From Bacillota bacterium (lineage in GTDB: Bacteria; Bacillota; Clostridia; Acetivibrionales; DUMC01), in assembly GCA_013314855.1 (NCBI GenBank), contig JABUEW010000003.1, positions 1 to 63,122 on the forward strand: a stretch of 63,122 nucleotides of DNA, in the 5' to 3' direction. The notes under the pieces were generated by a model that saw only the letters and a list, made by a program, of their open reading frames with translations, was not told the origin of the DNA and searched no databases. Both the position numbers and the translations under genes were made by a program. Each line of letters begins with the position of its first letter. Position 1 is the stretch's first letter. Positions 1-63,122 of this stretch are shown here, one piece after another.

Positions 1-127
1 GGTTATAGTGTTATCCGATGACTTAAACGTATGGTTAAATTTATGTAATATTATTATATAATTGGATAAAATTACTAACGCAGCCACTATTAATGGATAA
101 GAATAAAATTTTCATGCTTCAGCTCTG
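1..127. repeat. Copy A of a ~100-120 nt AT-rich dispersed repeat (cut by the window edge)
   Basis: nt ~20-127 align by eye with 43793-43897 with few mismatches. The last ~45 nt also match 12835-12879 (shared ...aataaaattttcatgcttcagctctg). Confidence 0.6.
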
Positions 128-144
128 CTTGCACCCCAGAAGAA

Positions 145-173
145 TTGACAAGGTTTTGTAGCTGTGTTATAAT
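145..173 (+). promoter_or_regulatory. SigA-type promoter with extended -10
   Basis: TTGACA (145-150), 17-nt spacer, TGtTATAAT (165-173). It lies ~120 nt upstream of the response-regulator start. Confidence 0.55.
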
Positions 174-186
174 CGAGTAGCCAGAA

Positions 187-200
187 TTAAAACGTTTACA
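187..200 (-). promoter_or_regulatory. cre-like / LacI-type operator
   Basis: The reverse complement reads TGTAAACGTTTTAA, 13 of 14 positions of the cre consensus TGWAANCGNTNWCA as I recall it. It sits just downstream of the predicted -10. Confidence 0.4.
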
Positions 201-295
201 ATACAAATGCCCATGAGTATGGAATGCTGAAGTCGATTAGATTAGACCTTGTATTAGCATGAAGCAAGTGATTTATACAAGCGGGGGTCTGAATT

Positions 296-1822
296 ATGTA
301 TGATTTGATGATTGTCGATGACCATAAATGGACGCGCGAAGGGTTGACCAGGAACATTCCCTGGAAAAAGAAAGGCATCAGGGTGAAATACGTCGTGAGT
401 AACGGGAAACAGGCATTGGCGGCAATGAATGAGCACCCTGTTGATATTATAATTACAGACATTAAAATGGACATTATGGACGGGCTTGAGCTTACAAAAC
501 ATGTGAAAAGCAAATGGCCAAGCACCAAAATAATCATGATAAGCGCGTACCCTGACTTTTCATATGCACAGGAAGCAGTCAATATGGGAGTGTCCGCATA
601 TATCCTGAAACCTATTAAAGAGGAGGAACTTATAGAAAAAATATCCAGGGTTATCGAAACGATTGAAAGCGAAAGGTTGAATATAAGCAAGGCACTTGAA
701 TTTGATAGGTTTAATGTTTCAGACCTCCTGAAAGAATATATTACAGGCAGTAGGCCAAATGATGCGAATATATTGGATAAACTGTGCAAAAAGGGTATTG
801 ACCTTTTAAAAGGCAAATCAATTGTTTTTACTGTTAAAGTTCTAAGGAAACACGATTTACAAAAGAAAGTCTACCAGGATATATTTAACATGGGCAAGAA
901 TTTTGCTTCATTTATTCATGGTAGTTTAACTATTGGCGTTTATACGCATGCCGGAGAAATGTCCCAATATGATTTTAATAAGTATCTTTTAAGATTAAAA
1001 GATGAGTTTAAAGGCTTGGACCTGCGAATATGCACGGGTTCAATGGCAAAAAAGCCAGAGGAGTTGAGAAAATCTTATCAAGATTCTCTAAAAGTTTATA
1101 ATTATGCTTTTTTATGCAATTTAAAAGGGATAATTTCTTATGATAAGGTTAAAGATAAGATAAGCAGGCATGAAAACGGTGTATTTTTTGATTTTAATGA
1201 AGTAAGAAATATAATAAACAGTTACGGGGAAATAGACATTGCCCGGTATATCGATAGCATATTAGAAATGCATAAACGTTCAAATACGGATAGGTACTTG
1301 ATTGAGAGCCAGTGTGTAAGTATGCTGGTTGAAATATCAAGATACGTGTCCGAAAGAGGTATATTGCCAGAAAGTATATTTGAAAAATGTGGGCCTATTT
1401 CCAGTATGAAAGACATGGAATTTCTTGAAGACATAAGTAACTATATAAAAAATGTTCTATATTCCGTTATACATGAAGTGAAAAAAAGGAATACCAAAAA
1501 AATACGCCCAATAGTAAAAAGGGCTATTGATTATGCCTGCAAGAATATTGACATGAAAGACATTACCATTAAAAGCATTGCAGAAAAAATTGGCGTGAGC
1601 TATGTTTACCTGAGCAAGGCTTTCAAGCAGGATGTGGGGGTAAATTTCACCGAATATTTAAACAGGTACAGGGTAGGGATTTCCAAGAAGTATCTCGTGG
1701 AAACTGATATGAAAATATATGAGATAAGTGATATTGTAGGCTTGGAACCAAAAAATTACTACATCTTGTTCAAGAAATACGAAAGTATCACACCAATGGA
1801 ATATCGCAAAATGTATGGATAA
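296..1822 (+). CDS. Response regulator, CheY receiver + AraC-type HTH (YesN-like)
   Basis: N-terminus MYDLMIVDDH...DIIITDIKMDIMDGLEL is a receiver domain. The C-terminus has an AraC HTH (IAEKIGVSYVYLSKAFK...ITPMEYRK). Its end overlaps the kinase gene start. Confidence 0.9.
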   Translation: MYDLMIVDDHKWTREGLTRNIPWKKKGIRVKYVVSNGKQALAAMNEHPVDIIITDIKMDIMDGLELTKHVKSKWPSTKIIMISAYPDFSYAQEAVNMGVSAYILKPIKEEELIEKISRVIETIESERLNISKALEFDRFNVSDLLKEYITGSRPNDANILDKLCKKGIDLLKGKSIVFTVKVLRKHDLQKKVYQDIFNMGKNFASFIHGSLTIGVYTHAGEMSQYDFNKYLLRLKDEFKGLDLRICTGSMAKKPEELRKSYQDSLKVYNYAFLCNLKGIISYDKVKDKISRHENGVFFDFNEVRNIINSYGEIDIARYIDSILEMHKRSNTDRYLIESQCVSMLVEISRYVSERGILPESIFEKCGPISSMKDMEFLEDISNYIKNVLYSVIHEVKKRNTKKIRPIVKRAIDYACKNIDMKDITIKSIAEKIGVSYVYLSKAFKQDVGVNFTEYLNRYRVGISKKYLVETDMKIYEISDIVGLEPKNYYILFKKYESITPMEYRKMYG

Positions 1823-3575
1823 ATTAAAAACGGGAATGGTGAAAATGCATCTGTCGATAAAATATAAGATATTCTTGATATTTTTTTCCATTTTTCTATT
1901 ATTTGCCCTTTGTGTCATGTACTTTGTGCAGAGCATCATGACAGGAGAACTTGAGGAAAAAATGACGGAACTGAACATGCAGAATACCGAGCTTGTTATC
2001 AAGGATATAGATAATTACCTTGAACAGATGAGGAGTGTCTATTACAATATTTTGACCGACAAGGAACTATGGATTGAAATTGAGGCTATAGATGAAAAAC
2101 AGAAATATAATAGGTATAATTACACATTAAACAAGTTAAGGACCCTTACCAGCAGTTATAAAAGTATATATTCCATTTACCTGTATGACATAAATGATAA
2201 TGTTTTTATAAGCAGTGATCAGGGAATAGAAATCTTATTATGTGATGATTGGATTGGGGAAGCCCAAAAAGATAATGGAAGAATAAAACTAACATATATT
2301 CGGGATAATAACCAGCCAATAAATACCTTGATGGCATACACAGGGACAATGAAGAAGGATTTATTTGAAAAAGATATTGCGTACGTATCGGTAAATGCTC
2401 TTGGTGAATACATGAAACAGATGGTATACCCGGAAAATTTAAGTGAAAATACGTTGCAGTTTGTCCTGGATCATCAAGACAACGTGGTTTTTGGGGATGA
2501 TATTGACGACTTTAATTTTATTATTGGCAATATTACGGGCAAAATAGGAAGTTTTGAAAATACATATAATGGAATTGAATACCTGCTGATATACGGTGTT
2601 TCCCAGGATAATAACTGGAAATATATACAAATGCTTCCTAAAAAAGAAGTGTTTTCACCAGTCATAAAGGTAAGAAATGTTGTATATATTATATTCGTGG
2701 TATTTATCCTTATAGGCATGATATGTTCATACCTGACTGCCAAGCTTTTCTCGGGGCCGATTAATAAACTTGTGAAAATAATGGAGGAATACAGGAAGAA
2801 CGAAGGTGACTTACAGGTTGTCAAAGCGCAAAGAGGAGATGAATTCAGGTACCTCTATGAAAGTTTCAACAATATGGTGTACAGGGTTGACCGCCTTATA
2901 GATGAAGTATACAAAGCGAATCTTTATAAAAAGGAACTGGAACTGCGCAACATCCATGAGAGCATCAATCCGCATTTTATCTACAACGTCCTGGATTCAA
3001 TTATCTGGATAATGAGATTGAAAAAGTATAAAAAAGGCATAACCCTGCTTGAAACCTTTTCAACATACTTGAGAAATATCCTTCACAGGAACAGGGAGTT
3101 TGTGTCTATAAGAGAAACAGAACAAGAGCTTATTACGTATTGTGAGCTCCAAAAGTTTTTTTTCAATGATATAATAAATTATGAAATAAATTTCAGTGAA
3201 GAAATAAAGGATTATGCAATTATGACGCTTCTTCTTCAACCAGTCATAGAGAACATATATATCCATGCGTTTAAGAACCTTAAAAAGCCAGGGGAAATTA
3301 AAATCATGGGAAGCCTTGAAGGGGAGAAGATAGTATTCCGGATAAAGGACAACGGCATTGGAATGTCCCGGGATAAGATAATGAAAATCAAGAAGAACAT
3401 GAAGGAATTCAAAATAGAGGAAGACAGCCGTTATTTCGGCCTTGGAAGCGTATACCAAAGGATCAGGCTTGTATACGGGGAAGAATGTGGTGTTGATATA
3501 TCAAGCGAACCGGGAAAGGGAACGCTGGTTACAATAGTTATTCCTGCAAAAGAAAAAATTGATAGGGGAATATAG
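1815..3575 (+). CDS. Sensor histidine kinase, YesM/LytS-type (His_kinase + HATPase_c)
   Basis: Two TM segments flank an extracellular domain, followed by a HAMP-like region, the NPHFIYNVLDSI H-box and the ATPase motifs DNGIGM...GLGSVYQR. Start could be a later in-frame Met. Confidence 0.9.
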   Translation: MDKLKTGMVKMHLSIKYKIFLIFFSIFLLFALCVMYFVQSIMTGELEEKMTELNMQNTELVIKDIDNYLEQMRSVYYNILTDKELWIEIEAIDEKQKYNRYNYTLNKLRTLTSSYKSIYSIYLYDINDNVFISSDQGIEILLCDDWIGEAQKDNGRIKLTYIRDNNQPINTLMAYTGTMKKDLFEKDIAYVSVNALGEYMKQMVYPENLSENTLQFVLDHQDNVVFGDDIDDFNFIIGNITGKIGSFENTYNGIEYLLIYGVSQDNNWKYIQMLPKKEVFSPVIKVRNVVYIIFVVFILIGMICSYLTAKLFSGPINKLVKIMEEYRKNEGDLQVVKAQRGDEFRYLYESFNNMVYRVDRLIDEVYKANLYKKELELRNIHESINPHFIYNVLDSIIWIMRLKKYKKGITLLETFSTYLRNILHRNREFVSIRETEQELITYCELQKFFFNDIINYEINFSEEIKDYAIMTLLLQPVIENIYIHAFKNLKKPGEIKIMGSLEGEKIVFRIKDNGIGMSRDKIMKIKKNMKEFKIEEDSRYFGLGSVYQRIRLVYGEECGVDISSEPGKGTLVTIVIPAKEKIDRGI

Positions 3576-3685
3576 AATTTGGTTTAATATTATGACTAAA
3601 TGTTTAATTTGTAGATTTTTTTTTAGAAACTTCTCTGGTAGTATTATAAATGTACCGTAATTAAGCAAAGTTTTTATTTTTTCCT

Positions 3686-4645
3686 GTGGGAGGAATTCGC
3701 TTGGAATTACCGGTTAAGAGAAGTTTCCATTTTGAAGATAAAATAAAAAACCCTATCCTGAAGAAAATATACAAGCAAAGGCACCTGTTTTTAATGCTAA
3801 TAATTCCTTTATGTATATATATTCTATTCGATTATGTGCCTTTAACAAAAATATACTGGGCTTTTACCAATTACGGCGAGGTACGTTTAGATAAGGTTGA
3901 ATTTATAGGGCTTGCCAATTTCAAGAGACTTTTCGGCACGCAGTCCTTTTTACGGGCGTTAAAGAATACGGTCATTATAAGCTTATACAAGATTTTATAT
4001 GGCTTTCCAATACCGATCATAATTGCGATACTTTTAAATGAGATAAGAAATAAGGCATATAAAAGGACAGTACAGACGATTATATATTTCCCGCATTTTC
4101 TTTCCTGGGTGGTAATTGGAAGCATATTTTACATGCTCCTTGCGCCACAAAACAGCATAAACGCCCAAATAGCATATCTTCTTGGCAAAGAGCCGATATA
4201 CTGGTTCGCAAGCAGGAAATATATACGCAGCCTGCTTGTTGTTTCTGATATCTGGCAGGGAGCGGGGTATGGAGCAATTGTTTATTTAGCAGCAATATCA
4301 GGAATAGATATTAATTTATATGAAGCAGCAATTGTCGACGGCGCGAGCAAGTTCAGGCAAATATGGCATATAACGCTCCCCAGCATACGTTCAACAATCG
4401 TTATCATGCTGATATTCAGGCTTGGGAGAATACTAAACGTGTTCCAGCAAGTTCTTGTTATGGTAAAACCGATAGTGTATGAGATGGGGGATGTAATACA
4501 GACATATGCCTACCGGACGGGTATAAGCGAAATGAAAATAGGGTACGGGATGACCGTGAGTATTTTCAAGGCTGTTGTCAGCCTGGTTCTCGTGCTTGTT
4601 GCAAACAAGACGGCTAAATACTTTGATGAAGAAGCGATATTTTGA
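3686..4645 (+). CDS. CUT1-family sugar ABC permease (LplB/YteP-like)
   Basis: Multi-TM protein with the EAA-loop-like motif YEAAIVDGASKFRQIWHITLP. Paralogous to 21161-22108 and 35159-36100. GTG start from the ORF track. Confidence 0.85.
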   Translation: MGGIRLELPVKRSFHFEDKIKNPILKKIYKQRHLFLMLIIPLCIYILFDYVPLTKIYWAFTNYGEVRLDKVEFIGLANFKRLFGTQSFLRALKNTVIISLYKILYGFPIPIIIAILLNEIRNKAYKRTVQTIIYFPHFLSWVVIGSIFYMLLAPQNSINAQIAYLLGKEPIYWFASRKYIRSLLVVSDIWQGAGYGAIVYLAAISGIDINLYEAAIVDGASKFRQIWHITLPSIRSTIVIMLIFRLGRILNVFQQVLVMVKPIVYEMGDVIQTYAYRTGISEMKIGYGMTVSIFKAVVSLVLVLVANKTAKYFDEEAIF

Positions 4646-4667
4646 GGTTGAGGAAGGTGGCAGTGCT

Positions 4668-5534
4668 TTGAATAACAAAATTATAAAAACCAGTACCGGT
4701 GAGAAAATATTCGTGATATATTCATATGTTTCAATGGGCTTATATGCTCTTTCGGTTCTTACACCATTGCTGTACATTCTACAGTTAACTCTTTCGGGAA
4801 TTGAGGACGCATCTTTTCGCCTGCTGCCGAAAAACTTTACAGTAAACAATTATATTTATGTTTTTAAAAACAAACTCATACAGAGGCCATTTATGAATTC
4901 GGTCTACCTTACTAGTGTAAGTGTTCTTATATCAATGCTCACCACGGTAATGTTTGCCTACCCTTTGTCGAGGAAAGAACTGGTAGCAAGGAAATTTTTG
5001 AATTTCCTGGTGGTGTTTCCAATGGTATTCAGTATCGGTTACCTTGCCAGGTATCTTGTCGTGAGGGATTTGGGACTGCTTAATACGTATTCTGCCGTAA
5101 TACTTACCGGTGCAATCAGTTCTTTCAATCTTATTATAATGAGAAACTTCTTCCAGTCAATACCTGATTCGTTGATAGAAAGCGCAAGAATTGATGGCTG
5201 TTCTGAGGTAGGGATCTTGGCCAGAATAGTAATACCGCTGTCGACTGCCGCGGTCGCCTCAGTTACCTTGTTCTACCTGGTGGACATATGGAATGAGTAT
5301 TTTAATATTATACTATATATTAATGACCGGAAGAAACATACGCTGCAGGTTATACTGCACTCTCTCGTCATGGATGACAGCGCCACATCTTCTGCGACAG
5401 TGCTGGAGGGCATGCCCCTTCTGAATTTGCAGTATACAACAATCATAATTGCCATTATCCCGATAATGCTGGTATACCCTTATTTACAGAAATATTTTAC
5501 AAAAGGCATACTGCTTGGGTCAATTAAGGGATAG
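4668..5534 (+). CDS. CUT1-family sugar ABC permease (LplC/YtcP-like)
   Basis: C-terminus YPYLQKYFTKGILLGSIKG is shared with the paralogues at 22124 and 36132. I placed the start at TTG 4668, after the RBS aggaaggtgg, because that N-terminus aligns with the paralogues. ATG 4626 is an alternative. Confidence 0.8.
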   Translation: MNNKIIKTSTGEKIFVIYSYVSMGLYALSVLTPLLYILQLTLSGIEDASFRLLPKNFTVNNYIYVFKNKLIQRPFMNSVYLTSVSVLISMLTTVMFAYPLSRKELVARKFLNFLVVFPMVFSIGYLARYLVVRDLGLLNTYSAVILTGAISSFNLIIMRNFFQSIPDSLIESARIDGCSEVGILARIVIPLSTAAVASVTLFYLVDIWNEYFNIILYINDRKKHTLQVILHSLVMDDSATSSATVLEGMPLLNLQYTTIIIAIIPIMLVYPYLQKYFTKGILLGSIKG

Positions 5535-5622
5535 GGATTAGTATTATACGGGATACGGTGATTTTACTGTAGGTATAATATTTATTAAAATACAAAAAAA
5601 ATAAAAATGGAGGAGATGTTTT

Positions 5623-7140
5623 ATGAGAAAAATGAAATTTATATGCCTTGTAATGGTGGTGGCAATTGCGTTGACAATGTTAACCGGATGCGTGAAATCC
5701 AAGGATACCGGAAGTACTGCATCCACGCAAAAAGAAACGCAAGAGCCAACCAACGAACCTGTGAAGCTCGACAAAATCACGTTTGCAACATGGGTCTTCT
5801 ATACGATACCTGAGGTTGCAGAAGTATTGGAGAAACTATTCAAGGAAGACACAGGCGTTGAACTGGAAATTGTACACTTTGCAAAGGATAATTGGGAAGA
5901 CAAGTTAAACGCCTTGTTCTTGTCAGGGGATATAGCGGATGTAGTAAGGCTTCCGGATAACATCTATACTTATGTTAAGCAGGATTTTATTGTCCCGCTG
6001 GATGACTACATAAAGCAAAATCCTGAATTCAAAAAAATGGTCGAGGCAAATCCTGCTATTGTCGAAAATTTCACAATAGATGGGAAGATTTATGCCGTTG
6101 GTTCAAAGAACGAATGTTATTTCGCGCTGTGGTTCAGGGATGACCTTTTGAGGGATTTGAACCTTTCCATGCCTAAAACCCTGGATGACTTTGTGGATAT
6201 ATTAAGGGTATTCAAGAAAACTGATATAAACAGAAATGGAAAAACAGATGATACAATTCCTTTAACAACATCTTCCTATATCATAAGGTGGGATATTATC
6301 TCCTCCTGTTTCGGAGTCAAGAATGGGGTCTACTTGAAGGACGGAAAATATGTTGATTCCACTCTTACGCCAGAATACAGGGAATTTATGGATTTTGTAA
6401 AAATGCTTTACAAGGATGAACTTATTGACAGAGAAGTTCCAACAAAAGGCTTGGGAGATGCTAGGACCACCTTCTTCACAGGAGGAGCGGGCTCGATATT
6501 CATGTGGGATGATATTTATGATACCTTGAAAAAGGGCTTAAACAGCAATGGGTATGAAAACTGTGAACCTGTGCCTGCCCCGCCGTTCGAGGGCCCTCAC
6601 GCTACAGGAGGATTGTATTATGAAGGGGCATCAACTCCGAGAGGAATTACGAAACAATGCAAGTATCCTGCTGAAACCTTTACGACATTTTTCAACTGGT
6701 ACTACCTGCATGAAAATGGCATAATTTCAACATCGAGAGGTGTACCAGGGTATTCCTACAAGGTAGTGGACGGAGTCATGGTACCGGATAACGACAAGGG
6801 AGGAGTTGGCAACAGGGGACAGGGATTCCCTCCAGTTAACCCTTTCTTTGAGTACCCGTTCAAGTTTGACCCCATTACTCAGGGAGAATATGACAGCATA
6901 AAACTGATATCAAAATGGGGAAAGGAACATGCTGACGATATTAAGACAATCCGTCCCAGCATGGAGATGGTCGATTATTATGCAATTAAAGACGATTATG
7001 TAAGCAAACTGGAAGAGCTATTCTACAGGTATGTAGTAGGTGAGATTGATTACGACTATTTCGTGAATGATTATAAGAATTACAAGAAGGAAATCGACCT
7101 TGACGGAATAATTGAAAACATGAATAAAAAACTAAAATAG
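5623..7140 (+). CDS. Extracellular solute-binding lipoprotein (LplA-like)
   Basis: Signal peptide with lipobox LTGC. Large SBP architecture, paralogous in organisation to 19348-21024 and 33315-34853. Confidence 0.9.
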   Translation: MRKMKFICLVMVVAIALTMLTGCVKSKDTGSTASTQKETQEPTNEPVKLDKITFATWVFYTIPEVAEVLEKLFKEDTGVELEIVHFAKDNWEDKLNALFLSGDIADVVRLPDNIYTYVKQDFIVPLDDYIKQNPEFKKMVEANPAIVENFTIDGKIYAVGSKNECYFALWFRDDLLRDLNLSMPKTLDDFVDILRVFKKTDINRNGKTDDTIPLTTSSYIIRWDIISSCFGVKNGVYLKDGKYVDSTLTPEYREFMDFVKMLYKDELIDREVPTKGLGDARTTFFTGGAGSIFMWDDIYDTLKKGLNSNGYENCEPVPAPPFEGPHATGGLYYEGASTPRGITKQCKYPAETFTTFFNWYYLHENGIISTSRGVPGYSYKVVDGVMVPDNDKGGVGNRGQGFPPVNPFFEYPFKFDPITQGEYDSIKLISKWGKEHADDIKTIRPSMEMVDYYAIKDDYVSKLEELFYRYVVGEIDYDYFVNDYKNYKKEIDLDGIIENMNKKLK

Positions 7141-7166
7141 TAAGTAACTGAAATTTTGTTGAAGAG

Positions 7167-7200
7167 GTAATGACACGGTTGCTCGCATCCGTGTCATTAC
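7167..7200 (+). terminator. Stem-loop after the SBP gene
   Basis: gtaatgacacgg / ccgtgtcattac is a perfect 12-bp inverted repeat with a ~10-nt loop. There is no clean T-run afterwards, so it may be an mRNA-stabilising or partial terminator. Confidence 0.4.
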
Positions 7201-7226
7201 TATTAAAAATGCGGGAGAAGATAAAG

Positions 7227-8030
7227 ATGAATGGGATTAAGAGAATTATGACTTTTAATATAAGGTACAAGAATGAAATAGATGGTGAAAATGGCTGGGA
7301 ATACAGGAAAGACAAAGTTGTAAGCATGCTGGATCTTTACGATGCGGATATAGCAGGTCTGCAGGAAGCAACCATAGAAATGATTAATTATATTGATAGT
7401 AATCTCCGGGATTGTTACAGTTGGTTGGGGGTCGGGAGGAATGACGGTAAAAAAGAAGGCGAATTCTGCCCCGTCTTTTACAGGAAAGGAAAGTATGAAC
7501 CGGTTTCCCATGAAACTTACTGGCTTTCAAGTGCCATGGATTGCCCCGGGAGCAAAGGATGGGACGCGGTATGTCCAAGAATAGTGACCTGTGTCCTTTT
7601 TAAGGATTTGGGAACCGGCAGGAAGTTTGATTTTATAAATACCCATTTTGATTATAAAAATGAAGCCAATAAGAATAGCGCTCATCTCTTGAAAAAGATA
7701 ATAAAAGAAAGGGATTGTGGAGTTCCTCTTGTAATAACGGGAGATTTCAACTGCACCAATGAAAGCTATACATACAGGTATTTGACACAATCAGGCCAGA
7801 GCGAACGCAGATTATTTGATGCCCAGGCAATATCAGGGAGACCGCATCACGGGCCTTCATATACTATAAACATGTTTAATAGCGAGCAAAAAAAAGAGAA
7901 AATCGATTTTATTTTTGTTAGCAGTAATGTCAAGGTAGTGCGCCATGCCGTGCTGGCAGACCATTGGGATGGATATTATCCGTCCGATCATTTGCCCGTA
8001 CTTGCTGATATTTCTTGGCCAACTATCTAA
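7227..8030 (+). CDS. Endonuclease/exonuclease/phosphatase (EEP) family protein
   Basis: IMTFNIRY..., LQE, ...ITGDFN..., and C-terminal SDHLPV are typical EEP motifs. The start is moved to ATG 7227 (RBS gggagaag) because the ORF-track start lies inside the upstream hairpin. Confidence 0.8.
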   Translation: MNGIKRIMTFNIRYKNEIDGENGWEYRKDKVVSMLDLYDADIAGLQEATIEMINYIDSNLRDCYSWLGVGRNDGKKEGEFCPVFYRKGKYEPVSHETYWLSSAMDCPGSKGWDAVCPRIVTCVLFKDLGTGRKFDFINTHFDYKNEANKNSAHLLKKIIKERDCGVPLVITGDFNCTNESYTYRYLTQSGQSERRLFDAQAISGRPHHGPSYTINMFNSEQKKEKIDFIFVSSNVKVVRHAVLADHWDGYYPSDHLPVLADISWPTI

Positions 8031-8054
8031 ATGTGTAAAGGGGGATAATGTGGT

Positions 8055-8921
8055 ATGGATATGTTTTTTTTGGGCACTGGGGCAGCTGAAGCGATCCCAG
8101 CAGTTTACTGCAGGTGCAATTACTGTGTCAAGGCACGGAAAAACGGAGGAAAGGATGTAAGGTCCCGTTCGTCATTCAGAATCGATGAACGTCATCAAAT
8201 AGATCTCAGCCCTGATATTTATTTTCAGATGCAAAAATACGGGCTCGATTTATACGACCTTGAACATATTTTAATCACGCACAGCCATGAGGACCATTTC
8301 GATATTGCAGAGATTTTATCAAAAGAAATGGCTGTAATTAACAACGGCAAACCTGTTTATATTTACCTCAGCACAAGTGCGGCCAAATGGGCCAAAACAC
8401 TAATCAATACATATCTGGGAAATAAGAATGAGAATGAAATAAATAAAATCTATAATAAATATAGGCTTGTTCCTGTCGATTATTTTGAAATGTTCAAAGC
8501 GGGAGATCTGGAAGTTACATCTTTAAAGGCAAACCATAAGGCATTGGGGGAAAATGAATATGGATTGAATTATATTATTAAACTTAAAAATGGAAAAACG
8601 ATGCTTTATGGCGTGGACACAGGGTACTACGAACAAGATACATGGGAATTCCTCGAAGGAAAGAAAGTGGATATTCTTGTAATGGAAGCTACATTTGGAG
8701 GAAGATACCGGGGTTTTCAGGTTAGCGGCCATCTTGATGTTAAAAACCTGATTTCTGTCTTGGAAAGGATGGAGCAAATTGGCTTTATTGAACAATCTAC
8801 TAATATTTATGCAACGCATATCAATCACAAGCATGATTTAATGCATGACGACATGCAGAAAGTATTTGATAGCAGCAGTTTCAGGGTAACTGTAGCTTAT
8901 GACGGCTTGCGCATTCCATGA
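8055..8921 (+). CDS. MBL-fold metallo-hydrolase, PhnP-like phosphodiesterase subgroup
   Basis: GTG...CRCNYC cysteine cluster near the N-terminus, then the HSHEDH (HxHxDH) motif. RBS agggggat. Confidence 0.75.
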   Translation: MDMFFLGTGAAEAIPAVYCRCNYCVKARKNGGKDVRSRSSFRIDERHQIDLSPDIYFQMQKYGLDLYDLEHILITHSHEDHFDIAEILSKEMAVINNGKPVYIYLSTSAAKWAKTLINTYLGNKNENEINKIYNKYRLVPVDYFEMFKAGDLEVTSLKANHKALGENEYGLNYIIKLKNGKTMLYGVDTGYYEQDTWEFLEGKKVDILVMEATFGGRYRGFQVSGHLDVKNLISVLERMEQIGFIEQSTNIYATHINHKHDLMHDDMQKVFDSSSFRVTVAYDGLRIP

Positions 8922-9477
8922 TAGGGATTCCCCAACCTCTTAATTCTTTACTGTAATGTTTTATTTCAGCTTTATGAAGATTTCCATCTATGACTAGCAA
9001 TGCTCATAAACTTGCAGAAGACAAGTTCCCGTTTTCGATGAGTTCAATAATAAGAGATAAGATACAATAATGGGAGGGAGATTCGTGAGAGGTAAGGTTA
9101 AGATATGACCTATACCCGATTTGATGGACATAGAGAAAAGCTGGCATCCTAAGTTTAACAGCAAAAATCGCAAAAAATGCCTGAGACCATTGAACAGCAA
9201 TGGTTTAAGCTATAGCGTCAAAATAGAGTTGTTTTTAAAGATATTGATATCGATGAGTTTCCGATACTATCAGGGTCAAAATCATCAAAAAGAACTGCAT
9301 TAATGCAACTATTCAGGGGTAAAAATTCTTATGAATGCAGAGGAAGAGTCAGCAGGGTTATACAGAAGAAAAAGAGTACAAGAAAATTGGCGCGACAAAG
9401 CATAACCTGATATAAAGTCTACAGGCTTTAAAAAAATCTATTTTAGGATTGCCGCAAAAAGTACGGGGATGTTTAGA

Positions 9478-10045
9478 TTATCCGTTGTCGATAGTGTCCT
9501 GAAAATCAAATTTGGGAGGGGTTCCATTGAAAATATCGTAAATCGTCGTATAAATATTGGCGTCTTGCTTTTTCATCGTTGAGATAAGACTGGCAATTTT
9601 CGCGTAATTTTTGGCGCCTTCCTCGGAGCGGAAACAACCGGCAACCTTCAACTTGCCTTTGAGGAAACGGATGTCGCGCTCGGAACCGTTGTTGTCAAAG
9701 GGCACATCAAAATTTGTAAGGAAGCGCAAGTGCTCTTGCTTGTATTCCTCAAACCGGGTTAAGAGGAGACGCTCGTCGTTGAAATACGAGATATGCTTCT
9801 TGTTTTCCGTCGCAGCCATGTATTGTGCCTTTCCGGCATCAAGGATTTCATCGTAGCGGGTGGAGATGCGGCTTAGTTCATTTTCATCAATGGAATTTAA
9901 GTCCATGGCCAGGTATTGCTTTTTCAGTTTGTTTGCATCCCGGAAAAATTCTGCCAGCTCTATTGCCCAAGGATGTTTAATGATTTCTATGACGGCCTGC
10001 AGATAACGAATATGGAGAACTCCCCATATTGCCAGACTCAACATT
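9478..10045 (-). pseudogene. IS66-family-like transposase, C-terminal fragment only
   Basis: FDNNGSERDIRFLKGKLKVAGCFRSEEGAKNYAKIASLISTMKKQ resembles the conserved C-terminal block of IS66-type transposases. No DDE N-terminal portion is present. Visibly more G+C-rich than the flanking DNA. Confidence 0.55.
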
Positions 10046-10055
10046 TTAGCGAAAA

Positions 10056-10310
10056 TGGGGAGCTCCCCATTTGAGGCATGCAAAGGCCTCCCACTGGTTG
10101 GAAGACGGCATGAATATCGTACAGATTTCATTTCTATTAGGACATGAACAGTTACAGACAACAATGGTATATCTTGACATTACTATAGAGCAGGAATTAA
10201 AAGCCCTTGCAACACTTGAAGATGAGAACGACAAAAAGGTATCAAAGAAATGGAAAAATGTAAAAGGTAGACTGGCAGAATTCTGTGGTGTTAAGTCAAT
10301 GAAAAAGTAA
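10056..10310 (+). pseudogene. Tyrosine recombinase, C-terminal fragment
   Basis: PHLRHAKASHWLEDGMNIVQISFLLGHEQLQTTMVYLDIT carries the HxxR, His and catalytic Tyr boxes only. The frame is closed by an upstream stop, and the fragment abuts the IS66 fragment at the palindrome ggggagctcccc. Confidence 0.7.
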
Positions 10311-10316
10311 AGAAAA

Positions 10317-10380
10317 AAATCCAAACCTTTTTTAAAAAATTTGCCTAAAAACCAATGTTATTCAAAAAAGGTTTGGATTT
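10317..10380 (+). terminator. Long hairpin after the integrase fragment
   Basis: aaatccaaacctttttt ... aaaaaaggtttggattt is a perfect ~17-bp inverted repeat with a ~30-nt loop. Its right arm encodes the non-native tail of the minus-strand ORF ending at 10358. Confidence 0.5.
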
Positions 10381-11179
10381 TATTTAAGTTTGGATAACGA
10401 AGGTCGTGGATTCGTGGTCCTTTTCCTTTCCCGCCATGTGAAATACCAGCCTTCCATAAAATCTTTCTAAATGCATCATATATTTGTAACATGCCATATA
10501 TGTTGTTACGAGCATTCGGAAAGTAGAAAGCTTCAGGGTCAGAAAATTTATGGACCTTGTCTGAGTAAATACGGCATTGTTCTGTAAGGAATGGTGACAT
10601 TGGTACCAATCTATCCTTATCAAATTTTGTCCCTTGAATTGTCAATATGCCATTTTCAAGGTCAACGTCTTTCACTTTGAGATATCGGGCTTCCGATACA
10701 CGCAAACCGCAATAATATAGCATACGCATAAACAGTGGAATTACAATATGCCCTATGGGTGCTTGTGGCGAGGGTTTTAAAAGGACTGCCTGTTTGAATA
10801 TTCTTGCAATCTCATCGTCACTGAAAATATAGGGCACATAATTTGAGCCGGTTTTTTTCACCAAATCTTTCGGTGCAATATATGCCTCGTAGCCACATCT
10901 TTGCATGAAAACACCAAGTTCCCGTATAATGGTTACTCTTAACCTTTGAGTGTTTGTGCCTTCGTTTGGCCGTCTGGCTGTCCATGCCTCGACAACTTCC
11001 TTTGATAAGACATTTGTAGCATAGCCGAATTTTATACTGAACCTATCGAAATTGGCAAGCCGTTCGGCTGCACTGTTATACTGAAGCCCCATACCTCTTT
11101 TTTCTGCAATAAACTTTTCAATTGCTTCTCTTAACGGGCCTGAATAAGTATATGTTTTGATTTCAGTTGCTCTACTCAT
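10358..11179 (-). pseudogene. Tyrosine recombinase, 3'-truncated
   Basis: Has the Arg-I box (CGLRVSEA) and RIHDLR, then runs into hairpin sequence (YPNLNKIQTFFE*). The His and Tyr boxes are missing. The start ATG shares one nt with the upstream stop (TGATG). Confidence 0.75.
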
Positions 11180-12402
11180 CACAAAATACCTCCCTCGGGG
11201 CTCAACGCACATTTTCGCAAGTTTTCAATATCTACATGCAGGTATGTCTTGGTGGAATTTGTGCTTGCATGTCCCAATATGCCGGAGATGACTTCGAGTG
11301 GTATGTGCTGTGCAAGCAGCCTGCAGGCTAAAGTGTGACGAAGTGTATGAAGCCCATGGGGTCTTTCCTTATCTACTTTAATTCCGGCTAATCGCAGATA
11401 ACGCCGCATAATATTATATGGACTATGAAGTTTATCATACGGTTCAACATGTTTGACAAAAACATAAGGTGAATCTGTGACAGGCCTGCCGTATTTTAAA
11501 TAGTCGATTATTGCCAGTCCCAAATCCTGTGATAAAGGTAAACTAATTCCTTGTGATGTTTTTGATTGTATAAGTTCAATACGACTTGTCTCCCATTTAA
11601 TATTGTCAAGCCTTAAATTACTGACATCACCTCCGCGGAGCCCGAGTTGTGCTACCAATAGCAAAACCGCATAATCCCTTTTGCCGCAAGGGTTTCCACG
11701 GTCAACAGATGCTAATATTTTATCCAATTCTTCACCTGTCCAGACAGTAGGAACTCGGTCTTGGCGAGGAAAACGGAACTTGGGAACCATGACAGATAAG
11801 TCTTGCAGATGGATACCTTTTTCGTGCATAACCCTAAAAAAGCACCTCAGAGCACATAGCACTCTTCGTATTGTGGTTTTTCTATATCCCGCAAGTGATG
11901 ATACAAAGCCAGAAATATGTTGTGAGTTGATTTCTGAGGCATTTTCGATTTTTTGTGTGTGCAGGTATTCAATAAAATCAAATAGATCATTTAAATCACG
12001 TTTTATGGTTATTTCTCTGTGATTGCGACGATGTGAGTATTCAATGAAGCCATCAATCGCTATTTTAAAACCATCCGGGACTACAGGAATACGCTTTCTG
12101 TTTTTTCGCAAAACGTAACCGTGCAGCTGATAGTCACCGAGTATTCTTATTGCCCGGGCTTTGATTTCAAGTCTGTTTGGTAACCGGGTAGTATGTTCAT
12201 ATGGATAGTTATAATTCTCACTAAGAAAATCAATTCCAAGTTCTTCTGTAAAATGATTTTCGCCTTTACTTTTTGCATACATCAGAAGTTTGTCCCAAAT
12301 TGCGCGGTATGTTCTAATATACCTTTTCTTGTAATTTAGTCGTACCAATTCACCTCCTATCGCTTCGATTAATTCGGGTAGTGTCTTTCTTACCTCTTCC
12401 AT
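11179..12402 (-). CDS. Tyrosine recombinase/integrase, apparently intact
   Basis: Has LRGGDV (Arg I), HGLHTLRHTLACRLL (HxxR) and LGHASTNSTKTYLHV (His, Tyr), with a long N-terminal SAM-like/core-binding region. Confidence 0.85.
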   Translation of the reverse strand: MEEVRKTLPELIEAIGGELVRLNYKKRYIRTYRAIWDKLLMYAKSKGENHFTEELGIDFLSENYNYPYEHTTRLPNRLEIKARAIRILGDYQLHGYVLRKNRKRIPVVPDGFKIAIDGFIEYSHRRNHREITIKRDLNDLFDFIEYLHTQKIENASEINSQHISGFVSSLAGYRKTTIRRVLCALRCFFRVMHEKGIHLQDLSVMVPKFRFPRQDRVPTVWTGEELDKILASVDRGNPCGKRDYAVLLLVAQLGLRGGDVSNLRLDNIKWETSRIELIQSKTSQGISLPLSQDLGLAIIDYLKYGRPVTDSPYVFVKHVEPYDKLHSPYNIMRRYLRLAGIKVDKERPHGLHTLRHTLACRLLAQHIPLEVISGILGHASTNSTKTYLHVDIENLRKCALSPEGGIL

Positions 12403-12590
12403 ATAAATACCTCCATAATGATAAATATTTGAGTTCCATAATGGTTAAATTTAATCCCTAATAACCACTGAGTAGCTCATTTCTATTTTACACCATGGAG
12501 TATTATGTGAAGTATTTGAACTATAACTATTGATTTTATGCGGCTTTAGAGGTGCAACCTTGCATAATTACTTTCTCAACATAACCTTGA

Positions 12591-12610
12591 TTATGTGAAG
12601 CTTCACATAA
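12591..12610. other. Perfect 20-bp palindrome, candidate recombinase core site
   Basis: ttatgtgaag|cttcacataa can be read as 7-bp arms (ttatgtg/cacataa) around the 6-bp spacer aagctt. The same attatgtgaag half-site recurs at 12502-12512. Confidence 0.4.
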
Positions 12611-12794
12611 TGAAGGTATTTCGTATAAAGCAGCCAACTGGCTTTATCTAGGAGAGACCAAAGGGATTGGTCGTAACGGTGGGAAAAAAAGAATTCTTTC
12701 AAGGAAGTCAATCTTTGTATATCCATTACAGAACGACTTCAGAGCTTATCTTAAGGGGGAAAAGCCTTATAAGGTGGTGGAGCCGGATGAGTAA
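12591..12794 (+). pseudogene. Possible C-terminal remnant of a DUF4338-type protein
   Basis: YKAANWLYLGETKGIGRNGGKK...IFVYPL resembles the C-terminal CY(R/K)AANW...G.T.GRGR...YPL block that I associate with DUF4338 proteins. No start codon, and an upstream in-frame stop. Confidence 0.3.
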
Positions 12795-12879
12795 ACGTAA
12801 TTGTTTTACATAATTGAATTAAATTACTATAAAAGACAGTATTAATAGATAAAAATAAAATTTTCATGCTTCAGCTCTG
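12790..12879. repeat. Copy B (most diverged) of the AT-rich dispersed repeat
   Basis: Starts at ...gagtaaacgta and ends ...aataaaattttcatgcttcagctctg. The 3' ~45 nt are near-identical to copy A and the 5' part is more diverged. Confidence 0.55.
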
Positions 12880-13060
12880 TATCACATTCAGTACGGTTGA
12901 TTAAAAATCTTTTTTTATATTATACTAATTGAAGTTAATATTACATTTTGCTTTTAATAGTTATATATTATGCATATAAATATAGTGTTTTTTTTTTGTA
13001 AAACCTATTGTTAAACAATAAGGAATAATAAATTACACCTGTAAAGGAGAATTACCAATA

Positions 13061-13724
13061 ATGATATTTTCCAAGTCAAAAAAATTTACAAGTTAGTATG
13101 TGATTATGTGGATTTAGTTTTAAAATGCCATGAGGAGTTTGTTGCTGCTATTGAAATACTCTTTACTGATAAGCGGAAATTCAAAATTGAAACACTGGCA
13201 GCAAGAATCAGTGCATTAGAGTCAAAGGCGGATGATGAACGCCACAGTATTATTAAAACCTTGCTTGGCGGTGCATTATTGCCCGAGTCACGGGGAGAAA
13301 TACTTAAGCTCATTGAGTTGACAGATGAGGTAGCAAATAAATCAGAAGAATTAATAACGCAGATTTGCCTTGAAAATATTACATTTTATGATGAAATGAA
13401 AACCTGTATTATTGACATTAATAACAAGACAAGAGAACAGTTTTTATTACTCCGCAATATAATAAACACACTCTTTACCGGTTATGACATACTTGAAAAC
13501 TATAAAATAATACAAAAGACAGAACTGATAGAAAGTGAAGTTGACAAGCTGGAAGAAAGCTTGATTAAAGAACTGTACTCCATGGACATCAACCTGGTAG
13601 AAATGAATCAGCTAAGGAACATAATTTCAAAATATCCGATACATCCGATATTATAGAAGATGTAATCAGATACTATAGAAATTATTATGGCAACAAGAAA
13701 GGTTTAATAAATGAAACAATTTAG
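13061..13724 (+). pseudogene. DUF47/PhoU-like (YkaA-type) gene interrupted by two frameshifts
   Basis: RBS aaggag + ATG 13061 gives MIFSKSKKFTS*. The main frame (13108-13656) and a third frame (ISDTSDIIEDVIRYYRNYY..., ending 13724) are each restored by adding one A, in the A7 run 13078-13084 and the A4 run 13629-13632. Confidence 0.6.
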
Positions 13725-14596
13725 TAAAAGCTTTTGATATAAGCTTCTACATCAGATCTCTTTCCCTTAAACGGTCCGGGTGTTTCCATTTTTAACGATA
13801 CCAGTGCTGCTGCGTATATAAGTGAATCTTCCATTTCTCTATTGTTTCTTTCTGTTATATAAGCGCTAAAGCACGTGTCTCCCCTGCCTGTCCTTCCTGA
13901 TAGGTTTCTTGGTTTTAAGGGGCACTGGCAAAATCCGTCTTTATTATACGTAATAACCTCGGTGTTGTGGGTAATCATTATTTCACGGGCACCCCAGTTA
14001 AAAAGAGTTTCCGCCGCTTTCTTTCTGTCGCTGTATCCTGTTAAAACTTCTGCCTCGGCAGCATCTGCTTTCAGAAAGTCAATGTATGGCAAATAGTCTT
14101 TTTTCCCTTTCCAATCCTTGAAAACCATTTCTCCGTTTTCCGCTACTCTTAAAAAACCCTGCACATCCACTGCAACTTTTCCCTTTTTTGAAAGGTGCTT
14201 AATAAGTTCATTGTTAAAATCCCCTGCGATTAAACCCGCAAGATGGTATATTTTGGAGTTTACATCGGGAATATCTTCCACAGTAAACGGGTCGGCAATG
14301 CTTAAAGCAGTGCATTTTCTTCTTTCCTTGTCCTCTGAAAAAAATTCACTTTTAATTGATGTTGTCTTTTTTGATGGTAGATAATATATATCCTCCCGAG
14401 GAATATTAAACTCATCAAGCAGGTGTATATCCTCCCTTGCAGTTTTTGTAAGTACTCCTGTTTTGTTTCCCCCGGCAAAGGCCACGTAAGAACTGTAGAT
14501 AACAGCTCCACCAATTAACTCGGTTAATTCTCCCTTATGGGTAATGATTTTGTCAAGAGAAATATGTCCTATAATAAAAGTGTCATAATTTTTCAT
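13721..14596 (-). CDS. PfkB-family carbohydrate kinase
   Basis: Ribokinase-like fold signature: N-terminal GHISLD...GGA, and GRTGRGDTCFSAYI near the C-terminus. Confidence 0.85.
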   Translation of the reverse strand: MKNYDTFIIGHISLDKIITHKGELTELIGGAVIYSSYVAFAGGNKTGVLTKTAREDIHLLDEFNIPREDIYYLPSKKTTSIKSEFFSEDKERRKCTALSIADPFTVEDIPDVNSKIYHLAGLIAGDFNNELIKHLSKKGKVAVDVQGFLRVAENGEMVFKDWKGKKDYLPYIDFLKADAAEAEVLTGYSDRKKAAETLFNWGAREIMITHNTEVITYNKDGFCQCPLKPRNLSGRTGRGDTCFSAYITERNNREMEDSLIYAAALVSLKMETPGPFKGKRSDVEAYIKSFY

Positions 14597-14669
14597 ACTT
14601 GTATAGCCCCCTTAAACTGATTCTTCGTATATAATTAACTTATATAAAATTATAAAATTTCCGAAATCT

Positions 14670-14683
14670 TGTAAACGATTACG
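14670..14683. promoter_or_regulatory. cre-like operator in a divergent promoter region
   Basis: tgtaaacgattacg matches the recalled cre consensus at 13 of 14 positions. It lies between the divergent PfkB and dehydrogenase genes. Coordinates +/-1. Confidence 0.4.
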
Positions 14684-14820
14684 GTATAAATTATATTACA
14701 ATAAATATCAATATGTCAACTCTTTAAACGAAATGCAGCTCATTTGACGTAATTTTTAAATTATTATATAATATAACTTGTAACAATTGCTGCCTATAAT
14801 TGAAGGGAGGTATTAATTTC

Positions 14821-15588
14821 ATGCCACGTTCGCTATTCGATCTTACTGGTAAAACAGCGCTGATTACTGGTTCTAGCAGAGGTATAGGTTTTGAATTAGC
14901 TCGCGGTCTTGCAGAGGCAGGAGCAAAAATTATATTAAATAGTGCTAATAAAGATAATTTGCAAACGGCTGTGTCTAAGTTGGCAAATGAAGGCTTTGAA
15001 GTTTATGGAGCTCTTTTTGATGTTACTGATAAGCAGCAAATAGAAGAGCAATTAATATCCGTAGAAAAGCAGGCTGGCCCTATTGATATATTAATTAACA
15101 ATGCCGGCATACAAATACGCGCGCCGCTTGAAGCTTTTAATTTATCTGAATGGAAGAAGATAATTGATATAAACTTAACAGGCGTGTTCCTTGTTTCTCA
15201 GTATGTTAGCAAAGGTATGATCGCGAGAAGATCAGGGAAAATAATAAATATTTGTTCATTGCAGAGCGAGTTGGGAAGACCTACCATTGCTCCGTATGCT
15301 GCGTCCAAAGGCGGAGTAAAAATGCTTACAAAAGCCATGGCAGCAGAATGGGCAAAATATAATATTCAGGTTAATGGAATAGGTCCCGGATATTTTATTA
15401 CCGATATGACAAGAACTCTTGCCGAGGATGAAAAATTTGATTCATGGATTAAAAACAGAACTCCTGCAGGCAGATGGGGAGATGTAAAAGAATTAATAGG
15501 AGCGGCCATATTTTTTGCTTCTGATGCTTCAAGTTTTATAAATGGTCAAATACTATATATTGATGGAGGATTGTCTTCAGTGGTTTGA
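14821..15588 (+). CDS. idnO: SDR oxidoreductase, gluconate 5-dehydrogenase homologue
   Basis: Near-collinear match by eye to IdnO/Gno: LITGSSRGIG, NNAG, INICSLQSELGRPTIAPYAASKGGVKMLT, RTPAGRWGD. Start moved to ATG 14821 after the RBS gaagggagg. Confidence 0.85.
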   Translation: MPRSLFDLTGKTALITGSSRGIGFELARGLAEAGAKIILNSANKDNLQTAVSKLANEGFEVYGALFDVTDKQQIEEQLISVEKQAGPIDILINNAGIQIRAPLEAFNLSEWKKIIDINLTGVFLVSQYVSKGMIARRSGKIINICSLQSELGRPTIAPYAASKGGVKMLTKAMAAEWAKYNIQVNGIGPGYFITDMTRTLAEDEKFDSWIKNRTPAGRWGDVKELIGAAIFFASDASSFINGQILYIDGGLSSVV

Positions 15589-15700
15589 TAATATTTCAAG
15601 GGAGCAAATTAGTTGCAGCTATTTCATGAACCTGGTTGTTCATCAGGAACGACACTATATGATAACATTGGAATATCATGGTAAAGGAAGAGATTAAAAT

Positions 15701-16537
15701 ATGCCTGTTCGCCGACATGAAAGAATACAAATTGAAATTGATGATAGTATCAAGATTGACCTGTTAGGCTATTTAAAATGTGAAAAGGGATGGCAAGGAG
15801 ACGAGCATACCCATCCTTTCTGGGAATTTATTTACGTTCCTTCCGGTGAAATTTTAATGTTTGTTGAAACCGAATCCATATATGGTTTGGATAACAGGCT
15901 TTTTATAATCGAACCATTGAAAAAGCACTGGATGCAAAATAATTCAAATGTAGATAAGGAAATTCTTTATATTGGTTTTGATTTCAGCTTTATACCTTCT
16001 TCCAACCTGGATGTTAATATTGGCTCTTTTATATTGAATATGCCTGAAATAACTGTATTGATGTATGAATTGGACAGAATTTTTGATAATGCCGAATATG
16101 ATAAGAATAAGCAAGTTATGTTGAACTACGCAAGGGGCAGGATAATGAGAGCGTTATCGTTAATACTTTCAAATTTGGCTGTTTACAAATATGCTGATGA
16201 TGGCGCTAAAAATTTGGATCTAAGAAAACAGGTTATCATAGAAAAAATAAAAAGGTATTTAATGAAAAACATACACTTAAATATCAATATGAAAACATTG
16301 GCAAACGAGTTTTACCTTTCGCCCAATTATTTGGGATATTTGTTCAAGAAAGTGACAGGCATGAGTATTAAACAATACCATAATAAGATTAAAATGGAAG
16401 CTGCCATTGTCATGCTTCGCAATTCGGAACAATATATTACCGAAATAGCCCAACAGTTAGGATTTGATAATGTATCGTACTTTTCAAAAAGTTTCAAAAA
16501 TCATTTTAATATTTCACCGTCGCAGATAAGGAAATAA
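15701..16537 (+). CDS. AraC-family regulator (cupin sensor + HTH)
   Basis: N-terminal cupin-like region (HTHPFWEFIYVPSG) and C-terminal AraC HTH (LANEFYLSPNYLGYLFKK...). Confidence 0.85.
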   Translation: MPVRRHERIQIEIDDSIKIDLLGYLKCEKGWQGDEHTHPFWEFIYVPSGEILMFVETESIYGLDNRLFIIEPLKKHWMQNNSNVDKEILYIGFDFSFIPSSNLDVNIGSFILNMPEITVLMYELDRIFDNAEYDKNKQVMLNYARGRIMRALSLILSNLAVYKYADDGAKNLDLRKQVIIEKIKRYLMKNIHLNINMKTLANEFYLSPNYLGYLFKKVTGMSIKQYHNKIKMEAAIVMLRNSEQYITEIAQQLGFDNVSYFSKSFKNHFNISPSQIRK

Positions 16538-16607
16538 TCCTTGAATTTTATAAACTATTCTGTAAAAAGTTAAAGAAATGCATTCTTTTTTATTTTATAA
16601 TTATTAT
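16531..16607 (+). repeat. 77-bp perfect direct repeat, left copy
   Basis: gaaataatccttgaattttataaactattctgtaaaaagttaaagaaatgcattcttttttattttataattattat is identical to 23054-23130. It overlaps the araC-type stop codon and contains a weak hairpin + T-run (aagaa atgca ttctt ttttt). Confidence 0.85.
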
Positions 16608-16760
16608 ATTGCGAGATAAATGCGATGTAATGAATGGAGTAGTATGATAGTAATTCCTGGAATGGTAGAAAGACTTGAACTCATAGTTTGCTAACGTATT
16701 TAATTAAGAAGAATAAAAAGCAATCAGGGAATCAGTAGACTGTAATAGGAGGGATTAAAA

Positions 16761-19061
16761 TTGGAACTCAATGGTTTCAAAAAATTTTTTTTATCCTATA
16801 TAATAGTGTTGTTGATTCCGATAACCATGGGGATATTAGTATATGTCAAAACTTACAATACATTGGAAGGGGAATCTTATCGTGCCAATATGGCTGTATT
16901 GCAGCAAACCAAGTTAATTATCGATTCGTGGATGCAGGAAGTTGAACAGATGGCTAATCAAATAATTCTAAACAAACAGGTTAATAATTTTGCGCGTATT
17001 AAAGGGAATTTAACTACTGCTGATATATATAGCATGATAAGTATTATTAATAATTTATCAACTTATAAAAATATAAATACATTTATTGACGATTATTACA
17101 TCTATTTCGTTAATAGCGGGGTAATACTTACTCCAACAAGCGAGTGCGATGCCAGATTGTTTTATGATAATATTTATGCCTTTGAAGGCAAATCGTATAA
17201 AGAATGGCATCAAGTTATGTGTCTGAATTATTATTGGGGCCAGTTTTTAGATATGCACACGGTTGATTTGGCTAGCAAACGCGATTCAAACAAAATGTTA
17301 ACATATATTAAATCCATGTATATATACGGCAGTGATAAACCCGATGCCCAAATAGTCATATTGATCAATAAAAATAAAATAAAGGAACTTTTGTCCAATG
17401 TGTTTAGTAGTGGTAAAGCCTATATTATAGATAAAAATAATTATGTGGTTATGGCTTCGGATAATGAGCAAGGATATATACCCAAATATAAGGAACTAAA
17501 AAACAGCATAGAAGGTGAGCCTAAGTCGATTAAGGGAGCAGATTTTAATATAGTATATGCATCCTCCGCCAATAATAATTGGAAGTACATGATTGTAATA
17601 CCGCGTTCAGTATATATAGAAAAAATTAATTATATACGGACCCTCACTGCATTGGTTGTGGCATTCTGTATGATTGTAGGTCTGCTTATATCGTATTTTA
17701 ACGCATATAAAACTTATGTACCTATAAAGGACATATTAAACAAAATTATTGTACATTTGGGAGGCAGCATACCTAATATTGTAAAGAACGAGATAGCGTT
17801 CATACAGCAAGCTGTTGCATTTACTATTAATGAAAATAAGGAATTAAAAAACAGGCTAAAGGAATATCTGCCAACATTGAAAAACAATTTTTTGAGCAAT
17901 TTGCTTGAAGGGAAGGTATGTGGCAATTGTATCAATAAAGAAATGCTTGATCTATATGAAATAGATTTTATATCGGACAGTTTTGAAGTCATATTATTCT
18001 TTTTAATGCCTGGAATGAACTTGTGCAGGGATTGCATAAACAAACAGGATTGGAGATTGGTTAAAAACATAGAGGAGAACTTGAAAGATGAAATTACGGT
18101 TCATGAAAACAGGGGTTATATATGCAACATGGGAAACGAAGCAATAGCCTTAATAATGAATTTTCAGCCGCGAAAGAAATTTGAGCAAAAAAGAAAAGAA
18201 CTTGAAACATTAATCAACGATATTAAAATCCAAATAGAGAAATATTATCAAATATCCCCGTTGGTTTGCGTAGGAAATGTTCATGAAGGGATTGATGGAA
18301 TAAATCTGTCGTATATTGAAGCTCTTAAAGCTGCAAGGTATAAATTGGCCAAAGGTAACAATGGCATAATATTCTACGATGAAATATGCAATATGGAGGA
18401 ATTTTACTATTATCCTTTAGAAAAGGAAATGCAGCTGATAAACTATATAAAAGCCGGGGATAGCAAGGAAGCCGAAAAAGTGATAGATGCCGTGATAGAG
18501 CAAAATCTTATAAAACACCGTTTATCACTCGAATTATTGCAATGCCTGTATTTTGATATTGCAAGCACGGTTATCAAAGCGCTAAACGAGGTAAGCAAAA
18601 ACTATGAGATGATGCCCAAGCGAAATACAGGTTCATTGGATGGGATATTGGAATGCGATAGCATCAGTGAAATTAGGGAAGTTATAAAGGATATCTGTGA
18701 CAGGGTTTCTGTGTGTAAGAAACAAAATAAGCAATACGGTAGATTAAAATTGAAGCAGGATATAGCTAAGTATATAGAAGAACATTATCTTGAGCAGGAC
18801 TTAAGCCAGGTTTCCATATCAGAGAACGTTGGAATATCTCCTTCTTATCTTTCACATTTTTTCAAAAATGAGTTCGGAGAAAGTATGGTGGATTATATTA
18901 ACAGGATGAGAATAAACAGGGCAAAACAAATTCTTTTGGAAGATAAAAGCATTTCTTTGGAACATATAGCATCTCTCGTAGGATTCAATAGTGACAAGGC
19001 ATTGATACGTATATTTAAGAAATATGAAGGTATAACTCCCGGAGTCTATAGGGAGCTGTAA
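16761..19061 (+). CDS. Membrane-anchored one-component regulator: extracellular sensor + AraC HTH
   Basis: N-terminal TM, a ~270-aa extracellular region ending NNNWKYMIVIP, a second TM, a long cytoplasmic linker and a C-terminal AraC HTH (ISENVGISPSYLSHFFK). Confidence 0.8.
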   Translation: MELNGFKKFFLSYIIVLLIPITMGILVYVKTYNTLEGESYRANMAVLQQTKLIIDSWMQEVEQMANQIILNKQVNNFARIKGNLTTADIYSMISIINNLSTYKNINTFIDDYYIYFVNSGVILTPTSECDARLFYDNIYAFEGKSYKEWHQVMCLNYYWGQFLDMHTVDLASKRDSNKMLTYIKSMYIYGSDKPDAQIVILINKNKIKELLSNVFSSGKAYIIDKNNYVVMASDNEQGYIPKYKELKNSIEGEPKSIKGADFNIVYASSANNNWKYMIVIPRSVYIEKINYIRTLTALVVAFCMIVGLLISYFNAYKTYVPIKDILNKIIVHLGGSIPNIVKNEIAFIQQAVAFTINENKELKNRLKEYLPTLKNNFLSNLLEGKVCGNCINKEMLDLYEIDFISDSFEVILFFLMPGMNLCRDCINKQDWRLVKNIEENLKDEITVHENRGYICNMGNEAIALIMNFQPRKKFEQKRKELETLINDIKIQIEKYYQISPLVCVGNVHEGIDGINLSYIEALKAARYKLAKGNNGIIFYDEICNMEEFYYYPLEKEMQLINYIKAGDSKEAEKVIDAVIEQNLIKHRLSLELLQCLYFDIASTVIKALNEVSKNYEMMPKRNTGSLDGILECDSISEIREVIKDICDRVSVCKKQNKQYGRLKLKQDIAKYIEEHYLEQDLSQVSISENVGISPSYLSHFFKNEFGESMVDYINRMRINRAKQILLEDKSISLEHIASLVGFNSDKALIRIFKKYEGITPGVYREL

Positions 19062-19138
19062 TAATTTTGCAAATAATTGTAGTGGTTTTTTATTGGATTT
19101 TTCATATAATTTTAACACTACTTTCCGGAATACTTTAT

Positions 19139-19167
19139 AGTGAATTCATTGCGCCAAGGAATTCACT
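19139..19167. promoter_or_regulatory. Inverted repeat between the regulator and SBP genes
   Basis: agtgaattc / gaattcact is a perfect 9-bp inverted repeat with an 11-nt loop and no T-run. It could be an operator or an RNA stem. Confidence 0.3.
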
Positions 19168-19347
19168 GTTAAAACAAAAAATTAAACCTGATTCAAAAAA
19201 TGAGTATTTGTTCCTTAAAATTTGTGTGTTCAGAACGGAAATTGTTCATTTACGGCTAAATATAATTCTTTTATAATTTGAAATAAGCAAGTTTAAAGCT
19301 CTCTGACTTTTCGAGAGCATACATGATCAAAAGGAGGATATTATTTT

Positions 19348-21024
19348 ATGAAAAAAAGTATTGTTAAATTTATTTCGCTTACTGTCGCTTTACTACTTAT
19401 GACCTCTATATTCTTTGGATGCAGCGGTTATAAAGCTAAGGGAGGTCAACCTTCCAATGAGAACGCTGATATTGAAAAGGAAGCAAATTCATCAGATGGG
19501 ATGAGTAAAACTGAGCTTACTGCCTTGCCAATTGTTAAGGAACCTATTACTCTTACGTATTACACAGAGCTTGGGTCAAAAGCAGCGCATACAATGAAGA
19601 GTCATGCAGAAATGGCATGCTACAAAGAACTTGAAAAAAGAACCGGCATCAAAATTGAATTCATACATCCGCCAATGGGCCAGGAATCCGAACATTTCAA
19701 CCTTATGATAGCATCGAGAGATCTTCCTGATATAATTTATTGGAATTGGTTAGATTATCCAGGAGGACCAGAAAAAGCTATCAGCGATGGAATTATTATC
19801 AAATTAAATGAATATATGGACAAATATGCACCCAATCTAAAACAGGTATTTTCAGATTCGCCAGATGCTAGGAAACAAAGTATGTTAGATGACGGATCAT
19901 ATTATATGTTTCCATTTTTAAAAATTGATCCTTCATTGAAGGCAGGAGGACCGGTAATAAGGAAAGACTGGTTGGATAAGCTTAGTTTGTCCATACCAAA
20001 AACATTGGATGACTGGTACAACATGCTAAAGACATTTAAAGAAAAAGATCCTAACGGAAATGGTAAAACTGATGAAATTCCCTTGATAGCCCGGAAGGAA
20101 ATTGGCAGGTTGGAAGGCTTGACAAGTTTTACAGCACCTTTTGGAGTGGTTTTTGGATTCTACCAAGATGATGGGAAAATTAAATATGGTCCAATAGAAG
20201 AAGGGTACAAGCAATTTATCATTACTATGAACAAATGGTATAAGGAAGGACTATTGGATCGTGAATTTGCAGCAACTGATGAAAAGAGCTTTGATGCCAA
20301 ACTTACTTCAGAAAGGGCAGGCGCGTATATAGGAAGAATTGCCAATACTTTCGGAAGATATCTTACATTAATGAAAGATAAGAATTCATCATTTAATTTG
20401 ACAGGCGCTCCTTGGCCAATAGGTCCTGCAGGAAAGCCATATAATGTCCGCACAGATATGGTCTTAATATGTTACGGTCAGGGAGCTGCTATTTCAACCA
20501 AGAATGAGCATGTTATTGAATCTGTAAGGTGGCTGGATTATCATTATAGTCCCGATGGACATATGCTTATGAATTTTGGTATATTGGGAGAAAGCTATAT
20601 AATGGAAGGTGATTATCCTAAATATACCGATATAATAGTTAATAATCCCGAACTTGGAGCGACTGACGCTCTTGCAAAGTATGCCGTATCACAGTCTAGC
20701 GGACCTATTGTTCAGGATAAACGGTATTTTGAACAAATTCTTGTTTTCCCTCAACAGAAGGAGTGTATTGAATTATGGAATAGCGGTAGTGATACTTCTC
20801 TTCTTTTACCTCCTATCGCTCCTTCAATAGATGAAAGTGCGAAATTTGCATCTATAATGAGCGATATTGATACACTTGTTTCTGAAATGTTTACCAAATT
20901 CATAATGGGAGTGGAGCCAATTGATAAGTTTGAAGAGTATGTACAACAGATAAAGAAAATGGGTATTGATGAAGCAATAAAAATACAGCAGGCAGCATAT
21001 GACAGATATAATAACAGGAAATAG
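19348..21024 (+). CDS. Extracellular solute-binding lipoprotein (LplA-like)
   Basis: Signal peptide with lipobox FFGCSG, strong RBS aaaggagg, large SBP. Confidence 0.9.
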   Translation: MKKSIVKFISLTVALLLMTSIFFGCSGYKAKGGQPSNENADIEKEANSSDGMSKTELTALPIVKEPITLTYYTELGSKAAHTMKSHAEMACYKELEKRTGIKIEFIHPPMGQESEHFNLMIASRDLPDIIYWNWLDYPGGPEKAISDGIIIKLNEYMDKYAPNLKQVFSDSPDARKQSMLDDGSYYMFPFLKIDPSLKAGGPVIRKDWLDKLSLSIPKTLDDWYNMLKTFKEKDPNGNGKTDEIPLIARKEIGRLEGLTSFTAPFGVVFGFYQDDGKIKYGPIEEGYKQFIITMNKWYKEGLLDREFAATDEKSFDAKLTSERAGAYIGRIANTFGRYLTLMKDKNSSFNLTGAPWPIGPAGKPYNVRTDMVLICYGQGAAISTKNEHVIESVRWLDYHYSPDGHMLMNFGILGESYIMEGDYPKYTDIIVNNPELGATDALAKYAVSQSSGPIVQDKRYFEQILVFPQQKECIELWNSGSDTSLLLPPIAPSIDESAKFASIMSDIDTLVSEMFTKFIMGVEPIDKFEEYVQQIKKMGIDEAIKIQQAAYDRYNNRK

Positions 21025-21059
21025 TTTTGAACAAGGAAGTGTAAATAATAGTCCGGATT

Positions 21060-21097
21060 GGGATATGGAGATGATATTGAATATATCTTCATATCCC
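21060..21097 (+). terminator. Stem-loop after the SBP gene (intra-operon)
   Basis: gggatatggagat / atcttcatatccc forms a 13-bp stem with one G-U pair and a 12-nt loop. There is no T-run. Confidence 0.4.
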
Positions 21098-21160
21098 ATC
21101 CTGATTTGATATGACAGATTAAGGAATATAATATGTTCGAAAGGGGCTAAATAGATAAAT

Positions 21161-22108
21161 ATGGCTATTAGCAACAGAATATTGAGTCATAATATGAAAA
21201 GAGAATTATGTATAATCAAAAAGGACTATAATAAAAGAAAACTTGTTTACCTGATGCTCATGCCAGTACTTTCTTTTTACATCATTTTTCATTATTGGCC
21301 TATGTACGGCGCTATAATAGCATTTAAACAGTTTAGTCCTGGTAAAGGTATATTTGCTAGTCCATGGGTAGGATTTGAAAATTTTCAAGATTTCTTTAAT
21401 AGCTATTATTGCTGGAGACTTATACGAAATACATTATTAATAAATGTATATCAATTAATATTTGCATTCCCGGCACCGATTATATTTGCCTTTTTATTGA
21501 ATGAGGTTAAGGATGGCATATTCAAGCGAACTGTCCAAACAGTATCATATCTTCCGCACTTCATATCTTTAATTGTAGTATGTGGCATGCTGGTAGACTT
21601 TTTATCCATTGATGGAGTTGTTAACGATATTATAGAAATGTTTGGAGGGCAACGTATTTCACTACTTTTACAACCATCATGGTTTCGCGCAATATATGTT
21701 AGCTCGGGGATCTGGCAGCACATGGGATGGGATTCTATTATTTATTTAGCATCACTTTCATCTATAGATCCACAGCTCTATGAGGCCATAAAAATTGATG
21801 GAGGAGGGCGGCTAAGGCAGTTGTGGCATATATCCTTGCCCGGAATTGCTCCAACTATAATAATATTATTGATATTAAAAGCAGGACAGATGATGAATGT
21901 TGGATTTGAAAAGGTATTTCTGCTTTATAATCCGAATACATATGAAACGGCCGATGTAATATCTACATTCGTATATAGAAAAGGATTGCTTGAAATGAAT
22001 TTTAGCTATAGTGCAGCAGTAGGATTGTTTAACTCGGTTATAAATTTTGTCTTGCTTGTATTATCTAATAAAATAAGCAAGGTAACAACCGAAACAAGTT
22101 TGTGGTAG
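21161..22108 (+). CDS. CUT1-family sugar ABC permease (LplB-like)
   Basis: YEAIKIDGGGRLRQLWHISLP EAA loop. Paralogue of 3686-4645 and 35159-36100. Confidence 0.85.
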   Translation: MAISNRILSHNMKRELCIIKKDYNKRKLVYLMLMPVLSFYIIFHYWPMYGAIIAFKQFSPGKGIFASPWVGFENFQDFFNSYYCWRLIRNTLLINVYQLIFAFPAPIIFAFLLNEVKDGIFKRTVQTVSYLPHFISLIVVCGMLVDFLSIDGVVNDIIEMFGGQRISLLLQPSWFRAIYVSSGIWQHMGWDSIIYLASLSSIDPQLYEAIKIDGGGRLRQLWHISLPGIAPTIIILLILKAGQMMNVGFEKVFLLYNPNTYETADVISTFVYRKGLLEMNFSYSAAVGLFNSVINFVLLVLSNKISKVTTETSLW

Positions 22109-22123
22109 AGAGGAGGACTAGAT

Positions 22124-23011
22124 GTGCTGTCAGCTAGAGGAAAATCTGCTTCAGAGTTAATATTCGACACTTTCAATTATATTATTATGATAATGGTAAT
22201 GTTAGTTACTTTATATCCTGTTATGCATATTACTTTTGCGTCTTTAAGCAAGCCTGTGCTGGTAGTTCAACATTCCGGCCTTTTGCTTTATCCGAAGGGC
22301 TTTAATTTTGATGCATATATATCTGTATTTAAAAATCCGATGATCACTCTTGGATTTAGCAATACGCTTATTTATGTTATTTTTGGAACTATTGTGAATT
22401 TAATACTAACTTCACTGGGAGCATACGCTTTATCACGAAAAGACTTATATTGGAAAAATATTATCATGTTAATAATAGTATTTACAATGTTTTTTAGTGG
22501 TGGTTTGATTCCATTCTATCTTACTGTTACCCATTTAGGATTGCTCAACAAAAGACTTGCGCTTATAATTCCAAGTGCTATAAACACTACAAACCTCATA
22601 ATTATGCGTACCTCATTTAAAACAATTCCTGATGGTATTGAAGAATCAGCAACTATGGATGGTGCAAATGACTTTACTATTCTGTTTCGAATTGTTTTGC
22701 CGCTCTCTCTCCCTGTTGTGGCAGTAATGACACTATTTTATAGTGTCTCGCATTGGAATTCATGGTTTAACGCAATGATTTTTTTAAGAAATAGAGCGTT
22801 GTATCCTCTGCAATTGATTCTGAGAGAAATCCTTATTCTAAATAGTACTGAAAGTATGGTCACTGATATTTCTGCGACAGAGAAAGAACCTGTAAGCGAG
22901 ACAATCAAGTATGCCACAATTATGGTTTCAATAGTGCCAATAATGATGATTTATCCCTTCTTACAAAAATATTTTGTTAAAGGTATAATGATAGGCGCGC
23001 TAAAGGGTTGA
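22124..23011 (+). CDS. CUT1-family sugar ABC permease (LplC-like)
   Basis: RBS gaggagg + GTG. ESATMDGANDFTILFRIVLP EAA loop. C-terminus YPFLQKYFVKGIMIGALKG. Confidence 0.85.
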   Translation: MLSARGKSASELIFDTFNYIIMIMVMLVTLYPVMHITFASLSKPVLVVQHSGLLLYPKGFNFDAYISVFKNPMITLGFSNTLIYVIFGTIVNLILTSLGAYALSRKDLYWKNIIMLIIVFTMFFSGGLIPFYLTVTHLGLLNKRLALIIPSAINTTNLIIMRTSFKTIPDGIEESATMDGANDFTILFRIVLPLSLPVVAVMTLFYSVSHWNSWFNAMIFLRNRALYPLQLILREILILNSTESMVTDISATEKEPVSETIKYATIMVSIVPIMMIYPFLQKYFVKGIMIGALKG

Positions 23012-23053
23012 ATTATAAGTGCAAGGGAAGCTAAAATAATTTAGAATATACAA

Positions 23054-23130
23054 GAAATAATCCTTGAATTTTATAAACTATTCTGTAAAAAGTTAAAGAA
23101 ATGCATTCTTTTTTATTTTATAATTATTAT
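23054..23130 (+). repeat. 77-bp perfect direct repeat, right copy
   Basis: Identical to 16531-16607. Lies between the permease stop and the oxidoreductase gene. Confidence 0.85.
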
Positions 23131-23217
23131 GCTGTATTGATAATAATATAGCCAATGGATTTAAGGCGCTTAATCATGTTAATTGCGACATTAAATGCCG
23201 GGAGGAGGTTGAATTGA

Positions 23218-24243
23218 TTGAAAAAAAAGCCGTTGAAAATATGCCTTGTAGGTTGTGGAAGAGTAGCAAAAAGTCATATGGAGGGTGCTATGGAAGTCCC
23301 TGAGTATATTGAAGTTGTAGCTGTGGTAAATAAATCAATAAGTAAGGCTTTAGAATTTCAGAAGATCTATGGAGTAAAACATGCCTTTTCAAGTTTTGAA
23401 GAGGCAGTGGAATTTGTTGAGTTTGATGCGGTTGATCTGTGTCTTCCTAATTACCTTCACAAAGAATTTACCTTAAAAAGCGCAAATGCGGGAAAACATA
23501 TCCTTGTAGAAAAACCTATGGCAATTACTGTTGCTGAATGTGAGGAAATGATAAAAGCTGCAGAAGACAACAAGATTTCGCTAATGGTTGGGCAGAGTCG
23601 CAGATTCTATAATGCCGTTCTTGAATCAAAAAAGTTATTGGATAAAGGAGAAATAGGAGACTTAGTGAGTATAACCGGCCTACTCTTTGCATATCTTCCG
23701 AAGCCTCAAACTGAATGGTGGAAAGGGGTAACAAAAACAGGAGGATTATTAATACCTTTATGGGGAAACCATATTATTGATTATACTCTCTGGATGTTTA
23801 ATGAAAAGCCGTTAAGAGTTTATTGCGAAAGCTATTCGGTGAATCCGGAATGGGAGGGAGAAGATGAAGTAACTATAATTATTGGCTTTTCAGGCAACAG
23901 GCACGCCACGATAAAGATGTCCTGGAACACAAGGCTCAAGGATGAAGCGTGGGATGGAGCAGGAAAAATGCTATCCTCTTCAGACGTAATGTATAAAAGG
24001 TACATACAGGGCAAGGAAGGCACGTTGATATTAAATGATGAAACGTGCCTTATGAAAAATGGCAAGATTATATGGGAAAGCAAGCAGGAATTAAGCAATT
24101 TTGCCATACAGTACATTGAATTTGCAGAATCTATTCTTGAAAAAAGAGATGCAATGACATCAGGCAAAAAAATAATTGATGTAATAAGAGTACAGGAAGC
24201 TGCCTTAAAAAGCGCATCTTCCCATAGTGTTATATATTTATAA
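23218..24243 (+). CDS. Gfo/Idh/MocA-family NAD(P) oxidoreductase
   Basis: N-terminal Rossmann motif LKICLVGCGRVAKSH, and EKPMA in the expected position. Confidence 0.85.
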   Translation: MKKKPLKICLVGCGRVAKSHMEGAMEVPEYIEVVAVVNKSISKALEFQKIYGVKHAFSSFEEAVEFVEFDAVDLCLPNYLHKEFTLKSANAGKHILVEKPMAITVAECEEMIKAAEDNKISLMVGQSRRFYNAVLESKKLLDKGEIGDLVSITGLLFAYLPKPQTEWWKGVTKTGGLLIPLWGNHIIDYTLWMFNEKPLRVYCESYSVNPEWEGEDEVTIIIGFSGNRHATIKMSWNTRLKDEAWDGAGKMLSSSDVMYKRYIQGKEGTLILNDETCLMKNGKIIWESKQELSNFAIQYIEFAESILEKRDAMTSGKKIIDVIRVQEAALKSASSHSVIYL

Positions 24244-24335
24244 TACTGTTTATATATTATGTACTATTATAAATATTTTATTATGGAAAGTTTAAATAAA
24301 GTTTTAAATAAAAAAGAAGAAAGGATGATTTATTC

Positions 24336-26018
24336 GTGGCTCTTGAAATAGGCTTATCGGGACAAATGTTTGATAACTATACGATTTGGGATCATCTTAT
24401 GGCTGCGGCTGATTTCGGTTATAAAAGTGTCGAATTAAGAAGTACGCATGTAAATCCATCTTGTAATAAAGAAGAGCTTGATAAAATAAAGGAATTCCTT
24501 TTAATGAAGAAATTAAAGGTAGGCTGTCTTTCATGCTTTACCGGTAACTATGGTTTACTAACTGATGCAGAGTGTATTGGAGCCTTTAATGTATTCAAGG
24601 AATATATTAAACTTGCTGTATTTTTTGAGAGTGAAATGATAAGAGTATGGCCAGCGTGGCAAGAATCGAGCGCTGCGCCTCCGGAAATATGGGAAAGAGC
24701 AGCCAAATGGATGAAAAAATCATGTGAATATGCAGCTGAATACGGTAAAAAGCTTGTTATGGAAATGCATCATGGCACATTGTGCGACAGTGTTGATAGT
24801 AGTCTAAAGCTTTTAAACATGATTAACTGTGATAATGTCGGTGTTACTCTTGATCCGGTGAATTTATACCAGGTACCTGCTGATTATTCATATGAGTCAA
24901 TTAAAAAACTTGGAAGCAAAATATTTAATGTTCACATCAAAGATATTATAGAGCTTCCTTCTGATAGTTACCCATATTGTTTTAAATACTCGTATTATGT
25001 ACAACATATAGGAAGATTTACAAAAGTAATACCGCCGAAAAACAAACAGGAGAGATTTTTTTCCCATAGAAGGATCAATCATGGTGGGATTGATTGGAGA
25101 GAAGTGTTGACAGCTCTGAAGAAAATTAATTATACGGGTTATTTAATTGTCGAAAGTGTATGTGAGAATAATAAAGATATGCCATCAGGTAGAAAACTTG
25201 CAGAAGTATGTTATAAAGATGTTCTACAGGTTCAAGAAATCCGTCAGCCTAGGACAGAAGAATGGAAGGTACCATCTCCTAGTGTGGAAGGCTTTCACGA
25301 AGTTGTTTCTCCGAAAAAAACCAAATGTGAATATGCTTATATGTACAGACTTAATCTTCCCGAAAGAAAAGAATATATTTTGAACTCAGGTAAACTTGAA
25401 ATGAATGCTGTGCTTATAAATGGGAAATGCAGTATTAAATCTGATAAACTTGAGGAGTGTATGCATAAATTCGATAGTTTCTATATTCCCGGCAAAACAA
25501 GTATTAAGATAGCTGCTTTGGAAAATTGTACTTTTTACATAGGTGCTGCCGAATGCAATGGCATTGGCAAAGAATTTTTCAGAAAATATGAGAAAGAACT
25601 TCCTTTTGGAGAAATACGTCAGATACATGGCAACGGAATAAGTAAAAGGGAGGTCTATTTTACACTTAATCCGGAGATATCTGCTTCCCGCCTTATATGC
25701 GGAATAACTTGGGGAGGGAATGGATCATGGACGAGCTGGCCGCCTCACCAACACGGAGAATATTTGGAAGAAATTTACTGCTATTTTGATATGCCTCCAC
25801 CAGGATTTGGTATGCATCTTGTTTATTGCAAACCGGGAAGAACTGATGAAATTACAGTACATATTGTTAAAGATGGGGATGTGGTGATAATGCCATATGG
25901 ATATCATCCTACGGTTGCAGCGCCCGGAACGAGAAATACGTATTTTTGGATACTTGCTGCAAAAAAACCGGAATTTAGAAGATATGACCTTTCAGAACCT
26001 GATGAATGCTTTAAATGA
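24336..26018 (+). CDS. Fusion: xylose-isomerase-like TIM barrel + IolB/KduI-type cupin isomerase
   Basis: aa ~1-300 are AP_endonuc_2/TIM-barrel-like (GYKSVELRS..., MEMHHGT, HIKD, YLIVES). aa ~330-560 match IolB (GNGSWTSWPPHQHGEYLEEIYCYF...GFGMHLVY...MPYGYHP). Confidence 0.75.
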   Translation: MALEIGLSGQMFDNYTIWDHLMAAADFGYKSVELRSTHVNPSCNKEELDKIKEFLLMKKLKVGCLSCFTGNYGLLTDAECIGAFNVFKEYIKLAVFFESEMIRVWPAWQESSAAPPEIWERAAKWMKKSCEYAAEYGKKLVMEMHHGTLCDSVDSSLKLLNMINCDNVGVTLDPVNLYQVPADYSYESIKKLGSKIFNVHIKDIIELPSDSYPYCFKYSYYVQHIGRFTKVIPPKNKQERFFSHRRINHGGIDWREVLTALKKINYTGYLIVESVCENNKDMPSGRKLAEVCYKDVLQVQEIRQPRTEEWKVPSPSVEGFHEVVSPKKTKCEYAYMYRLNLPERKEYILNSGKLEMNAVLINGKCSIKSDKLEECMHKFDSFYIPGKTSIKIAALENCTFYIGAAECNGIGKEFFRKYEKELPFGEIRQIHGNGISKREVYFTLNPEISASRLICGITWGGNGSWTSWPPHQHGEYLEEIYCYFDMPPPGFGMHLVYCKPGRTDEITVHIVKDGDVVIMPYGYHPTVAAPGTRNTYFWILAAKKPEFRRYDLSEPDECFK

Positions 26019-26881
26019 AATCTGAAGGATGTGTATTTATGGAGTATTATTTATTTCCGAAATATTTTAACCATTTAAAAATAGAAGAACTGATGGAGCT
26101 ATGTGCAGAATATGAGATTAACGGCCCTACCGCGTTAATAAGGGATGGATACTGGCTTTCGCTGGACAACTTTATGCACGAGTTGCCGAATTATATCAAA
26201 GCTGCTGAAAAATACAAGCTCAAGGTGAAATATGCGGAAGTGCCGTATAGTATGCTGCATCTTATAGAAAACCCGGACATTCTTACAATTCTTTCCGAGA
26301 ATGGTATTCGTTTTGTACGTGTTGGTTATGTTAAAAGAAATACAACAGATGCAAGAAATCTGTATGAATTTACTAGAAGTTTAACGGAGAAAATTACAGA
26401 TGTCGCAGAAAAAAGTAATATTAAAGTAATTATTCAACTTCACGGCGGCTGTTATCCACATAACGCTACTTCAGCATACCCCCTTGTGAAGGGATTGGAT
26501 CCAAATTTTATTGGTATTAAAATTGACCCAGGAAACAATTATAACCAGGAAGGTTATGAAGATTTTGCATATCAGATAAGTTTACTAAATGAGTATATTG
26601 GAGCATTAGGAGCAAAAGATGCTTGCAGTTTGCGTATAACCAAATCCGAACAGGATGATAAAGGATGGAAAACATTTTTTGTACCAGCTTTCGAAGGACA
26701 AAGCAATTATAACAAAATATTTACTGAACTTAAAAAAATTGGCTATAATGGACCAATCATTTTAATGCCATTTTATGATACTGATAATTTTAACTTACTT
26801 TTAGCAAAATTCAAAAAGGAGGTTAATTATTTTAAAAATATAGAAAAGTTAACTTCAATTACAAATGAAGATAAAACCTGA
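26015..26881 (+). CDS. Sugar phosphate isomerase/epimerase-like TIM-barrel protein
   Basis: IQLHGG...IKIDPGN...GPIILMP pattern. ATGA overlap with the upstream stop. ATG 26039 (after aaggatg) is an alternative start. Confidence 0.65.
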   Translation: MKSEGCVFMEYYLFPKYFNHLKIEELMELCAEYEINGPTALIRDGYWLSLDNFMHELPNYIKAAEKYKLKVKYAEVPYSMLHLIENPDILTILSENGIRFVRVGYVKRNTTDARNLYEFTRSLTEKITDVAEKSNIKVIIQLHGGCYPHNATSAYPLVKGLDPNFIGIKIDPGNNYNQEGYEDFAYQISLLNEYIGALGAKDACSLRITKSEQDDKGWKTFFVPAFEGQSNYNKIFTELKKIGYNGPIILMPFYDTDNFNLLLAKFKKEVNYFKNIEKLTSITNEDKT

Positions 26882-26929
26882 ACAGGTTTATGCGAATGCT
26901 CTTCAAAATATTTGGAGGGGGTAAATTTG

Positions 26930-29290
26930 ATGATGTTAAAGTCAAAATATTTTTTAAGAATCTTCATATTTTCGAGTATAATAAGTATAATCCCCATTAT
27001 TTTGCTTAGCATATTTTTTTACAATAAAACCTCAGCCGCAATTCAGTCAAAAGTAAATGAGAACAACATGCAAATGTTGATGCAAACTCATTTAAGAATC
27101 GAAAATATGTTGAAAGTAATTGATCATAATTGCATACAGTTGATAAACTCAAGCACCCTCAAGAATTTGGTTGACAAGAATTGGGATCCCAAATATTATA
27201 AAGAGATTGACAATTTAATCAATGAGATGAGCCATTTGCAGGCAAGCGAAGTAAACATTGCCGACGTGATTGTTTTGAATTATGCAAAAAATTGGGCAAT
27301 AAACACTCCGGGATACTATTATTTGGATGAAAGTACCGCATTTGAAGCATATAGAAAGTTTCTGAACACTTCCGAGAATTACATGTGGACAATTAAGGAA
27401 GAGAATTATGAAAGCGTATTGTTCGGTGAAAATGAAACCAGTATGACAACTCAGGTTAGGAAGAAATATTTTATTAACCTTATACGTAAAATTAGAACAG
27501 CTTATAGGACTACAAATGGTTTATTGGTTGCCAAAATACCCCTAAATGAAATTATAAACAACCTAAAAAGCAAGGTAAATACAACTCATAATTTCATTAT
27601 ACTTGATCAAAATAATTATGTAATATGGCATAATGATGAAAGGTATGTAGGAGAAGATTTCAGTTTATCGGATTATGTTAGGAAGATTGATGCGCTAGGG
27701 ACTAAAGAGGGCAATTTCAATATAAAAGTACAAGATAAAAGTTTTGATATTATTTTTATAAAATCAAGCTATAGCGGGTGGTTATATTTCTTTATAACGC
27801 CTTTTAATTATATTGTAAGAGAATCAAAGATTATGGGTCTGTTTACAGCAGCAGTATGTTTTGCAGTTATAGTTTTACTAAGTATAGTTTCGTTTATTGG
27901 TTCCAGAAGAATATATTTTCCTGTAAAACGATTATATGAATTAATTACGGAAAAACCGCGAAATTTAAAAGAAGTAAAAGAAGATACGGACGAATTTAAG
28001 TGCATTAATAATCGTATCCGGGAACTAATGAGCAGCAAAAAGGATTTGACATATAAACTAAAACTGCAGTTTGAACAATTGAAAGAGTATTTTTTGCTAA
28101 AACTTGTTCTCGGCGAAATGAAAATAGAAGAAATTTTAGGCAAAGTCGAATATTTTGATTATTGCCAAAATTGGACCTGGATGTGCGTTGTCACAGTTGA
28201 TATTGATACTCTGGAGGGTACTTCATATACGGAAAAAGATAAAGAGATAGTTCTTTTTACTATTAATAATATTGTAAACGAAATTATGCCTGGCAATAAA
28301 TGCTTAAGTCCCCTGGTTGTCAATTCCTTGCAGGTAACAATTATAGGAACCGAACAAGATTCGAAGATAACATTTATGAACTATGTTTATTCATTGGCGG
28401 AGGCGCTGCAAAAGTCTATTGGAAATTACCTTGGCGTTAAGGTAAGCATAGGCATAAGCAGACCATTTGGCAAATTTGAAAGCGTAAATACAGCATATCA
28501 GGAAAGTATTGAAGCTTTAAAACATAAAATATTGCTTGGGCAGGAAATGATAATTTTTTATGATGATATCAGGAATAATTCAAAACAGGTTCCCGAATAT
28601 CCTGTTCAAATAGAATCGGATTTAATCAATGCATTGCAAGCAGGCGATATACAAAAAGCAAACCATTATCTTAAGCAGTTTATTAATGAAATCTTTGAAA
28701 GCAATTTAAATTACCTGGACTATCAAGTTCGCATAGGAAAGCTTCTAAGCGAGCTTGCATTTATTATAGTCAAAGAGGGAGAATCAATCCAAGCAATATA
28801 TAATAAACAAACTTTTTTGTATGGGAGGCTTGTCGAGTCAAAAACCAGAGAAGAACTTGAAACCTGGCTTAGGCATGAAATTATTGAACCCATTGCCAGG
28901 TTAATTAAAGAAAAAAGATCGGCGCATGGAAAGAAAATATCCGATGAAATAACAAAGATAATTCATAATGAGTTTGATACTGACCTAACGCTTGATATGT
29001 GCGCGAAACGTTTATACTACAGTCCGCAATATGTAAGCAGGGTTTTTTACAATGAGACAGGCATGAGTTTCAGCGAATATTTAAAGCAGTATCGAATTGA
29101 AATAGCAAAGAAATGGCTGGAACAAGGCAACATGAAAATATCCGATATAGCCGAGAGACTAAGATATGCAAATTCACAAAATTTTATTCGCTGTTTTAAG
29201 AAACATGTTGGTTTAACTCCCGGTGAATACCGTGAAAAATGTAAGAAAGCATTAATTGGAAATACAAATAAAGTGGTATATACTGCATGA
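26930..29290 (+). CDS. Membrane-anchored one-component regulator: extracellular sensor + AraC HTH
   Basis: Same architecture as 16761-19061, with C-terminal HTH (CAKRLYYSPQYVSRVFY...). Start moved to ATG 26930 after the RBS ggaggggg. Confidence 0.8.
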   Translation: MMLKSKYFLRIFIFSSIISIIPIILLSIFFYNKTSAAIQSKVNENNMQMLMQTHLRIENMLKVIDHNCIQLINSSTLKNLVDKNWDPKYYKEIDNLINEMSHLQASEVNIADVIVLNYAKNWAINTPGYYYLDESTAFEAYRKFLNTSENYMWTIKEENYESVLFGENETSMTTQVRKKYFINLIRKIRTAYRTTNGLLVAKIPLNEIINNLKSKVNTTHNFIILDQNNYVIWHNDERYVGEDFSLSDYVRKIDALGTKEGNFNIKVQDKSFDIIFIKSSYSGWLYFFITPFNYIVRESKIMGLFTAAVCFAVIVLLSIVSFIGSRRIYFPVKRLYELITEKPRNLKEVKEDTDEFKCINNRIRELMSSKKDLTYKLKLQFEQLKEYFLLKLVLGEMKIEEILGKVEYFDYCQNWTWMCVVTVDIDTLEGTSYTEKDKEIVLFTINNIVNEIMPGNKCLSPLVVNSLQVTIIGTEQDSKITFMNYVYSLAEALQKSIGNYLGVKVSIGISRPFGKFESVNTAYQESIEALKHKILLGQEMIIFYDDIRNNSKQVPEYPVQIESDLINALQAGDIQKANHYLKQFINEIFESNLNYLDYQVRIGKLLSELAFIIVKEGESIQAIYNKQTFLYGRLVESKTREELETWLRHEIIEPIARLIKEKRSAHGKKISDEITKIIHNEFDTDLTLDMCAKRLYYSPQYVSRVFYNETGMSFSEYLKQYRIEIAKKWLEQGNMKISDIAERLRYANSQNFIRCFKKHVGLTPGEYREKCKKALIGNTNKVVYTA

Positions 29291-31977
29291 ATAAAATCAA
29301 TAATTTTAAATGTTTAATGGAAGGGGAGATGATTTGCGAGATGGGAAATAAATATGCAAGAACTAATTATACTGAATTATGCAAGCAAGAACTTGAAAAA
29401 TTAAATATACGCGAAGGAATTGATATAACTTTTCACATGGTTCATATGAATCACCTGGATATGATATGGTACTGGCGCTTGCCTGATACAATAGAAATGT
29501 GCCTTGAGACAATAAAATGGAATGTAGAATTGTTGGAGACACAGCCCGATGCCAAGTACACACATGCCCAAGTTTTTACACTAAAGGTAATTGAAGAATT
29601 AGACAAGGAACTATTTGAAAGGTTTAAAAAGCTTGTAAGGCAAGGAAGGATAGAAATTGATAGTGGTCAGGTCGTAGAACCGGACCATAACATACCATGC
29701 GGGGAATCTATTGTACGACAGTTTCTCTATGGTCAGCGATATGTAAAAAAGCATTTCGGGGATTATGCAAGAATATGCATAAATTCCGACAGTTTTGGAC
29801 ATTCAAGAAGTCTCCCACAAATTCTTAAAAAGTGCGGCATAGATGCTTTTATATTCAAGCGCCCCGTCCAAAGTGTAGCAGATTTACCCGAGGTTCCATT
29901 TACTTGGAAAGGTATTGATGGTACGGCAATATTTGCTATGCGTTTTAACAATAAGGGGAATGGATTGCCAAATCTTTCAAAAGGAACACAGCTAAAAGAG
30001 GACGAAAATCCTTTACAGTTAAAAGTTGACTTGAATCTTTCAGCAGGTATTAGTGATTTCTTTGGACCGCATTGCATTTCTGATGCAGGTGGAGTAGCGC
30101 CTTATGTGGAACCTTGCAAAGGCGAGAGGTATACTTTAAAATACAGCACTCCTTCAGAATTTTACAATTCACTAATGGAAAAAAAGCCAGTGTTAAATGT
30201 TATGGATGTGCCACTGAATCGAGGAATGGAGGGTTGTTATACAACGCATATAGGCGAAAAGGAAAACTTGAGACGTGCAGAAAGAGAATTAAGACAAGTG
30301 GAGCTACTTTGGTCGCTTGCTGCGTTACTTGGGTATGGCTACCCTTATGGAGCATTAGAATCAAATTGGTGGAGGTTTAGCTTGATGCAGTTTCATGATG
30401 CATTGCCAGGTTCGACATCCGATAAGGCGTACAATGATGATATGGCGGTTTATCACGAACTTTTCTTAAATATGAAAATGTTAAGACGCAAGGCCCAGCT
30501 TATATTGGATAAGGAGTATGTTCAGGGAAGCTACCTAAGATCATTTTTGGTTGTTAATCCTAGGATGTTACATTCCGGGGGAATTGTGGAGACAGATATT
30601 GATATGATGATTAACCGTGATGACCCCGGCGATGAGCCAAATAGTATGAGGGTTCCTAAAAGTGGTATATTAAAAACTCTATCTGGAGCATTTACTCCAT
30701 ATCAAATAATTGAGGAAAGAACTTATCAGCGGTATGTAAGGGGGAGAATAATATTTGATGCTGGTAATCTTCCTCCATTTATGCCTGAACAATTTAATAT
30801 GGCAAAACCTGGTGAAAGCAGCCAAATAGGTAATGGTAGCATAAATTTTAAGTCCTTTGTTAAAGCGGAAGGAACAATAATCGAAAATGAATATTTAAAA
30901 GTAGATACAGGCGGACCAGGAATTATACGCTCCATACTTAAGAAAACCAGTGGGTACGAGTATCTGAAAAGTGTAAGTTCAGCGGTGAGAATTGAGTTAT
31001 GGCCTGAGCCCAGGGGTGATTGTTACAGCCTTGGAATAGATGGGCACAGGTATTATGCCATGCCGGAAGGAGAAATTACTTTACTTGAAAATGGGCCGGT
31101 AAGGGCTACATTACGCAAAGAATACCGGTGGGGCAAATCCAAATTTATAACTGACATTTCACTTTATGCGGGGCATGAGTGGGTGGAACTTAGGTTAAAA
31201 ATTGATTGGAATGAAAAGGAAACATTGGCAAGGCTCTGTATAGAACCAAATCTTAATGAAGTAACCTACAGGAAATATGGAATACCGTTTGGTTGTGAGA
31301 CTGCAACGGGAAAAGAAATAGAGATACCAGTTGTTGGATGGGCTGCTATAGGAAATGAAGATATAGGAATGGCAATAATTGATAGGGATAGGCCGGGTCA
31401 TACATTTGTTGAAGATATGCTGAGAGTTTCGATCGTACGATGTTCAACCCGACCTTTTGACCCATGTTCTGATAGCGGGGAAATAAATGCATGTTTTAGA
31501 ATAGTGCCTTATGAAGGTGGTTTTGAAACTTCAGGGATTCCTGCAATAGCGGATGAATTTTGCCATCCTGCCCTTGCATGGCAGGCTTGCTGTAAAAATA
31601 GTAAAGATAGCAGTTATGGAATGCCTTTCCCGCCTTTTTGGCTAGACGGAGACGGAATTATAACTTCCTCTTTCAAAGTATCGGAAAATAAAGATGGGTA
31701 TATACTTAGACTTTATGAATCCCTTGGAAAGATTTCGAAGACAGTGATTAACCTCAGCGAAAAACTTTATGAATGTAAAATATATGAGACAAATCTACTT
31801 GAAGAAGAAGAAAAGAAATTGAATGTGAAAAATAATAAGGTTGAAGTTATATTTATGCCGTTTGAAATTAAAACACTATTGTTTAAAACAGCAATGAAGA
31901 TACCCCCTATGAAGGAATATAACCACGAATCCGTATTCTGGCAGGAAGTAAATAAAATTAATAATAATGTTATCTGA
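29287..31977 (+). CDS. GH38 alpha-mannosidase (MngB-size class)
   Basis: GH38 hallmarks: HMNHLDMIWYW, NSDSFGHSRSLPQILKKCGIDAFIFKRP, QFHDALPGS. The start is ambiguous (ATG 29287 overlaps the upstream stop; later Mets at 29329 and 29341). Confidence 0.85.
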   Translation: MNKINNFKCLMEGEMICEMGNKYARTNYTELCKQELEKLNIREGIDITFHMVHMNHLDMIWYWRLPDTIEMCLETIKWNVELLETQPDAKYTHAQVFTLKVIEELDKELFERFKKLVRQGRIEIDSGQVVEPDHNIPCGESIVRQFLYGQRYVKKHFGDYARICINSDSFGHSRSLPQILKKCGIDAFIFKRPVQSVADLPEVPFTWKGIDGTAIFAMRFNNKGNGLPNLSKGTQLKEDENPLQLKVDLNLSAGISDFFGPHCISDAGGVAPYVEPCKGERYTLKYSTPSEFYNSLMEKKPVLNVMDVPLNRGMEGCYTTHIGEKENLRRAERELRQVELLWSLAALLGYGYPYGALESNWWRFSLMQFHDALPGSTSDKAYNDDMAVYHELFLNMKMLRRKAQLILDKEYVQGSYLRSFLVVNPRMLHSGGIVETDIDMMINRDDPGDEPNSMRVPKSGILKTLSGAFTPYQIIEERTYQRYVRGRIIFDAGNLPPFMPEQFNMAKPGESSQIGNGSINFKSFVKAEGTIIENEYLKVDTGGPGIIRSILKKTSGYEYLKSVSSAVRIELWPEPRGDCYSLGIDGHRYYAMPEGEITLLENGPVRATLRKEYRWGKSKFITDISLYAGHEWVELRLKIDWNEKETLARLCIEPNLNEVTYRKYGIPFGCETATGKEIEIPVVGWAAIGNEDIGMAIIDRDRPGHTFVEDMLRVSIVRCSTRPFDPCSDSGEINACFRIVPYEGGFETSGIPAIADEFCHPALAWQACCKNSKDSSYGMPFPPFWLDGDGIITSSFKVSENKDGYILRLYESLGKISKTVINLSEKLYECKIYETNLLEEEEKKLNVKNNKVEVIFMPFEIKTLLFKTAMKIPPMKEYNHESVFWQEVNKINNNVI

Positions 31978-32028
31978 TTACAGTGTTGTTGAAAATAACA
32001 TAAAAATTGTGAAAGGTGGATTTGACGG

Positions 32029-33033
32029 ATGAAACGAGTAATTAATCTGAATGATATAAAAGAACATGTTGTTGCACATGTTAATACTTTGTGGGAAGAA
32101 GAAGGGGAAACTGGCGGTTTCCGGATGGGGGAACACGGGCCGGTTAACCTTCTCAGCACCACCGATACGGCATGGATTTTGTATTGCATCGACGCGGTAG
32201 ATAGAATGTCGCCAAAAAAGGTGAAATGGATTAGATGGCTGCAAAGCAAACAAGATCCCAATCAAGGGTATTTTCAGTATGAAATCACTAAACATAATAA
32301 AGGGCATGCTTTCTGGCATACAACAAGGGCTTTAAATATCCTGGGTGCACAAATTTTATATTTTCCCGAGTACTTAAGAGAATTACTGGAACCATCAGGT
32401 CTTAGAGAATGGTTTTCCCAAAAGGACTGGTCCTCACCTAGTTCAAGCCATCATGAAGTTCTCGGGCTTGTTCCCATCCTTGCAAGCGTTGACAGTAGCG
32501 AGTGGACTGAGACCTTTTTTGAAGGGATAGAAGAACAACAGGATCCCGAAACTTTTACCTGGCCGCGTGGAACAGGAAAAGCAAACATTAGCAGGACTTT
32601 TGCATATACAGCGCTTCATATGGCTGCAAAGAAGCTACCCCGGCACCCAGAAAAGATAATAGACACTATTTTAATGCGACAGCAAGCGACCGGGTTCTGG
32701 GAAGAAGATCCGAAAACAGCTCCGAATTTTGGCACCATGGATTCTGCGTATCTTCTTACCAGGATTCCAAGTATCATAGGATACAGGCAAAAGGAAGCAA
32801 TTGATTCTTTAAATAAATTATACTATGCATTTACGAGTTTTTTTACGACGCAATGGGATGTCCTAAAGCATGATACTCACAGATTACTTGCTAATGTGCA
32901 CATATTTGGCTTACTAGCCGAAGCATTTCCGGAGCGCTTTAAAGCGTCAAAAAACTGGAGGTTTGACTGGGATAAAGTCGACATGTATAAATGCGATGTT
33001 ATATACAAAGAATGGGTCAGTCAAAGATATTGA
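32029..33033 (+). CDS. Hypothetical protein, possibly alpha/alpha-toroid (prenyltransferase/terpene-cyclase-like repeats)
   Basis: Clean ORF with RBS aaaggtgg. Repeated motifs GGFRMGEHG, QDPNQGYF and QQATGFWEE resemble QW-type repeats. The product call is weak. Confidence 0.45.
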   Translation: MKRVINLNDIKEHVVAHVNTLWEEEGETGGFRMGEHGPVNLLSTTDTAWILYCIDAVDRMSPKKVKWIRWLQSKQDPNQGYFQYEITKHNKGHAFWHTTRALNILGAQILYFPEYLRELLEPSGLREWFSQKDWSSPSSSHHEVLGLVPILASVDSSEWTETFFEGIEEQQDPETFTWPRGTGKANISRTFAYTALHMAAKKLPRHPEKIIDTILMRQQATGFWEEDPKTAPNFGTMDSAYLLTRIPSIIGYRQKEAIDSLNKLYYAFTSFFTTQWDVLKHDTHRLLANVHIFGLLAEAFPERFKASKNWRFDWDKVDMYKCDVIYKEWVSQRY

Positions 33034-33314
33034 AGTATAGGAAAAGCATATGTGCAAGCGAAACAATATGCGTCATGCTCTTTGTAAATTTTACTTTTGT
33101 TTTTATTTTGATTATTTATTTTGTTATTAAATGATTATTTACATATTAAAGTCTTTATGACTAAAATTTAGTTAAGCGAGGTGATTAAAATTGAGATCAT
33201 AGCAGTAGGTAACAATTAAGATCATTCATTTTCGAGCAACTCATTATCAACTACCACCACGAAACAACTAAAAAAGACTAAAAAAGTAAAAATTTTAAAG
33301 GAGGGAATAATTCA

Positions 33315-34853
33315 ATGAAAAGCAATGTAAAGAAGTATTTAAAAGCAGGAACAATTATGCTTATCATCTTATGCCTTGCATCTTTTGTTTTCAATGGCTG
33401 CGTTGTAAAGCAAACCGAAGTGAAGCAAACAGAAGGCGAGGGCAAAACGGTAGAGACAACTGCCGAAGAGCAGAAAAAACCTATCAAAATCACTGTTATG
33501 AGTTCATATGATTCGGCTGAACCTCCAAATGTAGATACGCCTATAGTCTTAGAAATAGAAAAAAGACTTAATGCTGATTTTGATATTAACTGGATACCGA
33601 CAAGCGTATGGGACGAAAGGCTAAATGTTACCTTGGCTTCAGGGGACCTGCCCATGGTATTGTTCGCAAAAAAGACGCCAACCATCATGACGGCTGCCCT
33701 TTCCGGGGCTTTTTGGGAAATAAATCCTTACCTGGATAAATATAATTTCCTGAAAGGAATCCCAAAGGTTACTATCGAGGGAGATTCCATAAAGGGTACT
33801 TATTACGGTATTTCCCGTTTAAGGGATCTTGCCCGTTCATGTGTGACTTACCGAGAAGACTGGCTTGAAGCTCTTGGACTAAAGAAACCGGAAACATTAG
33901 ATGAATTTTATGAAATGCTTAGAGCCTTTGCTCATGACGATCCTGATAAAAATGGTAAGAATGATACTATTGGGTTTTTGGAAGATGGCCGTCTTTGGAT
34001 AGTGGAAGACTTGGCAATATGGCTCGGAGCGCCTAATTTTTACATGGTTACGGAAGATGGGAAATTTATTCCTTCCCATGAAACAAAAGAATATTTGGAA
34101 GCATTAAAATTCATAAAGAGACTTTACGATGAAAAAATCTTAAACGAAGATTTTGCAATTTTGCCGAAATCAAATAGAGACACTTTTATACATAGTGGCA
34201 AGGTCGGAGCGTTTTTTGGTGCTGTCAGCAATTTCAAGGCTGACACAGAAAAGACACGTAAAAACGACCCTAATGCGAAATGGGACGCGATAATAAAACT
34301 TGGATTAAACCGTACCAGGGCTTGGGACGCAGGTTCGCTGGGAATGTATGTGTTTACAAAGAGCGGCATTAAGACGCAGCAAGAGTTGGAACAGGTTTTG
34401 GCCATATTTGATAAGATGATGTCAGACCCGGAAATTGTTACCTTGATTAGCTACGGAATTAAAGACGTCGACTATGTCATAGAAGACGGCTGTATTGTAC
34501 GGAAGTCCGCTAAAATTAACAACGGCAACTTCAATTTACTTGAATGCGGCAAAAAAGTCAAGCTTCAAATACAAGTGAAGAAAGATGAGTCTGATTTAAG
34601 AGCAGAAAAATACCTTGAAGAAAATGAGAAAAATGCTGTTGGTAATCCTGCTTTTCCTTTAACTTCCCAGACCTACTTAGAAAAAGGCGGTGACCTGGAC
34701 CCGCTGAGAAAGGATGCCAAGATAAATTTCATAATGGGAGAAATCGACGAAGCCGGATGGAAAGCATTTTGCGAAAAATGGCGCAAAGAGGGCGGGAATG
34801 ATGTATTGGCAGAATATGAAGCAGAATATGCAGAATACGCAAAAAAGAAATGA
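33315..34853 (+). CDS. Extracellular solute-binding lipoprotein (LplA-like)
   Basis: Signal peptide with lipobox FNGCV, RBS aaaggaggg. Confidence 0.9.
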   Translation: MKSNVKKYLKAGTIMLIILCLASFVFNGCVVKQTEVKQTEGEGKTVETTAEEQKKPIKITVMSSYDSAEPPNVDTPIVLEIEKRLNADFDINWIPTSVWDERLNVTLASGDLPMVLFAKKTPTIMTAALSGAFWEINPYLDKYNFLKGIPKVTIEGDSIKGTYYGISRLRDLARSCVTYREDWLEALGLKKPETLDEFYEMLRAFAHDDPDKNGKNDTIGFLEDGRLWIVEDLAIWLGAPNFYMVTEDGKFIPSHETKEYLEALKFIKRLYDEKILNEDFAILPKSNRDTFIHSGKVGAFFGAVSNFKADTEKTRKNDPNAKWDAIIKLGLNRTRAWDAGSLGMYVFTKSGIKTQQELEQVLAIFDKMMSDPEIVTLISYGIKDVDYVIEDGCIVRKSAKINNGNFNLLECGKKVKLQIQVKKDESDLRAEKYLEENEKNAVGNPAFPLTSQTYLEKGGDLDPLRKDAKINFIMGEIDEAGWKAFCEKWRKEGGNDVLAEYEAEYAEYAKKK

Positions 34854-34949
34854 AACTAAGTCAAGTTAAGTCAAGCTAATTTAAGTTAAAGCGAGTGGCA
34901 AGTAATTCATTTAATAGAGCTTTAAGGAATTAAATTAAATAATGGGCTG

Positions 34950-34994
34950 CGGCAGGAATGGACGGCAAAGATAATGTGTTGTTTATTCCTGCCG
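34950..34994 (+). terminator. Stem-loop after the SBP gene (intra-operon)
   Basis: cggcaggaat / attcctgccg is a perfect 10-bp stem with a 25-nt loop. There is no T-run. Confidence 0.4.
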
Positions 34995-35158
34995 AACCTG
35001 ATGTTATAATATTGCAATAAAGAGACAAATGAGGAGAAAAATAAGGACGAATAATTAATAATTGTAGTTTTAAGTTAAGTGTTGTATTAGGTGCGTGTAT
35101 TATATGGTTGCAAGGAGAGAGCTTTTATATTTATGCGCAACGGAGGTGAAGTGCTTCT

Positions 35159-36100
35159 ATGGAGTTAGCCGGGTACAAAAATTCAACTTTAAGGCGGAGC
35201 AAAAACATAGGTCGCATTTTAAGACGGCCATGGCTGTATATACTTATGATACCGGGAATAATACATATAATTATTTTCGAATACATCCCTATATGGGGAT
35301 TAGCATTAGCTTTTAAAGACTACAATCCTGTTTTGGGGTTTTTTAACAGCCCCTGGGTGGGATTAAAGCATTTTTACAGGTTCTTCAGTGTTTCTTCGTT
35401 TTATATATTGTTTAGAAATACACTGGCATTTTTTGCGCTCAGCTTAATATTTTATTTCCCGATACCCATATTCCTCGCATTAATGTTAAATGAACTGAAA
35501 AATATTTACTTCAAGAGGACAATTCAAACAATTGTTTATCTCCCCCATTTTTTGTCATGGGTCGTAATAATGAGTATAACCTATGTCTTTTTTACTCCTG
35601 CAGGGGGAGTAATACCGAACTTGCTCGCTTCCATGGGGATGGGAAAGGTAAACATACTGATGAACCCAAAATATTTCAGGGCTATGATAGTAGGCCAGCA
35701 AATATGGAAAGAAGCAGGATGGGGTACAATAATATTTTTGGCTGCAATTACCGGAATATCAGTTGAATTGTACGAATCAGCAATTATTGATGGCGCTACC
35801 AGATGGCAGCAGGCAAGATACATTACCATTCCTTCCATAAGTAGGCTAATCGTGATAATTTTAATCTTAAGACTTGGAAATATACTGAGTGTTGGACATA
35901 CACAATTAATACTGATGATGACGCCGCCGACAAGAGACGTAGGAGAAGTGTTTGATACCTATATTTACCGTAATGGAATACAAATGGGATTATTCAGTTA
36001 TACAACAGCGGTCGGTTTGTTTAAAATGGTGGTAGGGGCTGTAATGGTAGGTTTATCCCATTCATTGGCTAAAAAAGTAAGGGGAGAAGGGCTCTTTTAA
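35159..36100 (+). CDS. CUT1-family sugar ABC permease (LplB-like)
   Basis: YESAIIDGATRWQQARYITIP EAA loop. RBS ggaggtg 9 nt upstream. Confidence 0.85.
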   Translation: MELAGYKNSTLRRSKNIGRILRRPWLYILMIPGIIHIIIFEYIPIWGLALAFKDYNPVLGFFNSPWVGLKHFYRFFSVSSFYILFRNTLAFFALSLIFYFPIPIFLALMLNELKNIYFKRTIQTIVYLPHFLSWVVIMSITYVFFTPAGGVIPNLLASMGMGKVNILMNPKYFRAMIVGQQIWKEAGWGTIIFLAAITGISVELYESAIIDGATRWQQARYITIPSISRLIVIILILRLGNILSVGHTQLILMMTPPTRDVGEVFDTYIYRNGIQMGLFSYTTAVGLFKMVVGAVMVGLSHSLAKKVRGEGLF

Positions 36101-36131
36101 AAATACTGGTGGGGGGAGTGTTTATTTTTAT

Positions 36132-37025
36132 ATGGCGATTTATAAAAAATCACTGGGCGAAAAGGTTTTTGATATTTTTAATATAGCAATTTTAACTATT
36201 TATGCTTTAGCATGTGCGATACCTTTCATCCATGTATTAAGCGGATCATTTACTGCCGGTCACCTCATTACTGGGAAGGAAATTATATTGATACCCAAGA
36301 AATTTACACTTGAAAATTATAGATTTGCCTTCACCGTAGGCCCAATTTTAATGGGTTTGAAATCATCCCTGATTTTAACTGTATTCGGAACTATGTTCGA
36401 ACTGGCAGGACCGATCAGCATGGCTTATCCGCTTGCGCACAAGGATTTGGTGGGCAGAAATTTTATTACCTGGATGATAATAATTGCAATGTTTACCAGC
36501 GGGGGCTTGATTCCTACTTATTTATTAATAAGGGCATTGGGGTTGCTGAATACGTATTGGGCATTGTTTATTCCGCAAGCCGTAGGCATTACCAATATAA
36601 TATACTTTAGAAATTTTTTCAGCAACATTCCAAAGGAGATTGAGGAATCGGCATTGCTGGACGGCGCCAACGACCTTTATATTCTTGTAAAAATAATCCT
36701 TCCGCTGTCGGTACCTGTAATTGCGACTTTTACGCTTTTTATAGCAGTTGGTAATTGGAATGCATTTTTTGGGCCATTGATATATTTAAATGATTATAAA
36801 AAGTGGCCTATCCAGGTGATATTGCGGCAAATCACTCTCACGGCGCAGATAATGACTGATACAGGCTACAGCGCGTATTCCGGGTATGCGGAAGATGAAA
36901 TGCCTACGCCCGAAGCGGTAAAATTGGCAGTAATTATAATTGCCACGGGGCCGATAATTCTTTTGTATCCCTTACTGCAGAAACATTTTGTAAAAGGTAT
37001 TATAGTTGGCTCATTAAAAGGATAA
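36132..37025 (+). CDS. CUT1-family sugar ABC permease (LplC-like)
   Basis: ESALLDGANDLYILVKIILP EAA loop. C-terminus YPLLQKHFVKGIIVGSLKG. Confidence 0.85.
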   Translation: MAIYKKSLGEKVFDIFNIAILTIYALACAIPFIHVLSGSFTAGHLITGKEIILIPKKFTLENYRFAFTVGPILMGLKSSLILTVFGTMFELAGPISMAYPLAHKDLVGRNFITWMIIIAMFTSGGLIPTYLLIRALGLLNTYWALFIPQAVGITNIIYFRNFFSNIPKEIEESALLDGANDLYILVKIILPLSVPVIATFTLFIAVGNWNAFFGPLIYLNDYKKWPIQVILRQITLTAQIMTDTGYSAYSGYAEDEMPTPEAVKLAVIIIATGPIILLYPLLQKHFVKGIIVGSLKG

Positions 37026-37082
37026 GTTGGGTTCAGGAAGTTTTAATTTTAATAAGTGCAGTTTTAAAAGGAGGACGAAAAA

Positions 37083-38087
37083 ATGGGCAAGGCAAAAATT
37101 ATAAGTCCGTACCTAAAGGATGGGCTATGGGTGAAGGCAAATTTCCATGTCCACCCGGCGCCTATTTCAAATAAAACAGGGTATTGCGATTCAACTATTA
37201 TCAGGGAATACATCAAAGCCGAATATAGTTGCATTTCGTTGGTTGGGAATAATGAGATTTATACTCTTGACGCAAACAGCGAAGATAATGGCATGTTAAT
37301 TAGCGAAGCTAAAGGTACATTAAATAGTAGTGAGATGTTAAATGAAATTATAATCATCCCGGGATTTGAAAGCACTGGAGTTATCCCAGCAGTGGTTATA
37401 AATTCCTTGAGTTTCGATAATGGCGAAATCAAAAATGAAGATGATTTGCAGACGCTAATATATGAACAAATCAAAAATGGTGGAATTGTCTTTTTTTCTC
37501 AGCCTATGAGGTATTATGATATGGAAGAAAGATTTAAGCTTCTTTTAAACCTCGATGGTTATTTGGGCATTGAAGTGCTAAATGGCAACCTTGCTTTTGG
37601 CAGTTTCAAGGGAATTGGAGGGAATAATGCAAATTACAATGACGCGAATTATAATAAAGGCAATGAAATAGAGCTTTGGGACCGCCTGTTGAGCAGCGGC
37701 AAAAAAGTCTGGGGCTTTGGAAACGACGGGTTAGAAAAATGGAGTGAATTTAATACGGTATTTAATCTGGTAAAATTGCAAAAAGGTAGTTCGGTAAATG
37801 CGGGTAGAATTATAGGAGCTTTAATTGTGGGAAGTTTTGCAGTGTCTACTGGGGTAAGAATCAAGGATATTTCAGTTGAGGAGAATGAGATAAAATTGGC
37901 AGTGTATAATAGTCATGAAAACAAAATGTATATTGCATACGGGGAATACGGCAGGATACTAAAAACTTGCTATACAAAAGAGGATATTTTTGTTTATGAA
38001 CCGGAAGGCGATGAGGGATATGTAAGGATGCAGGTAATATATGAGAGCGGCAAAACGCTTTTGACTCAACCTTTTTTTATTGAGTAA
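37083..38087 (+). CDS. PHP-fold-like protein, type A (ligand-degenerate paralogue)
   Basis: Homologous to the next gene over its full length (shared ...GFGNDG..., C-terminus ESGKTLLTQPFFIE). It keeps HVH and the PGFE Glu, but has VGNNE, SQPM and NDGLEKW where type B has SEHD, AHPHW and NDDFH. Confidence 0.6.
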   Translation: MGKAKIISPYLKDGLWVKANFHVHPAPISNKTGYCDSTIIREYIKAEYSCISLVGNNEIYTLDANSEDNGMLISEAKGTLNSSEMLNEIIIIPGFESTGVIPAVVINSLSFDNGEIKNEDDLQTLIYEQIKNGGIVFFSQPMRYYDMEERFKLLLNLDGYLGIEVLNGNLAFGSFKGIGGNNANYNDANYNKGNEIELWDRLLSSGKKVWGFGNDGLEKWSEFNTVFNLVKLQKGSSVNAGRIIGALIVGSFAVSTGVRIKDISVEENEIKLAVYNSHENKMYIAYGEYGRILKTCYTKEDIFVYEPEGDEGYVRMQVIYESGKTLLTQPFFIE

Positions 38088-38117
38088 TTGTTATTGAGAT
38101 TCAAGGAGATGGATACA

Positions 38118-39032
38118 ATGAGTATAATTATTGATAATCCGTACATAGAAGAAGGCAAATGGTATAAAGGTTCATTTCATAACCACAGCAAAAATTTTAG
38201 CGTTGATGAGTGTATATATTCGATGATTGAGGCAGGCTGCGATTTTTTGACAATGTCTGAGCACGACCAAAACAAGATGGAATGCATGAATTTTGCCGAT
38301 AAAGTAGTTGTAATTCCGGGCTTTGAACAGAGCAGGGGGCAGAATCCCCATGTTGTAGTTGTAAACGCATGGCACAAGGAAGCAAGACATGTTGTAACTA
38401 AAAAAGATTTTCAGGATTTCATAAATGAGCAAGCCAAAGAAGGCGCTGTTGTAATAATGGCGCATCCGCACTGGCAAAGAGAAGATTATTGGCCTAAAGG
38501 TTATCTTGAGGAGCTGAACGGCTATATTGGTATAGAAATACTTAATTCCTCGTTAATTTTCAGCAAAGCGCGATTCGATGGCGAGCATGATTATTGGGAT
38601 ATAGCCGTAGATGTCTGGGATAGGCTCCTTAGCAACGGAAAAGTGGTATGGGGTTTTGGGAATGACGATTTTCACAACATGAAAGAATTTAATAAGAGTT
38701 ATAATATTGTAAAGGCGGAGAAATTATCTAGAGAAGGCATAGTCGAGGCTGTAAAACGTGGAAGCTTTGTTGTTACTGCAGGCGCAGATATTGAAGATGT
38801 ATTTGTTGATAAGGATACGAATGAAATAAGCATTCGGGTTAAAAGCGGATGTCAAGAGAAAAAGATTTATTCGGCAATAGGGAAACACGGGAAAATACTC
38901 AAAAGAGTTTTTACTGTTGATAATTATTTCAGTTATAAACCAAGCGGTTTTGAAGGCTACGTAAGAATACACGCACTTTTTGAAAGCGGCAAAGCTCTTT
39001 TTACGCAGCCGTTCTTTATAAGAGAAAACTAG
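38118..39032 (+). CDS. PHP-fold metal-dependent phosphoesterase-like protein, type B (full ligand set)
   Basis: FHNHS (HxH), MSEHD, PGFEQS, MAHPHW and GNDDFH match the canonical PHP-domain metal-ligand order. Start moved to ATG 38118 (RBS aaggag), which matches the paralogue's N-terminus MSII. Confidence 0.65.
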   Translation: MSIIIDNPYIEEGKWYKGSFHNHSKNFSVDECIYSMIEAGCDFLTMSEHDQNKMECMNFADKVVVIPGFEQSRGQNPHVVVVNAWHKEARHVVTKKDFQDFINEQAKEGAVVIMAHPHWQREDYWPKGYLEELNGYIGIEILNSSLIFSKARFDGEHDYWDIAVDVWDRLLSNGKVVWGFGNDDFHNMKEFNKSYNIVKAEKLSREGIVEAVKRGSFVVTAGADIEDVFVDKDTNEISIRVKSGCQEKKIYSAIGKHGKILKRVFTVDNYFSYKPSGFEGYVRIHALFESGKALFTQPFFIREN

Positions 39033-39139
39033 TTTGATATGCTCAATTTATATATTTTACTATTTGCATATTAGTCTTGAACAATAGAAGAATTAGTGCT
39101 TTAATTAATTCGTATATACTTTATGGTGGAGGGATACTG

Positions 39140-40159
39140 GTGAAAAAAGCAGTATTTATGCTGAAACAGAACAACAAGGAACAAAGCAGAAAATTGATAG
39201 AAAGGGTATATACCCCTGAAAGCATAGGCAAAATAAGCAAATATGCCGAAATATACCCTGAAATTGTTGGCAAGGGAAACTTTGAGGAGCACAAGGAGTA
39301 TCTTAAGAATGTGGAGGTTGTATTTTCAACCTGGGGTATGCCAACGTTGTCGGAAAAAGAAATTGAAGAATACCTTCCCATGCTCAAAGTGGTGTTTTAT
39401 GCTGCAGGCAGTGTCCAGCGCTTTGCCCGTCCTTTCCTTAACAGGGGCATAACTGTAGTAAGCGCCTGGGCTGCAAATGCAGTGCCGGTTGCAGAGTATA
39501 CGCTATCACAAATCCTGCTGGCAAACAAAGGTTTTTTTCAGAATGCTGCTATAACAAAAAAAGATTATTGTTCAGCGAGAAAGTACTCGGAGATGTTTCC
39601 GGGCAATTATAACGTAAAGGTGGGAATACTGGGGGCAGGGATGATAGGGACAAAGGTTATAGAACTTTTAAAGCCTTTCAATATTGAGGTGCTGGTATAC
39701 GATCCCTTTCTTTCCGATGAGAGGGCAAACCAGCTGGGAGTAAAGAAATGCAGTCTGGCGGAGGTTTTTTCACAATGCCAGACGATATCAAACCACATAG
39801 CGAATCTTCCGGCTACGGTGGGATTGCTTAATAAGGAACATTTCAGCAAAATGCTTCCTAATGCTACATTTATAAATACAGGAAGGGGAGCGCAAGTAGT
39901 GGAAAAAGATTTAATAGATGCGCTGAAGGAAGTACCGACAAGAACAGCCGTGCTCGACGTGACCAATCCTGAGCCGTTGCCTTGCGACAGCGAGCTTCTT
40001 AAAATGGAGAACGTGATTTTGACATCCCATATAGCCGGCAGCATGGGCAAGGAAGTTGAAAGGATGGGATGCTACATGGCAGAAGAATTTTTGCGTTATA
40101 TTGAGGGTAAAGAGCTGAAGTATAATGTAACATTAAAAATGCTGGAAACAATGGCATAA
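39140..40159 (+). CDS. D-isomer-specific 2-hydroxyacid dehydrogenase family (glycerate/hydroxypyruvate-reductase-like)
   Basis: NAD-binding motif GILGAGMIGTKV, and catalytic-region motifs NTGRG...LDV...P...ILTSHIAG. Start placed at GTG 39140 after ggtggaggg. The ORF-track TTG 39077 is an alternative. Confidence 0.8.
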   Translation: MKKAVFMLKQNNKEQSRKLIERVYTPESIGKISKYAEIYPEIVGKGNFEEHKEYLKNVEVVFSTWGMPTLSEKEIEEYLPMLKVVFYAAGSVQRFARPFLNRGITVVSAWAANAVPVAEYTLSQILLANKGFFQNAAITKKDYCSARKYSEMFPGNYNVKVGILGAGMIGTKVIELLKPFNIEVLVYDPFLSDERANQLGVKKCSLAEVFSQCQTISNHIANLPATVGLLNKEHFSKMLPNATFINTGRGAQVVEKDLIDALKEVPTRTAVLDVTNPEPLPCDSELLKMENVILTSHIAGSMGKEVERMGCYMAEEFLRYIEGKELKYNVTLKMLETMA

Positions 40160-40195
40160 AATAAAAAGTGTTTCACATTATCCAAAGAAAAAACA

Positions 40196-40288
40196 ATAGT
40201 ACATATCGTTTGCGACAATGTCCCGATGCATCATGGAAAACAGGTGCAGGAATGGCTAAAAAGCCATCCTCGGTTTGTATTTCATTAA
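40196..40288 (+). pseudogene. IS630/Tc1-mariner-family transposase fragment (~30 codons)
   Basis: IVHIVCDNVPMHHGKQVQEWLKSHPRFVFH* matches the block around the second catalytic Asp of IS630-type DDE transposases. Confidence 0.5.
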
Positions 40289-40441
40289 ATTGAAATGGCA
40301 GCTACAGAAGCTGAAGGAATATCACCTGTGAATTACCAGATGGCAGCTATTGTTCTAGTTGCTTTGCCTATAGTATCAATATATCCGTTTGTTCAGAAGT
40401 ATTTTGTTAAAGGAATACTTGTGGGTTCAGTAAAGGGTTGA
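40289..40441 (+). pseudogene. 3' remnant of an LplC-like ABC permease gene
   Basis: ...NYQMAAIVLVALPIVSIYPFVQKYFVKGILVGSVKG* aligns with the C-termini of the three intact LplC-like genes. It directly abuts the IS630 fragment. Confidence 0.65.
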
Positions 40442-40671
40442 TTTCATATAAAGACTTGTAAAAGCAAGAACATTTATTATGTTATTCAGGAGGTGGTTTA
40501 ATGGCTAGAAATGCTTGAATATTATCAGGAAAAGCATTATAGTGGTATTAAAGAAGTCCTTAGATATTTTATAGGATATATATGTATTTTATAGGATATA
40601 TATGATTGTTCCTGTAGTTAGGATTTGGATTTATAAATCGAAGTATAAATTTATAAGTGGAGGTATACAAA

Positions 40672-42867
40672 ATGAGCTGGGATGCAAGGTTTGGGTTTTT
40701 CTGGTATAATGATGAGGAAATTTTTAAATTTAGCCAGGAGGATTTTGATAAAAAGGCTAAAAAATTTGCAGATGCTGGAATAAACATAGTTATTACTTTT
40801 AGCTGCACTCATTTCAGATGGACTATGCGTCCATATTGGGATAAGATTGGAAGATGCCTTGAACAAATAGTAAAAGCCTGCCACAAGTATAATATTAAAG
40901 TTGTAGAGCACCATAGTTCACATTTAACCTTCGATCCTTTAAACAGTGAAGACTGGGACTATATGGAGAGAGTTCTGAATAAAAGGCAAAGTAGTATTAA
41001 CTCATGGGAAGGTATACGGGATTACCTGGCTGAAGACCCCATAATAGATGGTGAACCTCTTTCATCATTCAGACAGATAGACGGTAGAACAGGAAAATGG
41101 GCCCGCTCAAGCTACCACGGCTATGCAATGTGTTTCAATAATCCTAATTACAGGAAAGCTTATTTTTCATATTTGGAGGATGTCTACAAGACCGGTATTG
41201 ACGGCATAATGACTGATGATGTCCAGTGGTTTGGCGATGGTAATGCATGTGCATGCCAATACTGTAGAAAGTTATTTAAGGAACAGACTGGATATGAGCT
41301 CCCACAACCTGGTGAGGCATGGTATAAATTCTATGGTGATTATGATAACCCTATTTATATAGCATGGGAGAAATTCAGAAGAAAATCCACAGCGGATTTT
41401 CAGTATGAGGTAAATAAACACTTTAAAAGTCTGGGACTTAATCTTTTAAGGCCTAACTACGTTTCTCATGCGCTAATGAGCAACCCTACAGGATACCCAT
41501 TTGATGCAGCAGCATCAATCTGGGACTATGTTTTCCAGGAAAACTGCTATTCAAGTATAATAAGGTACTCATGGCCTGCTTTTGCAATGGAAGCGGTACA
41601 CAGGTATGCTCTTGGAGAAAGGAATAATGTGCCTTCAATGTCAATGTTCTATCCCGACAGAGAGGATTCAATGTATTTTGCATGGGCACTTTCAAGAAGT
41701 TGGGGACAAATGTTCTTAGCTACACCAGAAGGTATGGACTTGAGTCATGCGGAAAAGAAATTCAGGGATTTTGAAAAAAAACATTTCTGTATACTTGATA
41801 ACCTAAAAAAACATGCTGATATAGCTTTCTATTTTTCTATAAAAACCCGGGATTATATAAAAGATTCTCAAAAAAATAATATGAGTGTACTCTATTCATG
41901 GATGCAAAGTGCATATTTCAAAAATCATTCTATAGATATAGTATTTGAATATGATGATATCAAAAAACTTATGGAGTATCCGGTAATTATTGTACCCAAT
42001 GTTTCAATGATGAGTAAAGAAGAGATAAATAACCTGAGAATTTTTGCAGAAGAGAGTGGAAAGCTTTTGATTATTGGAATTCCTGGCCTAAGGGATGAGA
42101 ACGGTATTAAAAGAGATATTGATGAAATCTTAAGTTTTCTTGGAATTTCTGGTGATATCTCACTATATAAACTTAATGAAGAGAGAATAGAGGATTGTGT
42201 TTATAAGTATAATGGTATTGAGTTAAATTTAAGTAACATTAAGTGCAACTATATAATTAATCGTGGGCAACAGACAAATGCTGTAATGACAACTTCAGAC
42301 GGCAGTACTATAGGAATTTGTAGTAAGGTAGGAAAGGGTGAAATAATGTGGCTTGTTAATTCTTTCGGGAATGAAAAGCATCAACCTGAAATACGTGCTG
42401 ACAGATGGTTTAAGCATGAGATAAGAGTGAATTCTCCGGAATATGTAGTAGATGAACTAAAAAGAATACCGGGTGAAATAATTGACAGTTTAGTTGAAAA
42501 TAAATTACTGAATATTATCGACTGTCCCGAAGGCTTAATAGCTACTTGTTTCATGGATGAAAACACTTCCAGATATATTATTCATCTTGTAAATACTGAA
42601 GGAACTCTACCTAAAGATTCTTGTGATGTAGGGCATAGTGATATAGTTCCAGCGTTTACAGGAAGCTCAGAGTATACAATAGCAAGAGATTTAATTATTG
42701 AATTGAGAAAAGACGCAAATACAAAAGTTGATTCTGTAAAGCTTTATACTCCTGAAAGGAATTACTTTAAGAAAATTGAGTTTACTTATGGAAATGGTAA
42801 AATACTAATTAATATCCCAGGCAAGTTCTTTAAAGGTTATGCAATTATCGAGATCAAGCTTGCATAG
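40672..42867 (+). CDS. GH42-like TIM-barrel protein with a putative trimerisation-like middle domain
   Basis: CFNNPNYRKAY...GIDGIMTDDVQWF...CACQYCRKLF parallels the GH42 block C.N.P.YR...DNEY...C.C..C..F. The downstream region (PVIIVPNVSMMSKEE...) resembles the GH42 middle domain. ATG 40672 follows the RBS gtggaggt. Confidence 0.45.
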   Translation: MSWDARFGFFWYNDEEIFKFSQEDFDKKAKKFADAGINIVITFSCTHFRWTMRPYWDKIGRCLEQIVKACHKYNIKVVEHHSSHLTFDPLNSEDWDYMERVLNKRQSSINSWEGIRDYLAEDPIIDGEPLSSFRQIDGRTGKWARSSYHGYAMCFNNPNYRKAYFSYLEDVYKTGIDGIMTDDVQWFGDGNACACQYCRKLFKEQTGYELPQPGEAWYKFYGDYDNPIYIAWEKFRRKSTADFQYEVNKHFKSLGLNLLRPNYVSHALMSNPTGYPFDAAASIWDYVFQENCYSSIIRYSWPAFAMEAVHRYALGERNNVPSMSMFYPDREDSMYFAWALSRSWGQMFLATPEGMDLSHAEKKFRDFEKKHFCILDNLKKHADIAFYFSIKTRDYIKDSQKNNMSVLYSWMQSAYFKNHSIDIVFEYDDIKKLMEYPVIIVPNVSMMSKEEINNLRIFAEESGKLLIIGIPGLRDENGIKRDIDEILSFLGISGDISLYKLNEERIEDCVYKYNGIELNLSNIKCNYIINRGQQTNAVMTTSDGSTIGICSKVGKGEIMWLVNSFGNEKHQPEIRADRWFKHEIRVNSPEYVVDELKRIPGEIIDSLVENKLLNIIDCPEGLIATCFMDENTSRYIIHLVNTEGTLPKDSCDVGHSDIVPAFTGSSEYTIARDLIIELRKDANTKVDSVKLYTPERNYFKKIEFTYGNGKILINIPGKFFKGYAIIEIKLA

Positions 42868-42933
42868 AACTGCCAATGAGGAAAAGAGTAATGAGATATA
42901 GGCTTTTAAATATTTGTACAGGGAGGTATAAAA

Positions 42934-43722
42934 ATGAAGGTATTGATAATGACAGACCTTGAAGGTATAAGTGGAGTAAATACTATGGAAATGGTTTCAG
43001 AAGAGGGAACACCTGGGCATAAGTTTGCACTTGAGCGTCTTATGTTTGATGTGAATGCAGCTGTAGATGGTGCTTTTGAAGGTGGTGCTGTTGCTGTTTA
43101 TATTAGAGATGGCCACGGTGGTGGAAAAAATTTTATTAAGGAAATGCTAGACCCGCGTGCAGTAGAGGTAGATAGTACAGGCTGGCAGGAGATAATAAAA
43201 AGTGGTGAAATCAATGCATTTATGTTAATAGGTGCGCATGCTATGGCAGGAACAATTAACGGTTTTTTGGATCATACGCAGAGTTCAAAAGCGTGGTATA
43301 ATTATATAGTTAATGGACGTAAATGCGGAGAAATAGCGCAAGGAGCTATATTTGTCGGAGCTTTTGATGTGCCTTTTGTCATGGTCAGCGGTGATCAGGC
43401 TGCCTGTGTTGAAGCTAGATCTTTCCTTGGTGATATTGAATGTGCAGTGGTTAAATATGGTATTGGAAGAAACTATGCTCGATTGGTTGAACTAGATGAT
43501 GCTCTTACAAGAATTAAGAAAGCTGCTAAAGATAGCCTAAAGCTTATAGGTAAAGTTAAACCATATAAACCTTTACTACCACTGGAAATTAAGCTTGAGT
43601 TATATCGTTCGGATATGTGTGATGAATTGATGAAAAAATACGATAATATTGAGCGTCTTGACGCTCGAACCGTACGAAAACTTGTATACAAAGTGGAGAA
43701 TTATAGAGATATTTTATTTTGA
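42934..43722 (+). CDS. Peptidase M55 (DppA-type D-aminopeptidase) family
   Basis: MKVLIMTDLEGISGV, RDGHGGG, GAHAMAGT...LDHT and FVMVSGDQAACVEA follow the B. subtilis DppA pattern. Confidence 0.75.
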   Translation: MKVLIMTDLEGISGVNTMEMVSEEGTPGHKFALERLMFDVNAAVDGAFEGGAVAVYIRDGHGGGKNFIKEMLDPRAVEVDSTGWQEIIKSGEINAFMLIGAHAMAGTINGFLDHTQSSKAWYNYIVNGRKCGEIAQGAIFVGAFDVPFVMVSGDQAACVEARSFLGDIECAVVKYGIGRNYARLVELDDALTRIKKAAKDSLKLIGKVKPYKPLLPLEIKLELYRSDMCDELMKKYDNIERLDARTVRKLVYKVENYRDILF

Positions 43723-43776
43723 AACTCATATTTCGTTAACATATAAGGAGTTGAGGTCAGACACCTTAACGATGAT

Positions 43777-43897
43777 GTTATGGTGACACTTGACTTAAAC
43801 GTATGGTTAAAATTTATGTAATATTATTATATAATTAGATAAAATTAACAATATAGGCACTATTAATAGGATAAAAATAAAATTTTTATGATTCAAC
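43777..43897. repeat. Copy C of the AT-rich dispersed repeat
   Basis: gacttaaacgtatggttaaaatttatgtaatattattatataattagataaaatta... is collinear with copy A (1-127). Confidence 0.6.
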
Positions 43898-43946
43898 AGG
43901 AAGAATAACTTGTTTGAGCCGATATTGCTAACGCCGGATGAATTGA

Positions 43947-44144
43947 TGGGGAGGGATAATTATAGCGTATAGAGATCCGATTGTTGAAGAAGTCTGGAAG
44001 TCAAGAGAGCAGTTGTTGGAACAGCATGGCGGTCTGGAAGGATTTCTTGAGTATATCAAGAAGCAGGAGCAGGAACACCCGGAGAGACTGGTTGACCCAA
44101 AGCAGGTTAAGAACGTAAAGGACAATAATAGAATTGCATTGTGA
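43947..44144 (+). pseudogene. Small ORF without a canonical start (antitoxin-like/hypothetical remnant)
   Basis: Open frame WGGIIIAYRDPIVEEVWKSREQLLEQHGGLEGFLEYIKKQEQEHPERLVDPKQV... opens directly after a TGA. A strong ggggaggg lies at its 5' end but there is no ATG/GTG/TTG. Confidence 0.25.
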
Positions 44145-44715
44145 TGAATGGAGGGCAGGACAGTAGTTAAACCGTCCTGTTCGCTCGAATATTATGACGA
44201 TACGACGAGAGGTTGAGCAACTTCACATATTACATCCGATAACTTATTGCTATTATTCTTCCACACGAATTTGGAGTCGGGGAACAATTCCCGCATAGAA
44301 TTCTCCATTACTTTTTCCTGTTAGTATTTGGCTTATGAAGGCTCTTATTTTTCCTGGGTTTTTTCTTTTTTACTCACGTATGTGCGATAAAGATCTCATC
44401 AAAAACGAAAATGCAATCGTATCCGTGGTTATTCCAAAAGAGCAGGTGCAGGCGGTGCAAAGTGATCGCTTTATGGAATGCACTTTCAATGGTTCGTTAC
44501 CTTTGTCCAAAGTATGATTCCATTATACATTTTCAGTGTAAGTTTTCAAACCTTTTTGGTTCTAGCTATGCCAGTTTAGAATATAGTATGATGCAGTAAA
44601 AAATCAGAACAAATAGCAAGTATACCTCCTTTAAATGTGAATTTGACTATTCTATAATTATTTTAGGTGTAAGTGTGCATTTCAAAATTAGGTTAATTGT
44701 GAAGTTATAAATAGA

Positions 44716-44744
44716 TTGACAAAATTGCAAACGTTTGATACTAT
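44716..44744 (+). promoter_or_regulatory. Candidate promoter with an embedded palindromic operator
   Basis: TTGACA (44716-44721), 17-nt spacer containing the palindrome caaacgtttg, then tactat. TATAAT follows at 44745-44750. Confidence 0.4.
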
Positions 44745-44792
44745 TATAATAACGCTAGAATAAAAAAGGTTATTTAAATCTATATGTATCAC

Positions 44793-44806
44793 CGTAAACG
44801 TTTAAG
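44793..44806. promoter_or_regulatory. LacI/CcpA-type operator-like palindrome
   Basis: cgtaaacgtttaag contains the perfect palindrome taaacgttta. It lies ~30 nt upstream of the iolG-like fragment. Confidence 0.35.
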
Positions 44807-44834
44807 CCATAAATGGTATATTAAGGGGGATTAT

Positions 44835-44954
44835 ATGAATATCAAAGACGATGAAAAGTGTTACATTAATCATGAAAAGATATTAAAACTTGGGTTGATT
44901 GGAGCCGGGCGCATTGGAAAACTCCATGCCGAGAATATAATATCGAGTAATTGA
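44835..44954 (+). pseudogene. N-terminal 39-codon fragment of a Gfo/Idh/MocA (IolG-like) dehydrogenase
   Basis: RBS aaggggg + ATG. MNIKDDEKCYINHEKILKLGLIGAGRIGKLHAENIISSN* is a Rossmann N-terminus followed by a stop, with nothing further downstream. Confidence 0.6.
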
Positions 44955-44996
44955 AGTAATGAATAAATAAAAATCAAAAAATGGCGGAGGGAAAAA

Positions 44997-46049
44997 ATGG
45001 GAAGAATAAGAATAAAAAGCCCGTATTTTGGAGAAGGCAAATGGGTGAAAGCGAACCTTCATGTTCATCCGACGCCTGTTTCGGAAGATACCGGGTATTT
45101 TGGTGATAGGATTATTATAGAATATATAAAGGCAGGATATGATGTTGTTTCGTTGACCGGATGGGGGAATGTGTATTTGTGTAGCAATTCCGGGGATGAA
45201 AAAAACGGCATGCAGAATATTGTACTGGTTCCCGGGTTTGAAAAAAAAGCTGATATGCCAATGGTTGTATTAAATTCAATGAAAACCGGCGTTGACAGAT
45301 TTGATCATGAAGAAAATGAAAAAGAAAATGAAACCAATAATAAAGAGCATGAAGCGGATAATAGCGGAAAAGATAGTAACAGGGGAAAAGATATACAAAA
45401 AGCGCAGGAGTTTATTGATAGTCAAAATAAGGCCGGAGGGCTTGTTTTTTTTGTACAGCCGATGGAATTAAGCGGGTTGCAAGAAAAATTGGAATATCTT
45501 AAAAATCTTGATGGTTATGTGGGGATAGAAATCCTAAACGGGAATATTGCTTTTGGGAACGGCTCTAAAATAGATAAAGAACAGGGCAAAAAATTTAGAG
45601 AATATTGTTCTTCCGGTATTGAAATTGCTCTCTGGGACAGTTTGCTTGATAGTGGAAAAAAGATCTGGGGATTTGGGAATGATGGACTGCAAAAATGGGG
45701 AGAATTCAATTCGGTGTTTAACCTGGTGAAATTGCGTGGAGGCCGTTCAATATCTCCCGGAGGGGTTATAAACGCCCTGACGAAAGGGAGTTTTGCCGTG
45801 TCTACAGGGGTCAGAATCAAGGATATTGCGGTAGATGAAGATAAAAACACTATAAGCCTGATGGTGGACAATAAATTTGAAAATAAAACGTACATTGCAT
45901 ACGGAAAAGAAAGAAGAATACTGAAAATGTGCTGCACAAAAGAAGATGTTTTCTCTTACAGTCCTGAAGGTAATGAAGGATATGTAAGAATGCAGGTAAT
46001 TTATGAAAGCGGCAAAACACTTCTAACCCAGCCTTTTTTCATTGAATGA
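44997..46049 (+). CDS. PHP-fold-like protein, type A (second copy)
   Basis: Collinear with 37083-38087 (MGRIRIKSPYFGEGKWVKANLHVHP...; identical C-terminus YVRMQVIYESGKTLLTQPFFIE). It has the same missing His ligands, plus an inserted E/N/K-rich segment. Confidence 0.6.
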   Translation: MGRIRIKSPYFGEGKWVKANLHVHPTPVSEDTGYFGDRIIIEYIKAGYDVVSLTGWGNVYLCSNSGDEKNGMQNIVLVPGFEKKADMPMVVLNSMKTGVDRFDHEENEKENETNNKEHEADNSGKDSNRGKDIQKAQEFIDSQNKAGGLVFFVQPMELSGLQEKLEYLKNLDGYVGIEILNGNIAFGNGSKIDKEQGKKFREYCSSGIEIALWDSLLDSGKKIWGFGNDGLQKWGEFNSVFNLVKLRGGRSISPGGVINALTKGSFAVSTGVRIKDIAVDEDKNTISLMVDNKFENKTYIAYGKERRILKMCCTKEDVFSYSPEGNEGYVRMQVIYESGKTLLTQPFFIE

Positions 46050-46099
46050 GATTTAGATTTAGTAGTGAGATTTAATAAGCTTTCAAGGGGGTTTAAGGA

Positions 46100-46960
46100 T
46101 TGAACAGTTGCAACGGGAAAAAGATTGGCATTAGCTTTGGCAACAGGGTAAGTATTGAGGAACTGCCCGGAGCTCTCAAACTTGCGGCAAAATACGATAT
46201 TGATTGCATTGAATTGACACCGGAGTTGGGACCTGTATTGATAGGAGGTTCATTAAACTTGAAGGTGTTGAAAACCATAAAATCCATACTTTCCGATTTC
46301 CCATTCGGTTATACTGTCCATTGCCCGGGCATGCAGAATATGAGGGATTTAAACAACCTGGAAATGCAGCATGATATATTCAGAGCAGGGCTTGATTTTA
46401 CAAAGGAAATAGGAGGTATGGTATATGTAGCACATTTTTCCCAAAAATCGGAAGATGAGAGCGTAGAAAAGGTATTCGAAGAAGGCATGGCTAAAATGGC
46501 GGATTATGCAGGGAAAGTGGGCGTTGTAATAGGTGTTGAAAACATAGAAATAGAGCGTGTAGAGCCTGTCTTGAGTCTTATCAGGAGAATTAACCACAAG
46601 AATTTGCAAATGACCTTTGATTTTGCACACTCTTTTCTGGCTTCAAAGTACTATGGTTACGATTTCATGGAATCCGTAAAGCAGGCAAAGCCGTATATAA
46701 AACACGTGCATATTCATGATAATATCGGGTTGTATGATCCTGACAGGCTTGTAAACAAGCAGCGTTCATTGAAGGAAAGGCTGACAGTAGGGAGAGGCGA
46801 CCTGCATCTTCCCATAGGATGGGGTTTAATACCTTATGATAAAGTGTTTGATGTGCTGAAAGATAGTTATAACGGAGTTTACATGCTGGAAAATGATGTT
46901 GGACAGAATGAAATGTTTATAGAAGATACGCTGAAAACTTTAAAAGAGTTGATATATTGA
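46100..46960 (+). CDS. Sugar phosphate isomerase/epimerase-like TIM-barrel protein
   Basis: ...YVAHF..., GVENIE, FDFAHSF, HVHIHDN and YMLEN follow the AP_endonuc_2 metal-ligand pattern. TTG start after aaggggg. Confidence 0.7.
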   Translation: MNSCNGKKIGISFGNRVSIEELPGALKLAAKYDIDCIELTPELGPVLIGGSLNLKVLKTIKSILSDFPFGYTVHCPGMQNMRDLNNLEMQHDIFRAGLDFTKEIGGMVYVAHFSQKSEDESVEKVFEEGMAKMADYAGKVGVVIGVENIEIERVEPVLSLIRRINHKNLQMTFDFAHSFLASKYYGYDFMESVKQAKPYIKHVHIHDNIGLYDPDRLVNKQRSLKERLTVGRGDLHLPIGWGLIPYDKVFDVLKDSYNGVYMLENDVGQNEMFIEDTLKTLKELIY

Positions 46961-47039
46961 GATTAAACAGCAGGCGAGCGAGGGGAGACATTAAAACAAT
47001 GAAACTTGCCGTAAAAAAGTGTGAGAAGAGGTGGCTTAA

Positions 47040-47951
47040 ATGAGTATTATTGCTATTGACAATCCGTATATTGAAAAAGGCCAATGGTATAAGGGGTCGT
47101 TCCATAACCACAGCGAGATTTTCAGCGTCGGGGAGTGTATATGCTCCATGATTGAGGCAGGGTGCGATTTTCTTACAATGTCCGAGCATGACCAAAATAA
47201 GCCGGAGTGTATGGATTTTGCGGATAAAGTAGTTGTAATACCGGGTTTTGAACAAAGCACGGGGCCGAATCCCCATGTTGTTGTCGCAAATACATGGCAC
47301 AAAGGAAGAAGGTATACCGTAACGAAGAAAGACTATCAAGATTTCATAAATGAACTGAATAGTGAGAATGCCATTATAATAATGGCGCATCCTCACTGGC
47401 AAAGAGAGGATTACTGGCCTGAAGGCTATCTCGAGGAATTATACGGTTATACCGGTGTGGAAATACTTAATTCGTCAATAATATTTGACAAGGCCCATAT
47501 TGACGGTGAGTATGATTATTGGGATATTGCCGTCGATGTATGGGATAAATTGCTAAGCAGCGGAAAAGTTGTATGGGGATTCGGGAATGACGATTTTCAT
47601 CACAGAAAAGAATTTAATAAAAGTTATAATATTGTCAAGGCGGAAAGGCTGAGCAGGGAAAGTATAGTTGAATCGGTAAAAAGAGGGAGTTTTGTTGTTT
47701 CAACCGGCGCATGCATTGAAGATATATTTGTTGATGACAATGAAATAAATATACTGCTTAAAAGCAGCATACAGGAGAGAAAAATATATTCGGCCATTGG
47801 AAAGAATGGGAGGCTGCTGAAAAAAGCGTTTACAACGGAAAACCGCTTTAGTTACAGGCCGGATGGAACTGAAAGCTATGTGCGGCTGCACGTGCTTTTT
47901 GAAAGCGGGAAAGCCCTGTTTACACAGCCGTTTTTTATAAGGAGTTGTTAA
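47040..47951 (+). CDS. PHP-fold metal-dependent phosphoesterase-like protein, type B (second copy)
   Basis: About three-quarters identical by eye to 38118-39032. FHNHS, MSEHD, PGFEQS, MAHPHW and GNDDFH are all retained. Confidence 0.65.
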   Translation: MSIIAIDNPYIEKGQWYKGSFHNHSEIFSVGECICSMIEAGCDFLTMSEHDQNKPECMDFADKVVVIPGFEQSTGPNPHVVVANTWHKGRRYTVTKKDYQDFINELNSENAIIIMAHPHWQREDYWPEGYLEELYGYTGVEILNSSIIFDKAHIDGEYDYWDIAVDVWDKLLSSGKVVWGFGNDDFHHRKEFNKSYNIVKAERLSRESIVESVKRGSFVVSTGACIEDIFVDDNEINILLKSSIQERKIYSAIGKNGRLLKKAFTTENRFSYRPDGTESYVRLHVLFESGKALFTQPFFIRSC

Positions 47952-47966
47952 AGGAGGGTGCTGGTT

Positions 47967-48758
47967 ATGAAGTATTCGGCTTGTATTGAAATGCTATTTA
48001 CGGAATATGAATTTACCGAAAGGATTAGAAAAGCAAAAGAGTGCGGATTTGAGTATTTTGAATTCTGGACGTGGAAGGACAAAAATTTGCCTCGCATTAA
48101 AGATGCCATAGAAGAATCGAAGATTAAAGTGGCAAGTTTTTCGGGCGATGACGAGTTTTCCATGGTAAATAGGGAAGAAAATGCTGAATATGTCAAGTTT
48201 GTTGAAAAGTCAATAGAAGCTGCAAAATCATTAAATTGCAATTACCTGGTGATTCATTCCAATGCCTTGGAAAAAGACGGTTCGGCTAAAGAGGTGCATG
48301 GAGTTGCTTCAAAAGAAGCAATGCTTATTAATATGTATGAAGTACTAAAGCAATTAAAACCCATAGCTGAGCGGGAAAGAATATGCCTTGTCCTTGAACC
48401 GTTAAATAGTATTGTTGATCATAAGAATTACTTCCTGGATACGCCGGAAGAGGCTTTTGAATTGATTAAGGCAGTAGATTCCGAGTATATAAAAGTACTG
48501 TATGATATATACCATATGCAGATAATGAGAGGAAATATAATTGATATAATTGTAAAAAACATAGAAAATATAGGATACATACACGTGGCAGATGTGCCGG
48601 GAAGGCATGAACCTGGTACAGGTGAACTAGCATTTAATAATATATTTAAAGCTGTTAAAGATTGCGGTTATCAAGGTATTATAGGTTTTGAACTATGTCC
48701 TGTAGATTGTTCTAGAACAGCAATTGATAAGATTATGGAAGTAATACAGAGAAGGTAA
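47967..48758 (+). CDS. Hydroxypyruvate isomerase (Hyi)/OtnI-like TIM-barrel protein
   Basis: MKYSACIEMLFTEYEF...GFEYFEFW is a typical Hyi-family N-terminus, with VLEPLN... and HVADVPGRHEPGTGE downstream. Start at ATG 47967 after aaggagg. Confidence 0.75.
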   Translation: MKYSACIEMLFTEYEFTERIRKAKECGFEYFEFWTWKDKNLPRIKDAIEESKIKVASFSGDDEFSMVNREENAEYVKFVEKSIEAAKSLNCNYLVIHSNALEKDGSAKEVHGVASKEAMLINMYEVLKQLKPIAERERICLVLEPLNSIVDHKNYFLDTPEEAFELIKAVDSEYIKVLYDIYHMQIMRGNIIDIIVKNIENIGYIHVADVPGRHEPGTGELAFNNIFKAVKDCGYQGIIGFELCPVDCSRTAIDKIMEVIQRR

Positions 48759-48843
48759 GATGTTTTATTGTACTAAAACTAATTAATTTTAAAATTTTAA
48801 TAAAATTAATTTTAATAGCTTCATTTATCGGAGGAATGTCATT

Positions 48844-49292
48844 ATGAAGATTTGTTTTAACCAGGCTACTACAATGAAATATTCTAATCTTAAGAAAGAT
48901 TTAATGTTATGTGAAAAATATGGTTATGACTTAATTGAAATCAGACTAGATAAACTTAAAGATTATTTAAATGAATTTTCTATAGAATCATTGGCTCATT
49001 TTTTCAATAACAGCAAAATTAAACCCTATGCTTTCAATGCCCTGGAGTTTGTTACATTATTTTTCACATTAATGATTCAATGGATATGCCAGCCGGATGG
49101 CTTAGGGACAGGCACAGGGTATGGCCTGGGGATGGGGTAATAAATCTTGAAGAAATTATTAAAGTATTGAAGAAAATTGGATATGACAAAATGGCTTCAG
49201 TAGAATTATTTAATGAAGAATATTGGGAATGGGACATAGAAAAGACCATTAAAACAGGTAAAGAAAAAACTGAAGCTGTACTTAAGAAATAA
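48844..49292 (+). pseudogene. iolI: Inosose isomerase (IolI-like) gene with an internal out-of-frame deletion
   Basis: The N-part MKICFNQATT...KPYAFNALEF and the C-part IIFHINDSMDMPAGWLRDRHRVWPGDGVINLEE...SVELFNEEYW both align with B. subtilis IolI. About 120 central codons are missing, and the junction (~49050-49056) changes frame. Confidence 0.65.
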
Positions 49293-49354
49293 AGGACCTA
49301 TTCTTTACCGGTTTAAACATTTTAAATTAAGGATATAAAGGATTGGTGATTTAT

Positions 49355-50011
49355 ATGAATAAAGATCTACCTGCCAGGAGTATATTCCCAAGCTCCACAC
49401 CAAGATATCCGAACCTCTGGATATATGTAAGCTGCAGAATGGTCGAGAACTACGATAAAGCATTGTATTTTGTTGTTGAGAGGTTGAAGGAATGTGCTGA
49501 AGTTTACAATGACTTTGAATGTTTTCATATAGCTGAAGGTTGTGATTATTTTACACGCAGAAGAGGACTTTTTCCTGTAGAATTGGGTGAAAGAAGCCAT
49601 GACCATGAGCTGCATCTCAGGTTCTATTCTGCACCTTTAAAACGTTGTAAGCCACTTGAAATGTTCGGCGATAAGTTTTACAGAATTGCAATAAGTGTGC
49701 ATTTTGAGGTGGACAGGCCTTCTGGATTACATGCATATGTAGACGAGTGCCCCATATGCGGATGTACCGGCGAATACGAGAAGTATTTCGGGGCTGAAAC
49801 AAGAGTAAAGAATGAAAATGTCCATGATCCGCTGGGACTTGACCTTTTGCTCTACGGTAAAGTAAGGGGTAAAACAACGCCTGTTTTTAACGGTATTAAC
49901 TTTTTTGAAAATTCATATAAGATGATTATTGAAGAATTTAAACCCTTCAGGGAGGATATGAATACTGCAAAAATAGGACAGGTATTTTTCCTGTCAAAAA
50001 CAGGTAGATGA
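49355..50011 (+). CDS. Hypothetical protein
   Basis: Clean ORF with no motif I recognise. Contains a Cys/His cluster (DECPICGCTGE). The start is ambiguous (GTG 49343 or ATG 49355). Confidence 0.45.
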   Translation: MNKDLPARSIFPSSTPRYPNLWIYVSCRMVENYDKALYFVVERLKECAEVYNDFECFHIAEGCDYFTRRRGLFPVELGERSHDHELHLRFYSAPLKRCKPLEMFGDKFYRIAISVHFEVDRPSGLHAYVDECPICGCTGEYEKYFGAETRVKNENVHDPLGLDLLLYGKVRGKTTPVFNGINFFENSYKMIIEEFKPFREDMNTAKIGQVFFLSKTGR

Positions 50012-50162
50012 GGGTAATGGCAAGATAATGCATCATCCAAAGGTGGAGAAAGGATAAAAATGGTAGTTCCTGATATTTGGGGTAAGGGGAGCATATTTGC
50101 CTTATTACCGTTGATACTGGTCTTTTATTCCCAGGATACCGTAGTAGGTATTTCCGGCAAAT

Positions 50163-50312
50163 ATGCCAGGCCTGTCGTATATATGGCACAAAGCTGTTAA
50201 TATGTTACTAAATGGTGATTACTATCCTTTTACTCCTTTCAGCAAAAGCAATGAAAAATGTCTGGTGCGGCAGTTTGACATATCGGAAACAAGTGAAGGA
50301 TTTATACAGTAG
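50163..50312 (+). pseudogene. Possible C-terminal remnant of a glycoside hydrolase
   Basis: MPGLSYIWHKAVNMLLNGDYYPFTPFSKSNEKCLVRQFDISETSEGFIQ*. The GDYYP(L/F)TP...W..QFD pattern resembles C-terminal regions of clan-D-type alpha-galactosidase-like enzymes. Weak, from memory only. Confidence 0.25.
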
Positions 50313-50332
50313 ATTGATAAAATACAAACGTA

Positions 50333-51952
50333 CTACTGGCTTCGCCAGGATATTTTTTTTCTGTATTCGCTTGGCGAAACACCCAGGTATTTTTTTAATA
50401 ACGAAACAAAGTGTTTCACATTATTATATCCCACCATGTATGAAATATCATAAATCTTTAGGGAGAAATCATCTAAAAGTTCCTTGGCCTTGTTAATCCT
50501 TATTTCGGTAAGATACCTGATAAATGACATCCCGACTTCCTTTTTAAAAACTTTGCTGAAATAACAGGGGGTCAACATAACTTTTTCCGATACATCCTGC
50601 AATGTTATATTCTTCGAATAGTTTCGATGTATGAATTCTTTTGCCAATTCCATGTCTTTTCTAACATCATAGTTATTGCTGTCTATAAGGTTAGCTGTCG
50701 AGAGCAAAAAGCTCGCAAACCATTTTTTAAACTCTTCCAGTGTTTCCATTTGGTTAAGATAGTCAAGAACGGTATATTTTGTACCGAATACATCTTCAAT
50801 ACTGTAACCGTATTCAACTAATATTCTTACGGGAATTTCCACAAACTGCAGCATAATGTCTTTTATTCCCAAATTATAAAGCATCCTGCTTTTTAAGACC
50901 AATTCGTTCATTTCTTCAACTGTCTTTTTTATTTCTTCAGCCATACCTGCCCTTAATATGTGTTCGATTTTTTGTTTATAGGCAAATAAACTATTATTAT
51001 CAATACTGCTTTTGTAAGAAGGTATTTCGCCGTAAAACAACACTTTTATGTTTTGACATATTATTGCATAATTTAAAGCGGTTACGGCTTCATTATAACT
51101 TTCAATTGCCCTGTTAATATAATCAAATGCGCTGCCTACGCCGAATGTAACCGAGACGTTGTACTGTTTATTAAGCTTTTCACAAGCATCCATGAGAAAT
51201 GTTTTAACACTGCTTTCATCATATGGATGGCTAAAGCCCAGAAAACCTGTTACCAGGTTTTTTCTATCCATAAATGATACAATACTTACAAAATCTTTAG
51301 GAAAATCTTCTTCAATTAATTTAACAATATTTTGTTCTTCGATATTATCAGCTCCATTTTCATTAGTATTTCTTGCAGTACTTGTATATTTATTATGAAT
51401 ATTAATTCTTCCAGCGTACATAATTATCTTTTTTTCAAATAAATTAATACCTTTTTCTGCACATTTTGCTAAAAATTCTTCGGGATTATCCAATATGCCT
51501 GATATTAATGTTTCCAGTATTTTTTTTCTTTCATACAGGTTAATTTCTTCCAAAGCCCTTGTTTTCTTTTTTGTTTCGTCTATTTCATTACATGCTTTTT
51601 TAAGCAAAAGCACAATTTCTTCTTTACCGAATGGCTTTAAAATATAGTTCTTAACATTAACTTCAAGAGCCTTCCTTGCATATTCAAACTCGTCATAAGC
51701 GCTCATAAGGATAACATATGTGTCCTTGTTAATTTTACTTATTTCCTCTGACAGTTCGAGTCCATCCATAACAGGCATCCTTATATCAGTTAGTACTATT
51801 TCAGGTGACGTTTTTGCGTATATGTCAAGCGCAGTCTTGCCATCCTGGGCAGCTCCTACGACCCGCACTCCCAGGGTATCCCATGGTAAGCTTTTAACAA
51901 GACCTTCCTGTACCCAGGGCTCGTCGTCAACAATAAGTATTTTTTTGAACAT
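50333..51952 (-). CDS. Response regulator, CheY receiver + AraC-type HTH (YesN-like)
   Basis: MFKKILIVDDEPWV...VLTDIRMPVMDGLEL receiver and a C-terminal AraC HTH (VSEKVMLTPCYFSKVFKK). Confidence 0.9.
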   Translation of the reverse strand: MFKKILIVDDEPWVQEGLVKSLPWDTLGVRVVGAAQDGKTALDIYAKTSPEIVLTDIRMPVMDGLELSEEISKINKDTYVILMSAYDEFEYARKALEVNVKNYILKPFGKEEIVLLLKKACNEIDETKKKTRALEEINLYERKKILETLISGILDNPEEFLAKCAEKGINLFEKKIIMYAGRINIHNKYTSTARNTNENGADNIEEQNIVKLIEEDFPKDFVSIVSFMDRKNLVTGFLGFSHPYDESSVKTFLMDACEKLNKQYNVSVTFGVGSAFDYINRAIESYNEAVTALNYAIICQNIKVLFYGEIPSYKSSIDNNSLFAYKQKIEHILRAGMAEEIKKTVEEMNELVLKSRMLYNLGIKDIMLQFVEIPVRILVEYGYSIEDVFGTKYTVLDYLNQMETLEEFKKWFASFLLSTANLIDSNNYDVRKDMELAKEFIHRNYSKNITLQDVSEKVMLTPCYFSKVFKKEVGMSFIRYLTEIRINKAKELLDDFSLKIYDISYMVGYNNVKHFVSLLKKYLGVSPSEYRKKISWRSQ

Positions 51953-51954
51953 AA

Positions 51955-53226
51955 TTACACAGCCTCCTGGTATATTTTCTTCTTCGCGGATTTATTTGTA
52001 GGAATTTTAAGGATTACTTTTGTGCCTTTATTATAAGTACTTTCGATATTAATGCCGAACTCGCCGCCATAGTGGAGCTTTATTCTCTGGTTAATGTTCT
52101 TAAGCGCATAGTACGCGTCTTTTGTGTTTTTCGAATTGCTAAAATCAATTAAGTTTTTCTTAATTTCTTCCAGCTTGTCTTCCTGAATTCCAATTCCATC
52201 ATCTTCCACCGTAAAAACCATTATGTCGTTTGCTTCCATGTACCCGTTTATTTTGATGCACCCCGGTCCGGATTTGCCCTGGATGCCGTGAATTATTGCG
52301 TTTTTGATGATAGGCTGAAGCAAAATATTCAACATTTCATAATCATACAGCTTATTATCAATGTTAATATTTACATAGAGTCTGTCTTTGTACCTGATTT
52401 TTTGTATGGTGATGTAATTCTCGATTTGTTCGGCAACTTCTTTAACAGTTATTATATCCTTCCCTTCGCTTAAAACCAGCCGGTAAAATTTTGACAGGGA
52501 TATGACCATTTTTTTCAAATCATCCATGTTTCCCAGTTCTATCATCCAAATCATGGACTCAAATATATTATATATAAAATGAGGATTTATATTTGCCTGG
52601 AGAGCCTTTAGTTCAGCCTCTGCAGCAAGGAGTTTCTTTTCATATAGTTCATTGATAAGTTTGTCTATAGTTTCAATCATAGAGTTAAAGCTTTCATACA
52701 ACTCTCTAAATTCATCTTTCCTTTTATCTGTAATACATACATCAAATTTTCCTTCCCTGGCTTTTTGCATGGCAGATTTTAAAATGGATATCGGCTTATA
52801 AATAATCCCTGTAATAATAATTATAAATATTGCACCCAGTATAAGTGCCATGAAACTTGCAATCATTATGTATTTTTTTATGGTATTAAAGGTTGAGAGC
52901 ATTTCTGCTTTATCAACAATGCTAAGAAGTTTCCAGTTGCTTATATCTATTGTGTTAAATAATACTATTAAATCCTTGCCCTTAAATTTAAGTTCAAGTA
53001 TCCCGCTTTTATTTGAAAACAAATTGTTTTTAATATCGCCAATAAAAGGATTTAAATCAGTTGCACTTATTTTTCCCTCGGCAGCTATAATGTTGCTTGA
53101 TAAAATTGAATCATCGCTATGCGATAATACCAACTCGTCTTTATTAATAATCAATACTTCTTGGGAAGAATACAATTTTATATATCTCTTAAGGCTTCCG
53201 CTATTACTGATTCTTGTAGGGAGATA
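51955..53226 (-). pseudogene. YesM-type sensor histidine kinase lacking its 5' end
   Basis: HAMP, H-box (NPHFIYNIFESM) and the ATPase domain are intact. Only one TM and ~100 aa of the sensor domain remain. The frame opens right after a stop at 53227-53229 and has only a TTG at 53175. The full-length paralogue is 586 aa. Confidence 0.7.
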
Positions 53227-53314
53227 TTAACAACTCCCAGCGGTTCGCCAAAATAATTCCTTAGCTTTTAGACTTGAACTTGACATATGCTTGTTGTGAA
53301 TGTTAGACTTTTAA

Positions 53315-53328
53315 TGTAAACGTTTTGG
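53315..53328. promoter_or_regulatory. cre-like / LacI-type operator upstream of the LacI-family gene
   Basis: tgtaaacgttttgg has the same GTAAACGTTT core as the sites at 187-200 and 44793-44806. A TATAAT follows at 53335-53340. Confidence 0.4.
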
Positions 53329-53376
53329 AACTTTTATAATGAGCTTCTGCTTTATTCTAAGGGGGAGAAAATATTA

Positions 53377-54375
53377 ATGGCTGTTACACTTAAAGATATT
53401 GCAAAAGTGGCGGGGGTTTCTTATGCTACTGTATCAAGGGCTTTAAGCAACCATCCTGATGTAAACGATGAAACACGAGAAAGGATTAAAAAAATTGCAA
53501 AGGAAATGAATTATGTTCCAGATCCTTCGGCAAGGGGTTTAAAGGGTAAAAATACTAATATGATAGGACTAATTGTACCTGATATATCCAATCCCTTTTT
53601 TGCAGAACTTGCCCTGGGGGTAGAATCTTTTGCAAATGAAAACGGTTATTGTGTATTTCTCTGTAATACAAACTGGGACTATGAACGGGAGAAAACATAT
53701 GTAGATGTTTTAAATTCAAAAAGAGTTGACGGGATAATTATTTCTTCAGTAATAGAAATGGCAAGTCATCATACGGACTTATCAATTCCAATGGTATATG
53801 TTACAGAAGGACCAAAGCATGACGACATTTATTACGTGGGTATAGACAATAAAATGGGAGCTGTGATAACTGTCGAATATCTTATTAAACTTGGCCACAA
53901 GAATATTGTATATATAGGAGGTTCGGAAAAAACAAGCACTAATAGAGAAAGGTTTGAAGGCTATAAAGAAGCTATGATTAAACACGGTTTTACGGTTGAT
54001 GCTAATATCCAAACGTTTAACAGTTTTAGCCGTGAAAGTGGATATAAGGCTACGATGGAAATCCTGATTAACAGGAAAATTCCTACTGCAGTATTTGCAG
54101 TAAATGATATAGTAGCTTTAGGTGTAATACAAGCTATAGAAGAATTTGGGCTAAATGTTCCCAAAGATATATCTGTTGCCGGGTTTGATGATATATCATT
54201 TTCATCCATGCATAGGATAAAACTGACAACTGTTTGCCAGCCAAAGTTTGAAATGGGGAGAATGTGTACCGAGCTTCTTCTAAAGCTGATTAAAGGACAG
54301 GAAGTGCCAAGAAAATTCAATATTCTCCAACCGAGCCTGGCAATAAGAAACACGTGCAGCGCATTAAAAGGTTAA
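53377..54375 (+). CDS. LacI-family transcriptional regulator
   Basis: N-terminal HTH VTLKDIAKVAGVSYATVSRALSN and a periplasmic-binding-fold C-terminus. Confidence 0.9.
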   Translation: MAVTLKDIAKVAGVSYATVSRALSNHPDVNDETRERIKKIAKEMNYVPDPSARGLKGKNTNMIGLIVPDISNPFFAELALGVESFANENGYCVFLCNTNWDYEREKTYVDVLNSKRVDGIIISSVIEMASHHTDLSIPMVYVTEGPKHDDIYYVGIDNKMGAVITVEYLIKLGHKNIVYIGGSEKTSTNRERFEGYKEAMIKHGFTVDANIQTFNSFSRESGYKATMEILINRKIPTAVFAVNDIVALGVIQAIEEFGLNVPKDISVAGFDDISFSSMHRIKLTTVCQPKFEMGRMCTELLLKLIKGQEVPRKFNILQPSLAIRNTCSALKG

Positions 54376-54412
54376 AAGGAAAGGCAAGGCTAAGCAAACC
54401 TAAATAATGAAC

Positions 54413-55669
54413 CTAATACTTGACTCCTGCAGCAATCTTCACTTTTTCCTGGTGGGCAGCATCTACTGCTCCATCTACGTGACGTGTACTGTTTCTAAAA
54501 TGTATATCAAAGTGTCCGGGGAAATTATTATTTTCTATATAGGAAATATCATGAGGCATAGATGTCATTGACGCTGCTATTTTCCTATTATCCACCTCAA
54601 CAATTATTGCGCGGGTAACCCATGAGTAACTGCCGCCCCATAGCGTTTTTATTACATTTGAATCTAGAGATGATAAAGGCTCACAGTCAGCGTGGTTTGC
54701 TCCCACTGTCCTTTTAATTTTAAAGGTATTTCCCGTAATGAAGTCCCTGACCACCGCGGTTTTCCCTATAGGGAACAGGTATTGGGCTTCTGTCCACCAG
54801 TCGAGGTATTCACCGTACTGGGGTCCTGGTGTAGGTTTAACCGGAATTTTATGCACAGGTATTTTTAGCTTTTGTCCTATCATTAATATACTGGATTCCG
54901 ACAGTCCATTGGCATTAAGAATTTCATATTGAGGAATTCCGTATTTAATACTTATACTCCAAACAGTATCTCCGGATTGAACAGTATGGGTGATATACGA
55001 CACTTCCGGTACCTGGGGCAAATATGGGATATACAGGATTTGTCCAATATATATTAAATGCCCCTCCAAACCGTTGAAGAGCTTTATTTTTTCAATAGAA
55101 GTATTATATTTTAATGATAATTGCCATAAAGTGTCACCGGACACAACCCTGTACTTTATACAACTTGCAGGAATCCGTAGTACCTGGTCGATATATATAA
55201 TATCACTGGAAAGCATGTTGAGAATTTTAATATTTTCAATAGATGTCCCAAAGTATTCTGCCAACATGGAAAGAGTATCTCCTGCCTTAACCTTGTAGTT
55301 AATATTTTTTATACCGGGGCCGGTATCTGCAGGAATTTTTAATGATTGCCCTACATAAATTGTTGTACTTTTTAGATTATTAAGTGAAATAATTTCATTT
55401 ACTGTAGTATTAAACTTGTTTGCTATCAGCCAAAGACTATCTCCGGCAACAACCGTATAAATAAAATAATCGTCTTCGCCTGATGCTACAGTAGTAGTTG
55501 ATACTGCGATAGAAGGACTGGAAGCTCCTGAATTAATACAGGGCACCATAAAGCATACTAATATTGCAATGAATAATTTGCAAACTTGTTTAAACATACT
55601 TATATAATTCATATAAAGGTATTCATCTTTGTACTTATTTTTTTGCTCCCCATTAGTTATCTTCATCAT
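54413..55669 (-). CDS. Secreted protein with four LysM repeats and an uncharacterised His/Asp-rich C-terminal domain
   Basis: Four Y.V..GD(S/T)LW.(I/L)...IY.GQ.L.IP units. The C-terminal ~135 aa carry NHADCEP and GHFDIHF. The true start is probably an internal Met before the signal-like segment. Confidence 0.8.
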   Translation of the reverse strand: MMKITNGEQKNKYKDEYLYMNYISMFKQVCKLFIAILVCFMVPCINSGASSPSIAVSTTTVASGEDDYFIYTVVAGDSLWLIANKFNTTVNEIISLNNLKSTTIYVGQSLKIPADTGPGIKNINYKVKAGDTLSMLAEYFGTSIENIKILNMLSSDIIYIDQVLRIPASCIKYRVVSGDTLWQLSLKYNTSIEKIKLFNGLEGHLIYIGQILYIPYLPQVPEVSYITHTVQSGDTVWSISIKYGIPQYEILNANGLSESSILMIGQKLKIPVHKIPVKPTPGPQYGEYLDWWTEAQYLFPIGKTAVVRDFITGNTFKIKRTVGANHADCEPLSSLDSNVIKTLWGGSYSWVTRAIIVEVDNRKIAASMTSMPHDISYIENNNFPGHFDIHFRNSTRHVDGAVDAAHQEKVKIAAGVKY

Positions 55670-55956
55670 CGTATTATAATCCTATTCCTTATTATTAATA
55701 GATTTATATTTATTTTTTATTACAAAGATAAAAAATATGAATGTTAATTTATGGTAACAGACATAATGTTATGATTTGTTATATTTTGTAGTGTTAATAC
55801 AGTATACCAAGATGTATATTGTTACAAAGGCCGGTAACATCCCATTTGAAATTGTCATATATTGTATGGGTAAAGGTAAAGGGCATTAAAACCGCTAAGA
55901 TTCAATACCTAAAAGTCCAATAGTATATGGACGATGATAAGAAGGGAGTAATAAAT

Positions 55957-56649
55957 ATGGTCTTTTCAATATGTATACTTGCATTATCTTTAAGTATTGA
56001 CGCTTTGGGAGTTGGAATGACTTATGGGTTGAGGAAAGTTAAAATACCTTTACTGTCTGCTATTATTATCTGTATGTTTTCCATATTATATTCAGGAGCT
56101 GCCATTTTCCTCGGTAAATACCTGTCTTATACTATACCGCCAAAGATATCAAAGCTATTAGGTATTATCATCTTAATAATTATGGGATGCTGGATTATTC
56201 TTCAGAGCTTAATAAAGAATAAAGGTAAAGATACCTTGGAAATGGGCAACAATGACCAGTATAACCATGATAAGATGAATAGCCGGGATAAAACATTATT
56301 GAAAATTGTAATAAAGTCACTGGGCATTACAATACAGGTACTTCGGAACCCTTCCGAATGTGATATAGATAAATCAGGTATTATAGATATAAAAGAATCT
56401 TTATTGCTTGGTCTTGCATTGTCAGTGGATGCTGTAGGTGTGGGCATAGGAAGCGCACTTTCCGGATTTCATTCATCGATTATACCGTTTGCAGTTGGAC
56501 TATTTCAAATGGTATTACTACGTCTTGGGACCTGCATAGGTAACCGTCTGGGTGAGAATCTGGCAGATACAGGAAAAGTGAAAGAGAAATTCATGGCAAT
56601 TATTCCCGGAATTTTGCTAATAATATTAGCTATTATAAGGACTTATTAA
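55957..56649 (+). CDS. ytaF: Sporulation membrane protein YtaF (MntP-like)
   Basis: LALSLSIDALGVGMTYGLRKVKIP and the internal repeat LGLALSVDAVGVGIGS. Start moved to ATG 55957 after aagggag. Confidence 0.7.
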   Translation: MVFSICILALSLSIDALGVGMTYGLRKVKIPLLSAIIICMFSILYSGAAIFLGKYLSYTIPPKISKLLGIIILIIMGCWIILQSLIKNKGKDTLEMGNNDQYNHDKMNSRDKTLLKIVIKSLGITIQVLRNPSECDIDKSGIIDIKESLLLGLALSVDAVGVGIGSALSGFHSSIIPFAVGLFQMVLLRLGTCIGNRLGENLADTGKVKEKFMAIIPGILLIILAIIRTY

Positions 56650-56662
56650 AATTGATAACACC

Positions 56663-56922
56663 AGCCCGGGGGCGCATTTTTTTATATATGACCCATATAA
56701 TGACAGAAACATTGCGGAAGGTCTCATAGAGCCTGTTAATCCGACGAGGGATAAGCAAATCAACTGTTTGAGCAAAATAATTACATTGATGTGCTATTAA
56801 ATTTTATTCAAAATTATTTTGCGAGTTTGATTTGCCCCGAAGTGAATTTACAGGCTCTAGAGGCCTGGAGCACCGTTTCTGGAATATAATGGGTCATGGG
56901 AAGAAAATGCGCCCCCAGCCCG
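56663..56922. repeat. ~260-bp imperfect foldback (two inverted ~125-bp arms), MITE-like
   Basis: The left arm agcccgggggcgcattttt...atgacccat...cagaaac...tagagcctgttaat...caaatcaa...caaaataatt is mirrored, with mismatches and indels, by the reverse complement of 56811-56922. Confidence 0.6.
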
Positions 56923-57010
56923 ATTACAAAAGATTGGTTGATATTTGTATCATAAATATTATAAAATAAAAGCATATGAATGTAATTGAGTATACAAAGG
57001 AGGTTATTTT

Positions 57011-58831
57011 ATGGCGAATCCGGAAAGCATTAAACTAAATCCACCCCAGAACAGATTAAGGGGTACACTTCCAAAGGTAGGCATACGTCCTACTATTGAT
57101 GGGAGGCGCAAAGGTGTAAGAGAATCTTTGGAAGAACAAACAATGAATATGGCAAAAGCTGCAGCAAAGTTAATTACTGAGAATTTAAGGCATCCAAACG
57201 GTATGCCGGTAGAGTGCGTTATTGCTGATGCTTGTGTAGGGGGAGTAGCTGAAGCAGCAATGGCTGCAGAGAAATTTGAAAGAGAAGGAGTAGGGGTATC
57301 ATTGACCGTTACGCCCTGCTGGTGTTATGGTTCGGAAACCATGGATATGAATCCCTATACTCCGAAAGCCGTATGGGGGTTCAATGGTACGGAGCGACCG
57401 GGTGCGGTATATCTCGCCGCAGTGTTGGCTGCCCATAACCAGAAAGGACTGCCTGCATTCAGTATTTATGGCAGGGATGTACAGGACAAGAATGATACAA
57501 GTATTCCTAAAGATGTGCAAGAGAAGATACTTAAGTTTGTTAAAGCAGGGCTTGCAGTTGCTGAAATGCGCGGCAAATCTTATCTTTCCATTGGATCGGT
57601 TTCCATGGGAATTGCAGGTTCTATAGTAGATGCAGACTTTTTCCAGAACTATCTTGGAATGAGAAATGAATACGTTGACATGAGCGAGTTTATTAGAAGA
57701 GTAGATGAAGAAATATACGATAAAGAGGAATTCCGGAAGGCATTAAAGTGGGTTAAGGAAAATTGCAAAGAGGGTCCTGATAATAACCCTCCTGAAATTC
57801 AACGTTCCAGGGAACAGAAAGACAAAGATTGGGAAATAAGCATAAAAATGGCAATAATTGCTAGAGACCTTATGATAGGAAATACAAAGCTTGCTGAAAT
57901 AGGTTATGGTGAAGAAGCCCTTGGCCATAATGCAATTGCAGCGGGGTTCCAGGGTCAAAGGCAATGGACTGATCATTTTCCCAATGGGGACTTTATGGAA
58001 GCTATACTTAATTCTTCCTTTGATTGGAATGGTATAAGACAGCCCTTTATACTTGCTACTGAAAATGATAGCTTAAATGGTGTAGCTATGTTGTTTGGGC
58101 ACCTTCTTACCAATACTGCCCAAGTATTTGCCGATGTGAGGACTTATTGGAGTCCTGAAGCTATTGAAAGGGTTACAGGGATTAAGCCTTCAGGATTAGC
58201 AGAAAATGGCTTAATCCACCTAATAAATTCCGGTGCAGCTGCATTGGACGGAAGCGGAGAGCAAACTAAAGACGGCAAACCTGTCATGAAACCTTTCTGG
58301 GAGATAACCCCTGAAGAAGCCGCAAAATGCCTGGACGCTACATTATGGAGACCTGCAAGTGTCGGGTATTTCAGGGGAGGAGGATTTTCATCGGACTTCC
58401 TTACAAGAGGAGGAATGCCCATAACAATGTCAAGAGTAAATATAATAAAAGGCCTGGGCCCTGTACTCCAGATAGCTGAGGGTTATTCTGTCGGATTGCC
58501 CGAGAAAATGCACGAAATACTTGATAACCGCACAGACCCGACCTGGCCTACAACCTGGTTTACACCAATACTTACAGGGAAAGGTGCCTTTAAAGATGTT
58601 TATTCGGTAATGGCCAACTGGGGAGCAAACCATGGCGCATTCAGCTATGGACACATCGGTGCCGAACTTATAACCCTGGCATCCATGTTAAGGATTCCCG
58701 TATGTATGCATAATGTTTCAGAGGATAAGATTTTCAGGCCCAGTGCATGGTCCGCCTTTGGAACTAATGACCTTGAGGGCGCAGATTACAGGGCATGCAT
58801 TAACTTTGGTCCCCTGTACGGTAAAAAATAA
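57011..58831 (+). CDS. fucI: L-fucose isomerase
   Basis: [29 protein letters not shown] is the characteristic FucI N-terminus, and the length fits at ~600 aa. Confidence 0.9.
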
Positions 58832-58888
58832 CCCTATACAGTAGTAAATTGTATGTTTCCTGTAATAATAATTTAATCCAAATTTAAT

Positions 58889-58925
58889 CCGGGGATTTTT
58901 CTTTTACCCTGGGTTTTTCTTTTTT
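58889..58925 (+). terminator. Weak intrinsic terminator after fucI
   Basis: ccgggg...ccctgg forms a 6-bp stem (one G-U pair) followed by gtttttcttttttatt. Confidence 0.3.
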
Positions 58926-59109
58926 ATTACGAAAATATATATACGAAAATATAATATAAATAAAAATTATATAATTAAGTAGGTATTAATTATGTATTGT
59001 TTTATGGTATAATTTTGTTGTCCAAATATGGTTTTAAGTAAGCGAATTCGTTTTGCTCAAGGATTCGTAGAAGTAAATTTTGTACTAATGCTTATTCCGG
59101 AGGCAAACA

Positions 59110-59823
59110 ATGGTGTATGCTTCAATTAATGATAGAGTAGAAAAAATAAAGGGTAATGAGGAAGAAATCAACAGATTTGTTGAGGAGTACAAACCATTTA
59201 TTGCATCATGTACGGAGAAATTTATTGGGAAATATGTAACATATGGGGAAAGTGACGAGCTTAGTATAGCCCTCATTGCCTTTGTTGAAAGTATAGAGTC
59301 TTTTGATTCATCTAAAGGTAATTTCCTGTCTTTTGCACAAAGCGTGATTAGAAAACGGCTAATAGATTTTTACAGGAAAGAAAAAAAACATATGAATGTA
59401 ATATCTTTAAATGGGCACTATATTGAAGAAAGTGAAGAAGAAATCGATTTTAGTGTAGAAGAGGCATTGAACAAATACAATATTGATGAAGTTAGTGAAT
59501 ATAGGAGGCTGGAGATAGAAGAACTTAAAAAGGAACTACTACAATGGAATATTACGTTTAAGGATTTGGTGCAGGCTTCCCCGAAACACTCAGATACCAG
59601 GGAAATATGCAGGAAAATAATAAAGCTGGTAATTTCAAAACCTGAACTTGTAAAGCGTATTAAAGTTAAGAAATATCTTCCTATTGTAGAAATAGAAAAG
59701 AATCTAAAAATATCCCGTAAAAAAATCGAAAGACTTCGAAAATATATAATAGCTGCGGTTGTTATAATTACAGGAGATTATCAGTACATAAGAGAATATG
59801 TAAGGGATTATATACAGGGGTAA
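59110..59823 (+). CDS. sigI: RNA polymerase sigma factor SigI
   Basis: N-terminus ...EEINRFVEEYKPFI...SDELSIALIAFVESIESFDSSKGNFLSFAQSVIRKRLIDFYRKE is typical of SigI. It is followed immediately by an RsgI-type gene. Confidence 0.85.
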   Translation: MVYASINDRVEKIKGNEEEINRFVEEYKPFIASCTEKFIGKYVTYGESDELSIALIAFVESIESFDSSKGNFLSFAQSVIRKRLIDFYRKEKKHMNVISLNGHYIEESEEEIDFSVEEALNKYNIDEVSEYRRLEIEELKKELLQWNITFKDLVQASPKHSDTREICRKIIKLVISKPELVKRIKVKKYLPIVEIEKNLKISRKKIERLRKYIIAAVVIITGDYQYIREYVRDYIQG

Positions 59824-59842
59824 GTCATGATGGGTGATGTTT

Positions 59843-60988
59843 ATGAAAGCTTTAGTGGTAGAAGTTACAAGTAAATACGCAATTGTATTAAAAAGCGATG
59901 GTGAATTTGTAAGAATCTCGAGAGTTAAGGATAATAAGGATAAAGAGCTTAAAGTTGGATATGAGATTGACCTTTCTCAGTGGGAGAAAACTAATAGAGA
60001 TATTAATAAAAATGCATTAGTTACTTCTGTTATGAGAAAGGCAGCATCTATAGCTGCTATATTCTTAGTGGTTTTTTGTTTTAGCTATGGTGTTTACAGT
60101 TATTACAAACCATATACCTATATCAGTGTAGACATAAATCCCAGCGTGGAAATTACATCCAATATGTTTGACAGGATTATAAATATTGAAGGTATTAATG
60201 AGGACGGTAAAAAAATTGTCTCCCAAAAGGAGTATAAAAATAAAAATATAAGGGATGGTATTGAAGATATAATAGGAAACGCAGTTAAAGCAGGATATAT
60301 TAAGCCTGATTATGAAAATGTAGTATTGTTAACTATTTCAAGCAGAGATGAAAGAAAATTTGATAAGCTGGAAAAAGATATACAAGAAGTTGTAAGTGAA
60401 GAGATTATTGCAACCGGAATTGACACAAGTGTTTATATTGAGAAGGTAGAAATGAATAAGCATGATGATGCAAAAGTAATGGGTATATCGCCGGGAAAAT
60501 ATTTATTACTTGAAAAGTTAAAGGAGAGTGACCCCCAAATTGAATATGAGGATTGGAAAGACGAACCTGTAAAGGAGATAATGAAATCTATTATTGATAA
60601 GAGAAAAGAGGAGATATTTAGAAACAAGCTTGAAAAAATGCAGGAAAAGGAAGAGCAGGAAAAGGAAGGGCAGGAAAAGGAAGAGAAGAGCGAGGGGAAA
60701 GGGAAGAGAATGGAAGAAGAAACAGTTAAAACAGAAGAGGAAATAAAAGTGGATGTGGATAAGGGCAACGCTAAAGGGAAAGAAGATAAAGATGATGAAA
60801 ATGATAGGGTTGAAAATGAAAATAACAGTAATAACAATAATGAAAGTAAGAATAAAGAAGATAAAGAGAATAGTGAAATCAAAAATGAGAACATGAACAA
60901 ATCCGATAAGGAAAATATAAAAAGAGGCAAAGAGGTCAAGGAAGGAAATAATAAAAAAGAGGGGAATAATAAAAATAAAAGTAAATAA
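59843..60988 (+). CDS. rsgI: Anti-sigma-I factor RsgI with a low-complexity C-terminus
   Basis: RsgI_N-type start MKALVVEVTSKYAIVLKSDGEFVRI, a single TM, an extracytoplasmic module beginning YISVDINPSVEI, then a ~130-aa K/E/N-rich tail (from ~60596). Confidence 0.8.
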   Translation: MKALVVEVTSKYAIVLKSDGEFVRISRVKDNKDKELKVGYEIDLSQWEKTNRDINKNALVTSVMRKAASIAAIFLVVFCFSYGVYSYYKPYTYISVDINPSVEITSNMFDRIINIEGINEDGKKIVSQKEYKNKNIRDGIEDIIGNAVKAGYIKPDYENVVLLTISSRDERKFDKLEKDIQEVVSEEIIATGIDTSVYIEKVEMNKHDDAKVMGISPGKYLLLEKLKESDPQIEYEDWKDEPVKEIMKSIIDKRKEEIFRNKLEKMQEKEEQEKEGQEKEEKSEGKGKRMEEETVKTEEEIKVDVDKGNAKGKEDKDDENDRVENENNSNNNNESKNKEDKENSEIKNENMNKSDKENIKRGKEVKEGNNKKEGNNKNKSK

Positions 60989-61122
60989 AGATAAAGAAAC
61001 AATAAATAGTTATTTACATTAATATTACAAACTTTACATTAATGTTACATTTTGGAAATACACTGGAAAGTTAGAGGCCAGTTTCGAATAAATATAACAA
61101 AAGGGAGAGGAGGCTTTTATCT

Positions 61123-62601
61123 ATGAAAAAAGTAGTAAAAATTTTAAGCGTTGTTTTAGTAATGGCTCTTATTTTAACTTCCGGTGTGACTGTTGCATTC
61201 GCAGACAGCTGGAAGAAATCCGGTGAATCTTTTTGTATGAAGGAAATTGAAAAACTAAAGAAAGAGTATAAAAAAAATAAAATTCCCGTTGTAATTAAGT
61301 ATGGGAAATTTCTTATTCCAACAAGACCTTTAGAAAAAGCACTTGGGGTTGATTTGGAATGGGATGAGGAAGAAAAAATTCTAACTATAGAGAAAGGTAA
61401 AACTACTATAGTAATAAACTTGGAAAGCGGAGATATAAAAGTCAATGGTAATAAGGTAGATTTAGGGAAATATGGTTGGACAAATAATAAAGGCAGGTTT
61501 GTACCAATAAGTCTTATATCTAAGATATTAAGAGACAGGTTGGGAATAGATGAGGATGACAAAGATGAAGATGAAGACGAGAAGGAAGATGAGGATGAAG
61601 ATGAGGATGAAGATGAATATAAAACAGAAAAAATTACAATTATTAATGACAATGTAACCGGTACCGGAAAAGGACAGTTCGAATATGTCGGCGACTGGAA
61701 ATATGGGGAACAATCGGGAGCCTATAACGGGGATAATCATTGGTCTAATACGGAGAATAATTACTTTCTTTTCAGATTTACCGGTAATCAAATCAGGTTA
61801 TATGGTGCAAAGGCTGATACTCATGGAATAGCAGCCGTGTCTATTGATGGAGGCAGTGAAGTTCTTATTGATTACTATGCAGCGGAAAGAACAGATAATG
61901 CGTTACTGTATATCAGTCCGGAGCTTCAAGACGGCGACCATGTTCTTAAAGTTAGGGTAACAGGTGCAAAAAACAGTAACGCAAAGGATTACTATGTAAC
62001 TGTAGATAGGATAGAAATAGTTGAACTGGTTAAACGGCAGGGAGCTTTAGAAGGTGTTGTTAATAATGCACCGGCTTCTGTAAACTTAAGTCTTCAGGGT
62101 AAAATTGATTGGGTCCATTGGGGATTTAATGGAGTTTCAGCAGTTAACAGGAAAGTAACTAATAAAGCTACACCTGACATTAGTAATTATACGAAAATAG
62201 GGAATGGAACCCTTTCTTGGGTTTCAAGTAATCCTGTTAAATATTCATGGACTGATGGGGCCCCAACACCCACAGTAATAAATACTACCTCAGCCATTTA
62301 TATGTCTAATGTGGGAAGTGGTTTTCAGTTTACAGTACCTGCAGATACGAAAGAAAAGGTATTAAAGATATATGTTGCTGCATGGGATGCCACAGGTACC
62401 ATTGAGGCAGTGTTAAGTGATGGTAGTGCAGCACCCTATACCGTTGATATTGTTTCCGATTCAGGTATTACTTGTAAAGTTGTTACAATAAGGTATAAGG
62501 CTGAATCCGTAGGGGAAAAGCTAACTATAAAATATACTGTAAAAAGCACTAAAGGCAGCAATATCAATAATATAAGCCTGCAAGCAGCCACGTTGAGTTA
62601 A
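61123..62601 (+). CDS. Secreted protein: copper-amine-oxidase-N-like domain + acidic linker + two beta-sandwich/CBM-like domains
   Basis: Signal peptide ...VAFA|DS, then ...FLIPTRPLEKALGVDLEWDEEEKILTI...RFVPISLISKIL, a D/E linker (61549-61617), then W.YG....H.S...FRF.G..I.LYG....HG...VSIDG...LKVRV. Domain names are inferred. Confidence 0.65.
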   Translation: MKKVVKILSVVLVMALILTSGVTVAFADSWKKSGESFCMKEIEKLKKEYKKNKIPVVIKYGKFLIPTRPLEKALGVDLEWDEEEKILTIEKGKTTIVINLESGDIKVNGNKVDLGKYGWTNNKGRFVPISLISKILRDRLGIDEDDKDEDEDEKEDEDEDEDEDEYKTEKITIINDNVTGTGKGQFEYVGDWKYGEQSGAYNGDNHWSNTENNYFLFRFTGNQIRLYGAKADTHGIAAVSIDGGSEVLIDYYAAERTDNALLYISPELQDGDHVLKVRVTGAKNSNAKDYYVTVDRIEIVELVKRQGALEGVVNNAPASVNLSLQGKIDWVHWGFNGVSAVNRKVTNKATPDISNYTKIGNGTLSWVSSNPVKYSWTDGAPTPTVINTTSAIYMSNVGSGFQFTVPADTKEKVLKIYVAAWDATGTIEAVLSDGSAAPYTVDIVSDSGITCKVVTIRYKAESVGEKLTIKYTVKSTKGSNINNISLQAATLS

Positions 62602-62701
62602 CCATTAAATAATAGACAGCCGGACATTCGTTAGACGTTAAAATATACCCTGTAAAGTAAATTAAGAAGGTTATAAGTTCAATTTATGCTTGCATATCAA
62701 G

Positions 62702-62730
62702 GGTTTCAAGGTTTCTTGAAGCCTTTTTTT
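62702..62730 (+). terminator. Intrinsic terminator
   Basis: ggtttcaag / cttgaagcc forms a 9-bp stem (one G-U pair) with loop gttt, followed by T7. It lies between two convergent genes. Confidence 0.5.
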
Positions 62731-62751
62731 ATGCCTACTTTACTTGCAACT

Positions 62752-63122
62752 TTACTTATTGGAATTGTTTATTACGGACTTTAGCAGCTCACTACGTCTG
62801 TTAGCTGCTTCACGTTTCATCTGTTCGTTTACATGTCCATATTTATCAAGAGTGGTTGAAATGTTTTCATGGCCTAAATCGTTTTGGAGTGTTTTTATAT
62901 CGGTACCGGCCTGTAAGCTTAACAAAGCAAAGGTATGCCTTAAATCGTGTATTCTTATCTTTTCAAGTCTTGCTCGTTTTAATATACCTTTCAAAGTTCT
63001 GTCAAAGTTCCTCGGTTGAACATGGTTTCCTGTTTCCGTTATGAATACAAGGCCGTTTTTAAAATGTTCTGCAATTTGTATATCATTCATGCCTAAATTC
63101 CTTAATTCTATTTCCTGTATGC
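62752..63122 (-). CDS. Tyrosine integrase, C-terminal part (5' end lies beyond the window)
   Basis: RIHDLRHTFALLSLQAG...LGHENISTTLDKYGHV carries the HxxR, His and Tyr boxes. The frame stays open to the window edge. Confidence 0.8.
   Translation of the reverse strand, partial: IQEIELRNLGMNDIQIAEHFKNGLVFITETGNHVQPRNFDRTLKGILKRARLEKIRIHDLRHTFALLSLQAGTDIKTLQNDLGHENISTTLDKYGHVNEQMKREAANRRSELLKSVINNSNK

Follow-up and report, generated by a model that had tools for sequence, protein, structure and literature searches.

The DNA analyzed here (the window) is a stretch of 63,122 nt from a Clostridia-like bacterium in which we confirmed two neighboring open reading frames on the same strand. The first, A1 (37083-38087, + strand), is predicted to encode a degenerate PHP-fold paralogue 334 aa long and the second, B1 (38118-39032, + strand), a ligand-bearing PHP-fold hydrolase of 304 aa. 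Both assignments draw on the ORF, the RBS, a table of metal ligands, AF2 models, Foldseek, and the NF038032 profile. A strong RBS, AAAGGAGG, precedes A1. The mechanical ORF start of B1 is a TTG at 38088; because an AAGGAG site 9 nt 5' of the ATG at 38118 and the N-termini of homologues both favor this ATG, we took it as the start, which gives a gap of 30 nt between the two genes. Direct reading of the sequences showed no signal-peptide-like N-terminus in either the A or the B type.

Directly upstream of A1 is a CUT1-type ABC importer (33315-37025, + strand) comprised of a solute-binding protein (33315-34853) and two permeases (35159-36100 and 36132-37025). Downstream of B1 is a gene for a D-isomer-specific 2-hydroxyacid dehydrogenase (39140-40159, + strand; Pfam 2-Hacid_dh_C, E = 6.5e-45). 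These are the flanks described in an earlier note on this DNA. The head of the operon (29287-33033, + strand) encodes a GH38 α-mannosidase (29287-31977) and a conserved 334-aa protein with no assigned function (32029-33033). A large AraC-type regulator (26912-29290, + strand), encoded by a gene whose 3' end runs 4 nt into the start of GH38, is a candidate for control of this locus. The operon also contains a DppA-like M55 peptidase and, within the window, no kinase or obvious phosphate-handling gene.

The window holds a second set of these genes beyond the coordinates covered by the earlier note. A2 (44997-46049, + strand) is predicted to encode a second degenerate paralogue of 350 aa, recognized from its ORF and its ligand string HHWEPQGQ, with a low-complexity insertion of approximately 30 aa rich in Glu, Asn, and Lys. 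B2 (47040-47951, + strand; 303 aa) is a second ligand-bearing paralogue, recognized from its ORF, motifs, and ligands. Between them is a xylose-isomerase-like TIM-barrel gene (46100-46960, + strand; Pfam AP_endonuc_2, E = 2.2e-30) with weak HMM matches to CbiR, IolO, and epimerases, and 3' of B2 is another TIM-barrel gene (47958-48758, + strand) that resembles hydroxypyruvate isomerase and 2-oxo-tetronate isomerase in its HMM matches. An Rfam scan of the whole window gave no match. Scanning 31900-51000 for promoters and terminators gave numbers near those from shuffled sequence (18 terminator-like sites versus 11.5 expected) and did not delimit the operon boundaries.

A1 and B1 are homologous over their full length with 35% identity (BLASTP, E = 6e-57), far beyond chance, as had been proposed for this adjacent pair. 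All of the motifs quoted at that time are present: FHNHS, SEHD, PGFE, AHPHW, and NDDFH in B; FHVHP, VGNNE, PGFE, SQPM, and NDGLEKW in A; and a C-terminal ESGK(T/A)L(L/F)TQPFFI common to both. B1 and B2 are 78% identical versus 57% for A1 and A2. Gene conversion between B1 and B2 was considered as the cause of their closeness and rejected, since no high-identity tract was found.

AF2 monomer models of A1 (pLDDT 89.7, pTM 0.90) and B1 (pLDDT 95.2) confidently predict that both types consist of a PHP-type barrel followed by a C-terminal Ig-like β-sandwich. The best Foldseek match of A1 was 2anu (E = 1.7e-7), and B1 matched 3e38 best (E = 4e-12) and 2anu second (E = 1.5e-10). Further matches of the models included 7ug9, 9etk, and 2yb1, with RNase AM among the proteins found. 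A family profile search found 2anu at E = 1e-12 and 3e38 at E = 2e-9. The suggestion of a PHP fold for both proteins is thus borne out by models, structure search, and profile. Pfam PF02811 (PHP) matched none of A1, B1, A2, and B2, even at E <= 1, and phmmer of B1 against the PDB gave only a marginal match to 3e38; a profile was required to show the relationship.

The nearest sequence family was NF038032 (CehA/McbA), which the earlier note had also named as nearest. A, B, and each of the 123 relatives examined matched this family best (best E of the relatives 2.9e-36), although B1 (73.0 bits), B2 (68.6 bits), A2 (25.4 bits), and A1 (20.3 bits) all score below its curated cutoff of 80 bits. Secondary HMM matches of these 123 family members were to pAp phosphatase, RNase RNM, and PolX, and all biochemically characterized PHP enzymes that we retrieved are phosphoesterases. 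Pfam, NCBIfam, PDB sequence, and profile searches matched neither A nor B to a characterized family with a known substrate, in keeping with the initial impression that none was recognizable. The two-domain CehA/McbA / 3E38 / TM0559-like branch of the PHP proteins is large: with a threshold of E < 1e-30, a profile search returned approximately 1,600 clusters, each represented at 50% identity.

We assigned ligand roles after the work on No-PDE and 3E38 (PMC11656708). The full trinuclear set contains HxH and an Asp for the α metal, a bridging Glu, two His for the β metal, and an Asp and two His for the γ metal. B contains eight of these nine ligands; its series had been called complete, and it lacks the γ-metal Asp of the HxHxxxSD loop, a residue present in 76 of 122 family members. 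A1 retains three of the nine (H22, H24, and E96). Its γ His positions are N56 and E218, its β His positions are A103 and Q140, and its α Asp position is G216. The claim that A keeps only the HVH, the Glu, and the Asp was therefore correct for HxH and Glu and not for the Asp: D215 is not the metal ligand. That role belongs to the second Asp in NDDFH (DxH motif), which matches SDFH in TM0559 and D260/H262 in No-PDE; A has a Gly at this position. Likewise, the three His reported as lost are gone from A together with a fourth, the β-metal His of B's NPH, so that five of eight aligned ligands are lost rather than three. Thus, B is a near-canonical member of the PHP superfamily and A is a degenerate one.

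All eight aligned ligands are kept in 108 of 123 relatives and only two or three in the A lineage, where P0004 (E96K) and P0005 (H22T) each hold two of H22, H24, and E96; P0005 is a half-degenerate intermediate within the A/B lineage. The His substitutions on which the earlier interpretation was built occur in all six known A sequences. The replacement residues G216 and W220 are found in 6/6 and QPM in 5/6. The family-invariant polar residues H24, E164, N167, D200, and D215 are kept in A in all six.

In a neighbor-joining (NJ) bootstrap analysis of 50 sequences, A and B formed sister clades with 100% bootstrap support each. Thus, A and B stem from a single duplication. Branch lengths are 0.70-0.80 substitutions per site for A versus 0.39-0.49 for B, making A about 1.6-2 times faster. 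A is also the fastest-evolving gene of the operon, with 63% identity versus 71-91% for its neighbors, and in the second set with 49% versus 71-75%. With an ω of approximately 0.14 where dS is 0.90 and not saturated (range 0.09-0.20 across comparisons), A is under purifying selection. In six different contigs or loci, the A gene is intact and full-length, with a strong RBS and the same substitutions. Searching a 185,579-species genome collection, scanning metagenomes, and comparing an A profile with 5.8 billion proteins turned up only a MAG that was already known and a new metagenome contig of 1.8 kb. The A/B lineage is very rare, and because these searches gave so few sequences, the conservation statistics for A rest on six.

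The two types are found in the same operon in all five assessable loci (the two window sets, L001, L003, and L004/L005). Conservation of the neighborhood therefore holds at the level of the operon and not for side-by-side placement: A and B are directly adjacent in two of the five loci and separated by one gene, a dehydrogenase or a TIM-barrel gene, in three. We found no B-lineage protein without an A and no A without a B. Next to A and B in these loci are CUT1 ABC importers and genes for GH38 or TIM-barrel proteins. In L001, a 2-hydroxyacid dehydrogenase sits between A and B, and the GH38 and 334-aa protein genes of the window are syntenic with this locus. L003 repeats the order A2/TIM-barrel/B2, with an intervening gene 75% identical to that of the window and a second TIM-barrel gene 3' of B. 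Family relatives adjoin genes for GDPD, Metallophos, a PI-PLC-X-like protein, PfkB kinases, and CUT1 transporters. The family also contains tandem paralogue sets that are ligand-complete (P0012 and P0019 in L008), and there is a third PHP gene in L004.

Neither the neighboring 334-aa protein nor the 736-aa one pointed to a substrate in PDB sequence searches, and the same search with GH38 returned only generic α-mannosidases. Mannosylglycerate catabolism would join GH38, a glycerate-type dehydrogenase, and a hydroxypyruvate-isomerase-like TIM barrel; we did not adopt it because all of these HMM matches are far below cutoffs.

From these results, we take B for a probable phosphoesterase of the cytoplasm and A for a partner that is probably non-catalytic. 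B1 and B2 belong to the CehA/McbA / 3E38 / TM0559-like branch of the PHP superfamily, with a (β/α)7 barrel followed by the Ig-like β-sandwich; they would be metal-dependent hydrolases in which α and β metals bridged by Glu would activate water and a weakened γ site would help the leaving group. The glycoside that the CUT1 transporter would import and GH38 would trim may supply the substrate, either as a phosphorylated product or as one of its components in phosphodiester linkage. A1 and A2 are duplicates of the same ancestral gene in which the β and γ metal sites are wholly lost along with one of three α ligands, a loss that, judged from the residues, would make canonical PHP chemistry impossible for A. 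Given the purifying selection on A and its constant presence in an operon with B, it would most likely serve as a non-catalytic partner, namely a subunit that joins B in a hetero-oligomer and acts as scaffold, sets specificity, or activates. Several features are those of a prozyme-like protein: the partner is a paralogue, its catalytic residues are gone, this loss is conserved in 6/6 A sequences, A is under purifying selection (ω 0.14), and it is co-inherited with B at 5/5 loci. That both parts hold jointly, with B a metal-dependent hydrolase/phosphoesterase in the cytoplasm and A its non-catalytic hetero-oligomer partner, we judge to be an evenly balanced proposition. More tentatively, the two may be obligate partners in a hetero-oligomeric PHP hydrolase, with metal-free A giving substrate recognition or activation, that acts on an unrecognized phosphorylated mannoside taken up into anaerobic Clostridia by CUT1, for which a phosphoglycan or a glycerophospho- or inositol-phospho-glycoside would be equally tentative candidates. 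As separate observations, the direct adjacency of A and B is not conserved and B lacks the γ-site Asp, both of which count against reading B as a phosphoesterase with A as its partner.

A could instead be a neofunctionalized enzyme or ligand-binding protein that is independent of B, for example a mononuclear-metal or metal-free barrel for another pathway intermediate, which we regard as conceivable but doubtful. Paralogues within an operon often act on successive steps of a pathway. Since ligand-complete tandem paralogues exist in the family (L008, L004), with two or three per operon, the A and B types may simply act on different substrates, and another gene often separates them. The five family-invariant polar residues kept in A allow for an altered catalytic or binding site. 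The new residues conserved at former ligand positions (Q140, M142, G216, and K219/W220) suggest a pocket remodeled under selection rather than by drift, and the low ω also speaks for this reading. However, the remaining ligands are not strictly kept, as the H22T and E96K changes show, A is never found without B, and it is the fastest-evolving gene in the operon.

The namesakes of NF038032, CehA and McbA, are carbaryl and oxamyl hydrolases that act on carbamates, so the phosphoester chemistry of B is not certain. B, and with it the whole pair, might be a C-N or C-O hydrolase acting on a carbamate, amide, or ester of the imported glycoside. This is rather unlikely. In its favor, all members match NF038032 better than any other family, and the window operon has a DppA-like peptidase and no phosphate-handling gene. 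On the other hand, B scores below the NF038032 cutoff and aligns only at profile positions 1-220 of 315, its structural neighbors and the secondary HMM matches are all phosphoesterases, and relatives adjoin GDPD and Metallophos genes. That A is a decaying redundant duplicate, an expressed but functionless relic, would fit the loss of five or six of eight ligands, a rate higher than that of B, and variable loop insertions including the one in A2, but it is very improbable and largely refuted by the selection data: the ω values and conserved replacement residues led us to reject a decaying pseudogene, and the six intact genes, the highly conserved C-terminal domain of A, and the confident AF2 model also argue against it.

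The A/B arrangement is not a new kind of system. A and B share with the CehA/McbA family a PHP-type barrel with the ligand series HxH, H, E, H, H, DxH, degenerate in A. They differ in the C-terminal part, with only profile positions 1 to ~225 of 315 aligning, and CehA and McbA are larger and are xenobiotic hydrolases; the gene context of A and B holds no hint of a carbamate substrate. B1 has the barrel and β-sandwich layout of 3E38, a two-domain PHP-like phosphoesterase from Bacteroides vulgatus (BVU_3505) whose trinuclear ligands map one-to-one onto B except for the γ Asp, although sequence identity is only ~18% and 3E38 is itself uncharacterized. The characterized relatives of 3E38, Sb-PDE and No-PDE, function as phosphodiesterases acting on xenobiotic organophosphate diesters (PMC11656708, PMC5460133); unlike B, they have no degenerate paralogue partner described. 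In 2ANU, a predicted PHP phosphoesterase from Thermotoga maritima (TM0559), NSDFH aligns with the NDDFH of the family; unlike A1, this protein, whose function is not assigned, has a single domain in its 255 aa and keeps its ligands.

For a PHP fold that is "dead", E. coli DNA polymerase III α has in its PHP domain the clearest precedent: several metal ligands of this domain are lost, and it serves in structure or binding and not in catalysis (PMC3666897). Unlike A, it is a domain inside a polymerase with no active copy encoded beside it, and its biology is unrelated. AdoMetDC and prozyme of Trypanosoma brucei are an active enzyme and a conserved inactive paralogue derived by duplication, with proven heterodimerization and activation (PMC5201418). 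This pair is our working model for A acting on B, though fold and organisms are unrelated and A and B are known from sequence and monomer models.

If A is a required partner, the PHP fold would join the enzyme families regulated by dead paralogues, and "phosphoesterase" annotations of such genes would call for caution. An obligate hetero-oligomer would be the first prozyme-type arrangement in the PHP/amidohydrolase-like world, whereas an independent binding protein would make A a modest case of pseudoenzyme evolution. Xenobiotic hydrolases aside, the two-domain branch has essentially no physiological substrate assigned, and identifying that of B would show what an accessory gene that recurs in CUT1 glycoside-import loci does. 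The A/B lineage is a natural experiment, with an active copy, a ligand-less sister, and the half-degenerate P0005 all in defined sugar-catabolic operons.

The window holds two sets of PHP-fold genes in which B is a near-canonical PHP metallohydrolase and its sister copy A is poor in ligands, conserved, and co-inherited with B. In set 1, A1 (37083-38087, plus strand, 334 aa) has the ribosome-binding site AAAGGAGG ahead of it and is directly followed by B1, a likely gene of 304 aa (38118-39032, plus strand). The mechanical open reading frame of B1 starts at TTG 38088; we take ATG 38118 to be the likely start because of an AAGGAG site 9 nt ahead of it and the N-termini of all homologues, and this start leaves a spacer of 30 nt between A1 and B1. 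The two proteins are clear paralogues (E = 6e-57, 35% identity across their full length), and all of the motifs quoted for A and B in the earlier note were found in the sequences. Set 2 (44997-48758) lies 6 kb downstream, outside the region that note described, and consists of A2 (44997-46049), a xylose-isomerase-like TIM-barrel gene (46100-46960), B2 (47040-47951), and a second TIM-barrel gene (47958-48758).

Searches of A1, B1, A2, and B2 against Pfam gave no match in any of the four. The sole NCBIfam match was the CehA/McbA metallohydrolase domain NF038032, with scores of 73 bits for B1 and 69 bits for B2, slightly below the 80-bit cutoff, and 20-25 bits for A1 and A2. This domain was matched by 123 of the 123 family members examined, with pAp phosphatase, RNase RNM, and PolX as secondary matches; the earlier placement nearest to CehA/McbA was therefore right. 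A profile from 25 relatives matched the PHP structures 2ANU (TM0559, E = 1e-12) and 3E38 (E = 2e-9), as well as RNase AM and the pAp phosphatase 2YB1. AlphaFold2 models made with a 123-sequence alignment were confident for both A1 (pLDDT 89.7, pTM 0.90) and B1 (pLDDT 95.2, pTM 0.93) and showed a beta/alpha barrel with an all-beta domain at the C-terminus. Using Foldseek against the PDB, we matched B1 to 3E38 (4e-12), 2ANU (1.5e-10), and RNase AM, A1 to 2ANU (1.7e-7), and the C-terminal domain to Ig-like beta-sandwiches. The wider two-domain family is large (16,955 profile matches at E <= 1e-3 and 1,600 at E <= 1e-30 among 1.84 billion representative proteins), and a physiological substrate is known for none of the close structural relatives. 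Residues about 99-133 of A2 (45291-45395) form a Glu-, Asn-, and Lys-rich low-complexity insertion of ~30-35 residues (HEENEKENETNNKEHEADNSGKDSNRGKD) found in no other family member. A1 carries a different insertion of ~20 residues after the second strand, where model confidence is low.

In the PHP trinuclear site, the alpha metal is bound by an HxH pair and the Asp of a DxH motif, the beta metal by a His ~7 residues past the bridging Glu and the His of an 'HP' motif, and the gamma metal by the Asp of an HxHxxxSD loop, the 'DHD' His, and the His of DxH (No-PDE/3E38 paper, PMC11656708). All eight alignable ligands (family consensus HHHEHHDH) are present in 108 members of the 123-sequence alignment. 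B1, B2, and their orthologues have 8/8; their loop is shortened and lacks the gamma Asp, a residue present in 76 of 122 family members. At the eight positions A1 reads HHNEPQGE and A2 HHWEPQGQ, the A-lineage proteins P0002 and P0004 read HHNEPQGL and HHNKPQGK, and a metagenomic A gene (locus L007) has the A1 pattern. It had been claimed that A retains the ligand Asp and loses just three His, and both counts needed correction. D215, the Asp that A retains, sits just before the true ligand position, where each of the six A sequences has Gly; the TM0559 motif NSDFH aligns with the family NDDFH. The beta-metal His of NPH is lost as well. In A, therefore, the beta and gamma sites are gone and two of three alpha ligands remain. 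Conservation of the replacements, on which the earlier reading depended, was borne out (G216 and W220 in 6/6 sequences, QPM in 5/6). The basal A member P0005 (THSEHHGC) is half-degenerate, with the beta-site His kept and the alpha and gamma ligands not, and appears to represent an intermediate stage in evolution between B and A.

The A/B lineage is extremely rare. Among 5.8 billion protein clusters we found five A-lineage and five B-lineage clusters and no more, and the lineage occurred in one of 185,579 species-representative genomes (a Clostridiaceae MAG) and on one further metagenome contig. Set 1 runs GH38 alpha-mannosidase, 334-aa protein, solute-binding protein (SBP), two permeases, A, B, dehydrogenase; locus L001 of the MAG has the same genes and ends A, dehydrogenase, B. 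Set 2 shares synteny with metagenome locus L003, which runs AraC regulator, SBP, two permeases, A, TIM barrel, B, TIM barrel; L003 includes its own transporter, and set 2 lacks one within the window. Both types are present in 5/5 assessable loci, and thus operon sharing is conserved; of the tandem pair described earlier, the common operon stood in all five loci and direct adjacency in two. Loci L004 (10001-14091, JGI 3300065779) and L005 contain GH38 and, later in the order, three PHP-fold paralogues in a row, namely A-like P0005, a B-type copy, and a third, ligand-complete canonical PHP with an SDG loop, followed by a calcineurin-like Metallophos gene. The GH38 orthologue of L001 (53-2760) is called as two overlapping open reading frames of 685 and 219 aa, indicating a frameshift or assembly error; GH38 in the window is intact (896 aa).

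We propose, with about an even chance of being right, that B would act in the cytoplasm as a phosphoesterase on a phosphorylated derivative of an imported mannoside and that A would serve B as a putative non-catalytic partner. For A this draws on analogy: the PHP domain of E. coli Pol III alpha (PMC3666897) is ligand-poor like A and offers a parallel for a non-catalytic role, and the AdoMetDC prozyme (PMC5201418) is a dead-paralogue activator, as A might be for B. We class A as a pseudoenzyme paralogue within an uncharacterised PHP branch. The observation in the earlier note is confirmed with corrected ligand counts, and its interpretation as a catalytic plus a degenerate subunit is borne out in part. 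The main rival, which we consider unlikely yet serious, is that A has a remodelled pocket with a binding or catalytic role of its own. This is favoured by the retention in A of the family-invariant H24, E164, N167, D200, and D215, by operons with several ligand-complete paralogues elsewhere in the family (L004 and L008, a locus in GCA_963986415.1), and by the gene that often stands between A and B. Returning to B as a phosphoesterase, glycoside import with phosphoester handling is a recurring theme around distant ligand-complete relatives. These adjoin CUT1 or other ABC importers, with GDPD, Metallophos, a PI-PLC-X-like protein, PfkB kinases, URO-D-like genes, and AP_endonuc_2 TIM barrels as further neighbours and GH2, GH4, and GH29 glycosidases nearby. 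CehA-like ester or carbamate hydrolysis by B, rather than phosphoester hydrolysis, seems improbable. In L008 (4673-8095) the paralogues P0019 and P0012 lie either side of a URO-D-like gene, and the locus also holds GDPD, TIM-barrel, amidohydrolase, and ABC permease genes. Both paralogues are ligand-bearing, and therefore near-tandem paralogy recurs in the family without degeneration.

We placed 50 family members in a neighbour-joining tree, in which the A clade, A with P0005, the B clade, and A and B together each had 100% bootstrap; A and B therefore stem from one duplication within this small lineage. Branches of A are ~1.6x the length of those of B (0.70-0.80 vs 0.39-0.49). A was the fastest-evolving operon gene in both comparisons, at 63% identity between the window and L001 (B 71%, dehydrogenase 75%, SBP 79%, 334-aa protein 81%, GH38 82%, permease 91%) and 49% between set 2 and L003 (neighbouring genes 71-75%). 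The dN was 0.34 for A1 vs A2 and 0.14 for B1 vs B2, and a search for gene conversion gave no sign of it. Purifying selection acts on A: omega was 0.14 in the one unsaturated comparison (L001 vs L007, dN 0.12, dS 0.90) and at most 0.2 in saturated ones, values on which we reject A as a decaying duplicate.

Other features of the window were also observed. Between the dehydrogenase and a 736-aa gene, tblastn matched 40292-40438 to the second ABC permease at its C-terminal end. The match covers about 36-49 codons, varying with the query, at 45-53% identity to the permeases of L001, L003, and L004, and is probably a pseudogene left over from a rearrangement; beside it, the order A, B, dehydrogenase is likewise unlike L001. 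Between an M55 (DppA-like) gene and A2, ~1.27 kb (43723-44996) lacks a long open reading frame and gave no significant match in Pfam and nothing in Rfam. A 56-codon frame there (44784-44954, LGLIGAGRIGKLHAENI) resembles the N-terminal Rossmann motif of Gfo/Idh/MocA oxidoreductases and may be a truncated gene where two operon modules join. Another CUT1 locus (3686-8921; two permeases and SBP) lies downstream of a response-regulator/histidine-kinase pair. Its last two genes encode a member of the endonuclease/exonuclease/phosphatase family (7170-8030) and a protein of metallo-beta-lactamase fold (8055-8921). This makes a second sugar importer in the genome that is paired with putative phosphoesterases. 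On the minus strand, 9478-12402 holds part of an IS66-family transposase (9478-10164) and two genes for tyrosine recombinases (10358-11212 and 11179-12402), coincides with a local GC skew reversal, and is probably a mobile element inserted between catabolic loci. A third ABC locus contains a Gfo/Idh/MocA oxidoreductase gene and, after it, a gene whose 560-aa product fuses a xylose-isomerase-like TIM barrel to a KduI/IolB-family domain (24336-26018), an unusual combination suggestive of inositol or uronate-type catabolism.
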